DNA of 62,283 bases, filler included. It is 5 parts of 5 records of this genome, joined end to end, with 100 filler letters (N's around TTAATTAATTAA, not from the genome) between each part and the next. Parts side by side here need not be neighbours in the genome. Positions count along the whole stretch, not along the records: positions 28,948 to 40,929 come from SRR20825019_1486; 4 more parts are not named here. One strand, written 5' to 3'. The notes below the pieces were generated by a model. The model worked only from the letters and a program-made list of their open reading frames with translations, made no database searches and was not told the DNA's origin. Below are positions 1-62,283 of the stretch, in pieces. Within the stretch, counting starts at the first letter, position 1. Each line of letters starts with the position of its first letter. The translations under genes were made by a program, and so were the position numbers.

Positions 1-604
1 AAGTAATTCTAAATATGCATTTTTAGGAGCATTAAGATCAGCTGCACAAATGGTTTCATATGAAGTATCAATGGGACTAATTATTATTACTGTATTATTA
101 TGTGTAGGTTCTTTAAATTTAACTGAAATTGTATTAGCACAAAAATATGTATGGTATGTAATTCCATTATTTCCTCTATTCATTATGTTCTTTGTGTCAA
201 TATTAGCAGAAACTAATAGAGCACCTTTTGATTTACCTGAAGCTGAAGCTGAATTAGTGGCTGGTTATAACGTTGAATACTCTGCAATGGGATTTGCATT
301 ATTCTTCTTAGGAGAATACGCTAATATAATCTTAATGAGTACTATGTGTTCTTTACTATTTTTAGGAGGATGACTACCACCTTTTGATAATATTCTTTTT
401 AATTGAGTACCAGGAGTAATTTGATTTGCTTTAAAAACTAATTTTATAATATTCTCATTCATATGAGTACGCGCAGCTTATCCACGTTACCGTTATGATC
501 AATTAATGAGATTAGGTTGAAAAGTATTCTTACCTTTATCATTAGGAGCAGTATTATTAGTAGCAGGTATTTTATTAGCATGAGATGCTTTACCATTAAT
601 ATAA
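1..604 (+). CDS. nad1: NADH dehydrogenase subunit 1 (5'-truncated, mitochondrial, UGA=Trp)
   Basis: [25 protein letters not shown] motif; reads through TGA at conserved Trp sites ([21 protein letters not shown]) to TAA 602-604. Confidence 0.97.
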
Positions 605-757
605 TATAATATAATCAAACAACATAAATAAATATTATAATTGTATACAAATTATTATAATGTTATATTAAAACATATGATACACACTATACAATTATAT
701 ATTATATAGTACCAATATCTTTTTATTATATAATTACATAATTATATACATATTAAA

Positions 758-831
758 GCGTTCTTAGCTTAATTGGATAGAGCATCAGCCTTCTAAGCTG
801 AATGTTACAGGTTCAAGTCCTGTAGAACGTA
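758..831 (+). tRNA. trnR: tRNA-Arg(UCU)
   Basis: Acceptor GCGTTCT/AGAACGT, anticodon loop CTTCTAA, GGTTCAAGTCC T-arm. Confidence 0.95.
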
Positions 832-868
832 ACTAACTATGAATTAATTTATATTTGTTTCATTATTA

Positions 869-1155
869 CATTTATCAAATAGATATTGGCTTTATATAAT
901 AAATATAAAGAGGAAAGTCTGAAATTTAATTCTATTTTATAAAAATATAGTATAAACTATAACAAATAGGTTAAATTATAGAAAATTTTATAATGATATT
1001 ATATATTATTATAACTGGAAATTAATCTATTTTTTTAATTACTATAGATGTAGGTAAATCAATATCATGATGTACTATAATTAATCTTTATATAAAGAAT
1101 GCTTATAAAAGAGAGTTATATACATTGACAAAATTCAGCTTATTTTTGATAAATG
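869..1155 (+). ncRNA. rnpB: RNase P RNA (mitochondrial, bacterial type)
   Basis: P1 CATTTATCAAA(869-879)/TTTGATAAATG(1145-1155); P3 hairpin CTTTATAT/ATATAAAG; CR-I GAGGAAAGTCTGAA pairs with CR-V ACAAAATTCAGCTTA to form P4 with a bulged U. Confidence 0.9.
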
Positions 1156-1192
1156 ATAATAAATTAGTTTAGTTTTATAATAAAAAATTTAA

Positions 1193-1265
1193 GCGAGTAT
1201 AATATTAATTGGTAAATAAACTGCCTTCCAAGCAGTAATTATGGGTTCGAGTCCCATTACTCGCA
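1193..1265 (+). tRNA. trnG: tRNA-Gly(UCC)
   Basis: Acceptor GCGAGTA/TACTCGC, anticodon arm ACTGC-CTTCCAA-GCAGT, GGTTCGAGTCC. Confidence 0.93.
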
Positions 1266-1280
1266 ATTTATATGCGCAAG

Positions 1281-1360
1281 GCTCACTTGGTGGAATGGTA
1301 GACACGATAGACTTAAAATCTATTTCTTCTGGAGTGCCGGTTCAAGTCCGGCAGTGAGTA
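1281..1360 (+). tRNA. trnL: tRNA-Leu(UAA)
   Basis: Acceptor GCTCACT/AGTGAGT, anticodon TAA, extended variable arm, T-arm GGTTCAAGTCC. Confidence 0.95.
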
Positions 1361-1449
1361 ATTATATTGTATATAATTATAGAAATATATATACTATAAT
1401 TCATATATTAAAACAATTTCTATAAAATTAAAAGTTTATTAAATATTGA

Positions 1450-2400
1450 ATGACAAAGCGAATGCAAAAAAGTCATGCCATAAGCCGTAAACTTAAAATA
1501 AATTTTCTAGGTAAAGAAAACTTAGTAAATAAACTAAAAAAAGTTAAAATTAAGAATAATTCAAAATCTCTTTTTTCAACTAGATTAAAAGCACGACAGG
1601 CTTTAAAGGCTTTTTATAGTAATTTAAGTTATAAACAGTTAAAAGCCTATGTTACTATCAGTAGAAAAACTAACTCAACTTGAAAATACTTTGTTTTAGC
1701 GTTAGAATCAAGAATAGATACTTTATTAATTAGATCTCAATTTGCTAATTCTTTTAGACATAGTAGACAACTTATTAATCATTCTAAATATTATCTAAAT
1801 AATCAATATGTTAGTATTCCAAGCTTAAGTGTAAATACAGGAAGTTTAATAAGTGTTAATAAATTAGGTATTACTGAATTTAATATAAATAAAGTAATTA
1901 ATAAACGTTGATTATATGGTTCGCCTATTACTAAATTAGATAAATTAAAATTAAAAGATGATAGCATTACTAAATTTATCTATAACCAAAGTGTAGGTTT
2001 ATTATTTGATAAAATATATACTGTTAAACTAAAATGATTAGATAAATCAAGTATTAAAAATAGTAATTTAAAACCTGTTTTTGTTAATGAAAATAATAGA
2101 TTATTTTTAAAACAAAGTGACTTAATATTTTTATTAATTAATAATAAAAGTTTTGTAATACCTAAATTATTTAATAATATAACTCAGAAAAAAGAAGAAT
2201 TATATAATATTTTAATTAGTTTATTAAGATATTACAATAGTTTTAATATAATGCCATATGTATATAATGGTATTTATTTAGAAATTGATTCAAAATTGTT
2301 AACTAGTTTTTATGTTAAACCATCTACAGCTTATGCGTCAGCTAAACAAATAAGTAGATATCAGGCTAATGTTCAATTAGTTTTAGAAAATGTAAAATAA
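1450..2400 (+). CDS. rps4: Ribosomal protein S4 (mitochondrial, with long internal insertion)
   Basis: With TGA=Trp gives 316 aa; RLKARQALKAFY and S4 motif LESRIDTLLIRSQFANSFRHSRQLINH. Confidence 0.88.
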
Positions 2401-2602
2401 ACTAAATTATATATAAATAGAATATATAATATAATATTACATGTTTTTAACTAACTGGTTATTTAGTCTGATAAACTAATTATTATATATTCATATAGAC
2501 TAATCCACTTTAAAGAACTGTCTGTTATACTTAATATAAAAGGTAATTATATATAATATATATAAATTAATATTATTAGTTAATTATTTTTAATTTATAT
2601 AT

Positions 2603-2989
2603 TTATATACGGCGTTTTTTTCGCGGTCTACAACCATTATGTGGTAATGCTGTTACATCATGTATATAAAGTATTTTTGTATTGAACGGAATATTGGCGC
2701 TTAATCCACGTAATACGTGTTCTTTACCTTTACCTACACCTTTAACTTTAATACCTAATTGTTGTATACTTTTTTTTGTTATATATTTGGCTAACTGTTC
2801 TCCTATTAATTGTGCTGCATATGTTGATGCTCTTTGAGATTTTTTAAAACGGCATAATCCTGCCGAACTATTTATTAGTGCATTTCCGTCTGCATCTGCT
2901 AATGTTGCTTTAGTATTATTAATAGTACTAGTTATATGTACAATACATGCTTGTTGATTGTATCTAGTTGTTTGTTTAATTTTACTCAT
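2603..2989 (-). CDS. rps11: Ribosomal protein S11
   Basis: VHITSTINNT, SSAG, DVTALPHNGCRPRKKRRI. Confidence 0.97.
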   Translation of the reverse strand: MSKIKQTTRYNQQACIVHITSTINNTKATLADADGNALINSSAGLCRFKKSQRASTYAAQLIGEQLAKYITKKSIQQLGIKVKGVGKGKEHVLRGLSANIPFNTKILYIHDVTALPHNGCRPRKKRRI

Positions 2990-3036
2990 TCTTTAATAAA
3001 TTAATTTTGATATAAAATATTTTCAATGAATCTATC

Positions 3037-3402
3037 TTACTTATTGATATTATACTTATTTTTAAATTTACGTTGTGTTAATGCATTTGTTTTTGTTCTT
3101 TGCCCTCTAACAGGTAAGCCATAAAAGAATCTTGTTCCTTTATAATTACGTAATTTCATATGCCTTTTAATATTAGTATTAATTTCTTTCTTTAGATTAG
3201 ATTCAAAAACATAATTTTTTGATAATATTTTTGCTATTTTAGCAATATATTGTTCCTTTAGATCTTTTACTTTACAGTTTTGGGTTATCCCTAATTTATG
3301 GCAAATATCTTGCGCTGATTTGGTATTAATTCCATAAATATTTGATAAAGCATAAACAACTTTTTTATTTTCAGGCAAATTTACTCCAAAAATATGTACC
3401 AT
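3037..3402 (-). CDS. rps13: Ribosomal protein S13
   Basis: IFGVNLP, IYGI, YKGTRFFYGLPVRGQRTKTNA. Confidence 0.97.
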   Translation of the reverse strand: MVHIFGVNLPENKKVVYALSNIYGINTKSAQDICHKLGITQNCKVKDLKEQYIAKIAKILSKNYVFESNLKKEINTNIKRHMKLRNYKGTRFFYGLPVRGQRTKTNALTQRKFKNKYNINK

Positions 3403-3528
3403 TTGTTATTTTTAATATGTTTAATTTTATTTATTTATTTATATAAATATATTTTTAAATTATTTTTTAGTATTATACATTATTATGATTAATTTATATA
3501 ATAGTATAATACTTAACTTATTATAAAA

Positions 3529-4248
3529 TTATTTTTTTTTATTTTTAACATAATTTTGTATAGTTTTTGCATAAAATTGTAAAACTTGTGCTGAATCATC
3601 ATTAGTAATGATAGGATAATCAATTCCTTTAGGTGAACAATTTGTATCAACTAGTGCAATTATAGGTATATTTAATCGTTGTGCTTCTTTAACAGCATTT
3701 ACATTATTAGTAAGACTACAAATAAATATTGCATCTGGTTTTTGTTTAAAAGTAATGTTATTAAATACTTTATTTAAAAACTTTGATTTATTGTAATCAG
3801 AGTATACTTTCTTATTTCGAATATTAAATTTGTGTGTTAATATAATAGATTTTTGTAGATTATCAAGTGATTTTTTAGATATACAAAGTGATACAAAATT
3901 AGTTAACAGCCCTCCTACTCATTTATTACTTATAGAGTTCTGGTTTAATTGTTTAGCCATTTTTTGAAAACTATTTGTATAATCATATGGAGATGTAACA
4001 AATAATATTATTCCATCATTATCAATAATGTGTTTTATAAATTTTAATGCGCGTTTAAGTAGATAAATAGATTTTTCAATATTAATAACATCAAAACCAT
4101 TACGGTAACCTAAAATATAATTTATAAGATAGGGGTTACGTTTAGTTTTTGAATGACCTAAGTGTACATTATTATTAATTAAACTTGATAAACCTACTAA
4201 ATTTTTATTTTTTGAATTTTGTTTATGTTCTAAGTTTAATTGTGCCAT
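3529..4248 (-). CDS. rps2: Ribosomal protein S2
   Basis: VHLGH, WVGGLLTNF (TGA=Trp), PDAIF, KEAQRLNIPIIALVDTN, NDD; stop TAA 3529-3531. Confidence 0.93.
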
Positions 4249-4256
4249 TAACTTAT

Positions 4257-4532
4257 TTATTTTTTCTTTAAAAGGTTTTTCTTTACTTTGTGAATTGGAA
4301 TTTTTCTAGTTAAAGCAAATTCACCAAACTTATGTCCAATCATATCTTGAGTTATAAGAAGAGGTACAAAAGATTTACCATTATGTATATTAAAAGTATA
4401 ACCTATAAATGAAGGTAAAATTGTTGATGATCGTGATCAAATTTTTATAGGTTTAGTTTTATTTGTATTTTCTCTAACTTTTTTTACTAAAGATAATTTT
4501 ATATATGGACCTTTTCATACTGATCTACTCAT
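4257..4532 (-). CDS. rps19: Ribosomal protein S19
   Basis: MSRSVWKGPY...[10 protein letters not shown]...HNGK...[14 protein letters not shown]; absent from the ORF track because of TGA codons. Confidence 0.96.
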
Positions 4533-4705
4533 TATTAGTTATTATTATAAGGTAATTTATGATTATATTGTTATTGAATTAATTTATATAATAAAATAAT
4601 TTATTGCTCTAATTTATGTTTATCTTTAATTTAAAATTAAATTAAAGTAATAATTTAAATAATATTATGATATTATATTATATTATTAGAGCAATAATAT
4701 CATAT

Positions 4706-5284
4706 TTATTTAATTTCAATTTGTTCTCAAGGACTTCTAAAGTCAAAGTATCTGAATTCTTGTGTAATTTCAATTGGTTCAGTTACTACACGTTTTTGAG
4801 AATCATCATAACGTACTTCAGTATATCCACTTAAAGGGAAATCTTTACGAAGAGGAAATCCTTCAAATCCATAATCAGTTAATATACGACGTAAATCTGG
4901 ATGATTAGAAAAGAATACACCAAATAAATCTCATACTTCACGTTCATATCAACCCGCACCTGGGAAAAGATGTGCTATAGATGGTACTGGTGTTAATTCA
5001 TCAGTTAATACTTTAATTCGAATTCTACTATTATATCTGATACTTAAAAGATTATATACGATTTCAAAACGTTGTTTTCTTTGTGGATAATCAACACCAC
5101 AAATATCTGAAATAACTTTAAATTGTGCATTACTATGATCTCTTAAGAATTCACATAAATTTAATAAATTCTTAGCTGAAACATAAATAATTAATTCTGA
5201 TGCACTAATTATTATTTGTTCTATATATTTAGGAACAATACGAGTTAAAGATTCACCAAATGCTTTTGTTATTTTGTTATTCAT
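4706..5284 (-). CDS. nad9: NADH dehydrogenase subunit 9
   Basis: [56 protein letters not shown]. Confidence 0.97.
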
Positions 5285-5453
5285 TTTCTTAAGTAATTGT
5301 ATATATTAAATAATTAAATATATTAAATAACATTTTATTATTAAATAATATAATTTAGTTTTATATATATGAAATAACCTTTTACTAGTAAATAATTATT
5401 AAAAAAATATTATTTTTATTAAAATTAAATATAATAGTATTAAGGTTAATTTT

Positions 5454-5930
<477 letters not shown>

Positions 5931-6146
5931 TTTTATTTCCTTGTTTATTATTTTAAATTTATTTTTAATATAAATAAACCAAACCTTTATATAATAATAA
6001 TAAATGAATGGATATATTTCTATTAAATAATTAAACAACTTGCAAATAATGTTAATATACCCAGTTTCTTAGTATAATATATCTGGTTTATTTATATTTT
6101 GTTTTATCAAAAATTATTGTATTAATTTATAATATTAAAAATGTAA

Positions 6147-6890
6147 TTAATGTAAATTAATTGCATCGTTTAAATATAAACATACTAAGATAGTAAATAC
6201 GTAAGCTTGTAAGATAGCAATACCAATTTCTAAACCAGTAATTAAGAATACTACGATTAGAGGGAAAATATGTACTACTGCTAAAATACCTCCCATTGAT
6301 AACATAGTTCAAGCAAATCCTGCTAAAATTTTTAGTAAAGTATGTCCAGACATCATATTAGCGAATAGTCGTACAGATAAACTTACTACACGGAAAACAT
6401 AAGATACTAATTCAATTACTACTAGTAAAGGTGCTAAAAATAAAGGAGCTCCTTTAGGTAAGAATAAGCTGAAAAAGTGTAACCCATGGTGCATAAAACC
6501 TATAATATTAATACCAATAAAAATAGCTAAAGCTAAACCAAAAGTAATTACTAAGTGACTAGTTACAGTAAAGCTATATGGTACCATACCTAAAAGGTTT
6601 GAAAATAAGATAAACATAAAAATTACAAACACTAAAGGGAAATAGCGTTGGCCTTTTTCACCAATATTTTCAGTTACTAAGTTTAATAAAAATTCATATG
6701 ACATTTCTACTACAGATTGTCATGCATTAGGAATAATACTTCCTTGAGAAGTAGACATAGTAAATAAACCACCAAAAGTTAATGATACAATAATCATTAA
6801 TAATGATGAATTAGTAAATGAAATGTCTAAGCTACCTAATGAAATCGGAATAATACGTATAATTTCAAATTGTTCTAATGGTGAATACAT
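6147..6890 (-). CDS. atp6: ATP synthase F0 subunit a
   Basis: MYSPLEQF start, [29 protein letters not shown], ends LNDAINLH. Confidence 0.98.
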
Positions 6891-7111
6891 TAAAAATTTC
6901 CTTTTGTCTTTATAGTTTATTATATAATACTTAAATTATATATATATATTCTATTAATTATATAATAGTTAAAATTAACTATATACATAATTAGTAGAGT
7001 ATAATATATAAATAAAGTTATATTAAATTATAATTCTTTTCTTTATAAACTATGATCTCTAATCATTTTAAACCATAAAAAACTTAGAGAATTTTAAAAA
7101 GTTATATAATC

Positions 7112-7684
7112 TTAATTATTAGCTGCAAAAAAAGTGTAAGATAATGTTATATTTTCAATTTCTGTCATACGTGGATCTAAACCTATTTCAGGATCTACAA
7201 AAAATAAAACAGGCATTTCAATTTGTTCATTTGGTTTTAATAATTGTTCTTCAAAACAAAAACACTGAATTTTATTAAAATATAACCCTACTTTTTGAGG
7301 AGTAACATTGTAAGTTGATATACCTATAATAGGTTTATCAGTTGGATTTGAAGCAGTATAAAAAGCCAAAGCAGTTTCACCTGCACGAACCTTTATTTCA
7401 CTTTGAGTAGGTTTAAAAGTCCATGGCATGTCATCACTAACATCACTATTAAATTGTATAGTATAAACTTTATTTGAATTTAAATTTTCTTTTTCTGAGG
7501 ATTCACTGATCACTGTAGGAGCAGGGGCATTAGGAATTTTTTTTACGGTACCTCCAAAACCGGTTGTTTGACAAAATAAACGATATAATGGAACAGAAGC
7601 ATAAGATAACCCTATCATTAAAACGATAACGCTAAACATATAAACTGCCCACATAAAAGTTTTATCATTTTTATTATTTGACAT
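7112..7684 (-). CDS. cox11: Cytochrome c oxidase copper-insertion chaperone Cox11
   Basis: YASVPLYRLFCQTTGFGG, YFNKIQCFCFEEQ, ITLSYTFF. Confidence 0.97.
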   Translation of the reverse strand: MSNNKNDKTFMWAVYMFSVIVLMIGLSYASVPLYRLFCQTTGFGGTVKKIPNAPAPTVISESSEKENLNSNKVYTIQFNSDVSDDMPWTFKPTQSEIKVRAGETALAFYTASNPTDKPIIGISTYNVTPQKVGLYFNKIQCFCFEEQLLKPNEQIEMPVLFFVDPEIGLDPRMTEIENITLSYTFFAANN

Positions 7685-7868
7685 TATAAAACTAATTAGT
7701 AAAATATTCGAGAATAAAAATAATTATAACTTACAAACTATAATTAAATATTTATTAGTACATTATTATATAACATATATTTGAGTTATATTATATTCTT
7801 AATCATATAAAATAACTCAAAAATAATGCTTTTAGTTAATACAATATAATTTTATATTGTATTATATA

Positions 7869-10800
7869 TTATGATACGATTAAAGCTACTAAGTAAACAA
7901 GATATAGACGATAATCAATAAATATAGTTGCAGCACTTCATAATGCAACAATAGCAATTAAGAATGTTACACCAATTAACATAACAAATGCATAATGGTA
8001 AATATAACCAGTTTGGAAACGGCTTATTTTACGTGCGAAATCATATACTGAATTTGCTAGACCATGAGGTCCTAAAATTTCAATCATTCCACGATCAAAT
8101 AATTTGAATGAAACATTGTAACCAAATTTTAGTGCGTTTAATGCAATATATTCATTATATACTTTATCAAAATATCATTTTCTACTTAAGAATCAATATA
8201 GTTGACGTCCAATACTATTACTATCACTTACCTTAAAACGATATAATGTAGTTTTTGAAGTTTCATATAAATATAATGCTAATCCTGCACCAAATAAACT
8301 AAAACAAACAGGTAATAGTTTAATATGATGTGGTATGAATTCCGCATCAATCATAATTACATTTTTTGGTAATATAAAAATAGCATTTCCTCAGAAATTA
8401 GTTCCTAAACCAATAATCATATCTTTAGTTAAGTAACCTATGAATATACTACCTAACGATAATAAGAATAAAGGTAAAGCCATTACTGGTGGGGCATCGT
8501 GAGCATTTAATATAAATGATCGGTAACTATTAGTTTTATGTAAAAATGTTAAGTATAATAATCTAAAAGAATAAAAAGCAGTAAATAATGCTGATAGTGT
8601 ACCTAATCAATGTGCAAAACTACCATTTAAAGTATATTTAGCGTATGCTAATTCTAAAATAACATCTTTTGAATAAAATCCAGTTAAAAATGGAAATCCC
8701 ATTAGAGATAAAGAACCTATTACCATCATACTATATGAATAAGGTATTAAATTCATTAAACCTCCCATTTTTCTCATATCTTGTTCATCTGACATTGCAT
8801 GAATTACAGATCCAGCACTTAAAAATAATAAGGCTTTAAAGAATGCATGGTTTGATAAATGGAAAACACCTACTGAATAATTTGATATTCCACAAGCAAA
8901 TACCATGTAACCTAACTGACTACATGTTGAATAAGCAATAACTCTTTTTAAGTCATTTTGTAACATACCTGTAGTTGCTGCAAAGAAAGCAGTCATTGCA
9001 CCTACAAAAGTTACAACCATTAATGCAGTTGGTGCATATTCGAAAAGAGGTGAACATCTAACAATTAAGAATACACCAGCGGTCACCCAAATGGGTTAAA
9101 ATTCTACTTTCATAGAATTGTGGACTCTATCTTCAACCTTACTTGTTTGTATATTATTTAAATTTCTTCCTAGTCTTCTTAATATTTCTATATCATCTTC
9201 ATTTAATTTCAAATTTTTAGCTTTCTTTAATTCTAATAAATTATTTGCATTCTTTCATTTATAATAAGCTATTTTTTTTCTTGTTCTCAATGGATGATTA
9301 TTAAAATATTTTATTAATCTTAAACATAACTGGCGGTTAGATATATAAACTCGTCAGCCACTTCATGATTTATCATAACTATAAAATTTATAATTATAAT
9401 CTCAAGCTAACATATTTCTTATACAAAGAATAATATATTTTTCCTTTTGACTAATAGAATAACATAATTCTATATATGTATTTGAATCTTTATATTTGCT
9501 TTTATATTTACGTATGCGAATTCCAAAGCTACCTTCAGCATCAGTAAAACCACTAAGTCATCCATCATTCAAAGTAGGAATAACTAACCTATCAATAAAC
9601 TTAATATTAGTATTAAATTTAGTATTATAAGCGTTTAAGAATTCCTTAAACTGTTGTTGTTTATATTGTGAACACAAGTTACCATTAAGTAAATATATTA
9701 TTTTTAATAGATTTTCTTTAGTACTTATATTCAAATAAACCTGATTTCGATGATTATAATATTTTTCATTTTTATAACTATCATTATAAGAATTTCGTGT
9801 TTTTACTATACCGTAGCCTAACTTTGTCCTTAAATTATACATAAAAGCAGTATCAATTCTATGTTGATACAATTCAAATTTAAGCGTATTTTTAGACTTA
9901 TAGTTATATATACCGCCATCACCTTCAAAAAATCCTATGAAATAAGTTAAGAATTCATAATCTAACTTTTTATGGTGGTTTGGTATATGATTTAAATAAT
10001 TTTCAAAATTAAAGGTTGTTCCACATATAGTCTCTGAGGATCCTTTTTTATTTATAATTGATTTCATAATTATATTTAGTTTTAAGTTATTATAAATAAT
10101 TTTATTAAGTTTCCTGCGGATTGTCTAATTTTAAAGATTTTTTCTTAAATCGAAATAATTTATACTATATAGTTTTATAATATAATTTTATTTTATTAAG
10201 AACTTTAAACTTAAAGAGGTTCCCGCATATAGTGGAATAATAATAATCTATCTTACGATAGAAAACGACAGTGACCTATCGTAGCTGCATGAATTAATGC
10301 TGATACTGGTGTTGGACCTTCCATAGCATCAGGAAGTCATGTGTGTAAACCTAATTGAGCTGATTTACCTACAGCTCCTACAAATAGTAGTAAACATATT
10401 ACTGTTAATTGGTCAAATTCAAAGTTAAAGAAGAAAAACTTAGAGCCTGCTAAAGATGGTGCTACTGCAAAAATAGTAGAAAAATCTACAGATCTAAAAG
10501 CTGCGAATAATGCAAACACACCTAAAGCTAAACCAAAATCACCAATACGGTTAACAATCATTGCTTTAATTGCAGATTTATTAGCTTGTAAACGAGTAAA
10601 TCAAAAATTAATCAGTAAATATGAAGCTAAACCTACTCCTTCTCAACCTAAGAACATTTGTACAAAATTATCAGCAGTTACTAACATTAACATAAAGAAA
10701 GTAAATAGTGATAAGTATGACATGAAACGTGGCACATGAGGATCTTCACCCATATAACCTATTGAATACATATGTACTAAGGTTGATACTGAAGTAACTA

Positions 10801-11062
10801 CAATTAACATTACAACAGTTAAACTATCAAATAAAAACCCTCAGTTTACTATGAATAACTCAGAATCCATTCAAGGCATTAAAGTGATATAACAAGGACT
10901 ACCTTGTAAACCTACTTCATAAAAAGCTAAACATGATAAACTAAAAGTTAAAGCAATACAAGTAGTAGTAATTAATTGGGCACCTTTAGTTCCTATATAA
11001 CGACCGAATAAACCTGCTGTTATAGCACTAATTAATGGCAAAAATATTATAGTTAAATACAT
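7869..11062 (-). CDS. nad5: NADH dehydrogenase subunit 5; exons 11062-10278 and 9087-7869
   Basis: [54 protein letters not shown]; the Met codon is split AT|G by the intron. Confidence 0.97.
9088..10277 (-). mobile_element. Group I intron (1190 nt) in nad5
   Basis: 5' exon ends in U and the intron ends in G; P1 ACGAT/GTCGT with U-G pair; P10 GGTCAC/GTGACC; core elements P ATGCGGGAA, Q AATCCGCAGG, R TCAGAGACTA, S AAGATAGAGTC. Confidence 0.95.
9096..10067 (-). CDS. Intron-encoded double-motif LAGLIDADG homing endonuclease/maturase (323 aa with TGA=Trp)
   Basis: Motifs [11 protein letters not shown] and [12 protein letters not shown]; free-standing ATG; overlaps the intron R and S elements. 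Confidence 0.92.
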
Positions 11063-11331
11063 AAATAATATTTTAATTTATTTTATGAAAAATTTAGAGA
11101 TATTAATATGATATATTAAACGATCTAATATATATAAAACATATAGAGTCTATATTATTTTTATTACCTAAAAAAAAATTTAAACAATAATAAAAGTATA
11201 TAATAGTAAATTGTATTGATAAATATGTATTATAAATCAATTTTTCTGGATAATAAAAAAACAGTTATTTTGTTTAAACTAATATATAAATATATATAGT
11301 ATATACAATTAGAATTTATATCCCTTTAAAG

Positions 11332-11405
11332 GGCGAACAACGGGACTTGAACCCGTGACTTCCAGATCCACAATCTGGCACTCTAACCACTGAGTTATGA
11401 TCGCC
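11332..11405 (-). tRNA. trnH: tRNA-His(GUG) with encoded G-1
   Basis: Anticodon arm CCAGA-TTGTGGA-TCTGG, G-1:C73, one U-U mismatch in acceptor. Confidence 0.93.
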
Positions 11406-11688
11406 TTATATATATCGATAGTTATAGTAATATAATTAGTATACAACTACGAATTTTATATATACGCTTATTTATAATTTATATGCTTATAAGGAAGTTT
11501 ATATTATAAGTTTAATTAACATAAAATCAATAAAGTTCAATAACATAAAATGTTCTTGTCTTTAAAGAGAATATAATTTAAATTAAATTGTATATATATA
11601 ATAAATGGAATTCTATATTGTATATTTAGTTGTATATACAAATATATGAAGATAAATATAAATTCTATAAAATATAAGGGTTTAAACT

Positions 11689-11997
11689 ATGAGCTTAGAT
11701 ATAATTCAATATCTAACAATATCTGGAATATTATTTCTTCTTGGTATTTGAGGAATTTTCTTAAATAGAAAAAACATTATAATTATGTTAATGTCAATTG
11801 AACTAATGTTATTAGCTATCAATTTTAACTTTATAATATTTTCAGTATACTTAGATGATATTTTAGGTCAGATATTTGCACTATTAATTTTAACTGTAGC
11901 TGCTGCTGAATCAGCAATTGGTTTAGCAATACTTGTAGTATACTATCGTATTAGAGGAACAATCGCAGTTGAATTCATTAATTTAATGAAAGGTTAA
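11689..11997 (+). CDS. nad4L: NADH dehydrogenase subunit 4L
   Basis: [37 protein letters not shown]. Confidence 0.97.
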
Positions 11998-12219
11998 ATA
12001 AAACTATAAATAATATTTAAATTGTAATTTTCTATTATTTATCAACCAAGTTAGAAAAACTAAAAAAATCAGTATTAAAATCATTTAACGATTAAAATGT
12101 AAATCTATGGTTTACCATTTTTTTATATGTTTTATCTTTATTTTTTATTTTTATTAGAATTTTAATAAATTATAAATTATTTGATTTATAATACCAGAAT
12201 ATAATATAAAGAAAGAATC

Positions 12220-13416
12220 GTGGCATTAACTAAAGACATCAAAGAAAAACAAATAAAAAACTTCACTATGAACTTTGGACCTCAGCATCCAGCAGCGCAT
12301 GGAGTGTTAAGGTTAGTTCTAGAATTAAATGGAGAAGTAGTAGATAGAGCAGATCCTCATATTGGTTTATTACACCGTGGGACTGAAAAATTAATTGAAT
12401 ATAAAAACTATATTCAAGCTCTTCCATATTTTGATAGATTAGATTATGTATCAATGATGGCACAAGAACAGGCATATTCATTAGCAGTTGAAAAACTTTT
12501 AAAATGTGAAATACCTGAAAGAGCTCAATATATTAGAGTACTATTTGCTGAAATAACACGAATTTTAAACCACCTTTTAGCTTTAACAACTCATGCTTTA
12601 GATGTTGGTGCAATGACTCCATTCTTATGAGCATTTGAAGAGCGTGAAAAATTAATGGAATTTTATGAACGCGTTTCAGGAGCACGTTTACATGCAGCAT
12701 ATATTCGACCAGGGGGTGTAGCTTATGATTTACCAATTGGTTTATCTGAAGATATATACCGTTTTGTTGACCAATTTGCTTGCCGTATTGATGAATTAGA
12801 AGAGTTATTAACCGGTAACCGTATATGAAAGCAACGCCTAGTTGATATTGGAGTTGTAAATTACGAAGATGCTTTAGCGTGAGGGTTTAGTGGAGTAATG
12901 TTACGTGGATCAGGTATTGCTTGAGATCTACGAAAAACTCAACCTTATGAAGTTTATGATAAACTAAAATTTGATATACCAGTAGGAAACAAAGGTGATT
13001 GTTATGATAGATTTAATGTACGTATTGAAGAAATGAGACAAAGTATCCGTATTATTATTCAATGTTTAAACCAAATGCCTACAGGTCTAATAAAAGTAGA
13101 TGACCGTAAAATAACACCACCTTCAAGAGCACATATGAAACAATCAATGGAATCTTTAATTCACCACTTTAAATTATATACCGAAGGATATGCAGTTCCA
13201 CGTGGAGAAACATATACTGCTTTAGAAGCACCAAAAGGAGAATTTGGAGTATACTTAGTTTCTAATGGAAGTAATAAACCTTACCGTTGTAAAATTAAAG
13301 CACCTGGTTTTGCACATTTAGCAGGATTAGATTTCATGTCAAAAGGCCATATGATTGCAGATGTTGTAACTATTATTGGAACTCAAGATATTGTATTTGG
13401 TGAAGTTGATCGTTAA
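12220..13416 (+). CDS. nad7: NADH dehydrogenase subunit 7 (probable GTG start)
   Basis: [25 protein letters not shown], ends DIVFGEVDR; three TGA=Trp or more. Confidence 0.98.
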
Positions 13417-13539
13417 TTAAATTCAATATCAAATTTAAAAGTATAATAAAATACTATACATTATTTATACAAATTAATGATTTTAATAAGAATAATTTAA
13501 TTCTTATTAAAATATTTATATAATATAATTAAATCTATA

Positions 13540-13905
13540 ATGCAAATAAAAAACAAAACACTTATTTCAGTTTTTATCTTTGTAATTACTTTTACTCTTT
13601 ATTATAATTTCTTACAATTTTACTTAACAGATAGTATTAATAATAATCATTCATATACAAGTATACACTATTTAATTGAGTTAATTATTGAAAATAAAGA
13701 ACAAAATTTATACGAAACATTACTTAAACAATTAAATATTTTTGATAATAATTATCTAAATAAGATAAATTATGATTTACAAAACATAAATTCAAATAAT
13801 TTTATATATTACTGATTTACAGTAGAAACTATTTTATCTGATATAGAGTTATATGATTATGAATATCATACAAATTATATAAAACAGTTATATAAAAACT
13901 CTTAA
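13540..13905 (+). CDS. Unassigned mitochondrial ORF121 with N-terminal hydrophobic segment
   Basis: Open frame with one TGA read as Trp; TM-like LISVFIFVITFTLYYNFL; co-oriented with nad7 and trnK; no recognised motif. Confidence 0.5.
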
Positions 13906-14034
13906 ATTTAATTATATACTAAATTTGATTATATACTAATGTAACTTATCCTATAAAAAGACTAACTAATATTACTAATTAATATTTATTATTTAAATAG
14001 AATTTAAACGATACAATATATTCTACAGAATAAA

Positions 14035-14106
14035 GGGTGTATAGCTTAGCGGTAGAGCGTCTGGCTTTTAACTTGACGGTCTTGGGTTCAAATCCCAATG
14101 CACCTA
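14035..14106 (+). tRNA. trnK: tRNA-Lys(UUU)
   Basis: Acceptor GGGTGTA/TGCACCT, anticodon loop CTTTTAA, GGTTCAAATCC. Confidence 0.93.
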
Positions 14107-14146
14107 TAAATTTTTATATAAACTATAACCGTTGATATTGTTCATT

Positions 14147-14563
14147 ATGTTAAGTCCTAAAAGAACTAAATTTAGAAAATACCATAAAGGTAGAATCCAT
14201 GGTAACGCTACTTCTGGTTTAACTGTAGACTTTGGGTCCTTTGGAATACAAGCTGCAGAACCTGGGCGTATAACTGCTAGACAGATAGAAGCAACTCGAC
14301 GTGTTCTTTCAAGAAAAATTAAAAAGATAGGAAAAATTTGAATTAGAATATTTCCAGATATTCCCGTTACTTCAAAACCGTCAGAAGTTAGAATGGGTAA
14401 AGGTAAAGGAAGTATTGACCGTTGAATTTGTAGAGTTAAACCTGGAAAAGTATTATTTGAAATAACAGGTGTTAATAAAGAATTAGCAAAACTTGTTTTA
14501 AAAAGTGCAAGTTCAAAGTTACCTGTAAAAACTAATTTTGTTGAAGCAAAACCAAAAATATAG
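14147..14563 (+). CDS. rpl16: Ribosomal protein L16
   Basis: [40 protein letters not shown]. Confidence 0.97.
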
Positions 14564-14767
14564 ATATAAAATACTAAAAAATAATTTAAAAAATATATTT
14601 GTATAAGAAGTATAAATAAAGTTATTAATATTTATAAGATTATACACACTAATTAAACTTTTAGTTATTATTAGTATTTTTGTATATATAATCAAAGTAA
14701 AATATAAATAATATATATGAACAAATATAATATATATTTAGATTAATAAATTTTAGATAAAAATAAT

Positions 14768-14977
14768 ATGAAAAAAGGTATACATCCTACTTATAATAAA
14801 GTTACCGTTATAATGACTGATGGTACAAGTTATCAATCATTAGACACACGTGGTAGTAGTACTTTAAAAACAGATATTGATAGTAAATCACACAATTTGT
14901 GACGCAATAAACAAGAAAATTTTTTTGATAAAGGAGGTCAATTAGATAAATTCAAAAAACGTTTTAATAAGAAATAA
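14768..14977 (+). CDS. rpl31: Ribosomal protein L31
   Basis: MKKGIHPTY...MTDG...DIDSKSHNLW...GQLDKFKKRF; not in the ORF track. Confidence 0.95.
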
Positions 14978-15018
14978 AATTTATCAATACATTAATATTA
15001 ATATAATACATAATAATT

Positions 15019-15270
15019 ATGGCAACTAAAAAAGCAGGTGGTAGCTCTCGTAATGGGAGAGACTCAAACAGTAAACGATTAGGAGTAAAAAAATATGGTG
15101 GTCAACATGTTGTATCAGGTAATATAATTATTAGACAACGTGGAACTAAAGTACTTAATGGATTAAATGTAAAACTTGGAAGAGATCACACATTATTTGC
15201 TATAAAGTCAGGAACTGTTCAATTTACATGAAATAAAATTTCTAAGAAAATGTGTGTATCAGTTATATAA
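15019..15270 (+). CDS. rpl27: Ribosomal protein L27
   Basis: [44 protein letters not shown]. Confidence 0.98.
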
Positions 15271-15491
15271 TATAAGAAATGGCATTAATAAAACAAATTT
15301 AATATATATAATACTAGATAAACATAAAATATATTATAATAAAATATAAATTTTTTAATAATCCATATAAGTTAAATATATCAATAATTATATTATTATA
15401 TATATTTTTTATATTAATGTAATATAAAATAATTAATACCAATTATTAAATAGTATAATAATATAAATATATATTAGTTTATAATTTCAAA

Positions 15492-15577
15492 GGAGGGATC
15501 GCATAGCGGTTTATTGCATTGGTTTGCTAAATCAACGTACAGCATCTGTACCATGGGTTCGAATCCCATTCTCTCCG
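15492..15577 (+). tRNA. trnS: tRNA-Ser(GCU)
   Basis: Acceptor GGAGGGA/TCTCTCC, anticodon GCT, long variable arm GTACAG/CTGTAC. Confidence 0.94.
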
Positions 15578-15697
15578 AATTTAATATATGTATAATTTAT
15601 AATTATTATATTTATACAATTTAATTATATATAAATTAATTTTTATATAATAAAGTAAATAATAGTATATTTATTATAATAAAAAATATAAATAAAA

Positions 15698-16096
15698 ATG
15701 ACTAATATTAGCCGTCCTTTATCACCACATCTTACTGTATACCGTCCACAAATGACATCAGTTCTTTCTATTTTTCATAGAATAACCGGTGTAGTTTTAT
15801 CATTAAGTGTAGCAGCATATGTAGTTATTGCTAAAATTTTCACTTATTCTATTACAAATTATACTATATATTCTTGAAGTTTTTTTCTAAATAATAATTT
15901 TGATTGATTAATTCTTTCTGTATTATTTTTTATAACTTTTAGTATATATTACCATTTAGGTAACGGAATTAGACATTTATTTTGAGATTCAGTAACTGGT
16001 TTAGAGATTGAATCAATTCACCAAACTGGTACAATTTTAATTATAAGTTCAATAAGTGTTACTGTATTAACTTGAATTTTATTTGCTTCACTTTAA
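15698..16096 (+). CDS. sdh3: Succinate dehydrogenase cytochrome b556 subunit
   Basis: RPLSPHLTVYRPQMTSVLSIFHRITG, YHLGNGIRHLFWD. Confidence 0.96.
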
Positions 16097-16179
16097 ATAA
16101 TATAATTTTTAAGTTACAGTATAATGATTATTAATATTATTATATACAATACATTAATAATATTAATAATAAATTTTAA

Positions 16180-16262
16180 GCTGAAGTGGTGGAACGGCAG
16201 ACACGTTGGTTTTAGGTACCAATTCTTTCACAGGAGTAAGGGTTCAAATCCCTTCTTCAGTA
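16180..16262 (+). tRNA. trnL: tRNA-Leu(UAG)
   Basis: Acceptor GCTGAAG/CTTCAGT, anticodon TAG, variable arm. Confidence 0.94.
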
Positions 16263-16355
16263 TTTATTTTATTGTATTAGATTTATATTTTAAATTTAAT
16301 ATATGTATAAATAATAGACTTTATAATAAATATAAAATATATAAATATTTATAAT

Positions 16356-16787
16356 ATGGCAACAAATACTCATACTTTTAAAGACATTCCAAATCTAAAT
16401 AAAAGTGAAGGTGGTATTAAAGGTTTTGTTAAAAATATCAATAGTTTTATCCGCCCAAGACATAGTTCACTAGTTTGAATGTTAGAACGTTTAACATCAA
16501 TCTTATTAATTCCTTTTGTATTATGATTTATTTTAATAGCTATTAATACTGTTCAAATTTATTCATGAGACAGAGAATTATTAAATGGTTTCGTTATGTT
16601 AACCAAAAATGTTTTTAGTGATAATCCTTTTATGACTTTTACTCTTTTCACTATTCTATTAATTCATATTAGATTAGGAATACATGCAGTAATTGAAGAT
16701 TATGTACATACCGAAGTTTCTAAAAAATATGCAATGATTTTATTAGATATTATATGTTTGTCTGTATTCTTAGATGTAATTTTCTAA
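16356..16787 (+). CDS. sdh4: Succinate dehydrogenase membrane anchor subunit
   Basis: WMLERLTSILLIP, HIRLGIHAVIEDYVH; follows sdh3; start codon less certain. Confidence 0.92.
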
Positions 16788-16995
16788 AATCATAGCTGTT
16801 AATAGCTTATATATTCAAAAATATAGATTATTTTGAATATATAGGATATAATTAATATTAAATATTTTAAAACGTTTATTTTTTAATAGTGAAAATAATG
16901 TATTTATATCAAAATATAGACATTTAAAAAATAACTATATTATTTATTTATATATATTTAATCATAGTATTAATTAAAAAGCTTATATTTGATAT

Positions 16996-17535
16996 TTAAG
17001 AAAATGTTGGATAAAATTTTTTCTTATAACTACTTCCCATTGATAATCATACTTTTACACCAAATACTCCGTAAACAGTATAAGCATCACGTTGATCATA
17101 ATCAACTAATACATTAATAGTATGTAATGGAATTTGTCCTTTTTTAAAAGAATATAGTTGAGCCATATCTACACCATTTAATCGCCCTGAAATTTGAACT
17201 TTTAAACCACCTAACGAATTTAAATTATTTCGTTGTCATTCATTTTGTATTTCTTTTACAATTAAGCGAGCTGGTTTTTGTTTTTCTAATTCTTTAACTA
17301 TATATTGACTTAATAATTGTGCGTTTGCTAAATATGTACCTTGATTAGTAAGTTGAAGAGCTACAGAGGTCTGTGATTTTGAAAATGTAGTTAAAAATTC
17401 TGATATATAAGTTGGTTTATTCTTATAATCTATATGACTTTTTTTAGTATACTTAAAGTTTGTTGGATTATTAGTAATTTTTTTACTTAACTTCTGTAAA
17501 GTATGTGATTTGTCAGATAATTTAAATAATTTCAT
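16996..17535 (-). CDS. rps3: Ribosomal protein S3, C-terminal half
   Basis: GLKVQISGRLNGVDMA, GQIPLHT, YGVFGVKVW; own ATG with in-frame TAA directly upstream. Confidence 0.9.
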
Positions 17536-17603
17536 TTATATATTTGTGTATTTTATATAAAGTTAGATTTACTATTAGATTATTTTATAATAATATAAAA
17601 TTA

Positions 17604-18113
17604 TTAATTAATCTTACTTTTTATTTGTGGAATATAAACTTTAGAAACTTTTAACTTATTTCTTGCGTCAGTAAATTTCTTATTTTTATTTACTAAAAAT
17701 ACTCTTTTCTCATAATTATTAACATTTTCAGTTTTATTTATAACTTCATTTGCTATAACTTTTAAAGTTCGTGTATTATTAGTTTCCTGTGAATTAATTG
17801 AATAACCTATAAATCTATTATTGTCAATTTTATTTACATTAAATCCACCTTCAAAAACTTTAGTTGGTAGTAATTTAGGGTTTGAGTAATTAAAAATATT
17901 AGAATTAACTATTAAATTATCTTGAGACCTTGATATTTTAGGGCTATCAACTAATAATTTATCTTTTTTAAAAATATTTTCGACATATTTTGAAATAGTT
18001 AAGTCTTCATGTAATAAATCACTATAATTAGTAAATTTATCACTAAACCAGTTACTTTTTCAGTTTTTGTAATAACCTATACGTAAATTAATAGGATTAA
18101 CTTTTTGACCCAT
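17604..18113 (-). CDS. rps3: Ribosomal protein S3, N-terminal half
   Basis: MGQKVNPINLRIGYYKNWKSNWF; stop TAA 17604-17606; different frame from the C-terminal half. Confidence 0.9.
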
Positions 18114-18149
18114 ATATTATTATAGTAATTTTATTAATTAATTTTAAAT

Positions 18150-18222
18150 TGGAGATGAAGGGACTCGAACCCTTGACCTTTCACTTGCAAAACGAATATT
18201 CAACCTGTTGAACTACACCCCC
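18150..18222 (-). tRNA. trnA: tRNA-Ala(UGC)
   Basis: Acceptor GGGGGTG/CATCTCC with G3:U70, anticodon TGC. Confidence 0.93.
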
Positions 18223-18472
18223 ATATAAGCAACTTACAATACTATTTGTAATACCTAAAACTTTTTATTCTAAGAAAAATAATATTATAGTAAACTGTTA
18301 AAATTTCCTCTTTATAAAGAAAAAAGATAAATTAATATATAAATCATAACTTTTACATTTTATAAATTAAAAAGTACGATAAAAATTTATTGGTTATACA
18401 AAACATTTTAACTATATTTATATATAAAATTATTCATCATTTATATAACAACATTATAATCATCTAATTAAG

Positions 18473-18847
18473 TTATATAAACGATGGTGCTAATCCTATT
18501 ATTTTTGTAAATTTTTTATCATATTTTTTAATTTCTTTAAAAACTGGTCCAAAAATTCTGGTTCCTTTTGCTACTCCCAAATCATTAATAATAACAACAG
18601 CATTATCGCCTCCAGAAATGTATGATCCATCCGATCTACCTAATTTTTTTTTAACACGGATAACAACACCTTTCAGAACATCTCCTTTTTTTACTTTAGT
18701 ATTTGGTTTTACATTTTGAACAGCTAAAACTACAACATCACCAACACTAGCAACTTTTTTCTTTGAACCACCTAATACTTTAATACATTTAGCAAGTAGA
18801 GCCCCAGTATTATCAGCAACTTTTACTTCAGTTAATAACTGTATCAT
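18473..18847 (-). CDS. rpl14: Ribosomal protein L14
   Basis: MIQ...VADNTGA, DNAVVI, GTRIFGPV. Confidence 0.97.
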   Translation of the reverse strand: MIQLLTEVKVADNTGALLAKCIKVLGGSKKKVASVGDVVVLAVQNVKPNTKVKKGDVLKGVVIRVKKKLGRSDGSYISGGDNAVVIINDLGVAKGTRIFGPVFKEIKKYDKKFTKIIGLAPSFI

Positions 18848-18883
18848 ATTTAATATTTATTCTATGTAAATTTTATTTCAATT

Positions 18884-18955
18884 TTGGAGTAAAAGGACTC
18901 GAACCTTTGCATGTCGATATCAAAAACCGACGCCTTACCACTTGGCTATACTCCA
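18884..18955 (-). tRNA. trnQ: tRNA-Gln(UUG)
   Basis: Acceptor TGGAGTA/TACTCCA, GCCAAGTGGTAAGGC D-arm, anticodon TTG. Confidence 0.95.
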
Positions 18956-19016
18956 TTTTTAATAATAATTTATAAAATTAAATGCTTATAAAAGAAGAAT
19001 AAATTTTAATATAATA

Positions 19017-19583
19017 ATGAACACAACAAATCAAATAAATATTTTACAAAATCACTATAAGAACGTTATTTTACCAGATTTATTACAAAAAGGATTATAC
19101 AATAATATTCATGATATACCTAAACTTGAAAAAATTGTATTAAATTTAAGTATTAAGACTGTAGTTCAAGATAGTAAACAAATATTACCCCCTTTATTAG
19201 CTTTAGAATTAATTACTGGACAACGAGCTAAAAAAACTTACGCTAGAAAATCCATTGCTAATTTCAAATTACGAAAAAACAGTGTAATTGGGTGTAAAGT
19301 TACATTAAGAAAAACTCAAATGTACTTATTTTTACAAAAATTAATTCATATTATTCTTCCTAGAATAAAAGATTTTAAAGGATTATCTTCTAAAAGTTTT
19401 GATGGTAAAGGAAATTATACTTTTGGAATTAATGATATATTAATATTTCCAGAATTAGAAAAAGAATATGATAAATTTGACCGTACTTACGGCTTAGATA
19501 TAACATTTGTTACTACTGCTAAAACTAATAATGATTCATTATTATTACTAAGCGGATTTCAATTACCTTTCAAAAAAATTTAA
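19017..19583 (+). CDS. rpl5: Ribosomal protein L5
   Basis: IPKLEKIVLN, LELITGQ, ARKSIANFKLR, GCKVTLR, FDGKGNY. Confidence 0.97.
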   Translation: MNTTNQINILQNHYKNVILPDLLQKGLYNNIHDIPKLEKIVLNLSIKTVVQDSKQILPPLLALELITGQRAKKTYARKSIANFKLRKNSVIGCKVTLRKTQMYLFLQKLIHIILPRIKDFKGLSSKSFDGKGNYTFGINDILIFPELEKEYDKFDRTYGLDITFVTTAKTNNDSLLLLSGFQLPFKKI

Positions 19584-20058
19584 TAAAACCCTATAAAACT
19601 ATATATTTATTAAGATTAATACAATATATAAATTTTTATATTAGAATAATTATTGTATTACTTAATAAATAGATTAAATAAAACAATAGTTTATATATGC
19701 AAAGTTAAAAATATTAATAATTAATAAACTTCATATATATATATATACTTAAGAATGAATAACTAGAAAACTAGAATAGTAAATGAGTTAATTTATAAAG
19801 TTATTAATAGTTTAAAACATCCAATATTTAACCAAAGTAATTATTAATATTCTCAAATTAGGTTTTAAAATCTTTAAAATAAGTTTATATGTAGTTTATG
19901 AGGTTAAGTTATATTATAAAAAAATATTAAAATATTTTACTTATTATTTAACTTAACTTGTTGTATTTACTAAGTAATACGAATATAATCATATTTGCAT
20001 TACTTTAATAAATATTATATAAAACATAAATAGGTTTTATATCTTGTTTATAGTTATT

Positions 20059-20694
20059 TTATACAGATTTAAATGTTACCGAGTCTTGTAATGTACGACT
20101 AACTTGGTCAAAAATATCTTGTCTTTTTACTGATCCACGTTTTTGTAAGGTTAAAATAATTGCTCCTATCATAGCTACTAATAAAATTAAACTAGCAACT
20201 AAAAATCAATAGAAATAATAAGTATATAAAAGTTGACCTATAATTTCAATATTAGTAATAGGAGTTATTTTATTTACTCATAATGTAATACTAGATGGAA
20301 ATGCTTCTCCTAATGTAGAGTTCATTTCTGATGTAGTAGCTAATAGTGGTACTAAGTCACTATCTACAATTAATAAAATTTCTAATAAGAAAATTATTCC
20401 AATAAATCCACCAATTGGTAAGTAACGCGAAATATTTTCATGAAATTCAATAACCTTTACATTTAACATCATTACTACAAAAAGGAATAAAACAGCTATT
20501 GCACCTACATAAACAATTAAGAAAATCATTGCTAAAAATTCTACTTCTAATAATAATAATAAACCTGCAGCGTTACAGAATACAAGTATTAAAAATAATA
20601 CTGAATGTATAGGGTTACGAGCTCCTATTACCATTATAGCAGATACAAAAGCAATGCTAGCAAATAGATAAAAAAGACTTAATTCAACAGTCAT
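20059..20694 (-). CDS. nad6: NADH dehydrogenase subunit 6
   Basis: NPIHSVLFLILVF, IVYVGAIAVLFLFVVMMLN, LLVAMIGAIILT. Confidence 0.97.
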
Positions 20695-20748
20695 AGTAAA
20701 TTAATTTTAATTATATCGACTTTTTATCATTAAATATCTATTGATATA

Positions 20749-20809
20749 CGCCTTTTATCCGATTTGAACGGATGCAACCTCGATTAACAGTCGAGTGCTC
20801 TACCGCTGA
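20749..20809 (-). tRNA. trnN: tRNA-Asn(GUU), 5'-truncated at contig end
   Basis: Anticodon arm CTCGA-CTGTTAA-TCGAG, T-arm ATCCG-TTCAAAT-CGGAT. Confidence 0.9.
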
Positions 20810-20909
20810 NNNNNNNNNNNNNNNNNNNNNNNNNNNNNNNNNNNNNNNNNNNNTTAATTAATTAANNNNNNNNNNNNNNNNNNNNNNNNNNNNNNNNNNN
20901 NNNNNNNNN
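20810..20909. other. Artificial contig linker (N run, TTAATTAATTAA, N run)
   Basis: Six-frame stop linker; abrupt change of composition and genetic code across it. Confidence 0.99.
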
Positions 20910-22960
20910 GCGCCAGCATCAAATAAAAATTGATAATCTGCAGATGGTATAACACCACCAACAATTACCATAATATCTTCTCTGCCATAGTTTTTAAGTT
21001 CCTCAATTACTTGCGGCACCAATGTTTTGTGACCTGCAGCAAGAGAGGATACACCTAAAATGTGAACATCATTTTCTACGGCTTGTTTAGCAGCCTCTTT
21101 AGGTGTTTGGAAAAGTGGACCTATATCTACATCAAAACCAACATCTGCATAACCTGTTGCTACCACTTTGGCACCACGATCGTGACCGTCTTGTCCCATT
21201 TTGGCAATCATGATACGAGGACGTCTTCCGTCTTGTTCTGCAAAGGTATTTGCCAATTCTTTGGCTTTGCTAAATGATTTGTCGTCTTTTATCTCTTTAC
21301 TGTACACGCCACTAAAACTTTGAATTTGTGCTTTATGCCTGCCAAAACTTTCTTCTAAAGCATCGCTAATTTCTCCTAATGTTGCACGCTCTCTGGCAGC
21401 CGCTACAGCTAAAGATAGTAAGTTTTTGTTGCCTTGCTTTGCAGCATTGCTTAAATATTTAAGCGCTTTTGAAACTTTATCTGTATTACGTTCTGCCTTT
21501 ATACGTTCTAAACGTTCAATTTGTTGAAGTCTTACGGTTTGGTTGTCTACCTCCAACGTTACTAAAGGATCCTCTTTCTCTAACCTGTATTTGTTAGTAC
21601 CTACAATTATATCTTGGCCACTATCTATACGCGCTTGTTTTCTTGCGGCAGCTTCTTCAATACGAAGTTTAGGGATACCTTTTTCAATGGCCTTTGTCAT
21701 GCCTCCAAGATTTTCAACTTCTTGTATAAGCTCCCAAGCTTTTTCTGTAATATCATTTGTGAGCGATTCAACATAAAAACTACCTGCCCAAGGATCTACA
21801 GTTTTGGTAATCTGTGTTTCTTCTTGTAAATATAATTGTGTGTTACGAGCAATACGTGCAGAAAAATCGGTAGGTAATGCAATGGCTTCATCAAGCGCAT
21901 TTGTGTGTAAACTTTGTGTGCCTCCAAAAGCTGCAGCAGAAGCCTCGATACAGGTTCTGGCTACATTATTAAATGGATCTTGCTCTGTTAAGCTCCAGCC
22001 ACTAGTTTGGCAGTGCGTTCTTAATGCTAACGATTTAGGATTTTTAGGATTAAATTGTTTTACCAATTTAGCCCAAAGCATACGTGCGGCACGCATTTTT
22101 GCAATTTCCATAAAATGGTTCATCCCTATTGCCCAGAAAAAAGATAGGCGCGGTGCGAACGTATCTATATCCATTCCTGCAGCCAGTCCTTTTCGTATAT
22201 ATTCTAAACCATCTGCAAGAGTATATGCAAGCTCAATATCACAAGTAGCACCAGCTTCCTGCATATGGTAACCCGATATACTTATACTGTTAAATTTTGG
22301 CATATTCTCTGAAGTGTATTCAAAGATGTCTGAGATAATTTTCATTGAAGGTTGTGGCGGATAAATGTATGTATTACGCACCATAAACTCTTTTAAAATA
22401 TCATTTTGTATGGTTCCTGAAAGCTGTTCTGCTTTTACACCTTGTTCTTCTGCAGCTACAATATAAAATGCCATAATAGGTAAAACGGCACCATTCATAG
22501 TCATTGAAACAGACATTTTATCTAGCGGAATTTGATCAAAAAGAACCTTCATGTCCTCAACAGAATCTATAGCCACACCAGCTTTACCTACATCTCCTAC
22601 AACTCTGTCATGATCACTGTCATAACCTCTATGTGTTGCCAAATCAAAAGCTACAGATAGTCCTTTTTGTCCGGCAGCCAAATTACGTCTGTAAAATGCA
22701 TTACTTTCTTCTGCTGTTGAAAATCCTGCATATTGCCTTATTGTCCAAGGTCTACGAACGTACATAGTAGAGTAGGGACCACGTAAATTAGGTGCTATTC
22801 CTGCAACAAAATCTAAATGTTTAAGGTCTTCTAAATCTTCTTTGGTATAATGAGATTTTACTTCAATTTTTTCTGCAGTAGATTGCATTTTCACCTCATT
22901 TGAAGAGGTGTCTTGAGTGTCGTAATTTAATTTTAAATGCTGTAAATTCTTTCTACTCAT
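20910..22960 (-). CDS. scpA: Methylmalonyl-CoA mutase large (catalytic, B12-binding) subunit, 3'-truncated
   Basis: [19 protein letters not shown]12 motif GQDGHDRG; probable start MSRKNLQ at 22960. Confidence 0.96.
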
Positions 22961-23540
22961 GGTCTTCTGTTTCTGTAAAGTCATTAAAGAACATATGGCC
23001 ATAGCCATATTCAAAAACGACATATAATTTTAAATAAGGATCTCTCGCTATTTTTAGAGAGTTTCTTCCAATAGCATCAGAGAACAAATCTGGTTTCATG
23101 CTGTTGGTAGTTAAAAGTGCTTTAAATGTTGTTTTAAGATCTTTGTCTATCATATTTGCAGCAATGCACTTTATGAAGTCTGATTTGTAATTTAGGTTAG
23201 AGTCTTCATTGTAAACATCCCAAATTTCTGGTTTAGATTCTTTTAGCATTTCAAAAACCTTTACAGTATGAGGAGATACAAACTCTTTAACATCTAGTTT
23301 GTTTTTTAAAGTTGGGTAAAACCACTGTCCATAAATTTGCTCACTCTGTGCATTTAAGTTGCCAATATGAACTTTAATATCGTGCTCAAAACTATAAAAC
23401 GCCTCTTTTAGCAATGGTTCTGTCTCATTAGCACAAACCGTGAAGTTTGGCATGTCCTGAAATTTATATTCAAACTTTTCCTGACAACTAAAAGTTGTCA
23501 CTAGACATATAAAAAAGATAAGTTTTAAAACTGGTTTCAT
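22953..23540 (-). CDS. Hypothetical lipoprotein (paralog B)
   Basis: Signal peptide with lipobox TFSC; similar to the neighbouring ORF. Confidence 0.85.
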
Positions 23541-23544
23541 ACTG

Positions 23545-24147
23545 CTAATCTTTTATAGTGGTTAGGTCTTTATTAAACATTCTTCCAAAACCATATTGGA
23601 AAACTGCATAGTGATTTAAATATGGGTCTATTGCAAGTCTTGAATAGTTTCCGGTAAGTAATGGTTCAACCAATTCAGGTTTAAATGTATTGGTGTCTTT
23701 TAATGCTAGGAATGTAGTTTTTACATTATTGTCATCTATATTATTAAAGACACACGTCATAAAAGGACTGTCTAAGTTTAGGGTCATTTCACCTTGATTT
23801 TTAATCCAAAATTCAGGGTGTTTCTCTTTTAGCATTTTAAAAAGTGTTACAGTACGTTCTGAAATAATTTGTTCTGGTGTAACTTTTTCTTTTATGGCAT
23901 GGTTAATCCATTTAGCCATGGCTTTCATTAAATTTTTCTTCTTAGGGTCGTTATTGTAGTTATAAATATCTTCTTCATAACTGTAAAAGGCTTCTTTTAT
24001 AAGCTTTGTATCTAAGCTATCACAAATAAACCTATCTGGATAATTATTAAAGCTATACTCATAGTCTTTCTGCTCTGTTTTACAACTCCATAAAACAGTA
24101 ACTAAAATAAGCGGCAAAAGAATGTGATGGAATTTATTTAGCTTCAT
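23545..24147 (-). CDS. Hypothetical lipoprotein (paralog A)
   Basis: Signal peptide with lipobox LWSC; shares KEAFYS.E.DI and DPYL..Y.VF.YG.G.MF with paralog B. Confidence 0.85.
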   Translation of the reverse strand: MKLNKFHHILLPLILVTVLWSCKTEQKDYEYSFNNYPDRFICDSLDTKLIKEAFYSYEEDIYNYNNDPKKKNLMKAMAKWINHAIKEKVTPEQIISERTVTLFKMLKEKHPEFWIKNQGEMTLNLDSPFMTCVFNNIDDNNVKTTFLALKDTNTFKPELVEPLLTGNYSRLAIDPYLNHYAVFQYGFGRMFNKDLTTIKD

Positions 24148-25480
24148 TTTTCAATCGTTCTTGTTCTAATTGTTCAGCCAGACGTTTTTCAATTATTGGC
24201 TCTATTAATGTTTTTCTCGGATTTTGTTTTACAAAAGGGTACAATTGCAAATCGTTTGCCATTGCATCTTGTTTGTTAGGATGCTTGTTGGTTCCTATAA
24301 GAGATAGCTTGCCATCATTAAATAGCTGTTGTTCTTGTGAAGCAGAATCTTTTATCTTTTGCTGAATTTTACCATCAAATAATTGTTGTACAAAACCGCC
24401 ACCCATTTCAATTTGCTTGAAAATTTCTAACGCTTTTTCTGCAAACTGTTGCGTAAGACTTTCAATATAATAGCTACCGTCTGCAGCATTGTCTACCATA
24501 TCAAAATAACTTTCGTGTTTTAAGACTAGTAGTTGGTTTCTAGAAATGCGATCTCCAAATTCATTATTTTTATGGAACAATGCATCATATGGCATATTAT
24601 AAATTGCATTTGCACCACCTAGGGCAGCACTCATACACTCTGTTGTTGTTCGTAACATATTTACATTGTAATCATAAATAGCCTTGTTGCGTTTTGTGGG
24701 ATGAGCAAGAATAAATAAATTATCATTTAAGTTATACTCCTTGGCAAGAGTGCTAAATAATAAACGCAGTGCTCTAAGTTTTGCAATCTCGAAAAAGTAA
24801 TTAGAGCCTATTGAAACCTTTACCGTAAAATTTAAATCTTTTTGGTCTGTAAAGTGGTTTGCGTATTCATTTATATGGGCTAAAGTATATGCTAATTCTT
24901 GCGGAATATTAGCACCAGCATTTTGATAAAGTGCAGCATCTATACTTAAAATATCTTTCCCAATACATTTATTTAAAACTGAATGATCTTCATCTTTATT
25001 AGTAAACCAGTTACCATCTTTTGCAAGATGACCAATAATATCTACTCCAATCTTTAAATTGTAAGACTGCTGAAGGTCTTTTAAGGTTTTTATAAATGCT
25101 TCAGAAAGAAAAGTACACTCAATATATATGAATTTATCACCTTTGTTTAGTTTATCTAAAATAGCTTTTACGTTAACTGAGTCATTAGGGATAACAAACC
25201 ATAACATTTCAGCACCACGCGTAAGTACATTGTTTGCTCTGGTAATACTTTTGTCTACATTTTCTATGTAAATTTTTTCACAGACATCCCAAGAAGAAAC
25301 CGCTTTTACAGACACTAACTTAGTGTCTTCTCTATGGTAAAAGGGTTTTACATCTATACCGTGATGGCTTTTGTAAATTAGGGTGTCATTGTAATCTGCG
25401 CCTTTAAGGTCTACTTGTATTTTCTGTTTCCAAGCTTTAGCGCTAACAGGATCAAAATCTTTAAATAGGTCTTTAGTCAT
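24134..25480 (-). CDS. mutA: Methylmalonyl-CoA mutase small (beta) subunit
   Basis: WKQKIQVDLKGADY, YFFEIAKLRALR, NMLRTTTE, GSYYIESLT; no B12 domain. Confidence 0.92.
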   Translation of the reverse strand: MTKDLFKDFDPVSAKAWKQKIQVDLKGADYNDTLIYKSHHGIDVKPFYHREDTKLVSVKAVSSWDVCEKIYIENVDKSITRANNVLTRGAEMLWFVIPNDSVNVKAILDKLNKGDKFIYIECTFLSEAFIKTLKDLQQSYNLKIGVDIIGHLAKDGNWFTNKDEDHSVLNKCIGKDILSIDAALYQNAGANIPQELAYTLAHINEYANHFTDQKDLNFTVKVSIGSNYFFEIAKLRALRLLFSTLAKEYNLNDNLFILAHPTKRNKAIYDYNVNMLRTTTECMSAALGGANAIYNMPYDALFHKNNEFGDRISRNQLLVLKHESYFDMVDNAADGSYYIESLTQQFAEKALEIFKQIEMGGGFVQQLFDGKIQQKIKDSASQEQQLFNDGKLSLIGTNKHPNKQDAMANDLQLYPFVKQNPRKTLIEPIIEKRLAEQLEQERLKNEAK

Positions 25481-25549
25481 AGTTTGTGTTTGTAAATAAC
25501 AAAGGGATTTTAAAATTAAAGACTGTTTAATCTAATCTTAAAATTATTG

Positions 25550-25867
25550 CTATTGTATGCTATCTTCATATTCAATAATAAAAATCTCTTCATTTTCTCG
25601 CTTCATATAATACTCTTCTCTGGCAAATTTCTCAATTTCCACCGAGTCTTCTAAAGTTTTGATGGTAGTCTTGTCTTTGGCGATTTCCTCTTTGTAGTAA
25701 TCCTTGTTTTTTTCAAGATCACTTATTTCATTACTAAGTTCATTATGTATAAACCAAGAATTACTGTCGAAAAAAAACATCCAAATAGCAAAAACTATAA
25801 GTAACAAGATATACTTATTACTTAAAAATCTGAACCACCATTTTTGCTTTAGATCTTTAAATCTCAT
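25550..25867 (-). CDS. Septum formation initiator (FtsB/DivIC family)
   Basis: One TM helix, coiled coil, EKFAREEYYMKRENEEIF. Confidence 0.88.
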   Translation of the reverse strand: MRFKDLKQKWWFRFLSNKYILLLIVFAIWMFFFDSNSWFIHNELSNEISDLEKNKDYYKEEIAKDKTTIKTLEDSVEIEKFAREEYYMKRENEEIFIIEYEDSIQ

Positions 25868-25885
25868 AAGGCTAAAGATACAATT

Positions 25886-26494
25886 TTAGGTAAGACGTTC
25901 TCTTATGATACTCTGTACAATATCAACAGCTACGGTATTATATCTGTTGTTAGGAATAATCATATCTGCAAACTCCTTGGTAGGTTCTATAAATTGCTGG
26001 TGCATTGGTTTTAACGTCGTTTGGTAGCGGTTAAGCACCTCTTCTAAATCTCTGCCACGTTCTGCAATATCACGTTTTAAACGCCTTATTAAACGTTCAT
26101 CACTATCTGCGTGCACGTAAATCTTAATGTCGAATAGGTCTCGTAACTCAGGATTTGTAAGAATTAAAATACCTTCTACAATCATTACCTTGGTAGGGTA
26201 TGTGGTTGTAGTTTCTCCAGTACGGTTATGCTCTACAAAAGAATATACGGGTTGCTCTATAGGTTTGTTGTTTCTAAGATCGTTTAAATGTTGCGTTAGT
26301 AAAGGAAAATCTATGGACTGAGGATGATCAAAATTTATCTTTGTACGCTGCTCAAGAGTAAGGTTAGATGTGTCTTTGTAGTAATGGTCTTGAGAAATAA
26401 CTGCCACATCTTCTGTAGCTAACTGATCTATAATTTGATTGACCACCGTTGTTTTTCCACAGCCAGTACCGCCAGCAATTCCTATAATGAGCAT
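25886..26494 (-). CDS. udk: Uridine kinase
   Basis: IGIAGGTGCGKTT, QDHYY, NFDHP, RRLKRDIAERGR. Confidence 0.96.
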   Translation of the reverse strand: MLIIGIAGGTGCGKTTVVNQIIDQLATEDVAVISQDHYYKDTSNLTLEQRTKINFDHPQSIDFPLLTQHLNDLRNNKPIEQPVYSFVEHNRTGETTTTYPTKVMIVEGILILTNPELRDLFDIKIYVHADSDERLIRRLKRDIAERGRDLEEVLNRYQTTLKPMHQQFIEPTKEFADMIIPNNRYNTVAVDIVQSIIRERLT

Positions 26495-26584
26495 CTCAAT
26501 AAAAAGTTTGAAGTTTGAGCGGCAAAGTTAGAAGTTAATTCACGAAAATGGTAAACAGATGCTGAAAAAATAATTTAATACAAT

Positions 26585-27871
26585 TTAAGCTTTAGGGGTT
26601 GTTGAAATTTGTTTTGAATGCTTATAAAATAATATAGATGCTAAAAAGCCTATAGCAGAAAATATGCCTAAAGCAATAAATACATAACTATGGCCTTGCT
26701 CACCATTCCAACCATCTAAAAAGTAACCTATCATAGGACCAGCAAAGATGTCTGGTGTGTAACCAATAAATGATATAAGACCAACAGCTGTTCCCGTAAG
26801 CGTTAAGGGTATTTTGCCTTCTTGCATTACTGCAAAATACAGTACTCTAACAGCATATACGCCGATAGCTGTAATAACAATGCTTGTAAAGAAAAACAAC
26901 GTAGTGTTATCTGGTAAGACGCCAGAAGCAAATATGCTAGCGCCGATAACAGATAGTAAAAAACCAATACATAAATAAAGTGAGGCTTTAGATCTGTCTG
27001 CTAAAACACCAATGAGAACACCAACAACAGGTCTTATAAATAATAAAAAGGTTCCTGTTTGTGCAGCTTCAATTTCAGAATATTTCATCACATCTTTTGC
27101 ATATAAAGAGAAAATATCTGTAATCTTATAACCTATATAAGCACAGAGTATAATTATCATTAAAAGCCATACAGCTTTAAGTTGTAATACGTCTTTTATG
27201 TTTTTAAGTGTAATGTGTTCCTTAATAGTTTCCTTTTCTATTGTTGCTTTAGTATCTAGCTTTAAAAAGAAATAAACTAATAGTCCTATTAGTATTACAA
27301 TGCCAGATGTTATTAAGATAACAGCTTTAAATGCTTCACGTTGTTCAATAGTATTAAGGTCTACATCATTATCTGGCATAAGAAACGCAAAAATTAATAC
27401 CCCTAAAAGTCCAAATAAGGCACCTACCAAACCACGACCGCCATCTAAAAAACCAAATGCCTTACCTTGGCTGTCTGTGCCACCCCAAATACGAGTTGCT
27501 TTAATCATACCTGCCCAAAACAAACAAATTGTAGTAAAACCCCAATATCCATAAAGTATTTTTAACGTTGTGTATGATGGATTGTTGGCATATACAAAAC
27601 CACCTATGGCAGTTAATATGAGAGAGATTCCCATTAATTTTCTAGGTTGAAATTTATCTGCTAAAGGACCACCAAACAAATAAGACACTAACGCCACTAA
27701 GCCATATATTGAAAAACAATAACCAAGCTGTGTATTAGTTACTTGAAATACATCTAAAACGGTAGCCCTAAACACTCTCGCTAAGACAAAAGGCAAAATG
27801 AAAACAGCTTCTCCTGCTAAAATTAGGAGAATAATGTAGTGTAGTGGTTTTTTAATGTTGTCTTTTTTCAA
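26585..27871 (-). CDS. MFS transporter
   Basis: About 12 hydrophobic segments; GGPLADKF and GVLADRS loop motifs; TTG start. Confidence 0.9.
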   Translation of the reverse strand: MKKDNIKKPLHYIILLILAGEAVFILPFVLARVFRATVLDVFQVTNTQLGYCFSIYGLVALVSYLFGGPLADKFQPRKLMGISLILTAIGGFVYANNPSYTTLKILYGYWGFTTICLFWAGMIKATRIWGGTDSQGKAFGFLDGGRGLVGALFGLLGVLIFAFLMPDNDVDLNTIEQREAFKAVILITSGIVILIGLLVYFFLKLDTKATIEKETIKEHITLKNIKDVLQLKAVWLLMIIILCAYIGYKITDIFSLYAKDVMKYSEIEAAQTGTFLLFIRPVVGVLIGVLADRSKASLYLCIGFLLSVIGASIFASGVLPDNTTLFFFTSIVITAIGVYAVRVLYFAVMQEGKIPLTLTGTAVGLISFIGYTPDIFAGPMIGYFLDGWNGEQGHSYVFIALGIFSAIGFLASILFYKHSKQISTTPKA

Positions 27872-27954
27872 AGGTATGTTACAGTTTGGTTTGTGAAAGA
27901 TAAGAAATAAGGCTTTGGCAAATTGTATTAGGTTAGGGTCTGTAAATAAGGTGT

Positions 27955-28025
27955 TTTGTGTTAGGGATAGAGCACGTTACCGTTTAACGGTGAAAGCCCG
28001 ACCCGATTTAGGGGAACACCCGAAA
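27955..28025 (+). repeat. Flavobacterial intergenic structured repeat (Flavo-1-like)
   Basis: GTGTTAGGGATAG...ACCGTT-T-AACGGT hairpin...GAAAGCCCGACCC...GGGGAACAC; family recalled from memory. Confidence 0.55.
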
Positions 28026-28105
28026 CAGTAACTTGTAATTTGTATTCAAAAAAGTTGTTAACGACTCAAACAACTGCCTAAGTTTTCATTTATAGTTTTT
28101 ATTTC

Positions 28106-28145
28106 TGACACTCTGTCATAATCATTCTAGTGGCACATCTTTTGA
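28106..28145 (+). promoter_or_regulatory. TGACA-N3-TGTCA palindrome plus sigma54-like TGGCAC-N5-TTG element upstream of dnaK
   Basis: TGACACTCTGTCA at 28106-28118; TGGCACATCTTTTGA at 28131-28145. Confidence 0.6.
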
Positions 28146-28173
28146 CTTTTAGTAGTCGAGAAAACAATTTTGA

Positions 28174-28847
<674 letters not shown>

Positions 28848-28947
28848 NNNNNNNNNNNNNNNNNNNNNNNNNNNNNNNNNNNNNNNNNNNNTTAATTAAT
28901 TAANNNNNNNNNNNNNNNNNNNNNNNNNNNNNNNNNNNNNNNNNNNN
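28848..28947. other. Artificial contig linker
   Basis: N-TTAATTAATTAA-N. Confidence 0.99.
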
Positions 28948-29070
28948 CAGGGTCACCTCTCAGCAGAAATCAACACTTCGGCTTCACTGGCAATTGGACC
29001 GCCGACGACCAGTATGGTTAGATCGCTCGCCTCGACTATCTCTGTGACACGCCCATTGCATATCCTTTAT

Positions 29071-30231
29071 CTAATAGGCTTCGCGATAAAGCCTTGCCGC
29101 ATCGGCTTCGTCAATTTCGGCAGGATTGTTGATCAGCAGGCGGGTCTGCTTCATCGCGTCGTTTGCGAGCATTGAAAGATCCTGCTCAAGAACACCTACA
29201 TCCCGCAGCCTGAGCGGCGCTCCCGACTGCTCCATCAGCGCCTGCATCGTCGTGACGAATTGTGCCGCGCGCGCCTGGATGCCCTCGTCCTTTGGCTCGC
29301 AGATCACGTCAGCCAGTTCTGCGTAAAGCGGCGCGGCTGCCGTCATGTTGAAACGGAGCACCGGGCCCAGCATCAGAGCATTGGTCAAACCGTGCGGCAG
29401 ATGATAGCGGCCACCCAGCGGATAGGCCAGCGCATGCACCGCGCCGACGGGGCTGTTGGCAAACGCCTGTCCCGCGAGAGTCGAGCCCAGCAGCATGGCC
29501 TCGCGGGCGACGCGGTCGGCCCCGTCCCTGCACGCTCTGATGAGATTGGTTGACATCAACCGAAGCGCTTCCCTTGCAAGAAGGTCAGAAACAGGATTCT
29601 TCTTATGGCGTCCGGTATACGCTTCGATCGCATGAACCATGGCGTCGATACCGGTCGCCGCCGTCTGCGGACGGGGCAGTCCGACCGTCAGTTCGGCGTC
29701 GAGAAGAACGCGGTCGGCGTAAAGCTGGGGCGCCACGATCCCCATTTTCTCGCTCTCGCCGGTGGTCAGGATGCTGATATTGGTCACCTCCGATCCGGTC
29801 CCCGCCGTCGTCGGTATCTGCACCAGCGGAACGCGTCCGCCGGCAATTTTGCCGATGCCGTAGAGTTCCCTCAGCTGCTGTTCGCTCACCAGCATCACCG
29901 CTGCGAGTTTCGCCACATCCATGGACGAACCGCCACCCAAGCCGACGACGATATCCGCCTCTGCGTCCCGGCCCCGGGCGAGGCAGTTCATCAACACGCT
30001 TTCAGGGGGATCGGCTACGACCGCATCGAATATCGTAACCTTGAAGCCGGCTTCGTCCAGCGATTTCAGGGCGGGCGCCAGGAGGCCGGACTCACGCAGA
30101 AACCGGTCGGTCACGAGAAGCAGAGACCGTTGGGAAAACCAGTTGCCCATAAGCGATCCCAGACGTGACGCGCCGCCCCATTCGAAGTGGAGCGCCGCAG
30201 GCGTATGAAAGGAGAAGGATGCAGGTTCCAT
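29071..30231 (-). CDS. Iron-containing alcohol dehydrogenase
   Basis: GGGSSMD, PTTAGTGSE, DAMVHAIE, HALAY, HGLTNA. Confidence 0.93.
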   Translation of the reverse strand: MEPASFSFHTPAALHFEWGGASRLGSLMGNWFSQRSLLLVTDRFLRESGLLAPALKSLDEAGFKVTIFDAVVADPPESVLMNCLARGRDAEADIVVGLGGGSSMDVAKLAAVMLVSEQQLRELYGIGKIAGGRVPLVQIPTTAGTGSEVTNISILTTGESEKMGIVAPQLYADRVLLDAELTVGLPRPQTAATGIDAMVHAIEAYTGRHKKNPVSDLLAREALRLMSTNLIRACRDGADRVAREAMLLGSTLAGQAFANSPVGAVHALAYPLGGRYHLPHGLTNALMLGPVLRFNMTAAAPLYAELADVICEPKDEGIQARAAQFVTTMQALMEQSGAPLRLRDVGVLEQDLSMLANDAMKQTRLLINNPAEIDEADAARLYREAY

Positions 30232-30302
30232 GACTGTCTCTTGCGGGTTCGGGATTTGTTCCACAGCGCGGGCGCTGGCGCTGAAGGCCGATACGTCGCG
30301 GC

Positions 30303-32600
30303 CTATTGGTTTCTGTCGTCAAACGACGCGATATCGGGCGGGGCCAGCGCTCTGACGGGCGCCGGATCGGCGACAGGGCCAGAGAGCCTCACGAGGCAGG
30401 TCTGCGCAGAACACCCCTGTGTCAGCGACGATGTGCCGCGATCCAGCGTCAGAACATTCGGGTTGCCGTGGCGGTCGCCCCCCGCCCCGTCCGGATCGTA
30501 CCAGGCGCCGGTCGAAAGCTTGACCACGCCCGGCATGATATCCGCCGAAACCCTGGCGCCGGCGAGCGCCCGCCCCCGTTCATTGCTGAGTTCCACCAGA
30601 TTGCCGGTCACGATGCCGCGCGCGGCGGCGTCAGCCTCGCTGATCATGACGGGCTCGCGACCGGCGATCTTGCCTGCCCGGCTGTGCGCGCTGGCATCAA
30701 GCTGGGAGTGAAGTCGCCGGGAGGGCTGGTCGGACAGAAGATGTAACTGGTCGGCTTCGGCCTCGCCAAGCCATTCCGCCGGCGAAAACCAGCTGGCGTG
30801 GCCACGGCAGTCCGGCAGGTCGAACTCGGCAATCATCTCGCTGAAGAGCTCGATTTTGCCCGAAGGGGTCGGCCTTTTATGGGCAATCGGGTCGTCTCGG
30901 AAGGCTTCCATCATGACCGTCGGCCGCGCCTCGCGCGCGAGCAGCACTAGCCCCTCCTCCCAGAAATCATCAAATTCCGGCAGCTGGCAGTCTGCGCCGG
31001 CAAGCCGTCGGCGCGTTTGCTCGTAGATTTGGCGCAGCCAGTCGATCTCGGTGCGTCCTTCGGTGAACGCTTCAGTGATACCAAGCCTTTCGGCCAGCCC
31101 GCAGAAGATTTCGTAATCGCTGCGCGATTGCCCGAGACTTTGCGCGGCCCGTCGCATGGCAACGAGATGGCCCTCGCGCGTGGCAAAGCCGATATCATTG
31201 CGCTCCAGAACCGTATTGGCCGGAAACACGATGTCGGCGCGGCGGGCGGTCGGCGTCCAGTACTGTTCATGGACGATGATCGTCTCGGGTCGTGCCCAGG
31301 CCTGCTCCAGCCGATTGAGATCCTGGTGGTGATGATAGGGATTGCCCCCAACCCAGTAGATCAGCCTGATATCGGGGTAGCTGCGGGTTTGTCCCCCGTA
31401 TTGAAATGGGCTGCCGGGATTTTCCAGCATGTCGGTAATCCGCGCGACCGGGATGAAGTCGCGGACCGGATTCTTTCCCTGATCGAGCGTCGGACCGGGA
31501 ACGGCCGCAAACGGGCTGCCGAGCGCATTTGTCGTGCCGTAGCCGAAACCGAAGCCGCCGCCCGGCAAGCCGATCTGGCCGACAATGGCGGCCAGCGTGA
31601 CCAGCATCCAGCAGGGCTGTTCGCCGTGGCTTGCCCTTTGCAGCGACCACGCCATGTTCAACATCGTGCGCGTGCCCGCCATCTCGCGGGCGAGGGATTC
31701 GATGCGTTCGGCCGGAACGCCCGAGATCGCCTCGGCCCACGCCGGCGTGCAGGGTTCGCTTCCGTCACGCCCCATCAGGTGGGCCTCCACCCGATCGAAA
31801 CCGGTGCAGTGGCTTTGCAGAAACGCCCGGTCATGCAGGCCTTCACGGACGATGACATGGGCGATCGCCAACATCACGGCCGTGTCGGTGTTGGGGCGTA
31901 TCGGTATCCACTCGGCTTCGGGTACATCGAGATTGTCGCGCACCGGGCTGAAATTGACGAACCTCACCCCGCGCTCGCGCATCGCCTGAACGCCGCTGCG
32001 GGTAAAATGCGTACGCACCCCGCCGGGCGAGACCTGGGTGTTCTTGCGCGGAATGCCGCCGAAGGTCACGAACAGTTTCGTGTGTTCGGCCATCACGTCC
32101 CAGGTTGTATGCTCGGCCATCAGCCCCTTCATCGGCCCGATGATATAGGGCATCAGCGCGTGGGCGGCGCCAAGGCTGTACGTGTTCACGTGCGGCACGT
32201 AACCACCTAGACAGTTCATGAACCGGTGAACCTGGCTCTGTCCGTGATGGAAACGGCCCGCGCTGGCCCAGCCATAGGAGCCGGCGAATATCGAGGCATT
32301 GCCGTGCTCATCGATCACTCGTCTTATTTCGGCTGAAGCGAGATCGAGGGCCTCGTCCCACGGGACCTCGATCATCCGCTCGCCGCCGCGGTCGCCGGGT
32401 TCTGCGCCCGGTCCATTCTTCAGCCAGCCTTCGCGCACCGCCGGACGCTTCACCCGCAGGGCGCGCAGTTCGGGCTGGTCAAGATCGAGACCGATGCCCG
32501 CCGGATCCTCATCGCTGGCGAGCGGTCTGGCGCGCACCGAGCCAGAAGCGTCGGTGTCGACCTCGAAAATCCCCCAATGCGATGAGGTATAGCGTGGCAT
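30303..32600 (-). CDS. Mo-bisPGD oxidoreductase, BisC/DMSO-reductase type, cytoplasmic
   Basis: SSHWG, GSYGWASAG, TYS Ser ligand, PTPSGKIEL, RLHSQ; no Tat signal; RBS GGAAAGG. Confidence 0.93.
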   Translation of the reverse strand: MPRYTSSHWGIFEVDTDASGSVRARPLASDEDPAGIGLDLDQPELRALRVKRPAVREGWLKNGPGAEPGDRGGERMIEVPWDEALDLASAEIRRVIDEHGNASIFAGSYGWASAGRFHHGQSQVHRFMNCLGGYVPHVNTYSLGAAHALMPYIIGPMKGLMAEHTTWDVMAEHTKLFVTFGGIPRKNTQVSPGGVRTHFTRSGVQAMRERGVRFVNFSPVRDNLDVPEAEWIPIRPNTDTAVMLAIAHVIVREGLHDRAFLQSHCTGFDRVEAHLMGRDGSEPCTPAWAEAISGVPAERIESLAREMAGTRTMLNMAWSLQRASHGEQPCWMLVTLAAIVGQIGLPGGGFGFGYGTTNALGSPFAAVPGPTLDQGKNPVRDFIPVARITDMLENPGSPFQYGGQTRSYPDIRLIYWVGGNPYHHHQDLNRLEQAWARPETIIVHEQYWTPTARRADIVFPANTVLERNDIGFATREGHLVAMRRAAQSLGQSRSDYEIFCGLAERLGITEAFTEGRTEIDWLRQIYEQTRRRLAGADCQLPEFDDFWEEGLVLLAREARPTVMMEAFRDDPIAHKRPTPSGKIELFSEMIAEFDLPDCRGHASWFSPAEWLGEAEADQLHLLSDQPSRRLHSQLDASAHSRAGKIAGREPVMISEADAAARGIVTGNLVELSNERGRALAGARVSADIMPGVVKLSTGAWYDPDGAGGDRHGNPNVLTLDRGTSSLTQGCSAQTCLVRLSGPVADPAPVRALAPPDIASFDDRNQ

Positions 32601-32634
32601 CGCGCCTTTCCTTTCCTGACCTTCAGGCCTTGTT

Positions 32635-33819
32635 TCAGGCCGTGACCTCAAGTTTCGGCGAACGTTTCAGAACATCGTCATTGAGCGAAATGCCCAGCCC
32701 CGGCGTATCGGGAACATCAAAATAGCCGTCGCGAGGCTGAAGGTCGATATCGCAGAGTTCGACATTATAGACCTTCATGGCATGGCTGTGATGCTCATGG
32801 ATCAGGAAGTTCGGGATTGCCGCCTCAAGATGCAGCGAGGCCGCCGTCGCCACCGGGCTGCCGCAGACGTGAACCTGCACGGTCACGTCATAGATATGCG
32901 CGTAGTCGCACATCTTCTTGGCTTCGGTGAGACCGCCCACCAGTCCAATGTCGGGCTGCAAGACCTCCAGGCTCTGCTCTTCGAGATAGGGCCGCACGCC
33001 CCAGCGGGAGAAAATGCGTTCGCCGGCCGCCAGCGGGATCGTCGTGCGCCCGGCCACATAGGACTGCATGCGCGAATTGGTATAGCTGACCGGCTCCTCG
33101 AAATAGTAGATGCCGAATTCCTCAAGCGCTTCGATGAGTTGCACCGCGGCAGGACCGCTTGTCAGACTGTGCACTTCAAGAATGATTTCTCCCTCCGGCC
33201 CCAGCGCCTCGCGCACGGCCGCCATGCGGCCCCGGAAAAGGTCGAGTTGCGACCGGGTGAAATAGGTGACATGGCGGTCCAGACGATTGCCATCAGCATC
33301 CATGTTGATCGGATCCACCTTAACGCAGGTGAAGCCTTGCGCGCGGGCAGCGCTTGCCGAGCGGCCATAATCCTCGGCCGAACCAAGCTGCAGATAGGTG
33401 TCGCCCCAGCCAAGCTGGAGCTGGCTGGCATAGGTGCGCAGACGATCGCGCGTCTTGCCGCCCAGAAGCTGGTGGCAGGGCACGCCGAGCGCCTTTCCCT
33501 GAACATCCCAGAGCGCGGTATCGATGCCGCTCAATCCGGCGAGGACATGAGTGTTGGCGGCCTGTCCCCAGAAACTGCCGCGATAGACGTTCTCCCACAG
33601 GGCCTCGCGCCGCATCGGATCGGCGCCGATGAAGAAACGTTCGGCGATTTCCCGAGCCGCCTCCGCTCCGGCCGCATGGCCGACACCATAGGCCAGTCCG
33701 ACCTCGCCGACGCCGGTCAGGCCTTCATCGGTATGGACGCGCACCAGAACCGGGTGCCACGGGATCGCGATCCCGTCGGGCATCTGGACGTCGAATATTT
33801 CCACCTTGCTGATTTTCAT
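32635..33819 (-). CDS. Mandelate racemase/enolase-superfamily dehydratase (DgoD-like)
   Basis: SGIDTALWD, KVD, EVH, EEP, AGE, QPD; ATGA overlap with tctA. Confidence 0.9.
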   Translation of the reverse strand: MKISKVEIFDVQMPDGIAIPWHPVLVRVHTDEGLTGVGEVGLAYGVGHAAGAEAAREIAERFFIGADPMRREALWENVYRGSFWGQAANTHVLAGLSGIDTALWDVQGKALGVPCHQLLGGKTRDRLRTYASQLQLGWGDTYLQLGSAEDYGRSASAARAQGFTCVKVDPINMDADGNRLDRHVTYFTRSQLDLFRGRMAAVREALGPEGEIILEVHSLTSGPAAVQLIEALEEFGIYYFEEPVSYTNSRMQSYVAGRTTIPLAAGERIFSRWGVRPYLEEQSLEVLQPDIGLVGGLTEAKKMCDYAHIYDVTVQVHVCGSPVATAASLHLEAAIPNFLIHEHHSHAMKVYNVELCDIDLQPRDGYFDVPDTPGLGISLNDDVLKRSPKLEVTA

Positions 33820-35330
33820 GGGCGGGCACCTTTTCTGGAAGAATTGAAGGAACGCAGATAGCGCAGGAGCGGGACCACGATGGCGACGAGCGTCAGGGCG
33901 AGGATCACCGCGGAGAAGGGTCGGGTCACGAAGGGCAGATAGGAGCCTCGGCCGTATTCGAGGGCGAGGCGCAACTGCTCTTCGGCCATGGGGCCGAGGA
34001 TAATGCCTAGGATCAGAGGCAGGATCGGAAAGCGCGCCACCCTCAAACCGTAGCCGAGAACCCCGAACGCCAACAGCGTGTAGACGTCGAACATACGGTT
34101 GTTCAGGACATAGCTGCCGATGACGCAGAGCACGAAGATGACGGAAACGATATACTGCGTGGGGATCGTCAACACCCGGATGATCGTGCCGATCAGCAGA
34201 TGGTAGAATATGGTGCAAAACGCGAAGGACACGAAAAAGGCGACAAAGATGAATGCGACATAGTCGCCGTTCATCACGAACAGCAGCGGTCCGGGTTCGA
34301 CATTGTGCAGCATCAGCGCCGACAGCAGCATGAGCGTCGAGGCATCGCCCGGAATGCCCAGCGTCAGCATGGGAATGAGGGAACCGCCCATCGAAGCGTT
34401 GTTGGCCGCCTCCGGCGAGACGATTGCCTCGGGTAGTTCTCCCGTCCCGAACTTCTCCGGCGTCTTCGAACTCGCCCGCGCCTGGCTGTAGGCCAGTATG
34501 TTGGACAGACCCGGGCCGACGCCCGGCAGGATTCCGATCCCGATGCCAATCAGCGTGGAGCGCAGCAGCGCCCATTTCACGCTCAGAACCTCTGTAAAGG
34601 CGCGCATAAACTCGGGCAGCCTGAAAGCCGTCTGCAGCCGGTTCACCGTCGCGCCGATGCGGTTCGTATCGAGAATAAGCTGCGGCAGCGCGAAGGCGCC
34701 GACCAGAGCGGGCAGCACATTGATACCGCCTTCGAAAGCGGCAACGCCGAAGCTGAACCGGGACGCGCCCACGCCGGTCGAATAGCCGATCATCGACAGA
34801 CACACGCCGAACATTGCGATGGCCACCGCCTTGAGCGTGTCGCCCTCCGAAAGGCTGGCAATGGTGAGAAACGTGAAAATAACGATCGCGAAATATTCCC
34901 ACGGGCCGAATTGCATCGCGAAACGCGACAGGGCGGGTGCGATCAGCACCAGCGCCAGACCGCTGATAACGCCGCCGATCATCGAGGCGTAGACGCCGAG
35001 ACCGAGCGCGCGGGAGAGCTGCCCCTTCTTGGCCATCGGATAACCGTCGAGACAGGTCGCGGCCGCGGCCGGCGTGCCCGGAATGTTGAGCACGATCGCC
35101 CCGACCAGCCCGCCCGAGATGGCGCCGCAATAGACGCCCATCAGCAATCCGATGGAGGATTCGAAATCCATCGTGAAAGTCAGCGGCACCAGCAGCGCCA
35201 GCGCCATGGTGGATGTGAGGCCCGGAATGGAGCCGATGACGAGACCCGCCGCCACGCCGGCCGCGATCATCACCAGCAGCATGGGGTTTGCCGCCAGATC
35301 GCCGAGGGCCGAAAAGATATAACCGCTCAT
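33816..35330 (-). CDS. tctA: Tripartite tricarboxylate transporter large permease TctA
   Basis: GSIPGL, NIPGTPAAAATCLDGYPM, PEAANNA, LTLGIPG. Confidence 0.95.
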   Translation of the reverse strand: MSGYIFSALGDLAANPMLLVMIAAGVAAGLVIGSIPGLTSTMALALLVPLTFTMDFESSIGLLMGVYCGAISGGLVGAIVLNIPGTPAAAATCLDGYPMAKKGQLSRALGLGVYASMIGGVISGLALVLIAPALSRFAMQFGPWEYFAIVIFTFLTIASLSEGDTLKAVAIAMFGVCLSMIGYSTGVGASRFSFGVAAFEGGINVLPALVGAFALPQLILDTNRIGATVNRLQTAFRLPEFMRAFTEVLSVKWALLRSTLIGIGIGILPGVGPGLSNILAYSQARASSKTPEKFGTGELPEAIVSPEAANNASMGGSLIPMLTLGIPGDASTLMLLSALMLHNVEPGPLLFVMNGDYVAFIFVAFFVSFAFCTIFYHLLIGTIIRVLTIPTQYIVSVIFVLCVIGSYVLNNRMFDVYTLLAFGVLGYGLRVARFPILPLILGIILGPMAEEQLRLALEYGRGSYLPFVTRPFSAVILALTLVAIVVPLLRYLRSFNSSRKGARP

Positions 35331-35340
35331 GATCCTTGCC

Positions 35341-35817
35341 TCATCCGCCCAGTGTCATTTCAGGGAGAAAGCTCTCCAGCCCGTAGACGACCACGAGATA
35401 GACGAACGCCGTTACCGCAACCGCGACCGATGCGGAGATCGCCAGGGATCGCGCATCGCGTTTGCCCAGAAGGAATGCGGTCGCCGTCATGAAAATGACC
35501 GAGGAGAGCATGAAACCGAGCGATCCGAAGGCCAGGACGAAAAGGACGGCGGCGACAAGGAACAGCACGCGCCGGCGACTGAAAATTTCGCCCCAGGCGG
35601 GGATGTACTGATCGGCGAAGCGCTTGCTCCAGACGACGGAACGGATCAGCAGAACCGCGAACAGGACCAGCGTGGCCACGATGAAGACCATCGGAATTGT
35701 GCGCGGCGAATAGAACTGGCTGACATTCGTGGCGCTCTGGATCTGCGGCAGTTGCGCCGCCAGCCCGAGCACGAGCAGGGTAAGCCCGCCCGTTATCAAC
35801 AAGTCGATGGATCTCAT
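35341..35817 (-). CDS. tctB: TTT small membrane subunit TctB
   Basis: 4-5 TM helices, SPRTIP motif, lies between tctC and tctA. Confidence 0.88.
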   Translation of the reverse strand: MRSIDLLITGGLTLLVLGLAAQLPQIQSATNVSQFYSPRTIPMVFIVATLVLFAVLLIRSVVWSKRFADQYIPAWGEIFSRRRVLFLVAAVLFVLAFGSLGFMLSSVIFMTATAFLLGKRDARSLAISASVAVAVTAFVYLVVVYGLESFLPEMTLGG

Positions 35818-35872
35818 GAGTTTTTCCCGAGTGATCTGACGGCCGCCGCCGCATGGCCACGATGGCGGTGAG

Positions 35873-35893
35873 AGAGCCGCGCAGAGCGCGGCT
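35873..35893. other. GC-rich stem-loop between tctC and tctB
   Basis: GAGCCGCGC-AGA-GCGCGGCTC; the usual position of an mRNA-stabilising hairpin after a binding-protein gene. Confidence 0.55.
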
Positions 35894-35910
35894 CGCGTTT
35901 CACGCTCGCG

Positions 35911-36879
35911 TCACTGGACCGAGTACTTCTTTATCAGATCCTTGTAGACCTTCATCTCGGCCTCGTTATAGGCTTCCACTTCGGCGGCATCCTTGTACAT
36001 CGCCTGAAAGCCCTTTTCCTCGAGCGCCGCGGCACACTCCTCGTCGGTGGCGGCCTTCTCCCAGGCCTCTCGCAAGACGTTCAGCGCTTCTTCGGGCGTG
36101 CCCTTGGGTGCCCAGGTAATGATGTTGACGCCGTAGGACACGTCGACGCCCTGCTCCTTGGCGGTCGTCGCGTCAGGCATCTGCTCGACGCGTTCGTCGG
36201 CAAGTATGGCGATGGGCTTGAGCTGGCCGGCCTCGATGTAAGGCTTGGCGGTCGCGAGATCCATCGTGGCAAGGTCGAGATTCCCCTGAAGGATGGCCAC
36301 CACGCGGTTCTTCGATCCGGCGAGGCCGATGATCTGTGTCTGAGCGATATCCATATCGTCGGCTTCCATCACGATCAGGGATGCGAAATGCGAAAGCCCG
36401 CCTAGCGCTGCGCCGACCTTCAGCTCGCCCGGGTTTTCGGCGATATAGGCCTTCATGCCGGCAAGGTCGTCGAACGGAACGTTGGCGTTTGCGAACACAC
36501 CCCATGGACCAAAGGCCGCCTGGGCAACCACGTCGTAATCGGAAGGCGCGTGCTCGGTCACGCCGCGGGCCGACAGCGCATGCAGCGACTGATGCTGCCA
36601 CAGCAGCTTGTAACCCGTAGGACGCTCCTTGACGACGGTATCCTCGGCGACGGCGCCCGCGCCGCCCGTGATGTTGCGGACGAGCACTTTTTCCGGAAGC
36701 ACCTTGTCGAGGCAGCCGGCGAAAACGCGCGCGGAGATATCGGACCCGCCGCCCGGGGCATAGGCCGCGATCAGTTCGATCGGCTTGTCGGGGAATGTCT
36801 GCGCGCCCGCCATCGGCGCCGTCATGGCCACCGCCGCTACCGCGACCGTGGCGCTCAGGGTTTTCACTCTATTAAACAT
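35911..36879 (-). CDS. tctC: TTT substrate-binding protein TctC/Bug
   Basis: Signal peptide, FPDKPIELIAAYAPGGGSD, NITGGAG, APKGTP; RBS GGAGGAG. Confidence 0.94.
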   Translation of the reverse strand: MFNRVKTLSATVAVAAVAMTAPMAGAQTFPDKPIELIAAYAPGGGSDISARVFAGCLDKVLPEKVLVRNITGGAGAVAEDTVVKERPTGYKLLWQHQSLHALSARGVTEHAPSDYDVVAQAAFGPWGVFANANVPFDDLAGMKAYIAENPGELKVGAALGGLSHFASLIVMEADDMDIAQTQIIGLAGSKNRVVAILQGNLDLATMDLATAKPYIEAGQLKPIAILADERVEQMPDATTAKEQGVDVSYGVNIITWAPKGTPEEALNVLREAWEKAATDEECAAALEEKGFQAMYKDAAEVEAYNEAEMKVYKDLIKKYSVQ

Positions 36880-36938
36880 GGGTCTCCTCCCTTTGTTGTT
36901 TTGATTGAACTGCTCTCTCAGTCCGAAACATCGGCGCC

Positions 36939-37649
36939 CTAGCGCTTCACCTCTCCCGTTTCGGACTGAATGACTCCGGTCTCGTAAGCCGTCTCGAAAG
37001 CTCGCGAGGTGTGCTGCATCAGGGCCTGCGCCAGCCGCGCGCCATCGCCGGCGCGGATGATGTCGATGATTTCTCCATGCTCGGCGTTGGAGCGCTCCTG
37101 ACGCTCCCGCGTGCGCTGGCCGATGGCGAAACACAGATAGATTCGCATCTGCAGGTTCATCGCGATCTCGCAGAGCACGGCGTTGTTGCTCGCCTCGATG
37201 ATGGCCTCATGGAAACGCCGGTTGATCTTGGCCCATCCCAGCATGTCGCCGGCTTCGCACAGACGACCCATTTCCTCGTGATGGCGCTGGATCTCCGCCA
37301 GTTGCGCCTGCGTGATCCGCTCCACAACCTGCACGGCCATCTTGTCCCACAGCCACCCCATGACCTCGACAAGCTCTCCGGCCTCGCGCGCATCAGGCAA
37401 GCTTAGAACGGCCCCGGCATTCGGGCGGGTTCTCACGAGGCCGCGGGCGGCGAGCATTTTTATCGCCTCGCGCAACGGCGTGCGCGATACGCCCAGAACG
37501 TCGCTCAGCGCCTTTTCGGTCAACCGGTCGCCGCCGCGAAGCTCGCCGGTGGCGATAAGGTCATTGATCATCTCGACCACCCGTTCCGGGAAGGGTGTCA
37601 CCTGCATTTCAGTCAGTGTGGAAAGCCCGTTATTGCCGCTCATCGCCAT
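36939..37649 (-). CDS. GntR/FadR-family (FCD) transcriptional regulator
   Basis: HTH LGVSRTPLREAI; FCD NRRFH and EH motifs. Confidence 0.93.
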   Translation of the reverse strand: MAMSGNNGLSTLTEMQVTPFPERVVEMINDLIATGELRGGDRLTEKALSDVLGVSRTPLREAIKMLAARGLVRTRPNAGAVLSLPDAREAGELVEVMGWLWDKMAVQVVERITQAQLAEIQRHHEEMGRLCEAGDMLGWAKINRRFHEAIIEASNNAVLCEIAMNLQMRIYLCFAIGQRTRERQERSNAEHGEIIDIIRAGDGARLAQALMQHTSRAFETAYETGVIQSETGEVKR

Positions 37650-37670
37650 GATCGCCTGCTTGCCTCTTAA

Positions 37671-37724
37671 TTGCATATTGCATACAATATACCTAGATGG
37701 TAATGGATTGCATACAATATGCAA
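37671..37724. promoter_or_regulatory. Candidate GntR operator sites in the divergent promoter
   Basis: ATTGCATACAATAT at 37677-37690 and 37707-37720; palindrome TTGCATA-CAA-TATGCAA at 37708-37724. Confidence 0.75.
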
Positions 37725-37748
37725 CAACTTTTTTGAGTGGAGGATAAA

Positions 37749-38327
37749 ATGAGTGTGGAACAGAACCGTCACGCCGCGGTGGCCGAGACGATCGACAAGG
37801 TCCGCGCGATCTGCGGATCCGGCAACATGAGCCGCGACAAACTGGGGCGGATTGAAGAGGTGCTGCTGGAGCTCGCGGCGCGGGAAGACCTTTTCCCCGA
37901 CAGTGAATTCGGAATTCCGGCGGACGAGAAAATTCGTCTCTATCGCATGGCCGAAGACCCGGACGGCAGCTTCGCGCTTTACCTTCACGCAGCCAATGTG
38001 CCTGCCGAAGTCGCTCCGCATAATCACGCGACCTGGGCCGCCATCGCCGGCATTGGAGGAGAGGAGACGAATTTCCTCTATGAGCGGAACAATGGCGACG
38101 CACCGGTTCTCACCGGCCAAAGGCCAATCCGAAAAGGCGAGTCGATCTCACTTATGCCCGACGATGTTCACTCCATTCGCGCAGGGGGGACGGAACCCCT
38201 GAAAAACCTTCATCTTTATGGCCTCGCCATGGAAAAGCTTCACGATCGTGAGTTCTGGGACGCCGAGCGCGCAGTCTGGACTCAGGTGCCGCCGACCTCC
38301 GGCATCATCGAGCGGAGGTCCGCATGA
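37749..38327 (+). CDS. Thiol (cysteine-type) dioxygenase-like cupin
   Basis: PHNHATW, DVHSI, LHLYG; three-His metal site. Confidence 0.85.
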   Translation: MSVEQNRHAAVAETIDKVRAICGSGNMSRDKLGRIEEVLLELAAREDLFPDSEFGIPADEKIRLYRMAEDPDGSFALYLHAANVPAEVAPHNHATWAAIAGIGGEETNFLYERNNGDAPVLTGQRPIRKGESISLMPDDVHSIRAGGTEPLKNLHLYGLAMEKLHDREFWDAERAVWTQVPPTSGIIERRSA

Positions 38328-39946
38328 CACCGCGTCTGACCGCTACAGAGGTCCGCGATCTGGCCGTAAAGGGCGGAGAATATGCATTTCTTGACATGCG
38401 CGAGGAGGGAGACTTCTGCAAGAAGCGTCTTATGCTGGCCTCCTGCCTGCCGCTCAGCCGGCTGGAGCTGCGCGCCCGCTTGCTAGTTCCGCGCCGTTCT
38501 ACCCCTGTTGTCATCATGGATGGCGCCAGCGATGGGCTGGCGGAGATCGGCGCCGGGCGGCTTTCCGCGCTCGGTTACGAGGACATCGCCATCCTCGACG
38601 GCGGGGTCGCGGCCTGGGAGGCCGCGGGACTACCGGTCTACAGCGGCGTCAATGTTCTGACAAAGGCTTTCGGGGAGGTCGTTCATCGTCAGTGCGGCAC
38701 GCCGGACATATCCGCCAGAGAACTCAAGGACTGGATTGATGACGGGAGGGATCTCGTCATTCTGGATGCGCGCCCCTATGCCGAGTATCACGAGCACACC
38801 ATTCCCGGTTCGATCTCCGTTCCGGGCGCGGAACTGGCGGCCCGCGCAGCGGAACTGGCCCCCTCGCCGGATACCACCATTGTCGTCAATTGCGCAGGCC
38901 GGACCCGCTCCATCATCGGCTGCCAGTCATTGATCAATGCGGGCGCGCCCAACAGGGTCCATGCCCTGCGCAACGGCACGATGGGTTGGAAGCTGGCCGG
39001 CTTCAGCCCGGAAACCGGGGCAACGCGCAATGCGGCCGCAAGCGAAACGCTCGACGCCGACGCGCTGCGCCTTCGCGCGCGCAGTCTTGCGGAAAAATTC
39101 GGCGTCGCGATACTCAACCCGCAAGACCTCGCAACATTGAAGGCGCCAGGAGACCGCAACGTCTATCTGTTCGATGTGCGCACGCCCGACGCGTTTTATG
39201 CCGGGCATATGGCGGGCAGCGTAAACGCCCCCGGCGGGCAGCTGGTGCAGGCCATGGATGACTATATAGCCGTGAGAAACGGCATTGTCGTCCTTGTCGA
39301 TCCTTTGCTCATGCGGGCCATCATGACCGCCTCCTGGCTCAATCAGGTGTCCCAATGCGAGACCTATGTCCTCGATCCGTGTCCGCCGCTTGGCGAAACC
39401 GGAAAGCCGGAATCGGCCGTCCTCAACTTGCCGGCGATACCCCGCATGACAGTTGCCGACCTGGCGGAACAACGGCGCAAGAATGCGAGAACGGCAGTCA
39501 TTGACTATTCCGTTTCTGTTCGTCATCGCGAGGGCCACATTCCGGGCGCCTTCTGGGCAGTCCGCGGACGCGAAGCCGCGCTTGCCGAGGCCGTGCTTGC
39601 CGAGGCCGTGGGGCCCGTCGACCAGATCGTGCTGACCGGTGAGGACACCGACCTGTTGCGGCTGGTCGCCCCGGAGATCGCAAAGGCAACGGGAGCGGTT
39701 GTCTCCTGCCTCGCAGAAGGCATTGAAGCCTGGAAGGACGCGGGCCACCCGGTCGAAACCGGAATGAGAAATCCAATCGGCCCGGTGAATGACGTTTGGT
39801 ACAAGCCTTTCGAGCTGGACGACCCGCAGGCCGAGAAAAAGGCGGCCGAAGCCTATCTGGACTGGGAGGTCGAGCTGACCGAAAAGGTTGCCCGCGACCT
39901 TGTCGATTTTCATCCAATGACTTTTGCAGGAAAGCATGAAGGATGA
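38324..39946 (+). CDS. Multi-domain rhodanese/sulfurtransferase
   Basis: Four repeats of D.R...H(I/M).GS-like motifs; Cys loop VNCAGRTRS; ATGA-coupled to the cupin. Confidence 0.9.
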   Translation: MTPRLTATEVRDLAVKGGEYAFLDMREEGDFCKKRLMLASCLPLSRLELRARLLVPRRSTPVVIMDGASDGLAEIGAGRLSALGYEDIAILDGGVAAWEAAGLPVYSGVNVLTKAFGEVVHRQCGTPDISARELKDWIDDGRDLVILDARPYAEYHEHTIPGSISVPGAELAARAAELAPSPDTTIVVNCAGRTRSIIGCQSLINAGAPNRVHALRNGTMGWKLAGFSPETGATRNAAASETLDADALRLRARSLAEKFGVAILNPQDLATLKAPGDRNVYLFDVRTPDAFYAGHMAGSVNAPGGQLVQAMDDYIAVRNGIVVLVDPLLMRAIMTASWLNQVSQCETYVLDPCPPLGETGKPESAVLNLPAIPRMTVADLAEQRRKNARTAVIDYSVSVRHREGHIPGAFWAVRGREAALAEAVLAEAVGPVDQIVLTGEDTDLLRLVAPEIAKATGAVVSCLAEGIEAWKDAGHPVETGMRNPIGPVNDVWYKPFELDDPQAEKKAAEAYLDWEVELTEKVARDLVDFHPMTFAGKHEG

Positions 39947-40857
39947 GCGCAACCCGAGTTCCGCTTCTGTGCTTGATCGACCTGCCCGCCGAGGCGGTCT
40001 CGGCCCTGCAGGAGCGCTATGAACTGCTGCGGCCCGAAGACGGTGCCTCCAATCGCTGTCGAGGCATCGTTACCGGCTATGGCGGAATGGTGGACGACGC
40101 CCTGCTGGCGCGCTACCCGAGCATCGAGATCATCGTATGCTTCACCTCCGGACGTGATATGGTCGATACCGAGGCGGCGTCCCGGAAGGGTATCGATGTC
40201 GTCTCGAACGGTGCGGCGCTGGCAGGCTCGGTCGCCGATCTGGCCCTTGCCTTGATGCTTGCAAGCGCGCGTGAACTGCCCGCGCTCGATGCCCATGTCA
40301 GATCCGGCCGATGGCGCGAAAAGCGCTACCGCCCGGGCATACTTCTTTCCGGGCAGCGGCTTGGGGTCGCGGGCTACGGGGCCATCGGCAATGGGATCAT
40401 CAGCCGCGCGATGGCCTTCGGCATGGAGGTAGCGACGTTCACGCGTCGCCCGCCGCGCGACAATCCTGTCCGGCATTTCAGCGATCTCAAGGCTATGGCG
40501 ACCTGGGCGGACTGGCTGGTGCTGGCCTTGCCGGGCGGACCATCCACCGACGGTATCGTGAATGAGGACGTGCTGAAAGCGTTGGGGGCCGAAGGCACGC
40601 TCATCAATGTCGGCCGCGGTTCCCTGGTGGACGAAGCGGCCCTCATCAGTATGCTCGAGGCACGCCAGATCGGAGGCGCTGCGCTCGATGTCTTCGAAGA
40701 CGAACCGGTGCCGAATCCGGCCTTCTCCAAGCTTGAGAACGTCATCCTTTCTCCGCATCAAGGCGCAAACACATCCGCCGCGCTTTCGCTCAGAAGCCAA
40801 GCCCTGCGTGAGATGCTCGATAACAAGTTCCAGGATGCGGCGGGCAAGCACAATTGA
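39943..40857 (+). CDS. D-isomer-specific 2-hydroxyacid dehydrogenase
   Basis: GYGAIG, INVGRG, LDVFEDEP, SPH. Confidence 0.93.
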   Translation: MSATRVPLLCLIDLPAEAVSALQERYELLRPEDGASNRCRGIVTGYGGMVDDALLARYPSIEIIVCFTSGRDMVDTEAASRKGIDVVSNGAALAGSVADLALALMLASARELPALDAHVRSGRWREKRYRPGILLSGQRLGVAGYGAIGNGIISRAMAFGMEVATFTRRPPRDNPVRHFSDLKAMATWADWLVLALPGGPSTDGIVNEDVLKALGAEGTLINVGRGSLVDEAALISMLEARQIGGAALDVFEDEPVPNPAFSKLENVILSPHQGANTSAALSLRSQALREMLDNKFQDAAGKHN

Positions 40858-40929
40858 TGAATGCGGGCCGCAGCAAAGCATGAATATCGGGGTACGATAG
40901 CCCTGCTGGAGATAGATCATGGCGACTAA

Positions 40930-41029
40930 NNNNNNNNNNNNNNNNNNNNNNNNNNNNNNNNNNNNNNNNNNNNTTAATTAATTAANNNNNNNNNNNNNNN
41001 NNNNNNNNNNNNNNNNNNNNNNNNNNNNN
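40930..41029. other. Artificial contig linker
   Basis: N-TTAATTAATTAA-N. Confidence 0.99.
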
Positions 41030-41521
<492 letters not shown>

Positions 41522-41562
41522 TTAATAGCTATTGTAAAATTATAAGATTCGTTGCTACAACA

Positions 41563-41609
41563 ATAGATAATCGATATTAAAATACTATTAAATAATAGTC
41601 ATCATCTAT
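41563..41609. promoter_or_regulatory. OxyR/LysR-type boxes upstream of katG
   Basis: ATAG-N7-CTAT at 41595-41609 plus further ATAG/CTAT tetrads at about 10-11 nt spacing. Confidence 0.55.
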
Positions 41610-41775
41610 TTTAATACATCGGAATAATATCTGTGCTGGACGCATCTGCATGCTTTCCTAAATTTAAGGATTTCTTTACTCATTCGTTAATTTATTATTT
41701 GATATTACTATTTGAATTATCTTTAAAGTACTAACTATTAAGAAACTGTATAAAAAAATAAAAACATCATTACAA

Positions 41776-42384
41776 ATGAAAAAATTACTCTTCCCTTTAG
41801 CCATTGTTCTATTTTTCGGTTTTACCAAAGATCCAGAAATTCAAATCGACTCAAAGGACAAAGAATGGATCATGAAACATTTAACGGAAAGTCGAGAACA
41901 CATGAAACAAGTACTGGATGGTCTTTCTGATGAACAACTCGACTACAAGCCCGACCCAACTTCGTGGTCCATCGCCGAAAATGTGGAACACTTGGCATTG
42001 ACGGAAAAAATGTTTGTTGAAATGCTCCATAAAAGTATTGCTGATGGCCCAAAACCAGAGCTAAAAGATTCCCTTGTTTTTAAAGATGACCAAATTATGC
42101 CCATGATAGCTGATAGGAGTCAAAAAGTTAAAACTGCAGAACCATTTGAACCTAGTGGTCAGTTTGGTTCTACGGAGGAGACCTTGGGCGCGTTGCTTGC
42201 CATACGCCAAGAACTTATGGAATATATTGAAACCACCGAGGATGATCTAAGAAACCGTTATGCAAAACTACCTTTTGGCACTGTTGATGCCGCCCAGTTC
42301 ATTGTTTTTATCGCAGGACATATGGAAAGGCACGTGCTACAAATGGAAGAGGTAATGGAAGACGAGGATTTTCCTCAAATGTAA
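41776..42384 (+). CDS. Exported DinB-family protein
   Basis: Signal peptide; WSIAENVEHL and HMERH motifs. Confidence 0.85.
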   Translation: MKKLLFPLAIVLFFGFTKDPEIQIDSKDKEWIMKHLTESREHMKQVLDGLSDEQLDYKPDPTSWSIAENVEHLALTEKMFVEMLHKSIADGPKPELKDSLVFKDDQIMPMIADRSQKVKTAEPFEPSGQFGSTEETLGALLAIRQELMEYIETTEDDLRNRYAKLPFGTVDAAQFIVFIAGHMERHVLQMEEVMEDEDFPQM

Positions 42385-42482
42385 TGTGAAAACTATAGGC
42401 TTTCCTTAACAATAATTGGCAAACCCTTTCCAGATTGGAAGGGGTTCTTTCTTTAATTTTGAGTAACAAAAAAAGAAACACT

Positions 42483-43013
42483 ATGAAACGTATACAACCT
42501 GTTATAATGCTGACCCTTTTTCTTTTCGCCATTTCTATATCGGCCCAAAGCAGAAAGGATGAAAAAATAATGGCGGACGCCGAAAAGGCAAAATCTACAC
42601 TGCTGGAAACAAGTCCAAGTTTGGAAGGCTTTTTTGAGAATTCTGCCGGTTACGTAATCTTCCCCAATGTTGGAAAAGGTGGTTTTATCATCGGTGGTGC
42701 ATCTGGTAACGGTGTGGTGTATGAAAACGGTGATGCCGTGGGAATGGCCGACCTTAAAAAATTGAACATTGGATTACAGGCAGGCGGACAGGCCATTATC
42801 GAAGTAATTTTCTTCGAGACCGATGTGGACCTGCAACGTTTTAAGACCGAAAAGTTCCAATTTGCGGCCGAGACTTCGGCAGTTGCCTTAAAATCGGGCA
42901 TAGCCTTTAACGCCAAGTACAAGGATGGTGTGGCCGTTTTTGCACTTCCGAAAGCGGGTCTTATGGCCGATGCATCTGTGGGTGGGCAAAAGTTTAGCTA
43001 TAAGGCGTTTTAA
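42483..43013 (+). CDS. Ysc84/SYLF-domain exported protein
   Basis: FPNVGKGGFIIGG, GLQAGGQ, GLMADASVGGQKF; signal peptide from MKRIQP. Confidence 0.85.
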   Translation: MKRIQPVIMLTLFLFAISISAQSRKDEKIMADAEKAKSTLLETSPSLEGFFENSAGYVIFPNVGKGGFIIGGASGNGVVYENGDAVGMADLKKLNIGLQAGGQAIIEVIFFETDVDLQRFKTEKFQFAAETSAVALKSGIAFNAKYKDGVAVFALPKAGLMADASVGGQKFSYKAF

Positions 43014-43017
43014 TATT

Positions 43018-44382
43018 TTAATCCCTAACCCCTGGGGTAAAATCCTCGGGGGCATTTTGGGGTAAATCCGTGGTGCCCGCTTCTCCCGAATCATTAAAAA
43101 TGATCCATTCACCAAAGGTGAAGGTTGGATTACCTTTCAAAATATCAGGATTGCGAACCGCTCTTCCATCCTCGAACTCATGGTTGGTTCCCGAGCCATC
43201 CTCTCCAATTACCCCGAACATATCGATTACGGTTCCGAAGGGGTCGACCAACTCCAAATTATCATCCCCATTGGAATCTGCAGGGCTGTTGGTGGATACT
43301 CCCAAATCGGGAGCAAAGCCATAGACAAGTTCAAATTCTGCCGCGTTGGGAGAAATCACCAATGTACTCTCGGCACCAATAATAAAACCCGACAAATCTA
43401 TAGTGGAGCTCACTTCTGTATTATCGTTGGTGTATCTGCGTAGCGTCCATAGGTTTAAATCCAATGGCTCGGAAGATGAGTTGTACAGCTCCACAAAACG
43501 AGCGCCTGCATTATTATCGGGGTCTGCCAATTCTGAAATAAAAATTTGATTGGAAGTGAACTCGGTGATAATCTCTGGGCAACGCTCTTCCGTAAAGTTT
43601 ACATCATCCAATGTTCGGATTACGAGTTTAGGGGTCTTACCGTCCTTGGTTAAGATTGCAGTAATCGTTCCGTTCGCTCCAGGCAACGGTTCGGCTTGGA
43701 AATCGGCATAACCACTGTTTATAAGTGTAATCTCGTTTTCTTCGCAATCCAGCAGGGTCCGTTCGGTTTCTTCTTGGGAAATGGCATAGGTTTCGCCCAA
43801 GGCTTCCTCCGCAAACTCCACATTTTGTAGTTCTACCAATATATTGGAGGGCAAACTATCTATTTCTGATATTGTTGCAAGCACAGGGTCGGGATTCCCT
43901 CCACCATCGCACGCCACAAAAAGATGCTCAAAAACCTTCCCCGAAGGCAACCTGCCGATGGAAAGGTTTCCAAAGGAAGAGAAAACGCTCCCGATTCGAA
44001 GGTTACTTCCTTTTTTGCCCAAATAAAGGTCTTTCAACTTTACCAAAACTTTGCTCCCCACTGGAAATTGCAAATGGGATTCCCTCAAATCCATTTCAAG
44101 TTGAAGGCCTGATTTTGGATTGCTTAGGGCATCTTGCAGATAAAGCACCCCGAAAAAATTCCCAGCACGGTCGGATGAGACTACATAACCTTCTAAAATC
44201 AAATCATCCAGAATCTGGACTGCATCATCTTGCACCAAGGAATCCAACTCGGAAAAAGTGATGTTGGACGCTATATCCGTTATGCAATTTCCTTTGATTT
44301 CATCAAAATCCCTTCCATCCACACAACATAAAAAGGAAATCAAAATGAAGGTTCCGATAATTTTTAAAATCACGTTTTTCAT
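43018..44382 (-). CDS. DUF5689-like lipoprotein with C-terminal lamin-tail domain
   Basis: Lipobox LCC; GYVVSSDRAGNF, SGYADF; LTD IFISELADP...FVELYN, ends TPG. Confidence 0.8.
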   Translation of the reverse strand: MKNVILKIIGTFILISFLCCVDGRDFDEIKGNCITDIASNITFSELDSLVQDDAVQILDDLILEGYVVSSDRAGNFFGVLYLQDALSNPKSGLQLEMDLRESHLQFPVGSKVLVKLKDLYLGKKGSNLRIGSVFSSFGNLSIGRLPSGKVFEHLFVACDGGGNPDPVLATISEIDSLPSNILVELQNVEFAEEALGETYAISQEETERTLLDCEENEITLINSGYADFQAEPLPGANGTITAILTKDGKTPKLVIRTLDDVNFTEERCPEIITEFTSNQIFISELADPDNNAGARFVELYNSSSEPLDLNLWTLRRYTNDNTEVSSTIDLSGFIIGAESTLVISPNAAEFELVYGFAPDLGVSTNSPADSNGDDNLELVDPFGTVIDMFGVIGEDGSGTNHEFEDGRAVRNPDILKGNPTFTFGEWIIFNDSGEAGTTDLPQNAPEDFTPGVRD

Positions 44383-44392
44383 AAGAAGTAGA

Positions 44393-47128
44393 TTAAAAAC
44401 TGATGGCCAAATTCAAGAAATAGGTTCTTCCGTAACTGTACCAATATTTTGGGGCAAAGGAGGGCGTTCCACTCTGATTGTCCTGTTTCAACTGGCCAAA
44501 ATTTCCGTTTCTGCTCTGCTCATATCCGCCTGTGCGGAAAACCTTATCAAACACATTGTTGACGCTGGCGAAAAAGCTGATGTACTTTCCATCGATCAAC
44601 CAAGATTTGCCCCCGACCAAATTCAACAAATAGATATCGTCGAGTTTGTTTTGCTCTAGCAATTTGGCCACATTCTCTTCGGTAGCATCGGGAAAAGGTT
44701 CATTGGTTTCGGGGTCGATGAGAAAACTGGACGTTCTGGTAATGGTGGAGAGATTACTATAATTATTGGTGAGGTAATTGGTAGTGCCGCTTATCCACCA
44801 ATATTTGGGAGCTCGGTAGGATACCCCCAATGCAAGTGCAGTTTGTGGCCCTTGGGCCAGTTTTAAATCCTTGAGATCGGCGATGCCCAAATCTATGTTT
44901 CCCTCGGGAGAAATAAGTTCTTCTTCGGCGCCTGCGGCATCAAAATTGATTTGCACAGATGGGTCGCTCGCATATACATAATGGCCAATGTTTCCTGCAG
45001 CGGTCAATTTTACACTGGATGATGCCTCGTACTCAAAACCAAACTCGATGCCTTTGTGAAGCCTGTCCAATCCTGTGATTACTTCTTGAACAAAATCGGA
45101 ACCCAAGCCAGAATCCACAAAAAAGAAATTAATGTCGGTAGTATGCTGAAACCTGGTATAAAACGCACTGATTCGTCCCGTTAAGCTCGGGAGACGCACA
45201 AAATAGCTCATGTCCACGCTGCTGACCACCTCTTTTTGAAGCTCGGGAACCGTTTCGTTATTTTCCCGTGGGTTGATAAAAATGTTCTGTATGATAGGTG
45301 GTCGTTCCACCATAGCAGCATTGGCCGTAAACCAATGTCGTCCCGTCAAGAAATACGTGAATCCACCTTTATATGCCAAGTTGGAAAAGATAATTTTTTC
45401 GCTTGCTCCGAAGGAATTTTCCAAATAGCGCTCGTTTTTGAAGAATCCATTGCGCTGCACATTAAAGTTGGAATACGAAGCTGATACAAATCCATCCCAT
45501 TTGTTGGAAGTCAATTGCACTTGGGCAAACCCTTCCATTTGAGAGGCATCCAAATTATAATAGTAATTGAATTTCTCGCCTTCTGTCTTTTGTAGTTCCT
45601 CATCAACATTATTCAAGGTGTTGGAAAAAGTGTCCATATCCTCATGATAAGTAGCTCCCAACAAATCTTGTATTTCGGCATAGTTTTCAGATCCTGTAGC
45701 TCTGTAATTTCCGCCAAAGCCAAGTTTGATGAAATCATTCAAAGCATAATCCAAATTGGTGGCACCTGAAATGGTCGTGTTCTGAGCAACATCATCATAA
45801 AGCAAATAAGCTGCCTTATCGTTATTGTTGGTATTGGCTTCATACAATTGTTCCCAATCCAATTGTGGGTTTTTCAAAAATGTTTCTTTCGCCAAGTTTG
45901 CATTGATAAAATCTGCTCCAATGGAACTGTTGATGTGGTAACTGGGCAAATAACGGTAATACGTTGGATCGGGATTTGGCGCATTGTAATAGCCAAGCCT
46001 GCTTCTGGAATTGATTCCTGTTTGATAGGCAACCCCAATATTCCAATTAACCTTTTTCTTGTTCAAAGCATAGTTGAGCAAAAACAAGGGCTCAAAAATC
46101 TCACGCTCTCTTGAATTTCTGATTTTGCCACCTTGTTCGCCCCAATATGGATTGTACTGCCCTCCCATCAAATCAAAGACTTCCTCCGTTAAGGCAGAGG
46201 AGCTTCCGCGTCTGTTACGTGCCCATATGGAGGTAAACGTAATGCTGTTTTCAGGGTCAAATTGATACTCGAAGGCTCCAAAAAACGAGTAGGCATCATA
46301 CAGCGTTCCATCTACATACCCTTCCTTGGCCCATCGTCGCGAAGCGGATACGGAATAGGCCAAACCACTTGCTTTTTCTCCTGAATTGTAGGTGGCCATC
46401 AACCTACCGCGATAGGTGCGATTGGACATAGATGACGATAACCGCAGGCCGGAACGAAAACCAGAAGGTCGGGTAATGATGTTCGTGTTGCCCAGAATTG
46501 CGCCGAAGGTGTACGGATTCAACGTTAGGCTGTTGGTGAATTCTTGATTTCGGACCACATCGTTCAAGCCGCCCCAATTGTTCCATTGTGGCCTGCCATC
46601 AAAAAATTTGTTCATGGGAATTCCGTTCATCAACACTTGGCCATTTCGTGAATCATAACCTCGCACCTTAAAAAAGGCTTGTCCAAAATCAAAAGCGGCA
46701 CGGTTCAGAAATATGTCCCTAGTGGATTGCAATAATCCCATGGAGCTGGAAATGGATTCAAAATCATCGGAAAGATCTCCATCCGTCAGTGAAATCAAAT
46801 TATCGGTTTGTTCTCTAGCAATATCCCTTTCCAGATAAATGGTCCCTAAATCAATCGGATTTCCATCCAAATGGAGCAAAAATCGTTTGGGAATAAAGTC
46901 CAGGGCGGAAACATGGAGTGTCTCTGTTTGTTTACCCACTAGGTCGAACTCAAATTTACCGTAGGAATCTGCAGAAAACTCCTTTAAAGTGTTTTCCAAG
47001 GTAATTATGGCATTGGGAATGGGAGTATCGGAACCCTTTTCCATCAATTGTCCTGTAACTCGAGTACTTTGTTGTGCATACAGCAACTCACAACAACAAA
47101 GCACGGCCAATACTATGGCTAGCCTCAT
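44393..47128 (-). CDS. TonB-dependent outer-membrane receptor with N-terminal CarboxypepD-reg-like domain
   Basis: Signal peptide, plug FKVRGYD...NGIPMN, C-terminal GRTYFLNLAISF. Confidence 0.9.
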   Translation of the reverse strand: MRLAIVLAVLCCCELLYAQQSTRVTGQLMEKGSDTPIPNAIITLENTLKEFSADSYGKFEFDLVGKQTETLHVSALDFIPKRFLLHLDGNPIDLGTIYLERDIAREQTDNLISLTDGDLSDDFESISSSMGLLQSTRDIFLNRAAFDFGQAFFKVRGYDSRNGQVLMNGIPMNKFFDGRPQWNNWGGLNDVVRNQEFTNSLTLNPYTFGAILGNTNIITRPSGFRSGLRLSSSMSNRTYRGRLMATYNSGEKASGLAYSVSASRRWAKEGYVDGTLYDAYSFFGAFEYQFDPENSITFTSIWARNRRGSSSALTEEVFDLMGGQYNPYWGEQGGKIRNSREREIFEPLFLLNYALNKKKVNWNIGVAYQTGINSRSRLGYYNAPNPDPTYYRYLPSYHINSSIGADFINANLAKETFLKNPQLDWEQLYEANTNNNDKAAYLLYDDVAQNTTISGATNLDYALNDFIKLGFGGNYRATGSENYAEIQDLLGATYHEDMDTFSNTLNNVDEELQKTEGEKFNYYYNLDASQMEGFAQVQLTSNKWDGFVSASYSNFNVQRNGFFKNERYLENSFGASEKIIFSNLAYKGGFTYFLTGRHWFTANAAMVERPPIIQNIFINPRENNETVPELQKEVVSSVDMSYFVRLPSLTGRISAFYTRFQHTTDINFFFVDSGLGSDFVQEVITGLDRLHKGIEFGFEYEASSSVKLTAAGNIGHYVYASDPSVQINFDAAGAEEELISPEGNIDLGIADLKDLKLAQGPQTALALGVSYRAPKYWWISGTTNYLTNNYSNLSTITRTSSFLIDPETNEPFPDATEENVAKLLEQNKLDDIYLLNLVGGKSWLIDGKYISFFASVNNVFDKVFRTGGYEQSRNGNFGQLKQDNQSGTPSFAPKYWYSYGRTYFLNLAISF

Positions 47129-47229
47129 AGGTTTTTGTAGGTTAATTAATAAAAAAGGGGTTGTAATTGCTGTACAAACTGCGGAAAAGCGAACAATTCT
47201 ACATATTTTAGCTACAAAATCAAAATAAA

Positions 47230-48267
47230 ATGCGATTATTAATATGCCTACTTGTATTAATATCGACCTCACTTTATGGACAAAAGTCCAAGACATACAC
47301 CTTAAGAACGATTGCTTTTTACAACTGTGAAAACCTGTTCGATACGGTAAACGATTCGCTCACTTTTGATGATGACCGAACTCCCGAGGGTAGTTATCAT
47401 TGGACGCGGGAACGGTATCTGCAAAAGGTGGAAAACCTATCCAAGGTCATTTCGCAAATTGGTGCCGAAACGTCTAAAACCTCTCCCGACATTGTGGGGC
47501 TTTGCGAAGTTGAAAATCTGGATGTGCTGGAAGATTTGGTGCAACATCCCAATTTGCTGGATAAGGATTATGGCATCATCCATTTTGATTCCCCAGATGC
47601 TCGCGGTATTGATGTGGCACTGCTTTATAAAAAGTCAGCATTTATTCCCTCTTCGTTTAAAAGTCATCGGCTTTTGTTGTTTGATGAAATGAGCGAAAGG
47701 AAATACACGCGTGACCAATTGGTGGTCGGCGGCACTATGGATGGTGAAGAAATTCATTTTATTGTAAACCATTGGCCCTCGCGGAGGGGCGGAGCGGCGA
47801 AAAGTTCCCCTTTACGTGTTCGTGCGGCTTTGTTGAACAAGCGAATTATTGACTCCATCCAAGAATTGGATTTGGATGCCAAAATTATTTCGATGGGTGA
47901 CCTCAACGACGACCCCATTGATGACAGCTTGAAAAAAATACTGAAAACAAAGGGCAAAAAGCGTCAATTGGATAGCTTAAGCCTATTTAATCCTATGGAG
48001 GCAATGTTTAAAAAAGGAATCGGTTCGTTGGCATACCAAGATAAGTGGAACTTGTTTGACCAGATTTTTATGACCTCCAATTTGGTGACCGAAAACAGAA
48101 CAACCCTATCGCTTTGGAAAGCGGGCATTTTTGCACCACAATTTATCCGAACTGATGAAGGACGGTTTAAGGGGTATCCGCTACGTACCTACTCGGGCGG
48201 TAGCTATACGGCCGGGTATAGCGACCACTTTCCTGCGTATTTGTTTTTGTTGAAGGAGGTGGAGTGA
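47230..48267 (+). CDS. Exported endonuclease/exonuclease/phosphatase-family nuclease
   Basis: FYNCENLFD, GLCEVEN, NHWPSR, MGDLND, FDQI, SDHFP. Confidence 0.92.
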   Translation: MRLLICLLVLISTSLYGQKSKTYTLRTIAFYNCENLFDTVNDSLTFDDDRTPEGSYHWTRERYLQKVENLSKVISQIGAETSKTSPDIVGLCEVENLDVLEDLVQHPNLLDKDYGIIHFDSPDARGIDVALLYKKSAFIPSSFKSHRLLLFDEMSERKYTRDQLVVGGTMDGEEIHFIVNHWPSRRGGAAKSSPLRVRAALLNKRIIDSIQELDLDAKIISMGDLNDDPIDDSLKKILKTKGKKRQLDSLSLFNPMEAMFKKGIGSLAYQDKWNLFDQIFMTSNLVTENRTTLSLWKAGIFAPQFIRTDEGRFKGYPLRTYSGGSYTAGYSDHFPAYLFLLKEVE

Positions 48268-48283
48268 TGGATTCACGACTGAA

Positions 48284-48367
48284 TGTCACATCGTGTCCTT
48301 CGGCTTCGCTCAGGATAAACTAAAGTCGAGATGTTTTCCCTACCTTTCGACTGCGCTCAAGGTGACA
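48284..48367. repeat. REP-like palindromic intergenic element
   Basis: Termini TGTCAC/GTGACA; two related units TTCGGCTTCGCTCA and TTCGACTGCGCTCA. Confidence 0.65.
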
Positions 48368-48523
48368 AAACATTTAATATCTTTAACTCATGACAGTACG
48401 ACTTCCTAAAGACGAGGACAAACATGTATTTAGTACGGATGATAATGCACGTTGGCTTTAATGTGGAACATTTTTTGGAACCTTAATAAAAAGTGGTTAC
48501 TTTGTAATAACATTTAAAGACTT

Positions 48524-48769
48524 ATGGAAGCATCAATAATCAAAATCGGTAATTCAAAAGGACTTCGTTTGAGCAAGACCATTTTGGAAAAATATAATAT
48601 CAAGGACAAAGTGGAACTGATTCTTGAAAAAGGACAGATCATCCTCAAACCAATTGCTTCACCAAGAAAAAATTGGGAAAAAGAATTTAAAAAAATGAAT
48701 GAGAATGGAGATGACAAGTTGCTGATGAATGATGTCTTCGAGGATGAAAACCTTGAAGAATGGATTTAA
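48524..48769 (+). CDS. AbrB/MazE-family antitoxin
   Basis: IIKIGNSKGLRL; acidic C-terminus; overlaps the toxin start. Confidence 0.92.
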   Translation: MEASIIKIGNSKGLRLSKTILEKYNIKDKVELILEKGQIILKPIASPRKNWEKEFKKMNENGDDKLLMNDVFEDENLEEWI

Positions 48770-49083
48770 AACAATACTCGATCGTTCTTGTAAACCTTGA
48801 CCCGACCAGTGGTAACGAAATAAAAAAGACAAGACCTTGTGTAATCATTTCGCCAAATGAAATGAACAAATATCTGAACACAATAGTTCTTGCTCCAATG
48901 ACAACCAATTTAAAAAAATATCCGACAAGGGTTTCGATCAAACATAACGAAAGAAAAGGAATGATTGCCATTGACCAAATTCGGACAGTTGACAAAACTA
49001 GAATAATCCGAATTTTTGAAAACCTGACCAATGTAGAAATTGAAAAATGCAAAGAGGTCATAAAAGAAACCTTTGTTGACTAA
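48760..49083 (+). CDS. MazF/PemK-family endoribonuclease toxin
   Basis: VNLDPTSGNEIKKTRPCVIISP, APMTT, DQIRTVDK.R. Confidence 0.94.
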   Translation: MDLKQYSIVLVNLDPTSGNEIKKTRPCVIISPNEMNKYLNTIVLAPMTTNLKKYPTRVSIKHNERKGMIAIDQIRTVDKTRIIRIFENLTNVEIEKCKEVIKETFVD

Positions 49084-49089
49084 AAAATA

Positions 49090-49189
49090 NNNNNNNNNNN
49101 NNNNNNNNNNNNNNNNNNNNNNNNNNNNNNNNNTTAATTAATTAANNNNNNNNNNNNNNNNNNNNNNNNNNNNNNNNNNNNNNNNNNNN
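49090..49189. other. Artificial contig linker
   Basis: N-TTAATTAATTAA-N. Confidence 0.99.
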
Positions 49190-49762
49190 GCGCGGCACGG
49201 GCTCGCGCGGCACGGGCTCAGTCGCCCGCCGGCCGGGCGCCGGCCCCCCCGCCGGGCCGCCGGGCGAAGGCGACCGGACGGCGCTCCATGCCGGACGGCC
49301 GGATTGTGAACGCGGCCGGGACCCCCCGCCCGGGTGACCGCGGGAGTTTGAATGACGAACTTCGGTGCATCCCATCATGTTTCGCGGGCACGCAGCGATG
49401 CAGTGGGAAAGTTCTCACTTTCCTTATTATTGTGATCTCCCGCCTATCCTCGACCACTAGCGGTCGGAAAACCGCAATCCGGTCCGGCGGCTCATCCACC
49501 CGGAAAAAAAACTCCGGACCGGCGGCCGGGCCGGTGGCGTGGCGAGGGCTCAGCAGCAGGCGAAGTTGAGGGCAGGCCGGTTCGCCCCGGCCACCCGGCG
49601 CTCTGGCCGCTCAAAATTGGGCCGGGCAAACGTTCCAGCCCGCCGGATGGCAGTAAGTGCCGGGCCGGATGGGTCATCCCGAAGTACGTAGACCGTCACC
49701 GCGCGGATATAGCATGAATATTGCTACCCACACTTTTAATTAATTTCTGTAACTCTAACGCA

Positions 49763-51079
49763 ATGGCTGCTCCCACTACTCGTTTGACATCTGGATTCGA
49801 TATGCCCATTGTAAGTTGTGTCGGATTTTTTTCGGTCTAGCCACGAGAAGTAATATTTTGCGGTTGTAGCACGGGCTTGGCACTTGGCGTTCTGACGTTG
49901 GCCAAGTTAAGGCGGCTGTAAAGCATGCTCTTAAGTGGTGAGTTAAAATATAAGTTTTCCTTTCTTGGCTTTGCGCTGATCCTCATTCGTAGCGGTTATA
50001 CTCACATCGATGCCGCCTACGTGTACCAGAACCAGAAGGAGGTCGCTAGTGCCATCAAGGAGGAGCTGGCGGCTGGCACCATCAAGCGCAAGGACCTCTT
50101 TGTGACGAGGTATTTGATAGCAAGATTAGGCGTGTTCCTGTCTATTGATGTGCGTTGGTGGCTGCAGCAAGCTGTGGAACACCCAGCATAAGAAGGAGGA
50201 TGTCATGCCTGCTCTCAAGAAGTGCCTGGAGGAGCTTGGTCTCGATGTCTGTGAAATGCGTCACCTTCAGAACATTCAGTGTCTGACTGCTGTTTTTTAG
50301 TACTTGGATCTCTACCTCATTCACTGGCCTGTGGCCTTTGAGGCCGGAGATGCCTACTTTCCGCAACGTGTTGAGGGTGACATGAGCACTGTTAAGGTCG
50401 TTGACGTTCCACACAAAGAGACTTGGGAGGCTCTGGAGGCTTGTGTCGATGCCGGACTCACTCGCAGCATCGGCGTCAGCAACTTCACCGCCCGCCAGAT
50501 CAAGGAACTGCTCCCATTCTGCCGTATTAGGCCTGCCGTCAACCAGGTGTGTATGTTGAGTCTATTTATCTTCACGCTTCGTGACCATGCAACGAATAGG
50601 TCGAGCTCCACCCGTACAACAGCCAAAAGGATCTTGTCAAGTATTGCCAGGACAACAACATTGTTGTGACCGCATACTCTCCCCTCGGTACCCCTGACTG
50701 GAGGAAGCCGGACCAGCCTCTTCTCCTCGAGGACAAGGCGGTGAGTTCATGGGATGTCCAGACCCCTGCTCTTCTGATTCCGGGTGTACAGGTCACTGCT
50801 ATTGCCAAGAAGCACAACAAGACCAATGGCCAGGTGCTTATTAAGTGGAGCCTCCAAAATGGCTTGATTTGCATCCCCAAGTCCGTTGTAAGTGACATCC
50901 GTCCTTTGTTTCTGTGCGTGCGTTCTTACACAGACACCGAACTGCAGACCCCCGCTCGCATCGAGGAGAACAGGATGGTGTTTGACTTCAACCTTTCTTC
51001 TGAGGACATGAAGGCTATTGATGCTCTTAACTCCAATACCCGCTTCGTGCTCCCGGTGTGGCGCCAGACTTGGGACTAA
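49763..51079 (+). CDS. Aldo-keto reductase (AKR1-like), eukaryotic, 8 exons
   Basis: GT-AG introns 49811-49869, 49938-49992, 50110-50167, 50247-50300, 50547-50599, 50741-50791, 50888-50947; spliced product has GLGTW, HIDAAYVY, TSKLW, LYLIHWP, IGVSNF, NQVELHPY, AYSPLG, IPKS. Confidence 0.95.
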
Positions 51080-51187
51080 TCGCTGCGGCATGAGAGCGAG
51101 ATAATTCTCTTCATGAGTTTGCACATTGCTGTTCTGATTCATTGGTTTAATACATGCAGTACTCTTGAATACTAGAGGTCCTTGTTT

Positions 51188-54100
51188 CTACTGTGACATA
51201 TCCGCCAGCAAGTTGTTCAGCCTGCGGCGAGCCCGGGATGACGGATCGCTCTCCGTCGCCGTGCTATGGCTATTACTCCCTGCCGCGTCACCATGTCCTC
51301 CAAGGATACTACTATCAGTATCACCAACTCCAGCAGCGTTTGCCCCCGTCCGGATATCAAGGGATTGTGAGAGGGAGCTCGAGTTTGTCTCTGTCTGACT
51401 AAGTTGAACCATAGGGACCTGCGAACACACACCATTAACACTGGCCTGAATGCTACAAAGATAACACAAACACCCACCATGTTAGCATTCCGTATCTCGT
51501 TGAGTAAGGAGTTATCTCCGCTTGACATCATATTGGCAATCTCCTCCTCCATAATCGCATTCTGTGTTGATGCGACACGATTCGACGTGGCGGCGGCACT
51601 TCCCCTGAGGGTAACTGTTAGACGCGCGCCGCCATTATAACCGATACAAGCTTACTTTCCGGGCGGAAGGTCCCCAATCGACTTGATGTTTCCCGCCTCA
51701 GATATCTGGTGTATGGGCAGGCCTGCCGCCTCTTGCACAGCCACTGCTGCACTTACAGGCGCATTGAATCGAGAAGCCGGCATGGCGTAGCTGTTGTTAA
51801 TGAAAGAGGTATCATCAAGCGCGCCCCTGTCGCAAGAGTGCTTAGTCAGAAAGCGCAGAAAGCAGAGCGAAAAACCCATACCATTTCGAGGGGGCTGGTG
51901 ACACAGAAGTCAATGGGAGGAAGGAATATGTGTTGTTGCCTCCTGAGAGAACACTGGTGTTCTCGACGGAAAATGTCGTCATATTATCCATGAACTGGAA
52001 CAAATCGTTGGTTCACCTAACCCATGAATTATCTCGCATATTCACCTGATTCTGAGCATTGAGCTCATTGTCCGCCCGACGAATATCTGATCGAAGGTTC
52101 TTAGCCTGCAAAACACATGTTAAGACAAGACACTATTAAGCACATGAAGGCACCCCGACCTCGGTAGCCCAATGGCGTGCTGCGGTACTTGTCGGGGCAA
52201 CGTTCTCCTTGGCCGGATCCGCGCGAGCCCGAGAGGGGGCATCGGCAGTCTTCGGTCGGGCCAAACCACCCCGAATGTCCGGTCTCTTGGCGCCAGTATC
52301 ACCTGAAGTCTTGTATCGGTTCTCCTGGGCACGGGGATGCACCTTGCGAGTCAACTCCGAGACCATATTCGGTCTTTGCGTGGTGGCGTGCTCATGATAA
52401 GCAATGCCCGGATACTTGTTGGCCGACGCCGCCGGTCCAGACAAGATCATCTAATGCGAGTGTTGGTAAAATTACCACAACCCCAGTGTCACTCGCACCT
52501 GTTCACTGATTCTTAGATGAAGCGAGCGGGCCGCTTCAAGTGCGCGCGCGGATGTGATTTTCTCTTCAATTACACTCTTCCTATCGCGAACGAGCATCAG
52601 ACGCTCACGCTCAAAATCCCTCTTGGCTACCACAAGGTTCCGCTGCATTTCCTGGTGCTTCATTTTGTCTAGCTCCATGCCCTGATGAAGGGTCCTCGCT
52701 TCATCACGCATAGCCTGGACATCATCTGCGTCAGTACCTCGAGCATATGAGATATAAAGGCTGCGGTACCTGAGCCTGAACCAAGTCGCTGTGTGTGCTC
52801 TCCTTGATCTTGGAGACATCTTCGCTCTTCAGTTGAATCTGGAGTGCTGTTCAAGAAGGTATCAGAACGATCTTCGCCGTGACACCGCTCCAGTGCTACA
52901 TACCAAGATCCGTGAGCCGCTTCACTTCGATCTCAAAGTTAGACTTGTCATTCTCTAGTTGACGGCGAGCCTAAGCAAAGCGCAATCAGCACGTAATCCA
53001 GACCATAATCATCATGTTGTGAACCTTTCGGATCTCTTCAGCCTCCCTCTCGAACTGTTCGCGGCGGAGATGGAAGCTGTCTGTCGCCTCCTGAAGCGCG
53101 GCCTTCTCCTGCCGAATGACCTTCTCCACCTCTTCTTGCCTCCTCTTTAGGCTCACTTCCTCACGGTTAATATTGTCTCTCATCGACTCCATTGATTTGC
53201 GTTCATCCATGATCTCTCTCTTTTCATCATTCATTCTCACTAACAGCTGTTCGCGTTCAGAGAAGTACAGCGTTCGAGTCTCTTCGAGCTTGCGCCTTTC
53301 CCTATCGATTTCGTCCTATAATCCACGAGTCAGATACGTATGCAGCACACACAGTCAGCCGGACCTTCATTCCAGCCTTCTCGTTGCGAAGCTGCATCTG
53401 GAGCTGCTCGAGTCTTGCATGTTCCTGAGCCAACCGCTGGCGTTCATCCTCGTGGTTGTTACGGATGTCCCTGCTCTAACGTTAGCGCGAATACCACACG
53501 CCCGAGTCAAGCCCACCTCAAAGACGACTCGGTGGATTGCATCATGTTCTCCAGGCGAGACCGCTCCTCGTCAACCATTCTCTGCATAGCCCCATGAGAG
53601 AAAGATACAAGCAGATCCCCCAACCTCTCACCTGGCGCTGCGCAAGGGATGCTTCTTGATCGCGCAGTGTCTTCTCCTTCTCCGCAATTGCGTCTAATCT
53701 TGTCTTCGAGACGCTGCTGTGGTCACTCTCCAGGCGCCTTTGCAGGTTGCCTTGGCCAAGGTCATTAGGAGTCGGAACAATTTTCCATCAATCCTCGGGA
53801 CAACTTACCCATTGACTCGGAGGACAAATGGATTTGACGTGCCAGACCGCTGAGCATTTCCGTACTAGAGTGCTGAGAGCTCAGCTGCTCCATTTGTGTC
53901 TCGTAGGCCGTTCGCAACTGCTCCATCGCCGCAGCATGGGAGCTATCCTTTTCCAATAGAGTCTTCTTGTGCAACTCAAGCGTATGCTGGAGCTGCTCCT
54001 GAGACCGTGCCGCGGCAGCCTACAAATTCGTCAGATCGAGTGAATCATGGCGTATCATGTTCCAACCTTGGCTTGTTCCGCTGCCTCCGTCCGAATCGCC

Positions 54101-57100
54101 TGCATCTTCTTGTCTGCCAACTCCCTCTCGGAATTCAATTGCTGGTCAAAGGTTTGCCTCTCGCCCGCCAGGGTGCGCTCGTGCTTGTCTCGCTCAGCCC
54201 TTGTCTCTTCTTCGTGCTAGAGATAGAGCAATGTTAGAAGCCCGCAAATGACGTGGAATCAACACGCACAATCTGTTTCAGCCGGCGGATTTCCTCCCTA
54301 TGGTTGAGTTGCACACTGCCGCGGTCACTGTTCTCAATGTCAAGCTGGGCCTCCACCTGTAAGAATGATCCGATTAGGCGGAAGATCTCCAAAAGACTTC
54401 ATTAAACCTCACCTTGCTGAGCTGATTCTCGTAGTCGGTTCTCAGGCGGGATATTTCTTCGTGGTGAGAGGCGGTCAAGGTGGAGACCTTAGTCTTCAGC
54501 ATGTCGGTTGTCCGCTTCTCGTTCTCAATATCCTCCTGTAGCCTTGCAATCTAATGATGCCGGTCAGATGCCCAATCCGGGACCACTATTGTGTCTCCTC
54601 ACCTTCGCGAGTGCCTCCTCGTGAGCCAATGACAGATTGATATATGCTGCCGATGATGTTGGGGGGCTGCCTTGCTGCGGGCTGGTGGTATATCCCCCAC
54701 TACGCTGCCCAGGTGCAGGCGATGCCAGGACCGCGTTGCCCGCGGGCGCGGTCATATTAGTTTGGCCAGCAGGCGCATGTGGATGAATCAAACCGCTCTG
54801 CCGGGCAGCCTCTGCTTCGTGGGGGAACAACTGCAAGACTTGTGTCATAAAAGACCTGCTTGCCCGCATATTAGCTTCTCACCTGTTGTTGGGCCTGATT
54901 AGTACCAGACTGGATGACTGGTTGAGCAGTGGGTTTCGTTCCAGCCATGCCCTTGGGATCGGGGGAACTCTGCCGTGACCGATTCGACCCCTTGGAAAGA
55001 GGGAATGCTGTTCCACATGAGACATTAAGAACAGCAGGGTAGTGCTTAAAATCCACTTACGCTGCGATGCCTTTGGAGATGACATCGGCTGATCACGACC
55101 GGCAGATGCGGGCCCAGGCTGCCCGGGGGTCGGTGAAATATTGATGTGACGCTCACGAGGGCTTGCTTTCCGGTGACGATCGGGGAGAGGGCTCTTTCGG
55201 TCTTTCTTTGGTGTTTCAGTGATTTTGAGGCTTGCACTGGACAGCTGCGACACAACAACCACGTCAACGTAAAAGCTAGCCCATGCATCAATGATGAAGT
55301 ACCTCTATGGACGAATCAGGGGCAAAGGAGTCAGAGTATTCCTCGGCATCGTCGGGATCAAGGCCGAGGTTTGCCATCATGGCCTTGTTCTTTTCAGTGG
55401 CCTTGTCACGCTCCTCCTTCGCCTTCTTCTCCTGCTCTTCACGTTCCTTCCGTTCCTTTTCCTCCTTCTCCTTTTGCTGCTGAGCAAGACGCTGTTTTTC
55501 CTTCTCGCGCTCGCGGAGCTTCTCGGCAAGCTCAGCATCTTTCTTGTCCTTGTCGCTAGTCTTGGCAGTAGCGACGGCAGGCTTGGTAACCTGGCGTGTG
55601 GTGAGTCCACAATCAAGCCTTCCTTACAAAGAGAGCATACCTTCGGCTTCGAATCTGGCAGCTGGCGACGCTGGCGTGAGGCCCCTCCCATGAACGTGGG
55701 CATATAACCACCCATGGTCGCAGCCTGCACGGCGGGGTCGTCATCAAGGTCGTCATCCTTCGCCATGAGTTCCGCCAATCCCCCTTTCTTCGGCTCAGCC
55801 GCTGGCGCCAGGGAGGGCTTCGTTGTTGTTGTGCTCGACGACTCGGCTGCCTTGGGCTCCTCCTTAATGGAGGACATGCCGGATGCTGGCTTGGCGATTG
55901 GGGCGTTGGGATTCATCTTGCCGAGAGACTCCTTAGCCTTGCTGTCGGCCTTTTCCGTATTATCTCCCAACAACGACATAATATCGTCAGTGGACGACTT
56001 GTAAGCTTCGAAAGAGTCCTCGTAAGGGTTCCCGCCTTCGTCATTATCGGTATCGTCATCGACAACCTATATCCCGTACGCTAAGCACCGATTGAGAAGA
56101 ACAGGACACTGGCATACCTTCATCTTTTCAACGGCGATGGAAATTTCCTTGCGTTGCTTCTCCGCCTCCTCGGCTTCCCGCTTCTCTTTCTCCTCACGCT
56201 CACGTTGCTAGAATATGGGCACTTAGCATAACTAAAATTCTTCACCAATTGTATGCACGTACCCTGCGATCATCTTCCTCCTTGGCCTTACGCTCGCGTT
56301 CTTCGCGCTCCTTCTTGTCCTTCTCTTCTTTCTCCCGGCGTTCACGTTCCAATCGTGCCGCCTCGGCCTCATCAGGGCGGCCGTCGCTGTCATTATCGTC
56401 GTTGTCCCAATCGCTGTCAACATCCATCGCCTCCAGCGGATCGATTCCGCCGCCGCTTGGAATAGTTCCGGCGGCCTTCTTCTGTAGCATTCCAATAGGT
56501 TTTGGCCCGCCGGAGCCTACAATGCCACCAGCCTTAGCCCCAGGAGTGCGGGCAGCCCCCGTGGATGCCCCGAAAGGCTTGTCCTTCTCGTCGTCGCTAG
56601 GTGCTGCACTCGCAACAGCAGAAACGGGAGCTGATGAAGCTGCGGATCCAAGCCCTGAGCCTAGACCACCAGCACCGCCACCCCCTGCTCGCCTGCCAGC
56701 CTTAGGCGCTGTTGTTTTTTTGCCAAACCCAGCAAATAGATCATCATCTAACGAGTCAATTCCACCGCCTCCTGGGTTCAGATCGATGGACGCAAGGCTG
56801 TCGGTTGTAACAGCGCTAGCCATTTGGCCCCTGCCACCTAGCGAACCTGTGCCACCGGGCTTTGACAGGCTTCCTCCAAGAGGGGCGCCCTTCTTCTCGC
56901 TGAAGTCCATGACCTGATCCTTGAGGTCGTCGTCATCTGCGCCAAAACCAGTTAGACGCGCCGGCCCCAGCGCCTCTCCGCCCTTGCACTTACCTAGGTC
57001 AGAGAACTCTACATCAACATCTTCGGCGGGCTTTGGCTTCGCCGCAGTTTTGGCCTTCAGCGCTTTCTCTTTCTTCTTCTGGGCCAGCTTCTCCTTTTTC

Positions 57101-57569
57101 GCTGGTAGGGGTTTTGATATCAGCACCGTTTCACGCGTACAAGGGGGAACTGAGGTAACTTACCCTCCAAAGCCTTTTTCTTGGCTTCTCGCTCCTCCTT
57201 CTTCCTCTTCTTTTCCTCCTGCTTCCTCTTTCGCTCTCCATCACTGTCGTCCTCCGAGTCACTCAAAAGCCCCAAAACCTGTACACCAAATGGAAGTTAG
57301 GCCAACATTCTCTGCCCCAACCTCGACAACTTACGGCTGCGGCACCGGCGCCACGAGGAGTCTCGGCCGAAGTTGGCCGCGAGGAGGTCAAGCTTGGAGC
57401 ATCAAGCAGACCAAAACCACCCCCTCCAGACTTTTTGGGCATCATGGGGTCGTCATCACTATCGTCATTAGAGACGGGTCTATTGTAACTAGTGTTATCA
57501 CCCCTCCTACACCCACACTTTCCACGATACACACCTTGCGCCCGATATGGGAGCCAAGCCTCCGAACAT
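51188..57569 (-). CDS. Multi-exon coiled-coil protein, FBF1 (ciliary transition-fibre)-like
   Basis: Start MFGGLAPISGAR then an intron; low-complexity N-half; coiled-coil exons RMVDEERSRLENMM and EDERQRLAQEHARLE recall FBF1; exon structure only partly resolved. Confidence 0.6.
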
Positions 57570-58475
57570 GGCTCACTGCAGTGGGCCGCCTTCGATACAA
57601 CAGTGGGTAGTTTTGTTGATTGTAACAACACATATTCTTAAACAAGTCACGGGCAATGTATTGGAACGCCAGGTTGCTGTGGACACGGGCCATCTGGGGT
57701 CGCTAGTGGGGTTGGGTTGGAGTGATTACAAGGCCGAATCTTGCTTTCACGGTCGTTCTGTCGGCCGGCCGGGCCGAGTGCAGTCCTGGCCACTGACGGG
57801 AGCAGCGCAACTTCCGGGGTCGGGAGCCGCCCCGCCCCGAGCCCGCGGCGTCAGGCCCGCGGCCGGGCCGCGTTACCCGGGGCGCCCGGCCGCAGACCCG
57901 GGCGCGGGGCGCCGCCGGCGCCGGGCCGCCCCGCGCACTCCCGGGGAAATTCAAAGTCATCAACAGTTTCCCATCGATCAACACTTAGAAGCGGTTCCTC
58001 TATTTAATGGATAGGGTTCGCTATGTCGAGATGCGTAGGGGCGGCTCAAGCACTGGCCTAGCTGAGAGGCTATTTGGGCGGCCGGACGCGTGACTGTTTC
58101 ACTCAGTCTGGGACCGCGCCCCGAAGCCGGGGCTCGCTTTCGCTCGCACTCACTAGCGGCCCGTGACGGCCACGCCGTCCCGCGCGGCCGCCGGCCGGCG
58201 GCTGGCCGCAGCCACACTCACTGTCAGCTGGCCGCAGCGCGCCCTCAGACATCCGGCATTCTAGAGGCGCGCTGCTGGAGTTCGCGGGAGCCGAGCGCCG
58301 CCCGTCCGGGCCGCGTGGAACCAACGTCACCAGACCCAACTGACCTCCTGACCGCAGTCTGGCCAGCCATGCTCGGCAATACGACTGTTACCGCATCAGT
58401 TACAAATGTCAAATCAGCTGCGTTAGGGTATATGTATTGTGGGTGTGACGGGGTCACAGAGTTGGCTGCGCAGTC

Positions 58476-61400
58476 ATGGGCGCCTTATCCTTGAAGGCCT
58501 GCGCAGTTGCTGTTGCACTACTTTTAGCAGTAGCATGCAGCCACGCAAGTGAGCCTTCTCGAGGCAAACACATTTGCGACGTGGACTGTCTTCAACAAGC
58601 TACGGGTTGGCAGCCTGAAGTGGACCTTAAAGTGGCAGAAGATACTGTGAAGTCGACTCATCCAGTTCAAGCATTCCTAACCGCCATCTTTCTTGACCTT
58701 GACGAGCGGGTCGTGGAAAACGAGAAGATACTTACAAAGGATGGGAGTTTAAACCATTTGGGGTTGACCATAGATCGCAAGGTTGGGGAGGGAAGATATG
58801 CGACAGCGTACCTGGTGCATGTGACGACGAGAGTTTCACTGCGCCTCATTACTGACTCGCTTAAAGTCGGTGATTCTATGATTATGAAGGTTCCAAAGTT
58901 CAACAATGACGTTACAAGGAACGAGGAAATTGCGAGGGTTATGGCGAGTGAGTAGAGTCTTGCAGTTCTTTTTTTGGTCTTGACCTGATTGACATTGTTT
59001 CTGTAGACGAGTTCGCGGTCATGTCACATTTGTCCGTACTTGAAAAACTTGCGGCGGAGAAAGGAAGGCAAAAGGACTACAGAAACATATTGAAGTACTA
59101 TGGCTACACATACCTTGAGGAAGATGCTCTAGCAGGTATGCATGATCATCTTCCATATTGGTTGGAGTGCAGTTTTGCTGACATGCTGATCTAGACATGC
59201 CTGACTCATACAATATGATCGCGCCCGTCAAGCAGATCTCCGACGAGACACCACTGGATAAGCAAAACCAACGTAACATATACAATCTTATTACTGCAGC
59301 ACATCTCAACCAACATGTGGTCACTGCGGCTATATACGAGAATTGTCGATATGGCGATGTCCAATCAATGTTGGACTCGAACGAGTCAGTGTTGTTCGGT
59401 GTGATAGGATCATCGTTGTGTTGACCGCTCTCCACAGTTTCAGTGACATGGCGCGTGGGGATAACCATGATGCGTATTATAGGATTATGGATGGCGTGTT
59501 AAATGGCCTCAGCTTCTTATCAAATCCAGTGAAGATCGGATCAACAGGGGGTGAGTTTCGTTCTTTTTCTCCTTCCTATTGAGACTGACGGCGCATGCAG
59601 ATGAAGCTATGGTTGCTCATCGAGATATCAAACCTGCAAATATATTTGTGTGTCGTGATCCGACGCGGGATGGTGGAAAAGTGGCGAAGATTGGGGACTT
59701 TGGGCTGGCTCAGCATGCTGTGAAACCAAAGGGTGTGTACTTGAAAATATGGGATAATTGACATTGGTATTGACTAGTGCCTTGTAGAATTTCGTAATGC
59801 GAGGGCAGTTGCCGCCTTCACCAATGCTTACATGACGACTGTTATTGGGACGGAGGAGTATGCTCCCCCTGAGTTGCATGCATTGACGAAGATGAGAAAA
59901 GACCAAGACAAAGGAAAGGAATTTGCTGATGCATACCACCTCTCTTGGAACGGATTTAGCGAGCCTAAGGATCTTATTCGTCGATTAGCATCTTCGAAGG
60001 AGGATAGAGCTGTAAATAATTCTTCCGCTAGAGGGTCATTGTGAGGAGCTAACCAGATGTACAGAGTGTAAAGTGGATGCGCGCATCAACCCATATTGAT
60101 GCAATCTGGGCACGTGATATCTGGTCAGCAGGAATAACCTTTTTCTTGTTGTTGACGAATAAGCCTTCAAGGAAAAAGGAAGTAAGTATTTTTGGTTGCT
60201 TGGCTGTTCGATTGTTTCGTACTTTGGAGGTTTGTTCGTTTGGCTGTGGGTTGTAGGGGACTGGAACAGCTCTCTCCTTGCTAACCCGCTGCATAGGATT
60301 TTTTGGGACTACGCCGTGATGCGGCCATGACTATTCAGGACTACATCCTGGAAGGGTGCGGGAACAACAAAGTATTCTTTGATCCCGATCCCATTGGTGG
60401 GTCAAGTTCGATTTGGCGGGAGTAAGTCGAGTGTGGTAACATAGCATTATTTACTCATGTGCCTCCTCCTTTGCAGCGTATACCGTCAATATGGAGAGGA
60501 AAGCACCGTTGTCAAGCTGCTGCAGGGGATGTTGAGCTGTAATCCGCTCGATCGCCCGAATCCTTACCAGGCCCGGTACTTATTGCGTAAGACTGCTCTC
60601 CGGAAGGCGGTTCGACAAGTGAGTCACGCCCTCTAGTGCACCCTGTGGCGATGAGAAAATTAATATGTTCTTAGAATTGTTTTTCTCATTGCGTTGACGG
60701 CATTATGCACAAGCGTTCGGAAACCGAGAGAGCACAGGTCCAGAAGCAACTGCAGTCCCGTTTATTGAAGCCGAGGTTGCCTTATGTAATCCGGACCGCG
60801 TTAGTGGAGATAGAGGAGGTATGCTTACATGGCGTCATTCGCTATGATAAGGAGTGGCCTACTACGTGGGAGAGCAAGTGGGGCGAATTTCCACCTGAAT
60901 GCCGAGAGCTCAATTTTGTTATCGAGAATGAAATGGGTGGGTCGAGCCGGCGCACGTCTTCGCGACTGGGATCGACAATCCTCGATGACGTTGCTCGTAG
61001 ATTGAACTTTGATGACGTGTCCGCGGACTCCGGACGCCCAATCTACAGGAGTGCCAGCCCGTTAAGTCCATCTGGGCAGGAGTATGACCTAAGCAGAGGT
61101 GAACCTGCACTAGATGCCGAGGCGGGTGATGATGAGAATCCTGTGGAAAAGAATCGCATGTTCTTCCTTTCCAAACGCTCAAAATCTCGAAAGCGTTCGG
61201 GAAATACTCGGGTGCGACGCGAGGATGAGCACGAAACTGATAGTGGGGCGACTACTGCTGTGGTCGGGGCCGGTTCCAATGAATCGGATGAGTATGAAAC
61301 GGATCCCGATACATCCTCTGAATATGAATATGGTGATGATGGTGATGATGGTGATGCAGATGTCGATTTATTTTCGCCCAGATTTGAAAGAGAGCGTCGC

Positions 61401-61616
61401 GATCTTATGAGACAATCATCATTTGTTTCTTCTGTGACTGAACTTGACCGTGACGCTGAGCCCGGTCTCAGGGGTGAAGCCAGCTACGGTTTAGACCAGC
61501 CTTCACCTTTGCTTGCTTCTGGTTCTGATAGGTCATTTGTACTAGAGCCAGGCCAGGCACCTCCTCTGGTTCGGAGGAATGGCGCTAGAGATGTTACTGA
61601 CTTACAAGATGGATAG
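58476..61616 (+). CDS. Multi-exon Ser/Thr protein kinase with N-terminal signal peptide
   Basis: GEGRYATAY, MKVPK, HRDIKPANI, KIGDFGLA, GTEEYAPPE, DIWSAG across GT-AG introns (e.g. 58948-59006, 59136-59194); long acidic final exon. Confidence 0.88.
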
Positions 61617-62283
61617 TAGGGAGGCAACTGAAGCATGTCTGTACGGCATATCATATACACTATTGCAGAAAAGATGCAATGCAAAGGGCGTGTTGCATTG
61701 CGCTTTCCGTTCGTTTTGAATTGCGGGAAATGATGACGCCGGCAGTGCTAAGGTGCCTCTGATGCACCCATCCATAGTTTACCGGCAATAGTGACAAAGA
61801 CTTCGGACAGCAATTGCGCGAAGTTGCTCAGTAAAGAATATCCAAGCACTGCAAAATGATTTGGTCGAATATTGTCTTGCACTGGTCAAAAACTCACATT
61901 GTCTCATGCAAAGGTGCATATGTACCCTATATAGAGAGCCACGACTCCAAACGGAAAACTCAAAGTCGCGAGCATCATCACCTAAAGTGGACTGTTGTCA
62001 GCGTGTACACTGCCCTGGGTGCCAAAGGAGCCGAGTCTACAGGATACGAGGAGTTGAAGCATCCCAAGCGGCCAGCGTACTGCGCTGGACTGTCGACAAG
62101 TCCTTCCCGGTTCGCGGTTCGGGTTCACCGTCGGGCCCGGGCGGCCGGCCGGGCGCCCGGGCGCCGCGCCCAAGGGGACGGGAGTCATCACTCGATCGGA
62201 TCCGACGGATCGGACTGGACCCGCCCCGGCGTGGCCCGTCCCGGGCCCCGGCGGCCGTGCGCGCCCCCCCGGCCCCCCCCCCC

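Follow-up and report, generated by a model that had tools for sequence, protein, structure and literature searches.

A divergent ten-gene cluster that may serve the catabolism of a sulfur-bearing carboxylic acid

The locus described here places an uptake system, a dehydratase-type enzyme and a BisC-type molybdoenzyme on one operon and a thiol-dioxygenase-type cupin and a rhodanese on a divergent one, and raises the question of whether the two arms serve a single pathway and, if so, for which compound. The window, the whole stretch of DNA that was analysed (62,283 nucleotides, filler included), consists of five contigs with GC contents of 0.24, 0.35, 0.62, 0.42 and 0.54 in order, separated by 100-nt linkers (N/TTAATTAATTAA/N) at positions 20810, 28848, 40930 and 49090. 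The cluster makes up the entire third contig (Table 1) and the neighbouring sequence of the window is therefore unrelated to it. All ten genes named in an earlier note were recovered where that note had put them, between 29071 and 40857, through Pfam, NCBIfam or PDB matches, and they are packed into tight operons.

Table 1. Features of the cluster-bearing contig, in window coordinates
Feature	Position	Strand	Details
Whole contig with the complete cluster	28948..40929	.	11,982 bp, GC 0.62; linkers 28848-28947 and 40930-41029
Fe-ADH, 386 aa	29071..30231	-	Pfam Fe-ADH and ADH_Fe_C; closing gene of left operon
Cytoplasmic BisC/DMSO-reductase-type molybdoenzyme, 765 aa	30303..32600	-	Pfam Molybdopterin and Molydop_binding
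Enolase-superfamily dehydratase-type enzyme, 394 aa	32635..33819	-	Pfam MR_MLE_N and MR_MLE_C; 4-bp overlap with tctA
Tripartite tricarboxylate transporter (TTT)	33816..36879	-	tctA 33816-35330, tctB 35341-35817, tctC 35911-36879
GntR/FCD-family regulator, 236 aa	36939..37649	-	Pfam GntR and FCD; opens left operon
Two candidate GntR operator boxes, 14 nt, ATTGCATACAATAT	37677..37724	.	identical copies at 37677-37690 and 37707-37720
Thiol-dioxygenase-type cupin, 192 aa from ATG	37749..38327	+	8VNI match; ORF opens at GTG 37737
Four-domain rhodanese, 540 aa	38324..39946	+	Pfam Rhodanese, 3 stretches; 4-bp overlap with cupin
D-isomer-specific 2-hydroxyacid dehydrogenase, 304 aa	39943..40857	+	Pfam 2-Hacid_dh_C and 2-Hacid_dh; 4-bp overlap with rhodanese

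The contig is colinear with the corresponding locus of Martelella mediterranea IOP_24 (L001), a named isolate, and is 92.5% identical to it in nucleotide sequence over 11,938 bp, with identical content and order of the ten genes. An assembly chimera as the origin of the cluster is rejected because this isolate matches it gene for gene.

The regulator shares 63-65% identity with its counterparts in locus L002 (genome G002) and in genome G421 (locus L113). Both ATTGCATACAATAT boxes lie in the 99-bp divergent promoter region between gntR and the cupin gene, the second extending into a 7-3-7 inverted repeat, and no further exact copy of their 12-mer occurs anywhere in the window. The boxes are conserved in IOP_24, related boxes are found in L002 and G421, and on a Sulfitobacter plasmid (L089) the motif is located upstream of the dehydratase gene and at the GntR gene. 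Box 1 contains the -10 hexamer of a promoter-like site (37660-37688); as a class such sites are not enriched, with 4 found versus 2.4 +/- 1.5 in shuffles. The operator-like repeats may point to GntR control of the locus, and it is proposed that the GntR/FCD protein would repress both operons from the two boxes until the acid or its product binds.

The cupin that opens the right arm has no match in Pfam or NCBIfam even at an E-value of 10. Its start is more likely to be the ATG at 37749 than the GTG at 37737; the ATG has GGAGGA upstream and the cupin homologues begin with MSVEQ. Its best solved relative is mercaptosuccinate dioxygenase (MSDO, PDB 8VNI), matched over residues 8-181 with an E-value of 2.4e-32. 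Residues H95, H97, H145, H159, Y161 and R171 are conserved in 81 of 81 homologues, and the 3-His iron site and His/Tyr pair of MSDO are kept, as is its Arg175 for the proximal carboxylate (R171 in the cupin). Judged from the conserved Arg171, the substrate appears to be a carboxylate-bearing thiol. In contrast Gln64 and Arg66, which MSDO requires for the distal carboxylate according to the accessible text of bioRxiv 10.64898/2026.05.19.726356, are replaced by Ile66 and Leu68, Asn82 and Lys88 of MSDO are His and Ala, and Arg70 of the cupin, invariant among its near homologues, sits two residues further along. In the tree the cluster-linked cupins form a single clade (9 rows, 100% SH-aLRT) on a stem of 1.27. 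Lacking Gln64/Arg66 and belonging to this separate long-stemmed clade, the cupin is not an orthologue of MSDO, and its distinct, cluster-linked clade would constitute a new branch of thiol dioxygenases.

The rhodanese matches the 539-aa four-domain protein 1YT8, which we take to be PA2603, with an E-value of 9e-113. It contains a single catalytic loop, NCAGRTRS (Cys190), in domain 2; all 70 homologues retain the loop cysteine, and 67 of them have an identical loop. The best PDB matches of the 2-hydroxyacid dehydrogenase are hydroxyphenylpyruvate and glyoxylate/hydroxypyruvate reductases (E 3e-45), and its gene is present in IOP_24 (88% identity) and missing from L002.

The kinship with MSDO raises the possibility that the locus is no more than an alphaproteobacterial version of the mercaptosuccinate (or 3-mercaptopropionate) pathway known from Variovorax and Advenella. 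As far as the accessible text of PMC5373536 goes, a rhodanese gene is clustered with msdo in Variovorax paradoxus B4 and in Advenella, and TTT binding proteins become more abundant on mercaptosuccinate. This explanation is nevertheless very improbable, given the replaced distal-carboxylate residues. The Q-x-R-Y-L signature is present in only 4 of 80 cupin-homologue loci, which form a separate clade, and the match to 3MDO is weak (E 6e-4). The cluster contains neither a CoA-transferase nor a desulfinase, and for the Variovorax pathways the accessible part of PMC6370202 proposes SoeABC, an Fe/S sulfite oxidiser, as the Mo enzyme instead of a BisC type.

In the left arm, the transporter genes match Pfam TctA (E 1e-132), TctB and TctC, and the best PDB matches of TctC (E 6e-35 to 1e-13) are uncharacterised or Bug proteins and a terephthalate-binding protein. 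The dehydratase-type enzyme belongs with the 4E6M/2GL5 'putative dehydratase' family and matches 4E6M, to which its depositors give no function, with an E-value of 2.2e-127. The two have the motifs EVHS, FEEP, AGER, QPD and VHVCG in common, which are presumably metal ligands and acid/base residues. On the galactonate dehydratase model PRK14017 the enzyme scores 242 bits (cut-off 311). The family is rare, being found in 2 of 401 Alphaproteobacteria sampled, none of the records examined for its closest members gives a substrate, and a literature search by PDB code on 4E6M-type proteins returned no relevant paper. Fe-ADH reaches no NCBIfam equivalog cut-off, the top models being ErcA (272/550 bits) and sulfoacetaldehyde reductase (271/700 bits), and its top PDB match is the 1,3-propanediol oxidoreductase 3BFJ (E 1.8e-60).

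The BisC-type enzyme aligns end to end with the Rhodobacter DMSO reductase 1EU1 (E 1.5e-184) and has no leader sequence, and Tyr114, Trp116 and Ser147 of DMSO reductase are Y109, W111 and S142. On the TIGR00509 model, bisC_fam, it scores 892.8 bits, under the cut-off of 1017.55. It is 60% identical to a family member from Cereibacter sphaeroides, and many of its relatives carry the JGI name biotin/methionine sulfoxide reductase. The imported compound could instead bear an N-oxide or another non-sulfur oxo group for this enzyme to reduce, with the cupin arm taking its thiols from elsewhere. The bisC_fam model, whose cut-off the enzyme misses, spans S- and N-oxide reductases, and TMAO reductases match strongly in the PDB (E 1e-142 to 1.5e-176). 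An N-oxide would also be possible since the closest plasmid relatives are found in amino-acid/ABC operons without sulfur genes, where they adjoin amino-acid ABC transporters, ornithine cyclodeaminase and aldehyde dehydrogenases. Such a substrate is nonetheless improbable in view of the retained Tyr114, a residue tied to S-oxide preference in DMSO reductase. Moreover at least three genomes have the BisC-type gene linked to that of the thiol dioxygenase, and a C-S lyase accompanies the BisC-type enzyme in two other dehydratase/BisC loci. These are on two rhizobial plasmids, where an amino-acid ABC transporter is also encoded beside the dehydratase and BisC-type genes; the lyase is of the MalY/PatB type and would independently tie the left arm to sulfur.

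Whether the two arms belong together depends on their distribution. Cupin and rhodanese are paired in 70 of 80 cupin-homologue loci, and the 23 natural fusions among the 80 lend support to a coupling of the two proteins. The pair thus appears widespread, self-contained and generic, and says little on its own about this pathway: only IOP_24 and L002 among the 70 also carry the left arm. No neighbour of the cupin other than rhodanese occurs in more than 7 of the 80 loci, therefore the pair lands in many contexts. Conversely, two loci (L082, L083) have the GntR-TTT-dehydratase(-BisC) arm but no cupin. The dehydratase family lies near a BisC-type reductase in 7 of 13 loci with context; the other six have no BisC-type gene, and the genes around them (class II aldolase, UxaA, MFS) resemble those of a common sugar-acid breakdown pathway.

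Martelella IOP_24, G002 (L002) and G421 (L113) all have the two arms joined in one layout, bisC-dehydratase-tctABC-gntR / cupin-rhodanese, with identities down to 52-58% for the cupin and 76-80% for the dehydratase. The gene set of L002 persists through a rearrangement that has moved Fe-ADH (49% identity) to the end of the cupin arm, after rhodanese. The closest non-Martelella relatives of the cupin (P0003, 65%; P0004, 59%), the dehydratase (P0010, 85%; P0011, 83%) and the reductase (P0129, 74%; P0131, 69%) coincide in Roseovarius atlanticus (longest contig 1,181,777 bp) and on a single contig of 32,407 bp; we infer joining in these two from matching organism name and contig size rather than from DNA. 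Among 14 genomes of the genus of G001 the dehydratase and a close cupin are found in G001 only, and among 141 genomes of the family of G002 the dehydratase is confined to G002 and G421, as is a cupin with 52% identity or more. The cluster-linked dehydratases form one clade (6 rows, 99% SH-aLRT) with a branching similar to that of the cupin tree. The trees fit a single joining event, and the arm linkage would therefore have one independent origin only.

This leaves room for a reading in which two unrelated modules with a common promoter region were joined once by chance, have travelled together since and act on different compounds. The left arm would then be an ordinary operon for taking up and dehydrating a hydroxy or sugar acid, its sulfoxide reductase being an accessory of the repair type, and the right arm a generic thiol-dioxygenase/rhodanese detoxification pair. 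The solitary occurrence of each arm, the many contexts of the cupin pair, the plain sugar-acid appearance of about half of the dehydratase loci and trees that permit one joining event all speak for it. It is considered rather unlikely, however, as the linkage lasts through the divergence to 52-80% identity in at least three sequenced layouts and probably spans five lineages in different families. Furthermore the cluster-linked cupins group apart on a long stem and are not a sample of the generic pair, Fe-ADH switches arms in L002, and the operator-like boxes are located between both operons.

The two arms probably form one unit for an organosulfur acid, with a working order of steps that we infer. 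Since several bacteria from marine and soil habitats carry the cluster as a unit, it probably degrades a sulfur-bearing acid; that the contig in its entirety represents a single catabolic cluster for such a carboxylic acid, accessory in nature and spread by horizontal transfer, is given about an even chance. Against this reading, the cluster includes no gene for a desulfinase, a CoA-transferase or an aldolase. In the proposed scheme the acid would be bound by TctC and imported by TctAB, whereupon the cytoplasmic BisC-type molybdoenzyme would reduce the oxidised sulfur (a sulfoxide). The enolase-type enzyme would then take the alpha-proton beside the carboxylate and eliminate the beta-substituent, with the result that a mercapto-acid is exposed or released; acid-sugar dehydratases remove a hydroxyl at this point, and in the cluster the leaving group could conceivably be a thiolate. 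The cupin, using Arg171 to keep the thiolate and the adjacent carboxylate at the iron, would turn the thiol into a sulfinate; because it lacks the second-carboxylate site of MSDO this thiol is probably not mercaptosuccinate. Sulfite would depart from the sulfinate, the rhodanese (Cys190) may handle sulfite or persulfide sulfur, and Fe-ADH and the 2-hydroxyacid dehydrogenase would trim the carbon skeleton.

The organosulfur reading of the earlier note is supported in part. The genes do co-occur elsewhere, and the common layout in Martelella, G002 and G421, the matching presence and absence and the repeated promoter box bear out the view of the divergent arms as one conserved unit. The substrate different from those of known pathways that it envisaged fits a cupin that lacks Gln64/Arg66 of MSDO and stands apart from it in the tree; the classes that the note named, a thio-sugar acid or a hydroxy-thioether/sulfoxide acid, are speculative candidates. 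Its suggestion that Fe-ADH may lie outside the unit finds no support, as in IOP_24 a Tn3 transposase fragment comes after Fe-ADH and L002 retains the relocated gene.

The background given in that note, the action of thiol dioxygenases, rhodanese and TTT/Bug proteins in betaproteobacterial organosulfur catabolism, is in print in the accessible text of PMC5373536, PMC12947264, PMC8102459 and PMC6370202, and the cupin-rhodanese pairing itself has already been published for 3MDO and MSDO. The MSDO system of V. paradoxus B4 and Advenella mimigardefordensis shares with the cluster the dioxygenase family and the adjoining rhodanese gene. Unlike that system the cluster has a GntR and not a LysR regulator, contains no cystathionine beta-lyase and joins its cupin-rhodanese pair to a TTT-dehydratase-BisC operon. 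In the 3mdo-tst unit of Pseudomonas a CDO-family dioxygenase is likewise followed by a four-domain rhodanese of about 540 aa (a PA2603-type sulfurtransferase), and 3mdo and the PA2603 homologue appear to make one transcription unit in the accessible part of PMC12947264; the weak match to 3MDO and the lack of CoA-activation or desulfinase genes set the cluster apart.

The molybdoenzyme resembles the BisC family and Rhodobacter DorA in its full-length alignment and its retained Ser147, Tyr114 and Trp116, and BisC in having no Tat leader, but it falls under the family cut-off and is encoded in a catabolic operon rather than as a stand-alone repair enzyme. The dehydratase shares both MR_MLE domains with the DgoD/ManD acid-sugar dehydratases and with 4E6M, 2GL5 and 2O56, of which 4E6M is closest, and differs from DgoD in scoring under the galactonate dehydratase cut-off and in its recurrent pairing with BisC-type reductases. 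Finally, the persulfide dioxygenase-rhodanese fusions of sulfide oxidation similarly couple or fuse an iron dioxygenase to rhodanese and yield an oxidised sulfur product; their dioxygenase has a metallo-beta-lactamase fold, whereas that of the cluster has a cupin fold.

The ten-gene cluster on the third contig of the window is best read, from its gene content, as a putative pathway for the catabolism of a sulfur-bearing carboxylic acid. All ten genes named in the earlier note are present, and the cluster takes up almost the whole of its 11,982 bp contig. Packing is tight, with 4-bp overlaps between the dehydratase gene and tctA, between the cupin and rhodanese genes and between the rhodanese and D-2-hydroxyacid dehydrogenase (2HADH) genes. 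The regulator combines an N-terminal GntR winged helix (PF00392) with a C-terminal FCD domain (PF07729), and neighbouring genes encode a complete tripartite tricarboxylate transporter (TTT) consisting of TctA (PF01970), TctB (PF07331) and TctC (PF03401). The relatives of TctC, the iron-dependent alcohol dehydrogenase (Fe-ADH) and 2HADH are generic only.

Features with their coordinates, counted along the window unless a locus is named
Feature	Coordinates	Strand	Location
Contig 1	1-20809		window
Cox11/CtaG	7112-7684	-	contig 1
Ribosomal protein L5	19017-19583	+	contig 1
Linker	20810-20909		contigs 1/2
Contig 2	20910-28847		window
Linker	28848-28947		contigs 2/3
Contig 3	28948-40929		window
Ten-gene cluster	29071-40857		contig 3
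GntR/FCD regulator		-	contig 3
TctC		-	contig 3
TctB		-	contig 3
TctA		-	contig 3
Enolase-superfamily enzyme		-	contig 3
BisC-type molybdoenzyme		-	contig 3
Fe-ADH		-	contig 3
Cupin		+ (divergent from left arm)	contig 3
Four-domain rhodanese		+ (divergent from left arm)	contig 3
2HADH		+ (divergent from left arm)	contig 3
Inverted repeat, arm TCAGTCCGAAAC	36918-36929		contig 3
Inverted repeat, arm GTTTCGGACTGA	36958-36969		contig 3
Linker	40930-41029		contigs 3/4
Contig 4	41030-49089		window
Linker	49090-49189		contigs 4/5
Tn3-family transposase fragment	1062-1364		L001
Dehydratase homologue by class II aldolase gene	4926-5948		L085
Dehydratase homologue by class II aldolase gene	6293-7012		L086

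The composition profile of the window falls into blocks with GC contents of 0.24, 0.35, 0.62, 0.42 and 0.54. A script and a reading of the block edges place four linkers of 100 nt (an N run, TTAATTAATTAA and a second N run) at these edges, and the window is therefore made up of five separate contigs joined end to end. A natural GC island in a low-GC genome is ruled out by the fact that the jumps in GC fall on the linkers. The record resembles a mixed bin or concatenated draft in which adjacency across the linkers is meaningless, and the sequence that flanks the third contig is unrelated to the cluster. Contig 1 (GC 0.24) has few long ORFs when translated with table 11 and 16 ORFs of at least 150 aa with table 4, in which TGA encodes Trp; this points to a mitochondrial genome rich in genes or to a reduced symbiont with code 4 as its apparent source. 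Contig 2 encodes the large and small subunits of methylmalonyl-CoA mutase, an MFS transporter and an Hsp70 truncated by the contig end. Contig 4 starts with a truncated catalase-peroxidase-like fragment and encodes a DUF5689 protein with a lamin-tail domain, an endonuclease/exonuclease/phosphatase protein and a 967-aa protein with a CarboxypepD_reg-like domain. Contigs 2 and 4 thus hold common bacterial genes that stem from other organisms.

When species-representative genomes were scanned with an alignment of cupin homologues, at least 80 loci were obtained, the best match listed being a locus of Martelella mediterranea IOP_24 (L001) that carries the ten genes in identical order. The contig is colinear with L001 at 92.5% identity over 11,938 bp, and this isolate genome rules out an assembly chimera inside the contig. 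L001 is bounded on the ADH side, just past Fe-ADH, by a fragment of a Tn3-family transposase, and on the other side by a heavy-metal ATPase with MerR and an autotransporter. The transposase fragment fits an acquired island. Among 14 genomes of the genus the dehydratase is found only in that of L001, which makes the cluster accessory; a distant cupin (36% identity) occurs in one other. A megablast of the contig against plasmids returned short Fe-ADH matches only and none that spans the cluster.

The earlier note treated the two arms as one locus, and the joined layout does recur: it is present in L001, in a locus of genome G002 (L002; cupin 52%, dehydratase 80% and reductase 66% identical) and on a 7-kb contig of genome G421 that is cut at both ends (L113; 58%, 76% and 62%). 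In the family of G002, dehydratase and cupin at 52% identity or more occur in the same two of 141 genomes. Protein-database searches with three markers agree in that the nearest relatives outside Martelella come each time from Roseovarius atlanticus and from one contig of 32,407 bp: P0003 and P0004 for the cupin, P0010 and P0011 for the dehydratase, P0129 and P0131 for the reductase. The R. atlanticus matches list a longest contig of 1,181,777 bp for each marker, and the next reductase match lies on a contig of 43,581 bp, the same size as that of L002. The cluster genes are presumably adjacent both in R. atlanticus and on the 32,407-bp contig. The content of the unit varies in L002, where an Fe-ADH (49%) follows the rhodanese gene, a Zn-ADH follows the reductase gene and 2HADH is absent. 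Two observations speak against a single unit: each arm is also found alone elsewhere, and the trees are compatible with one joining event. On balance the locus probably forms one functional unit, and the interpretation offered in the earlier note is partly supported overall.

The cupin has no match in Pfam, even at an E-value of 10, or in NCBIfam, and its membership in the thiol dioxygenases rests on sequence matches to the PDB, namely to mercaptosuccinate dioxygenase (MSDO, PDB 8VNI; E 2.4e-32) and, weakly, to 3-mercaptopropionate and cysteine dioxygenases. Known substrates of thiol dioxygenases are few, namely cysteine, cysteamine, 3-mercaptopropionate, mercaptosuccinate and ergothioneine. 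The 3-His iron site (H95, H97 and H145, corresponding to His93, His95 and His149 of MSDO) is invariant in 81 of 81 sequences, as are the outer-sphere pair H159/Y161 (His163/Tyr165) and R171 (Arg175), the ligand of the iron-bound carboxylate. In the region of the Ser-His-Tyr motif, the residue that precedes H159 by two positions is Asn157, invariant in all eight near homologues. In MSDO, Gln64 and Arg66 hold the distal carboxylate and Arg175 the iron-bound one, and Asn82, Lys88, the 3-His site, Val151 and His163/Tyr165 are further residues described in a 2026 preprint (10.64898/2026.05.19.726356). The alignment with 8VNI places Ile66 and Leu68 of the cupin at Gln64 and Arg66, so that the distal-carboxylate residues are absent, and His84 and Ala90 at Asn82 and Lys88. 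The Q-x-R-Y-L signature is found in only four of the 80 loci listed (L015, L054, L077 and L073, a Variovorax), and an Arg stands two residues beyond the signature position in 59 of 81 sequences.

In a quick IQ-TREE phylogeny with SH-aLRT support, the cupins of the window, L001, L002 and G421 group with the five closest database homologues (P0001-P0005) in a nine-member clade (100%) whose stem is 1.27 changes per column long; genomic context is available for only some of the nine. An MSDO-type clade (98%) and a clade of fused proteins (99%) lie apart from it. By these sequence criteria the cupin is not an MSDO orthologue and belongs to a distinct thiol-dioxygenase clade. The cluster marks a separate, long-stemmed clade with a rebuilt second-carboxylate site, whose genomic partners point to the source of its thiol. 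The earlier suggestion of a different substrate agrees with the loss of Gln64/Arg66 and the separate clade.

The rhodanese is a protein of about 540 aa with four domains that matches the four-domain structure 1YT8 over residues 9-527 (E 9e-113). Its catalytic loop, NCAGRTRS, contains Cys190, which is kept in 70 of 70 homologues; the other three domains appear, on a reading of the sequence, to have no Cys at the loop position. The rhodanese gene follows the cupin gene in 70 of the 80 loci listed, and in at least four of the remaining ten the contig stops just past the cupin gene. The two are fused in one frame in 23 of the 80, with four more running off the contig, and one fusion (L007) was confirmed to consist of the cupin followed by four rhodanese stretches. 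The fused proteins (L007, L012, L014, L022 and 19 more) are about 725-750 aa long and form one clade (99%). Clustering of the neighbours of the 80 cupin loci listed gave no conserved partner besides rhodanese, as no other neighbour occurs in more than seven. A neighbour cluster of 24 loci was judged, from the coordinates of its representative, to consist of antisense ORFs over the fused genes. The commonest other neighbours are TctC, SDR, family-III CoA-transferase, acyl-CoA ligase, acyl-CoA dehydrogenase, PrpD and enoyl-CoA hydratase, a set that we take to resemble the 3-sulfinopropionate route of Advenella. In V. paradoxus B4 and A. mimigardefordensis a rhodanese gene is described in one cluster with msdo (PMC5373536), and the right arm is a generic pair already known in print.

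The enolase-superfamily enzyme of the left arm comprises the MR_MLE N- and C-terminal domains (PF02746 and PF13378). Its score with the galactonate dehydratase model PRK14017 (242.2 bits) is below the cut-off of 311, and the earlier label of a DgoD-like dehydratase therefore holds at the superfamily level and fails for the DgoD equivalog. The nearest solved relatives, 4E6M, 2GL5 and 2O56 (E about 1e-127), are named only 'putative dehydratase', and a literature search on 2GL5, 4E6M, 2O56, 2OX4 or STM2273 found nothing relevant. The family is present in two of 401 sampled Alphaproteobacteria, which is too rare for contexts to be gathered by sampling. A metagenome search anchored on the dehydratase gave eight loci, none of which contains a cupin or rhodanese gene. 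In L082 a GntR gene is divergent from dehydratase-TctC-TctA-MFS, and in L083 the dehydratase gene is divergent from GntR-acyl-CoA synthetase-BisC type-TctCBA. The homologues in L085 and L086 (56% identity) lie directly after a class II aldolase gene, a context unlike that of TTT and BisC. In a FastTree phylogeny the cluster-linked dehydratases form one clade (99%) whose sister is the TTT-linked group L081-L084.

Dehydratase homologues were also found on ten plasmid records at E ≤ 1e-80, of which six were examined and three from Salmonella and one from Pediococcus left out. A BisC-type gene lies within 10 kb of the dehydratase gene on the plasmids of Sulfitobacter sp. THAF37, Methylobacterium nodulans (pMNOD02) and Sinorhizobium chiapasense, and none lies near it on those of Caballeronia, Sporomusa and Salmonella. 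The two rhizobial plasmids (L091 of M. nodulans and L099 of S. chiapasense) in addition carry a MalY/PatB C-S lyase and an amino-acid ABC transporter; L099 further encodes a cupin-domain protein, a Zn-ADH and an FAD oxidoreductase. These two loci may be related clusters that act on an S-substituted amino acid. Among loci with usable context, a BisC-type gene is near the dehydratase in seven (L001, L002, L113, L083, L089, L091 and L099) and not in six (L085, L086, L090, L100, L101 and L102); L081, L084 and L087 are too short to count, and the 6.9-kb L082 shows none. As a background figure, 236 of 72,556 plasmid records carry BisC-type genes. The reductases partnered with the dehydratase fall into four or more lineages that are distant from one another, with 42-52% identity between groups, and the family tree has BisC-linked dehydratases in at least two places. 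Therefore the partnership is recurrent rather than one inherited block. The left arm, too, is a self-standing module built around a recurrent core. The recurrent pairing gives both enzymes a testable physiological context.

The reductase contains PF00384 and PF01568 and aligns end to end, over residues 6-749, with the Rhodobacter DMSO reductase DorA (1EU1). S142 (the Mo ligand), Y109 and W111 correspond to Ser147, Tyr114 and Trp116 of that enzyme, and the bisC_fam score of 892.8 bits is below the cut-off of 1017.55. There is no leader or Tat signal, residue 6 being aligned to residue 11 of mature DorA, and the cluster contains no gene for a partner (iron-sulfur) subunit. The closest plasmid relatives (L103-L106; 53-58%) come from Burkholderia, Palleronia, Thioclava and Rhizobium. 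There the reductase is the last or near-last gene of a transporter or catabolic operon with branched-chain or polar amino-acid ABC transporters, aldehyde dehydrogenase or ornithine cyclodeaminase, and as these operons have no sulfur genes both an S-oxide and an N-oxide are possible substrates. Cytoplasmic BisC-type reductases are usually treated as repair enzymes; they may often be catabolic add-ons and not repair enzymes only. Among the literature matches listed, none connects biotin sulfoxide reductase to genes of the TTT or of the enolase superfamily.

The 99-bp intergenic region between gntR and the cupin gene contains two identical boxes of 14 nt, ATTGCATACAATAT, that are 30 bp apart, the second extending to TTGCATA-caa-TATGCAA. 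Exact copies of the 12-mer are confined in the window to the two boxes, and matches with two mismatches are no commoner than in shuffles. L001 preserves both boxes, and L002 and G421 have related ones in their divergent promoters. The Sulfitobacter plasmid carries the motif immediately upstream of its dehydratase gene and again where the GntR gene begins. A promoter-like site directed toward the cupin operon has its -10 hexamer within box 1; such sites are not enriched over shuffles (4 versus 2.4 ± 1.5). It is a reasonable inference that the GntR protein would control both arms via these candidate operators. As there is no box between gntR and tctC, the genes from gntR through adh are probably carried on one transcript. 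A perfect 12-nt inverted repeat with arms 28 nt apart brackets the gntR stop codon in the space between gntR and tctC, and could fold into a stem-loop by which the ratio between regulator and downstream transcript is set.

A pathway can be proposed for the cluster, in which all that goes beyond gene identity and residue conservation is inferential. The acid would be taken up by the TTT and its sulfoxide reduced by the BisC-type enzyme, after which the enolase-type enzyme would abstract the α-proton, with β-elimination to follow. The cupin would then oxidise the resulting mercapto-acid to a sulfinate, its carboxylate held by Arg171 in a pocket with no MSDO-type second-carboxylate site. Sulfite would be lost, the rhodanese would handle sulfite or a persulfide, and the two dehydrogenases would trim the carbon skeleton. 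A more specific version, which we consider improbable, holds that the 'dehydratase' is a cofactor-free C-S β-lyase feeding a mercapto-monocarboxylate to the new dioxygenase clade. The BisC-type enzyme would first reduce an imported S-(carboxyalkyl) sulfoxide to the thioether, and the enolase-type enzyme would take the proton next to the carboxylate and expel the thiolate in a retro-Michael cleavage. The product, for example 3-mercaptopropionate or 3-mercaptolactate, would be the true cupin substrate, and the enolase/BisC pair found beside MalY/PatB and amino-acid transporters on the rhizobial plasmids would act on plant S-substituted cysteine sulfoxides. If true, this would be a new reaction class for the enolase superfamily and would supply the thioether-cleavage step of thiodipropionate-type catabolism, which was described as uncharacterised in 2019 (PMC6370202).

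Leaving the C-S lyase aside, the two most interesting pieces of the cluster are the distinct thiol-dioxygenase clade and the recurrent pairing of an enolase-superfamily group of 'putative dehydratases' with cytoplasmic BisC-type reductases. A literature search for Martelella with mercaptosuccinate found none. Sulfoxide and thioether acids arise when thiols come into contact with acrylate or with sulfoxides from plants. The bacteria that carry the cluster can be cultured, come from the sea and the rhizosphere, and have close relatives that do not have the cluster, which makes growth, induction and enzyme tests straightforward, and such tests could show how these acids are mineralised to sulfite. 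Among known systems, TctC proteins carry thiodipropionate in V. paradoxus TBEA6 (PMC8102459), and the molybdenum enzyme invoked for the Variovorax pathways is SoeABC, which is of a different type from the BisC enzyme encoded here (PMC6370202). Overall, the locus is a variation on known organosulfur catabolic clusters.
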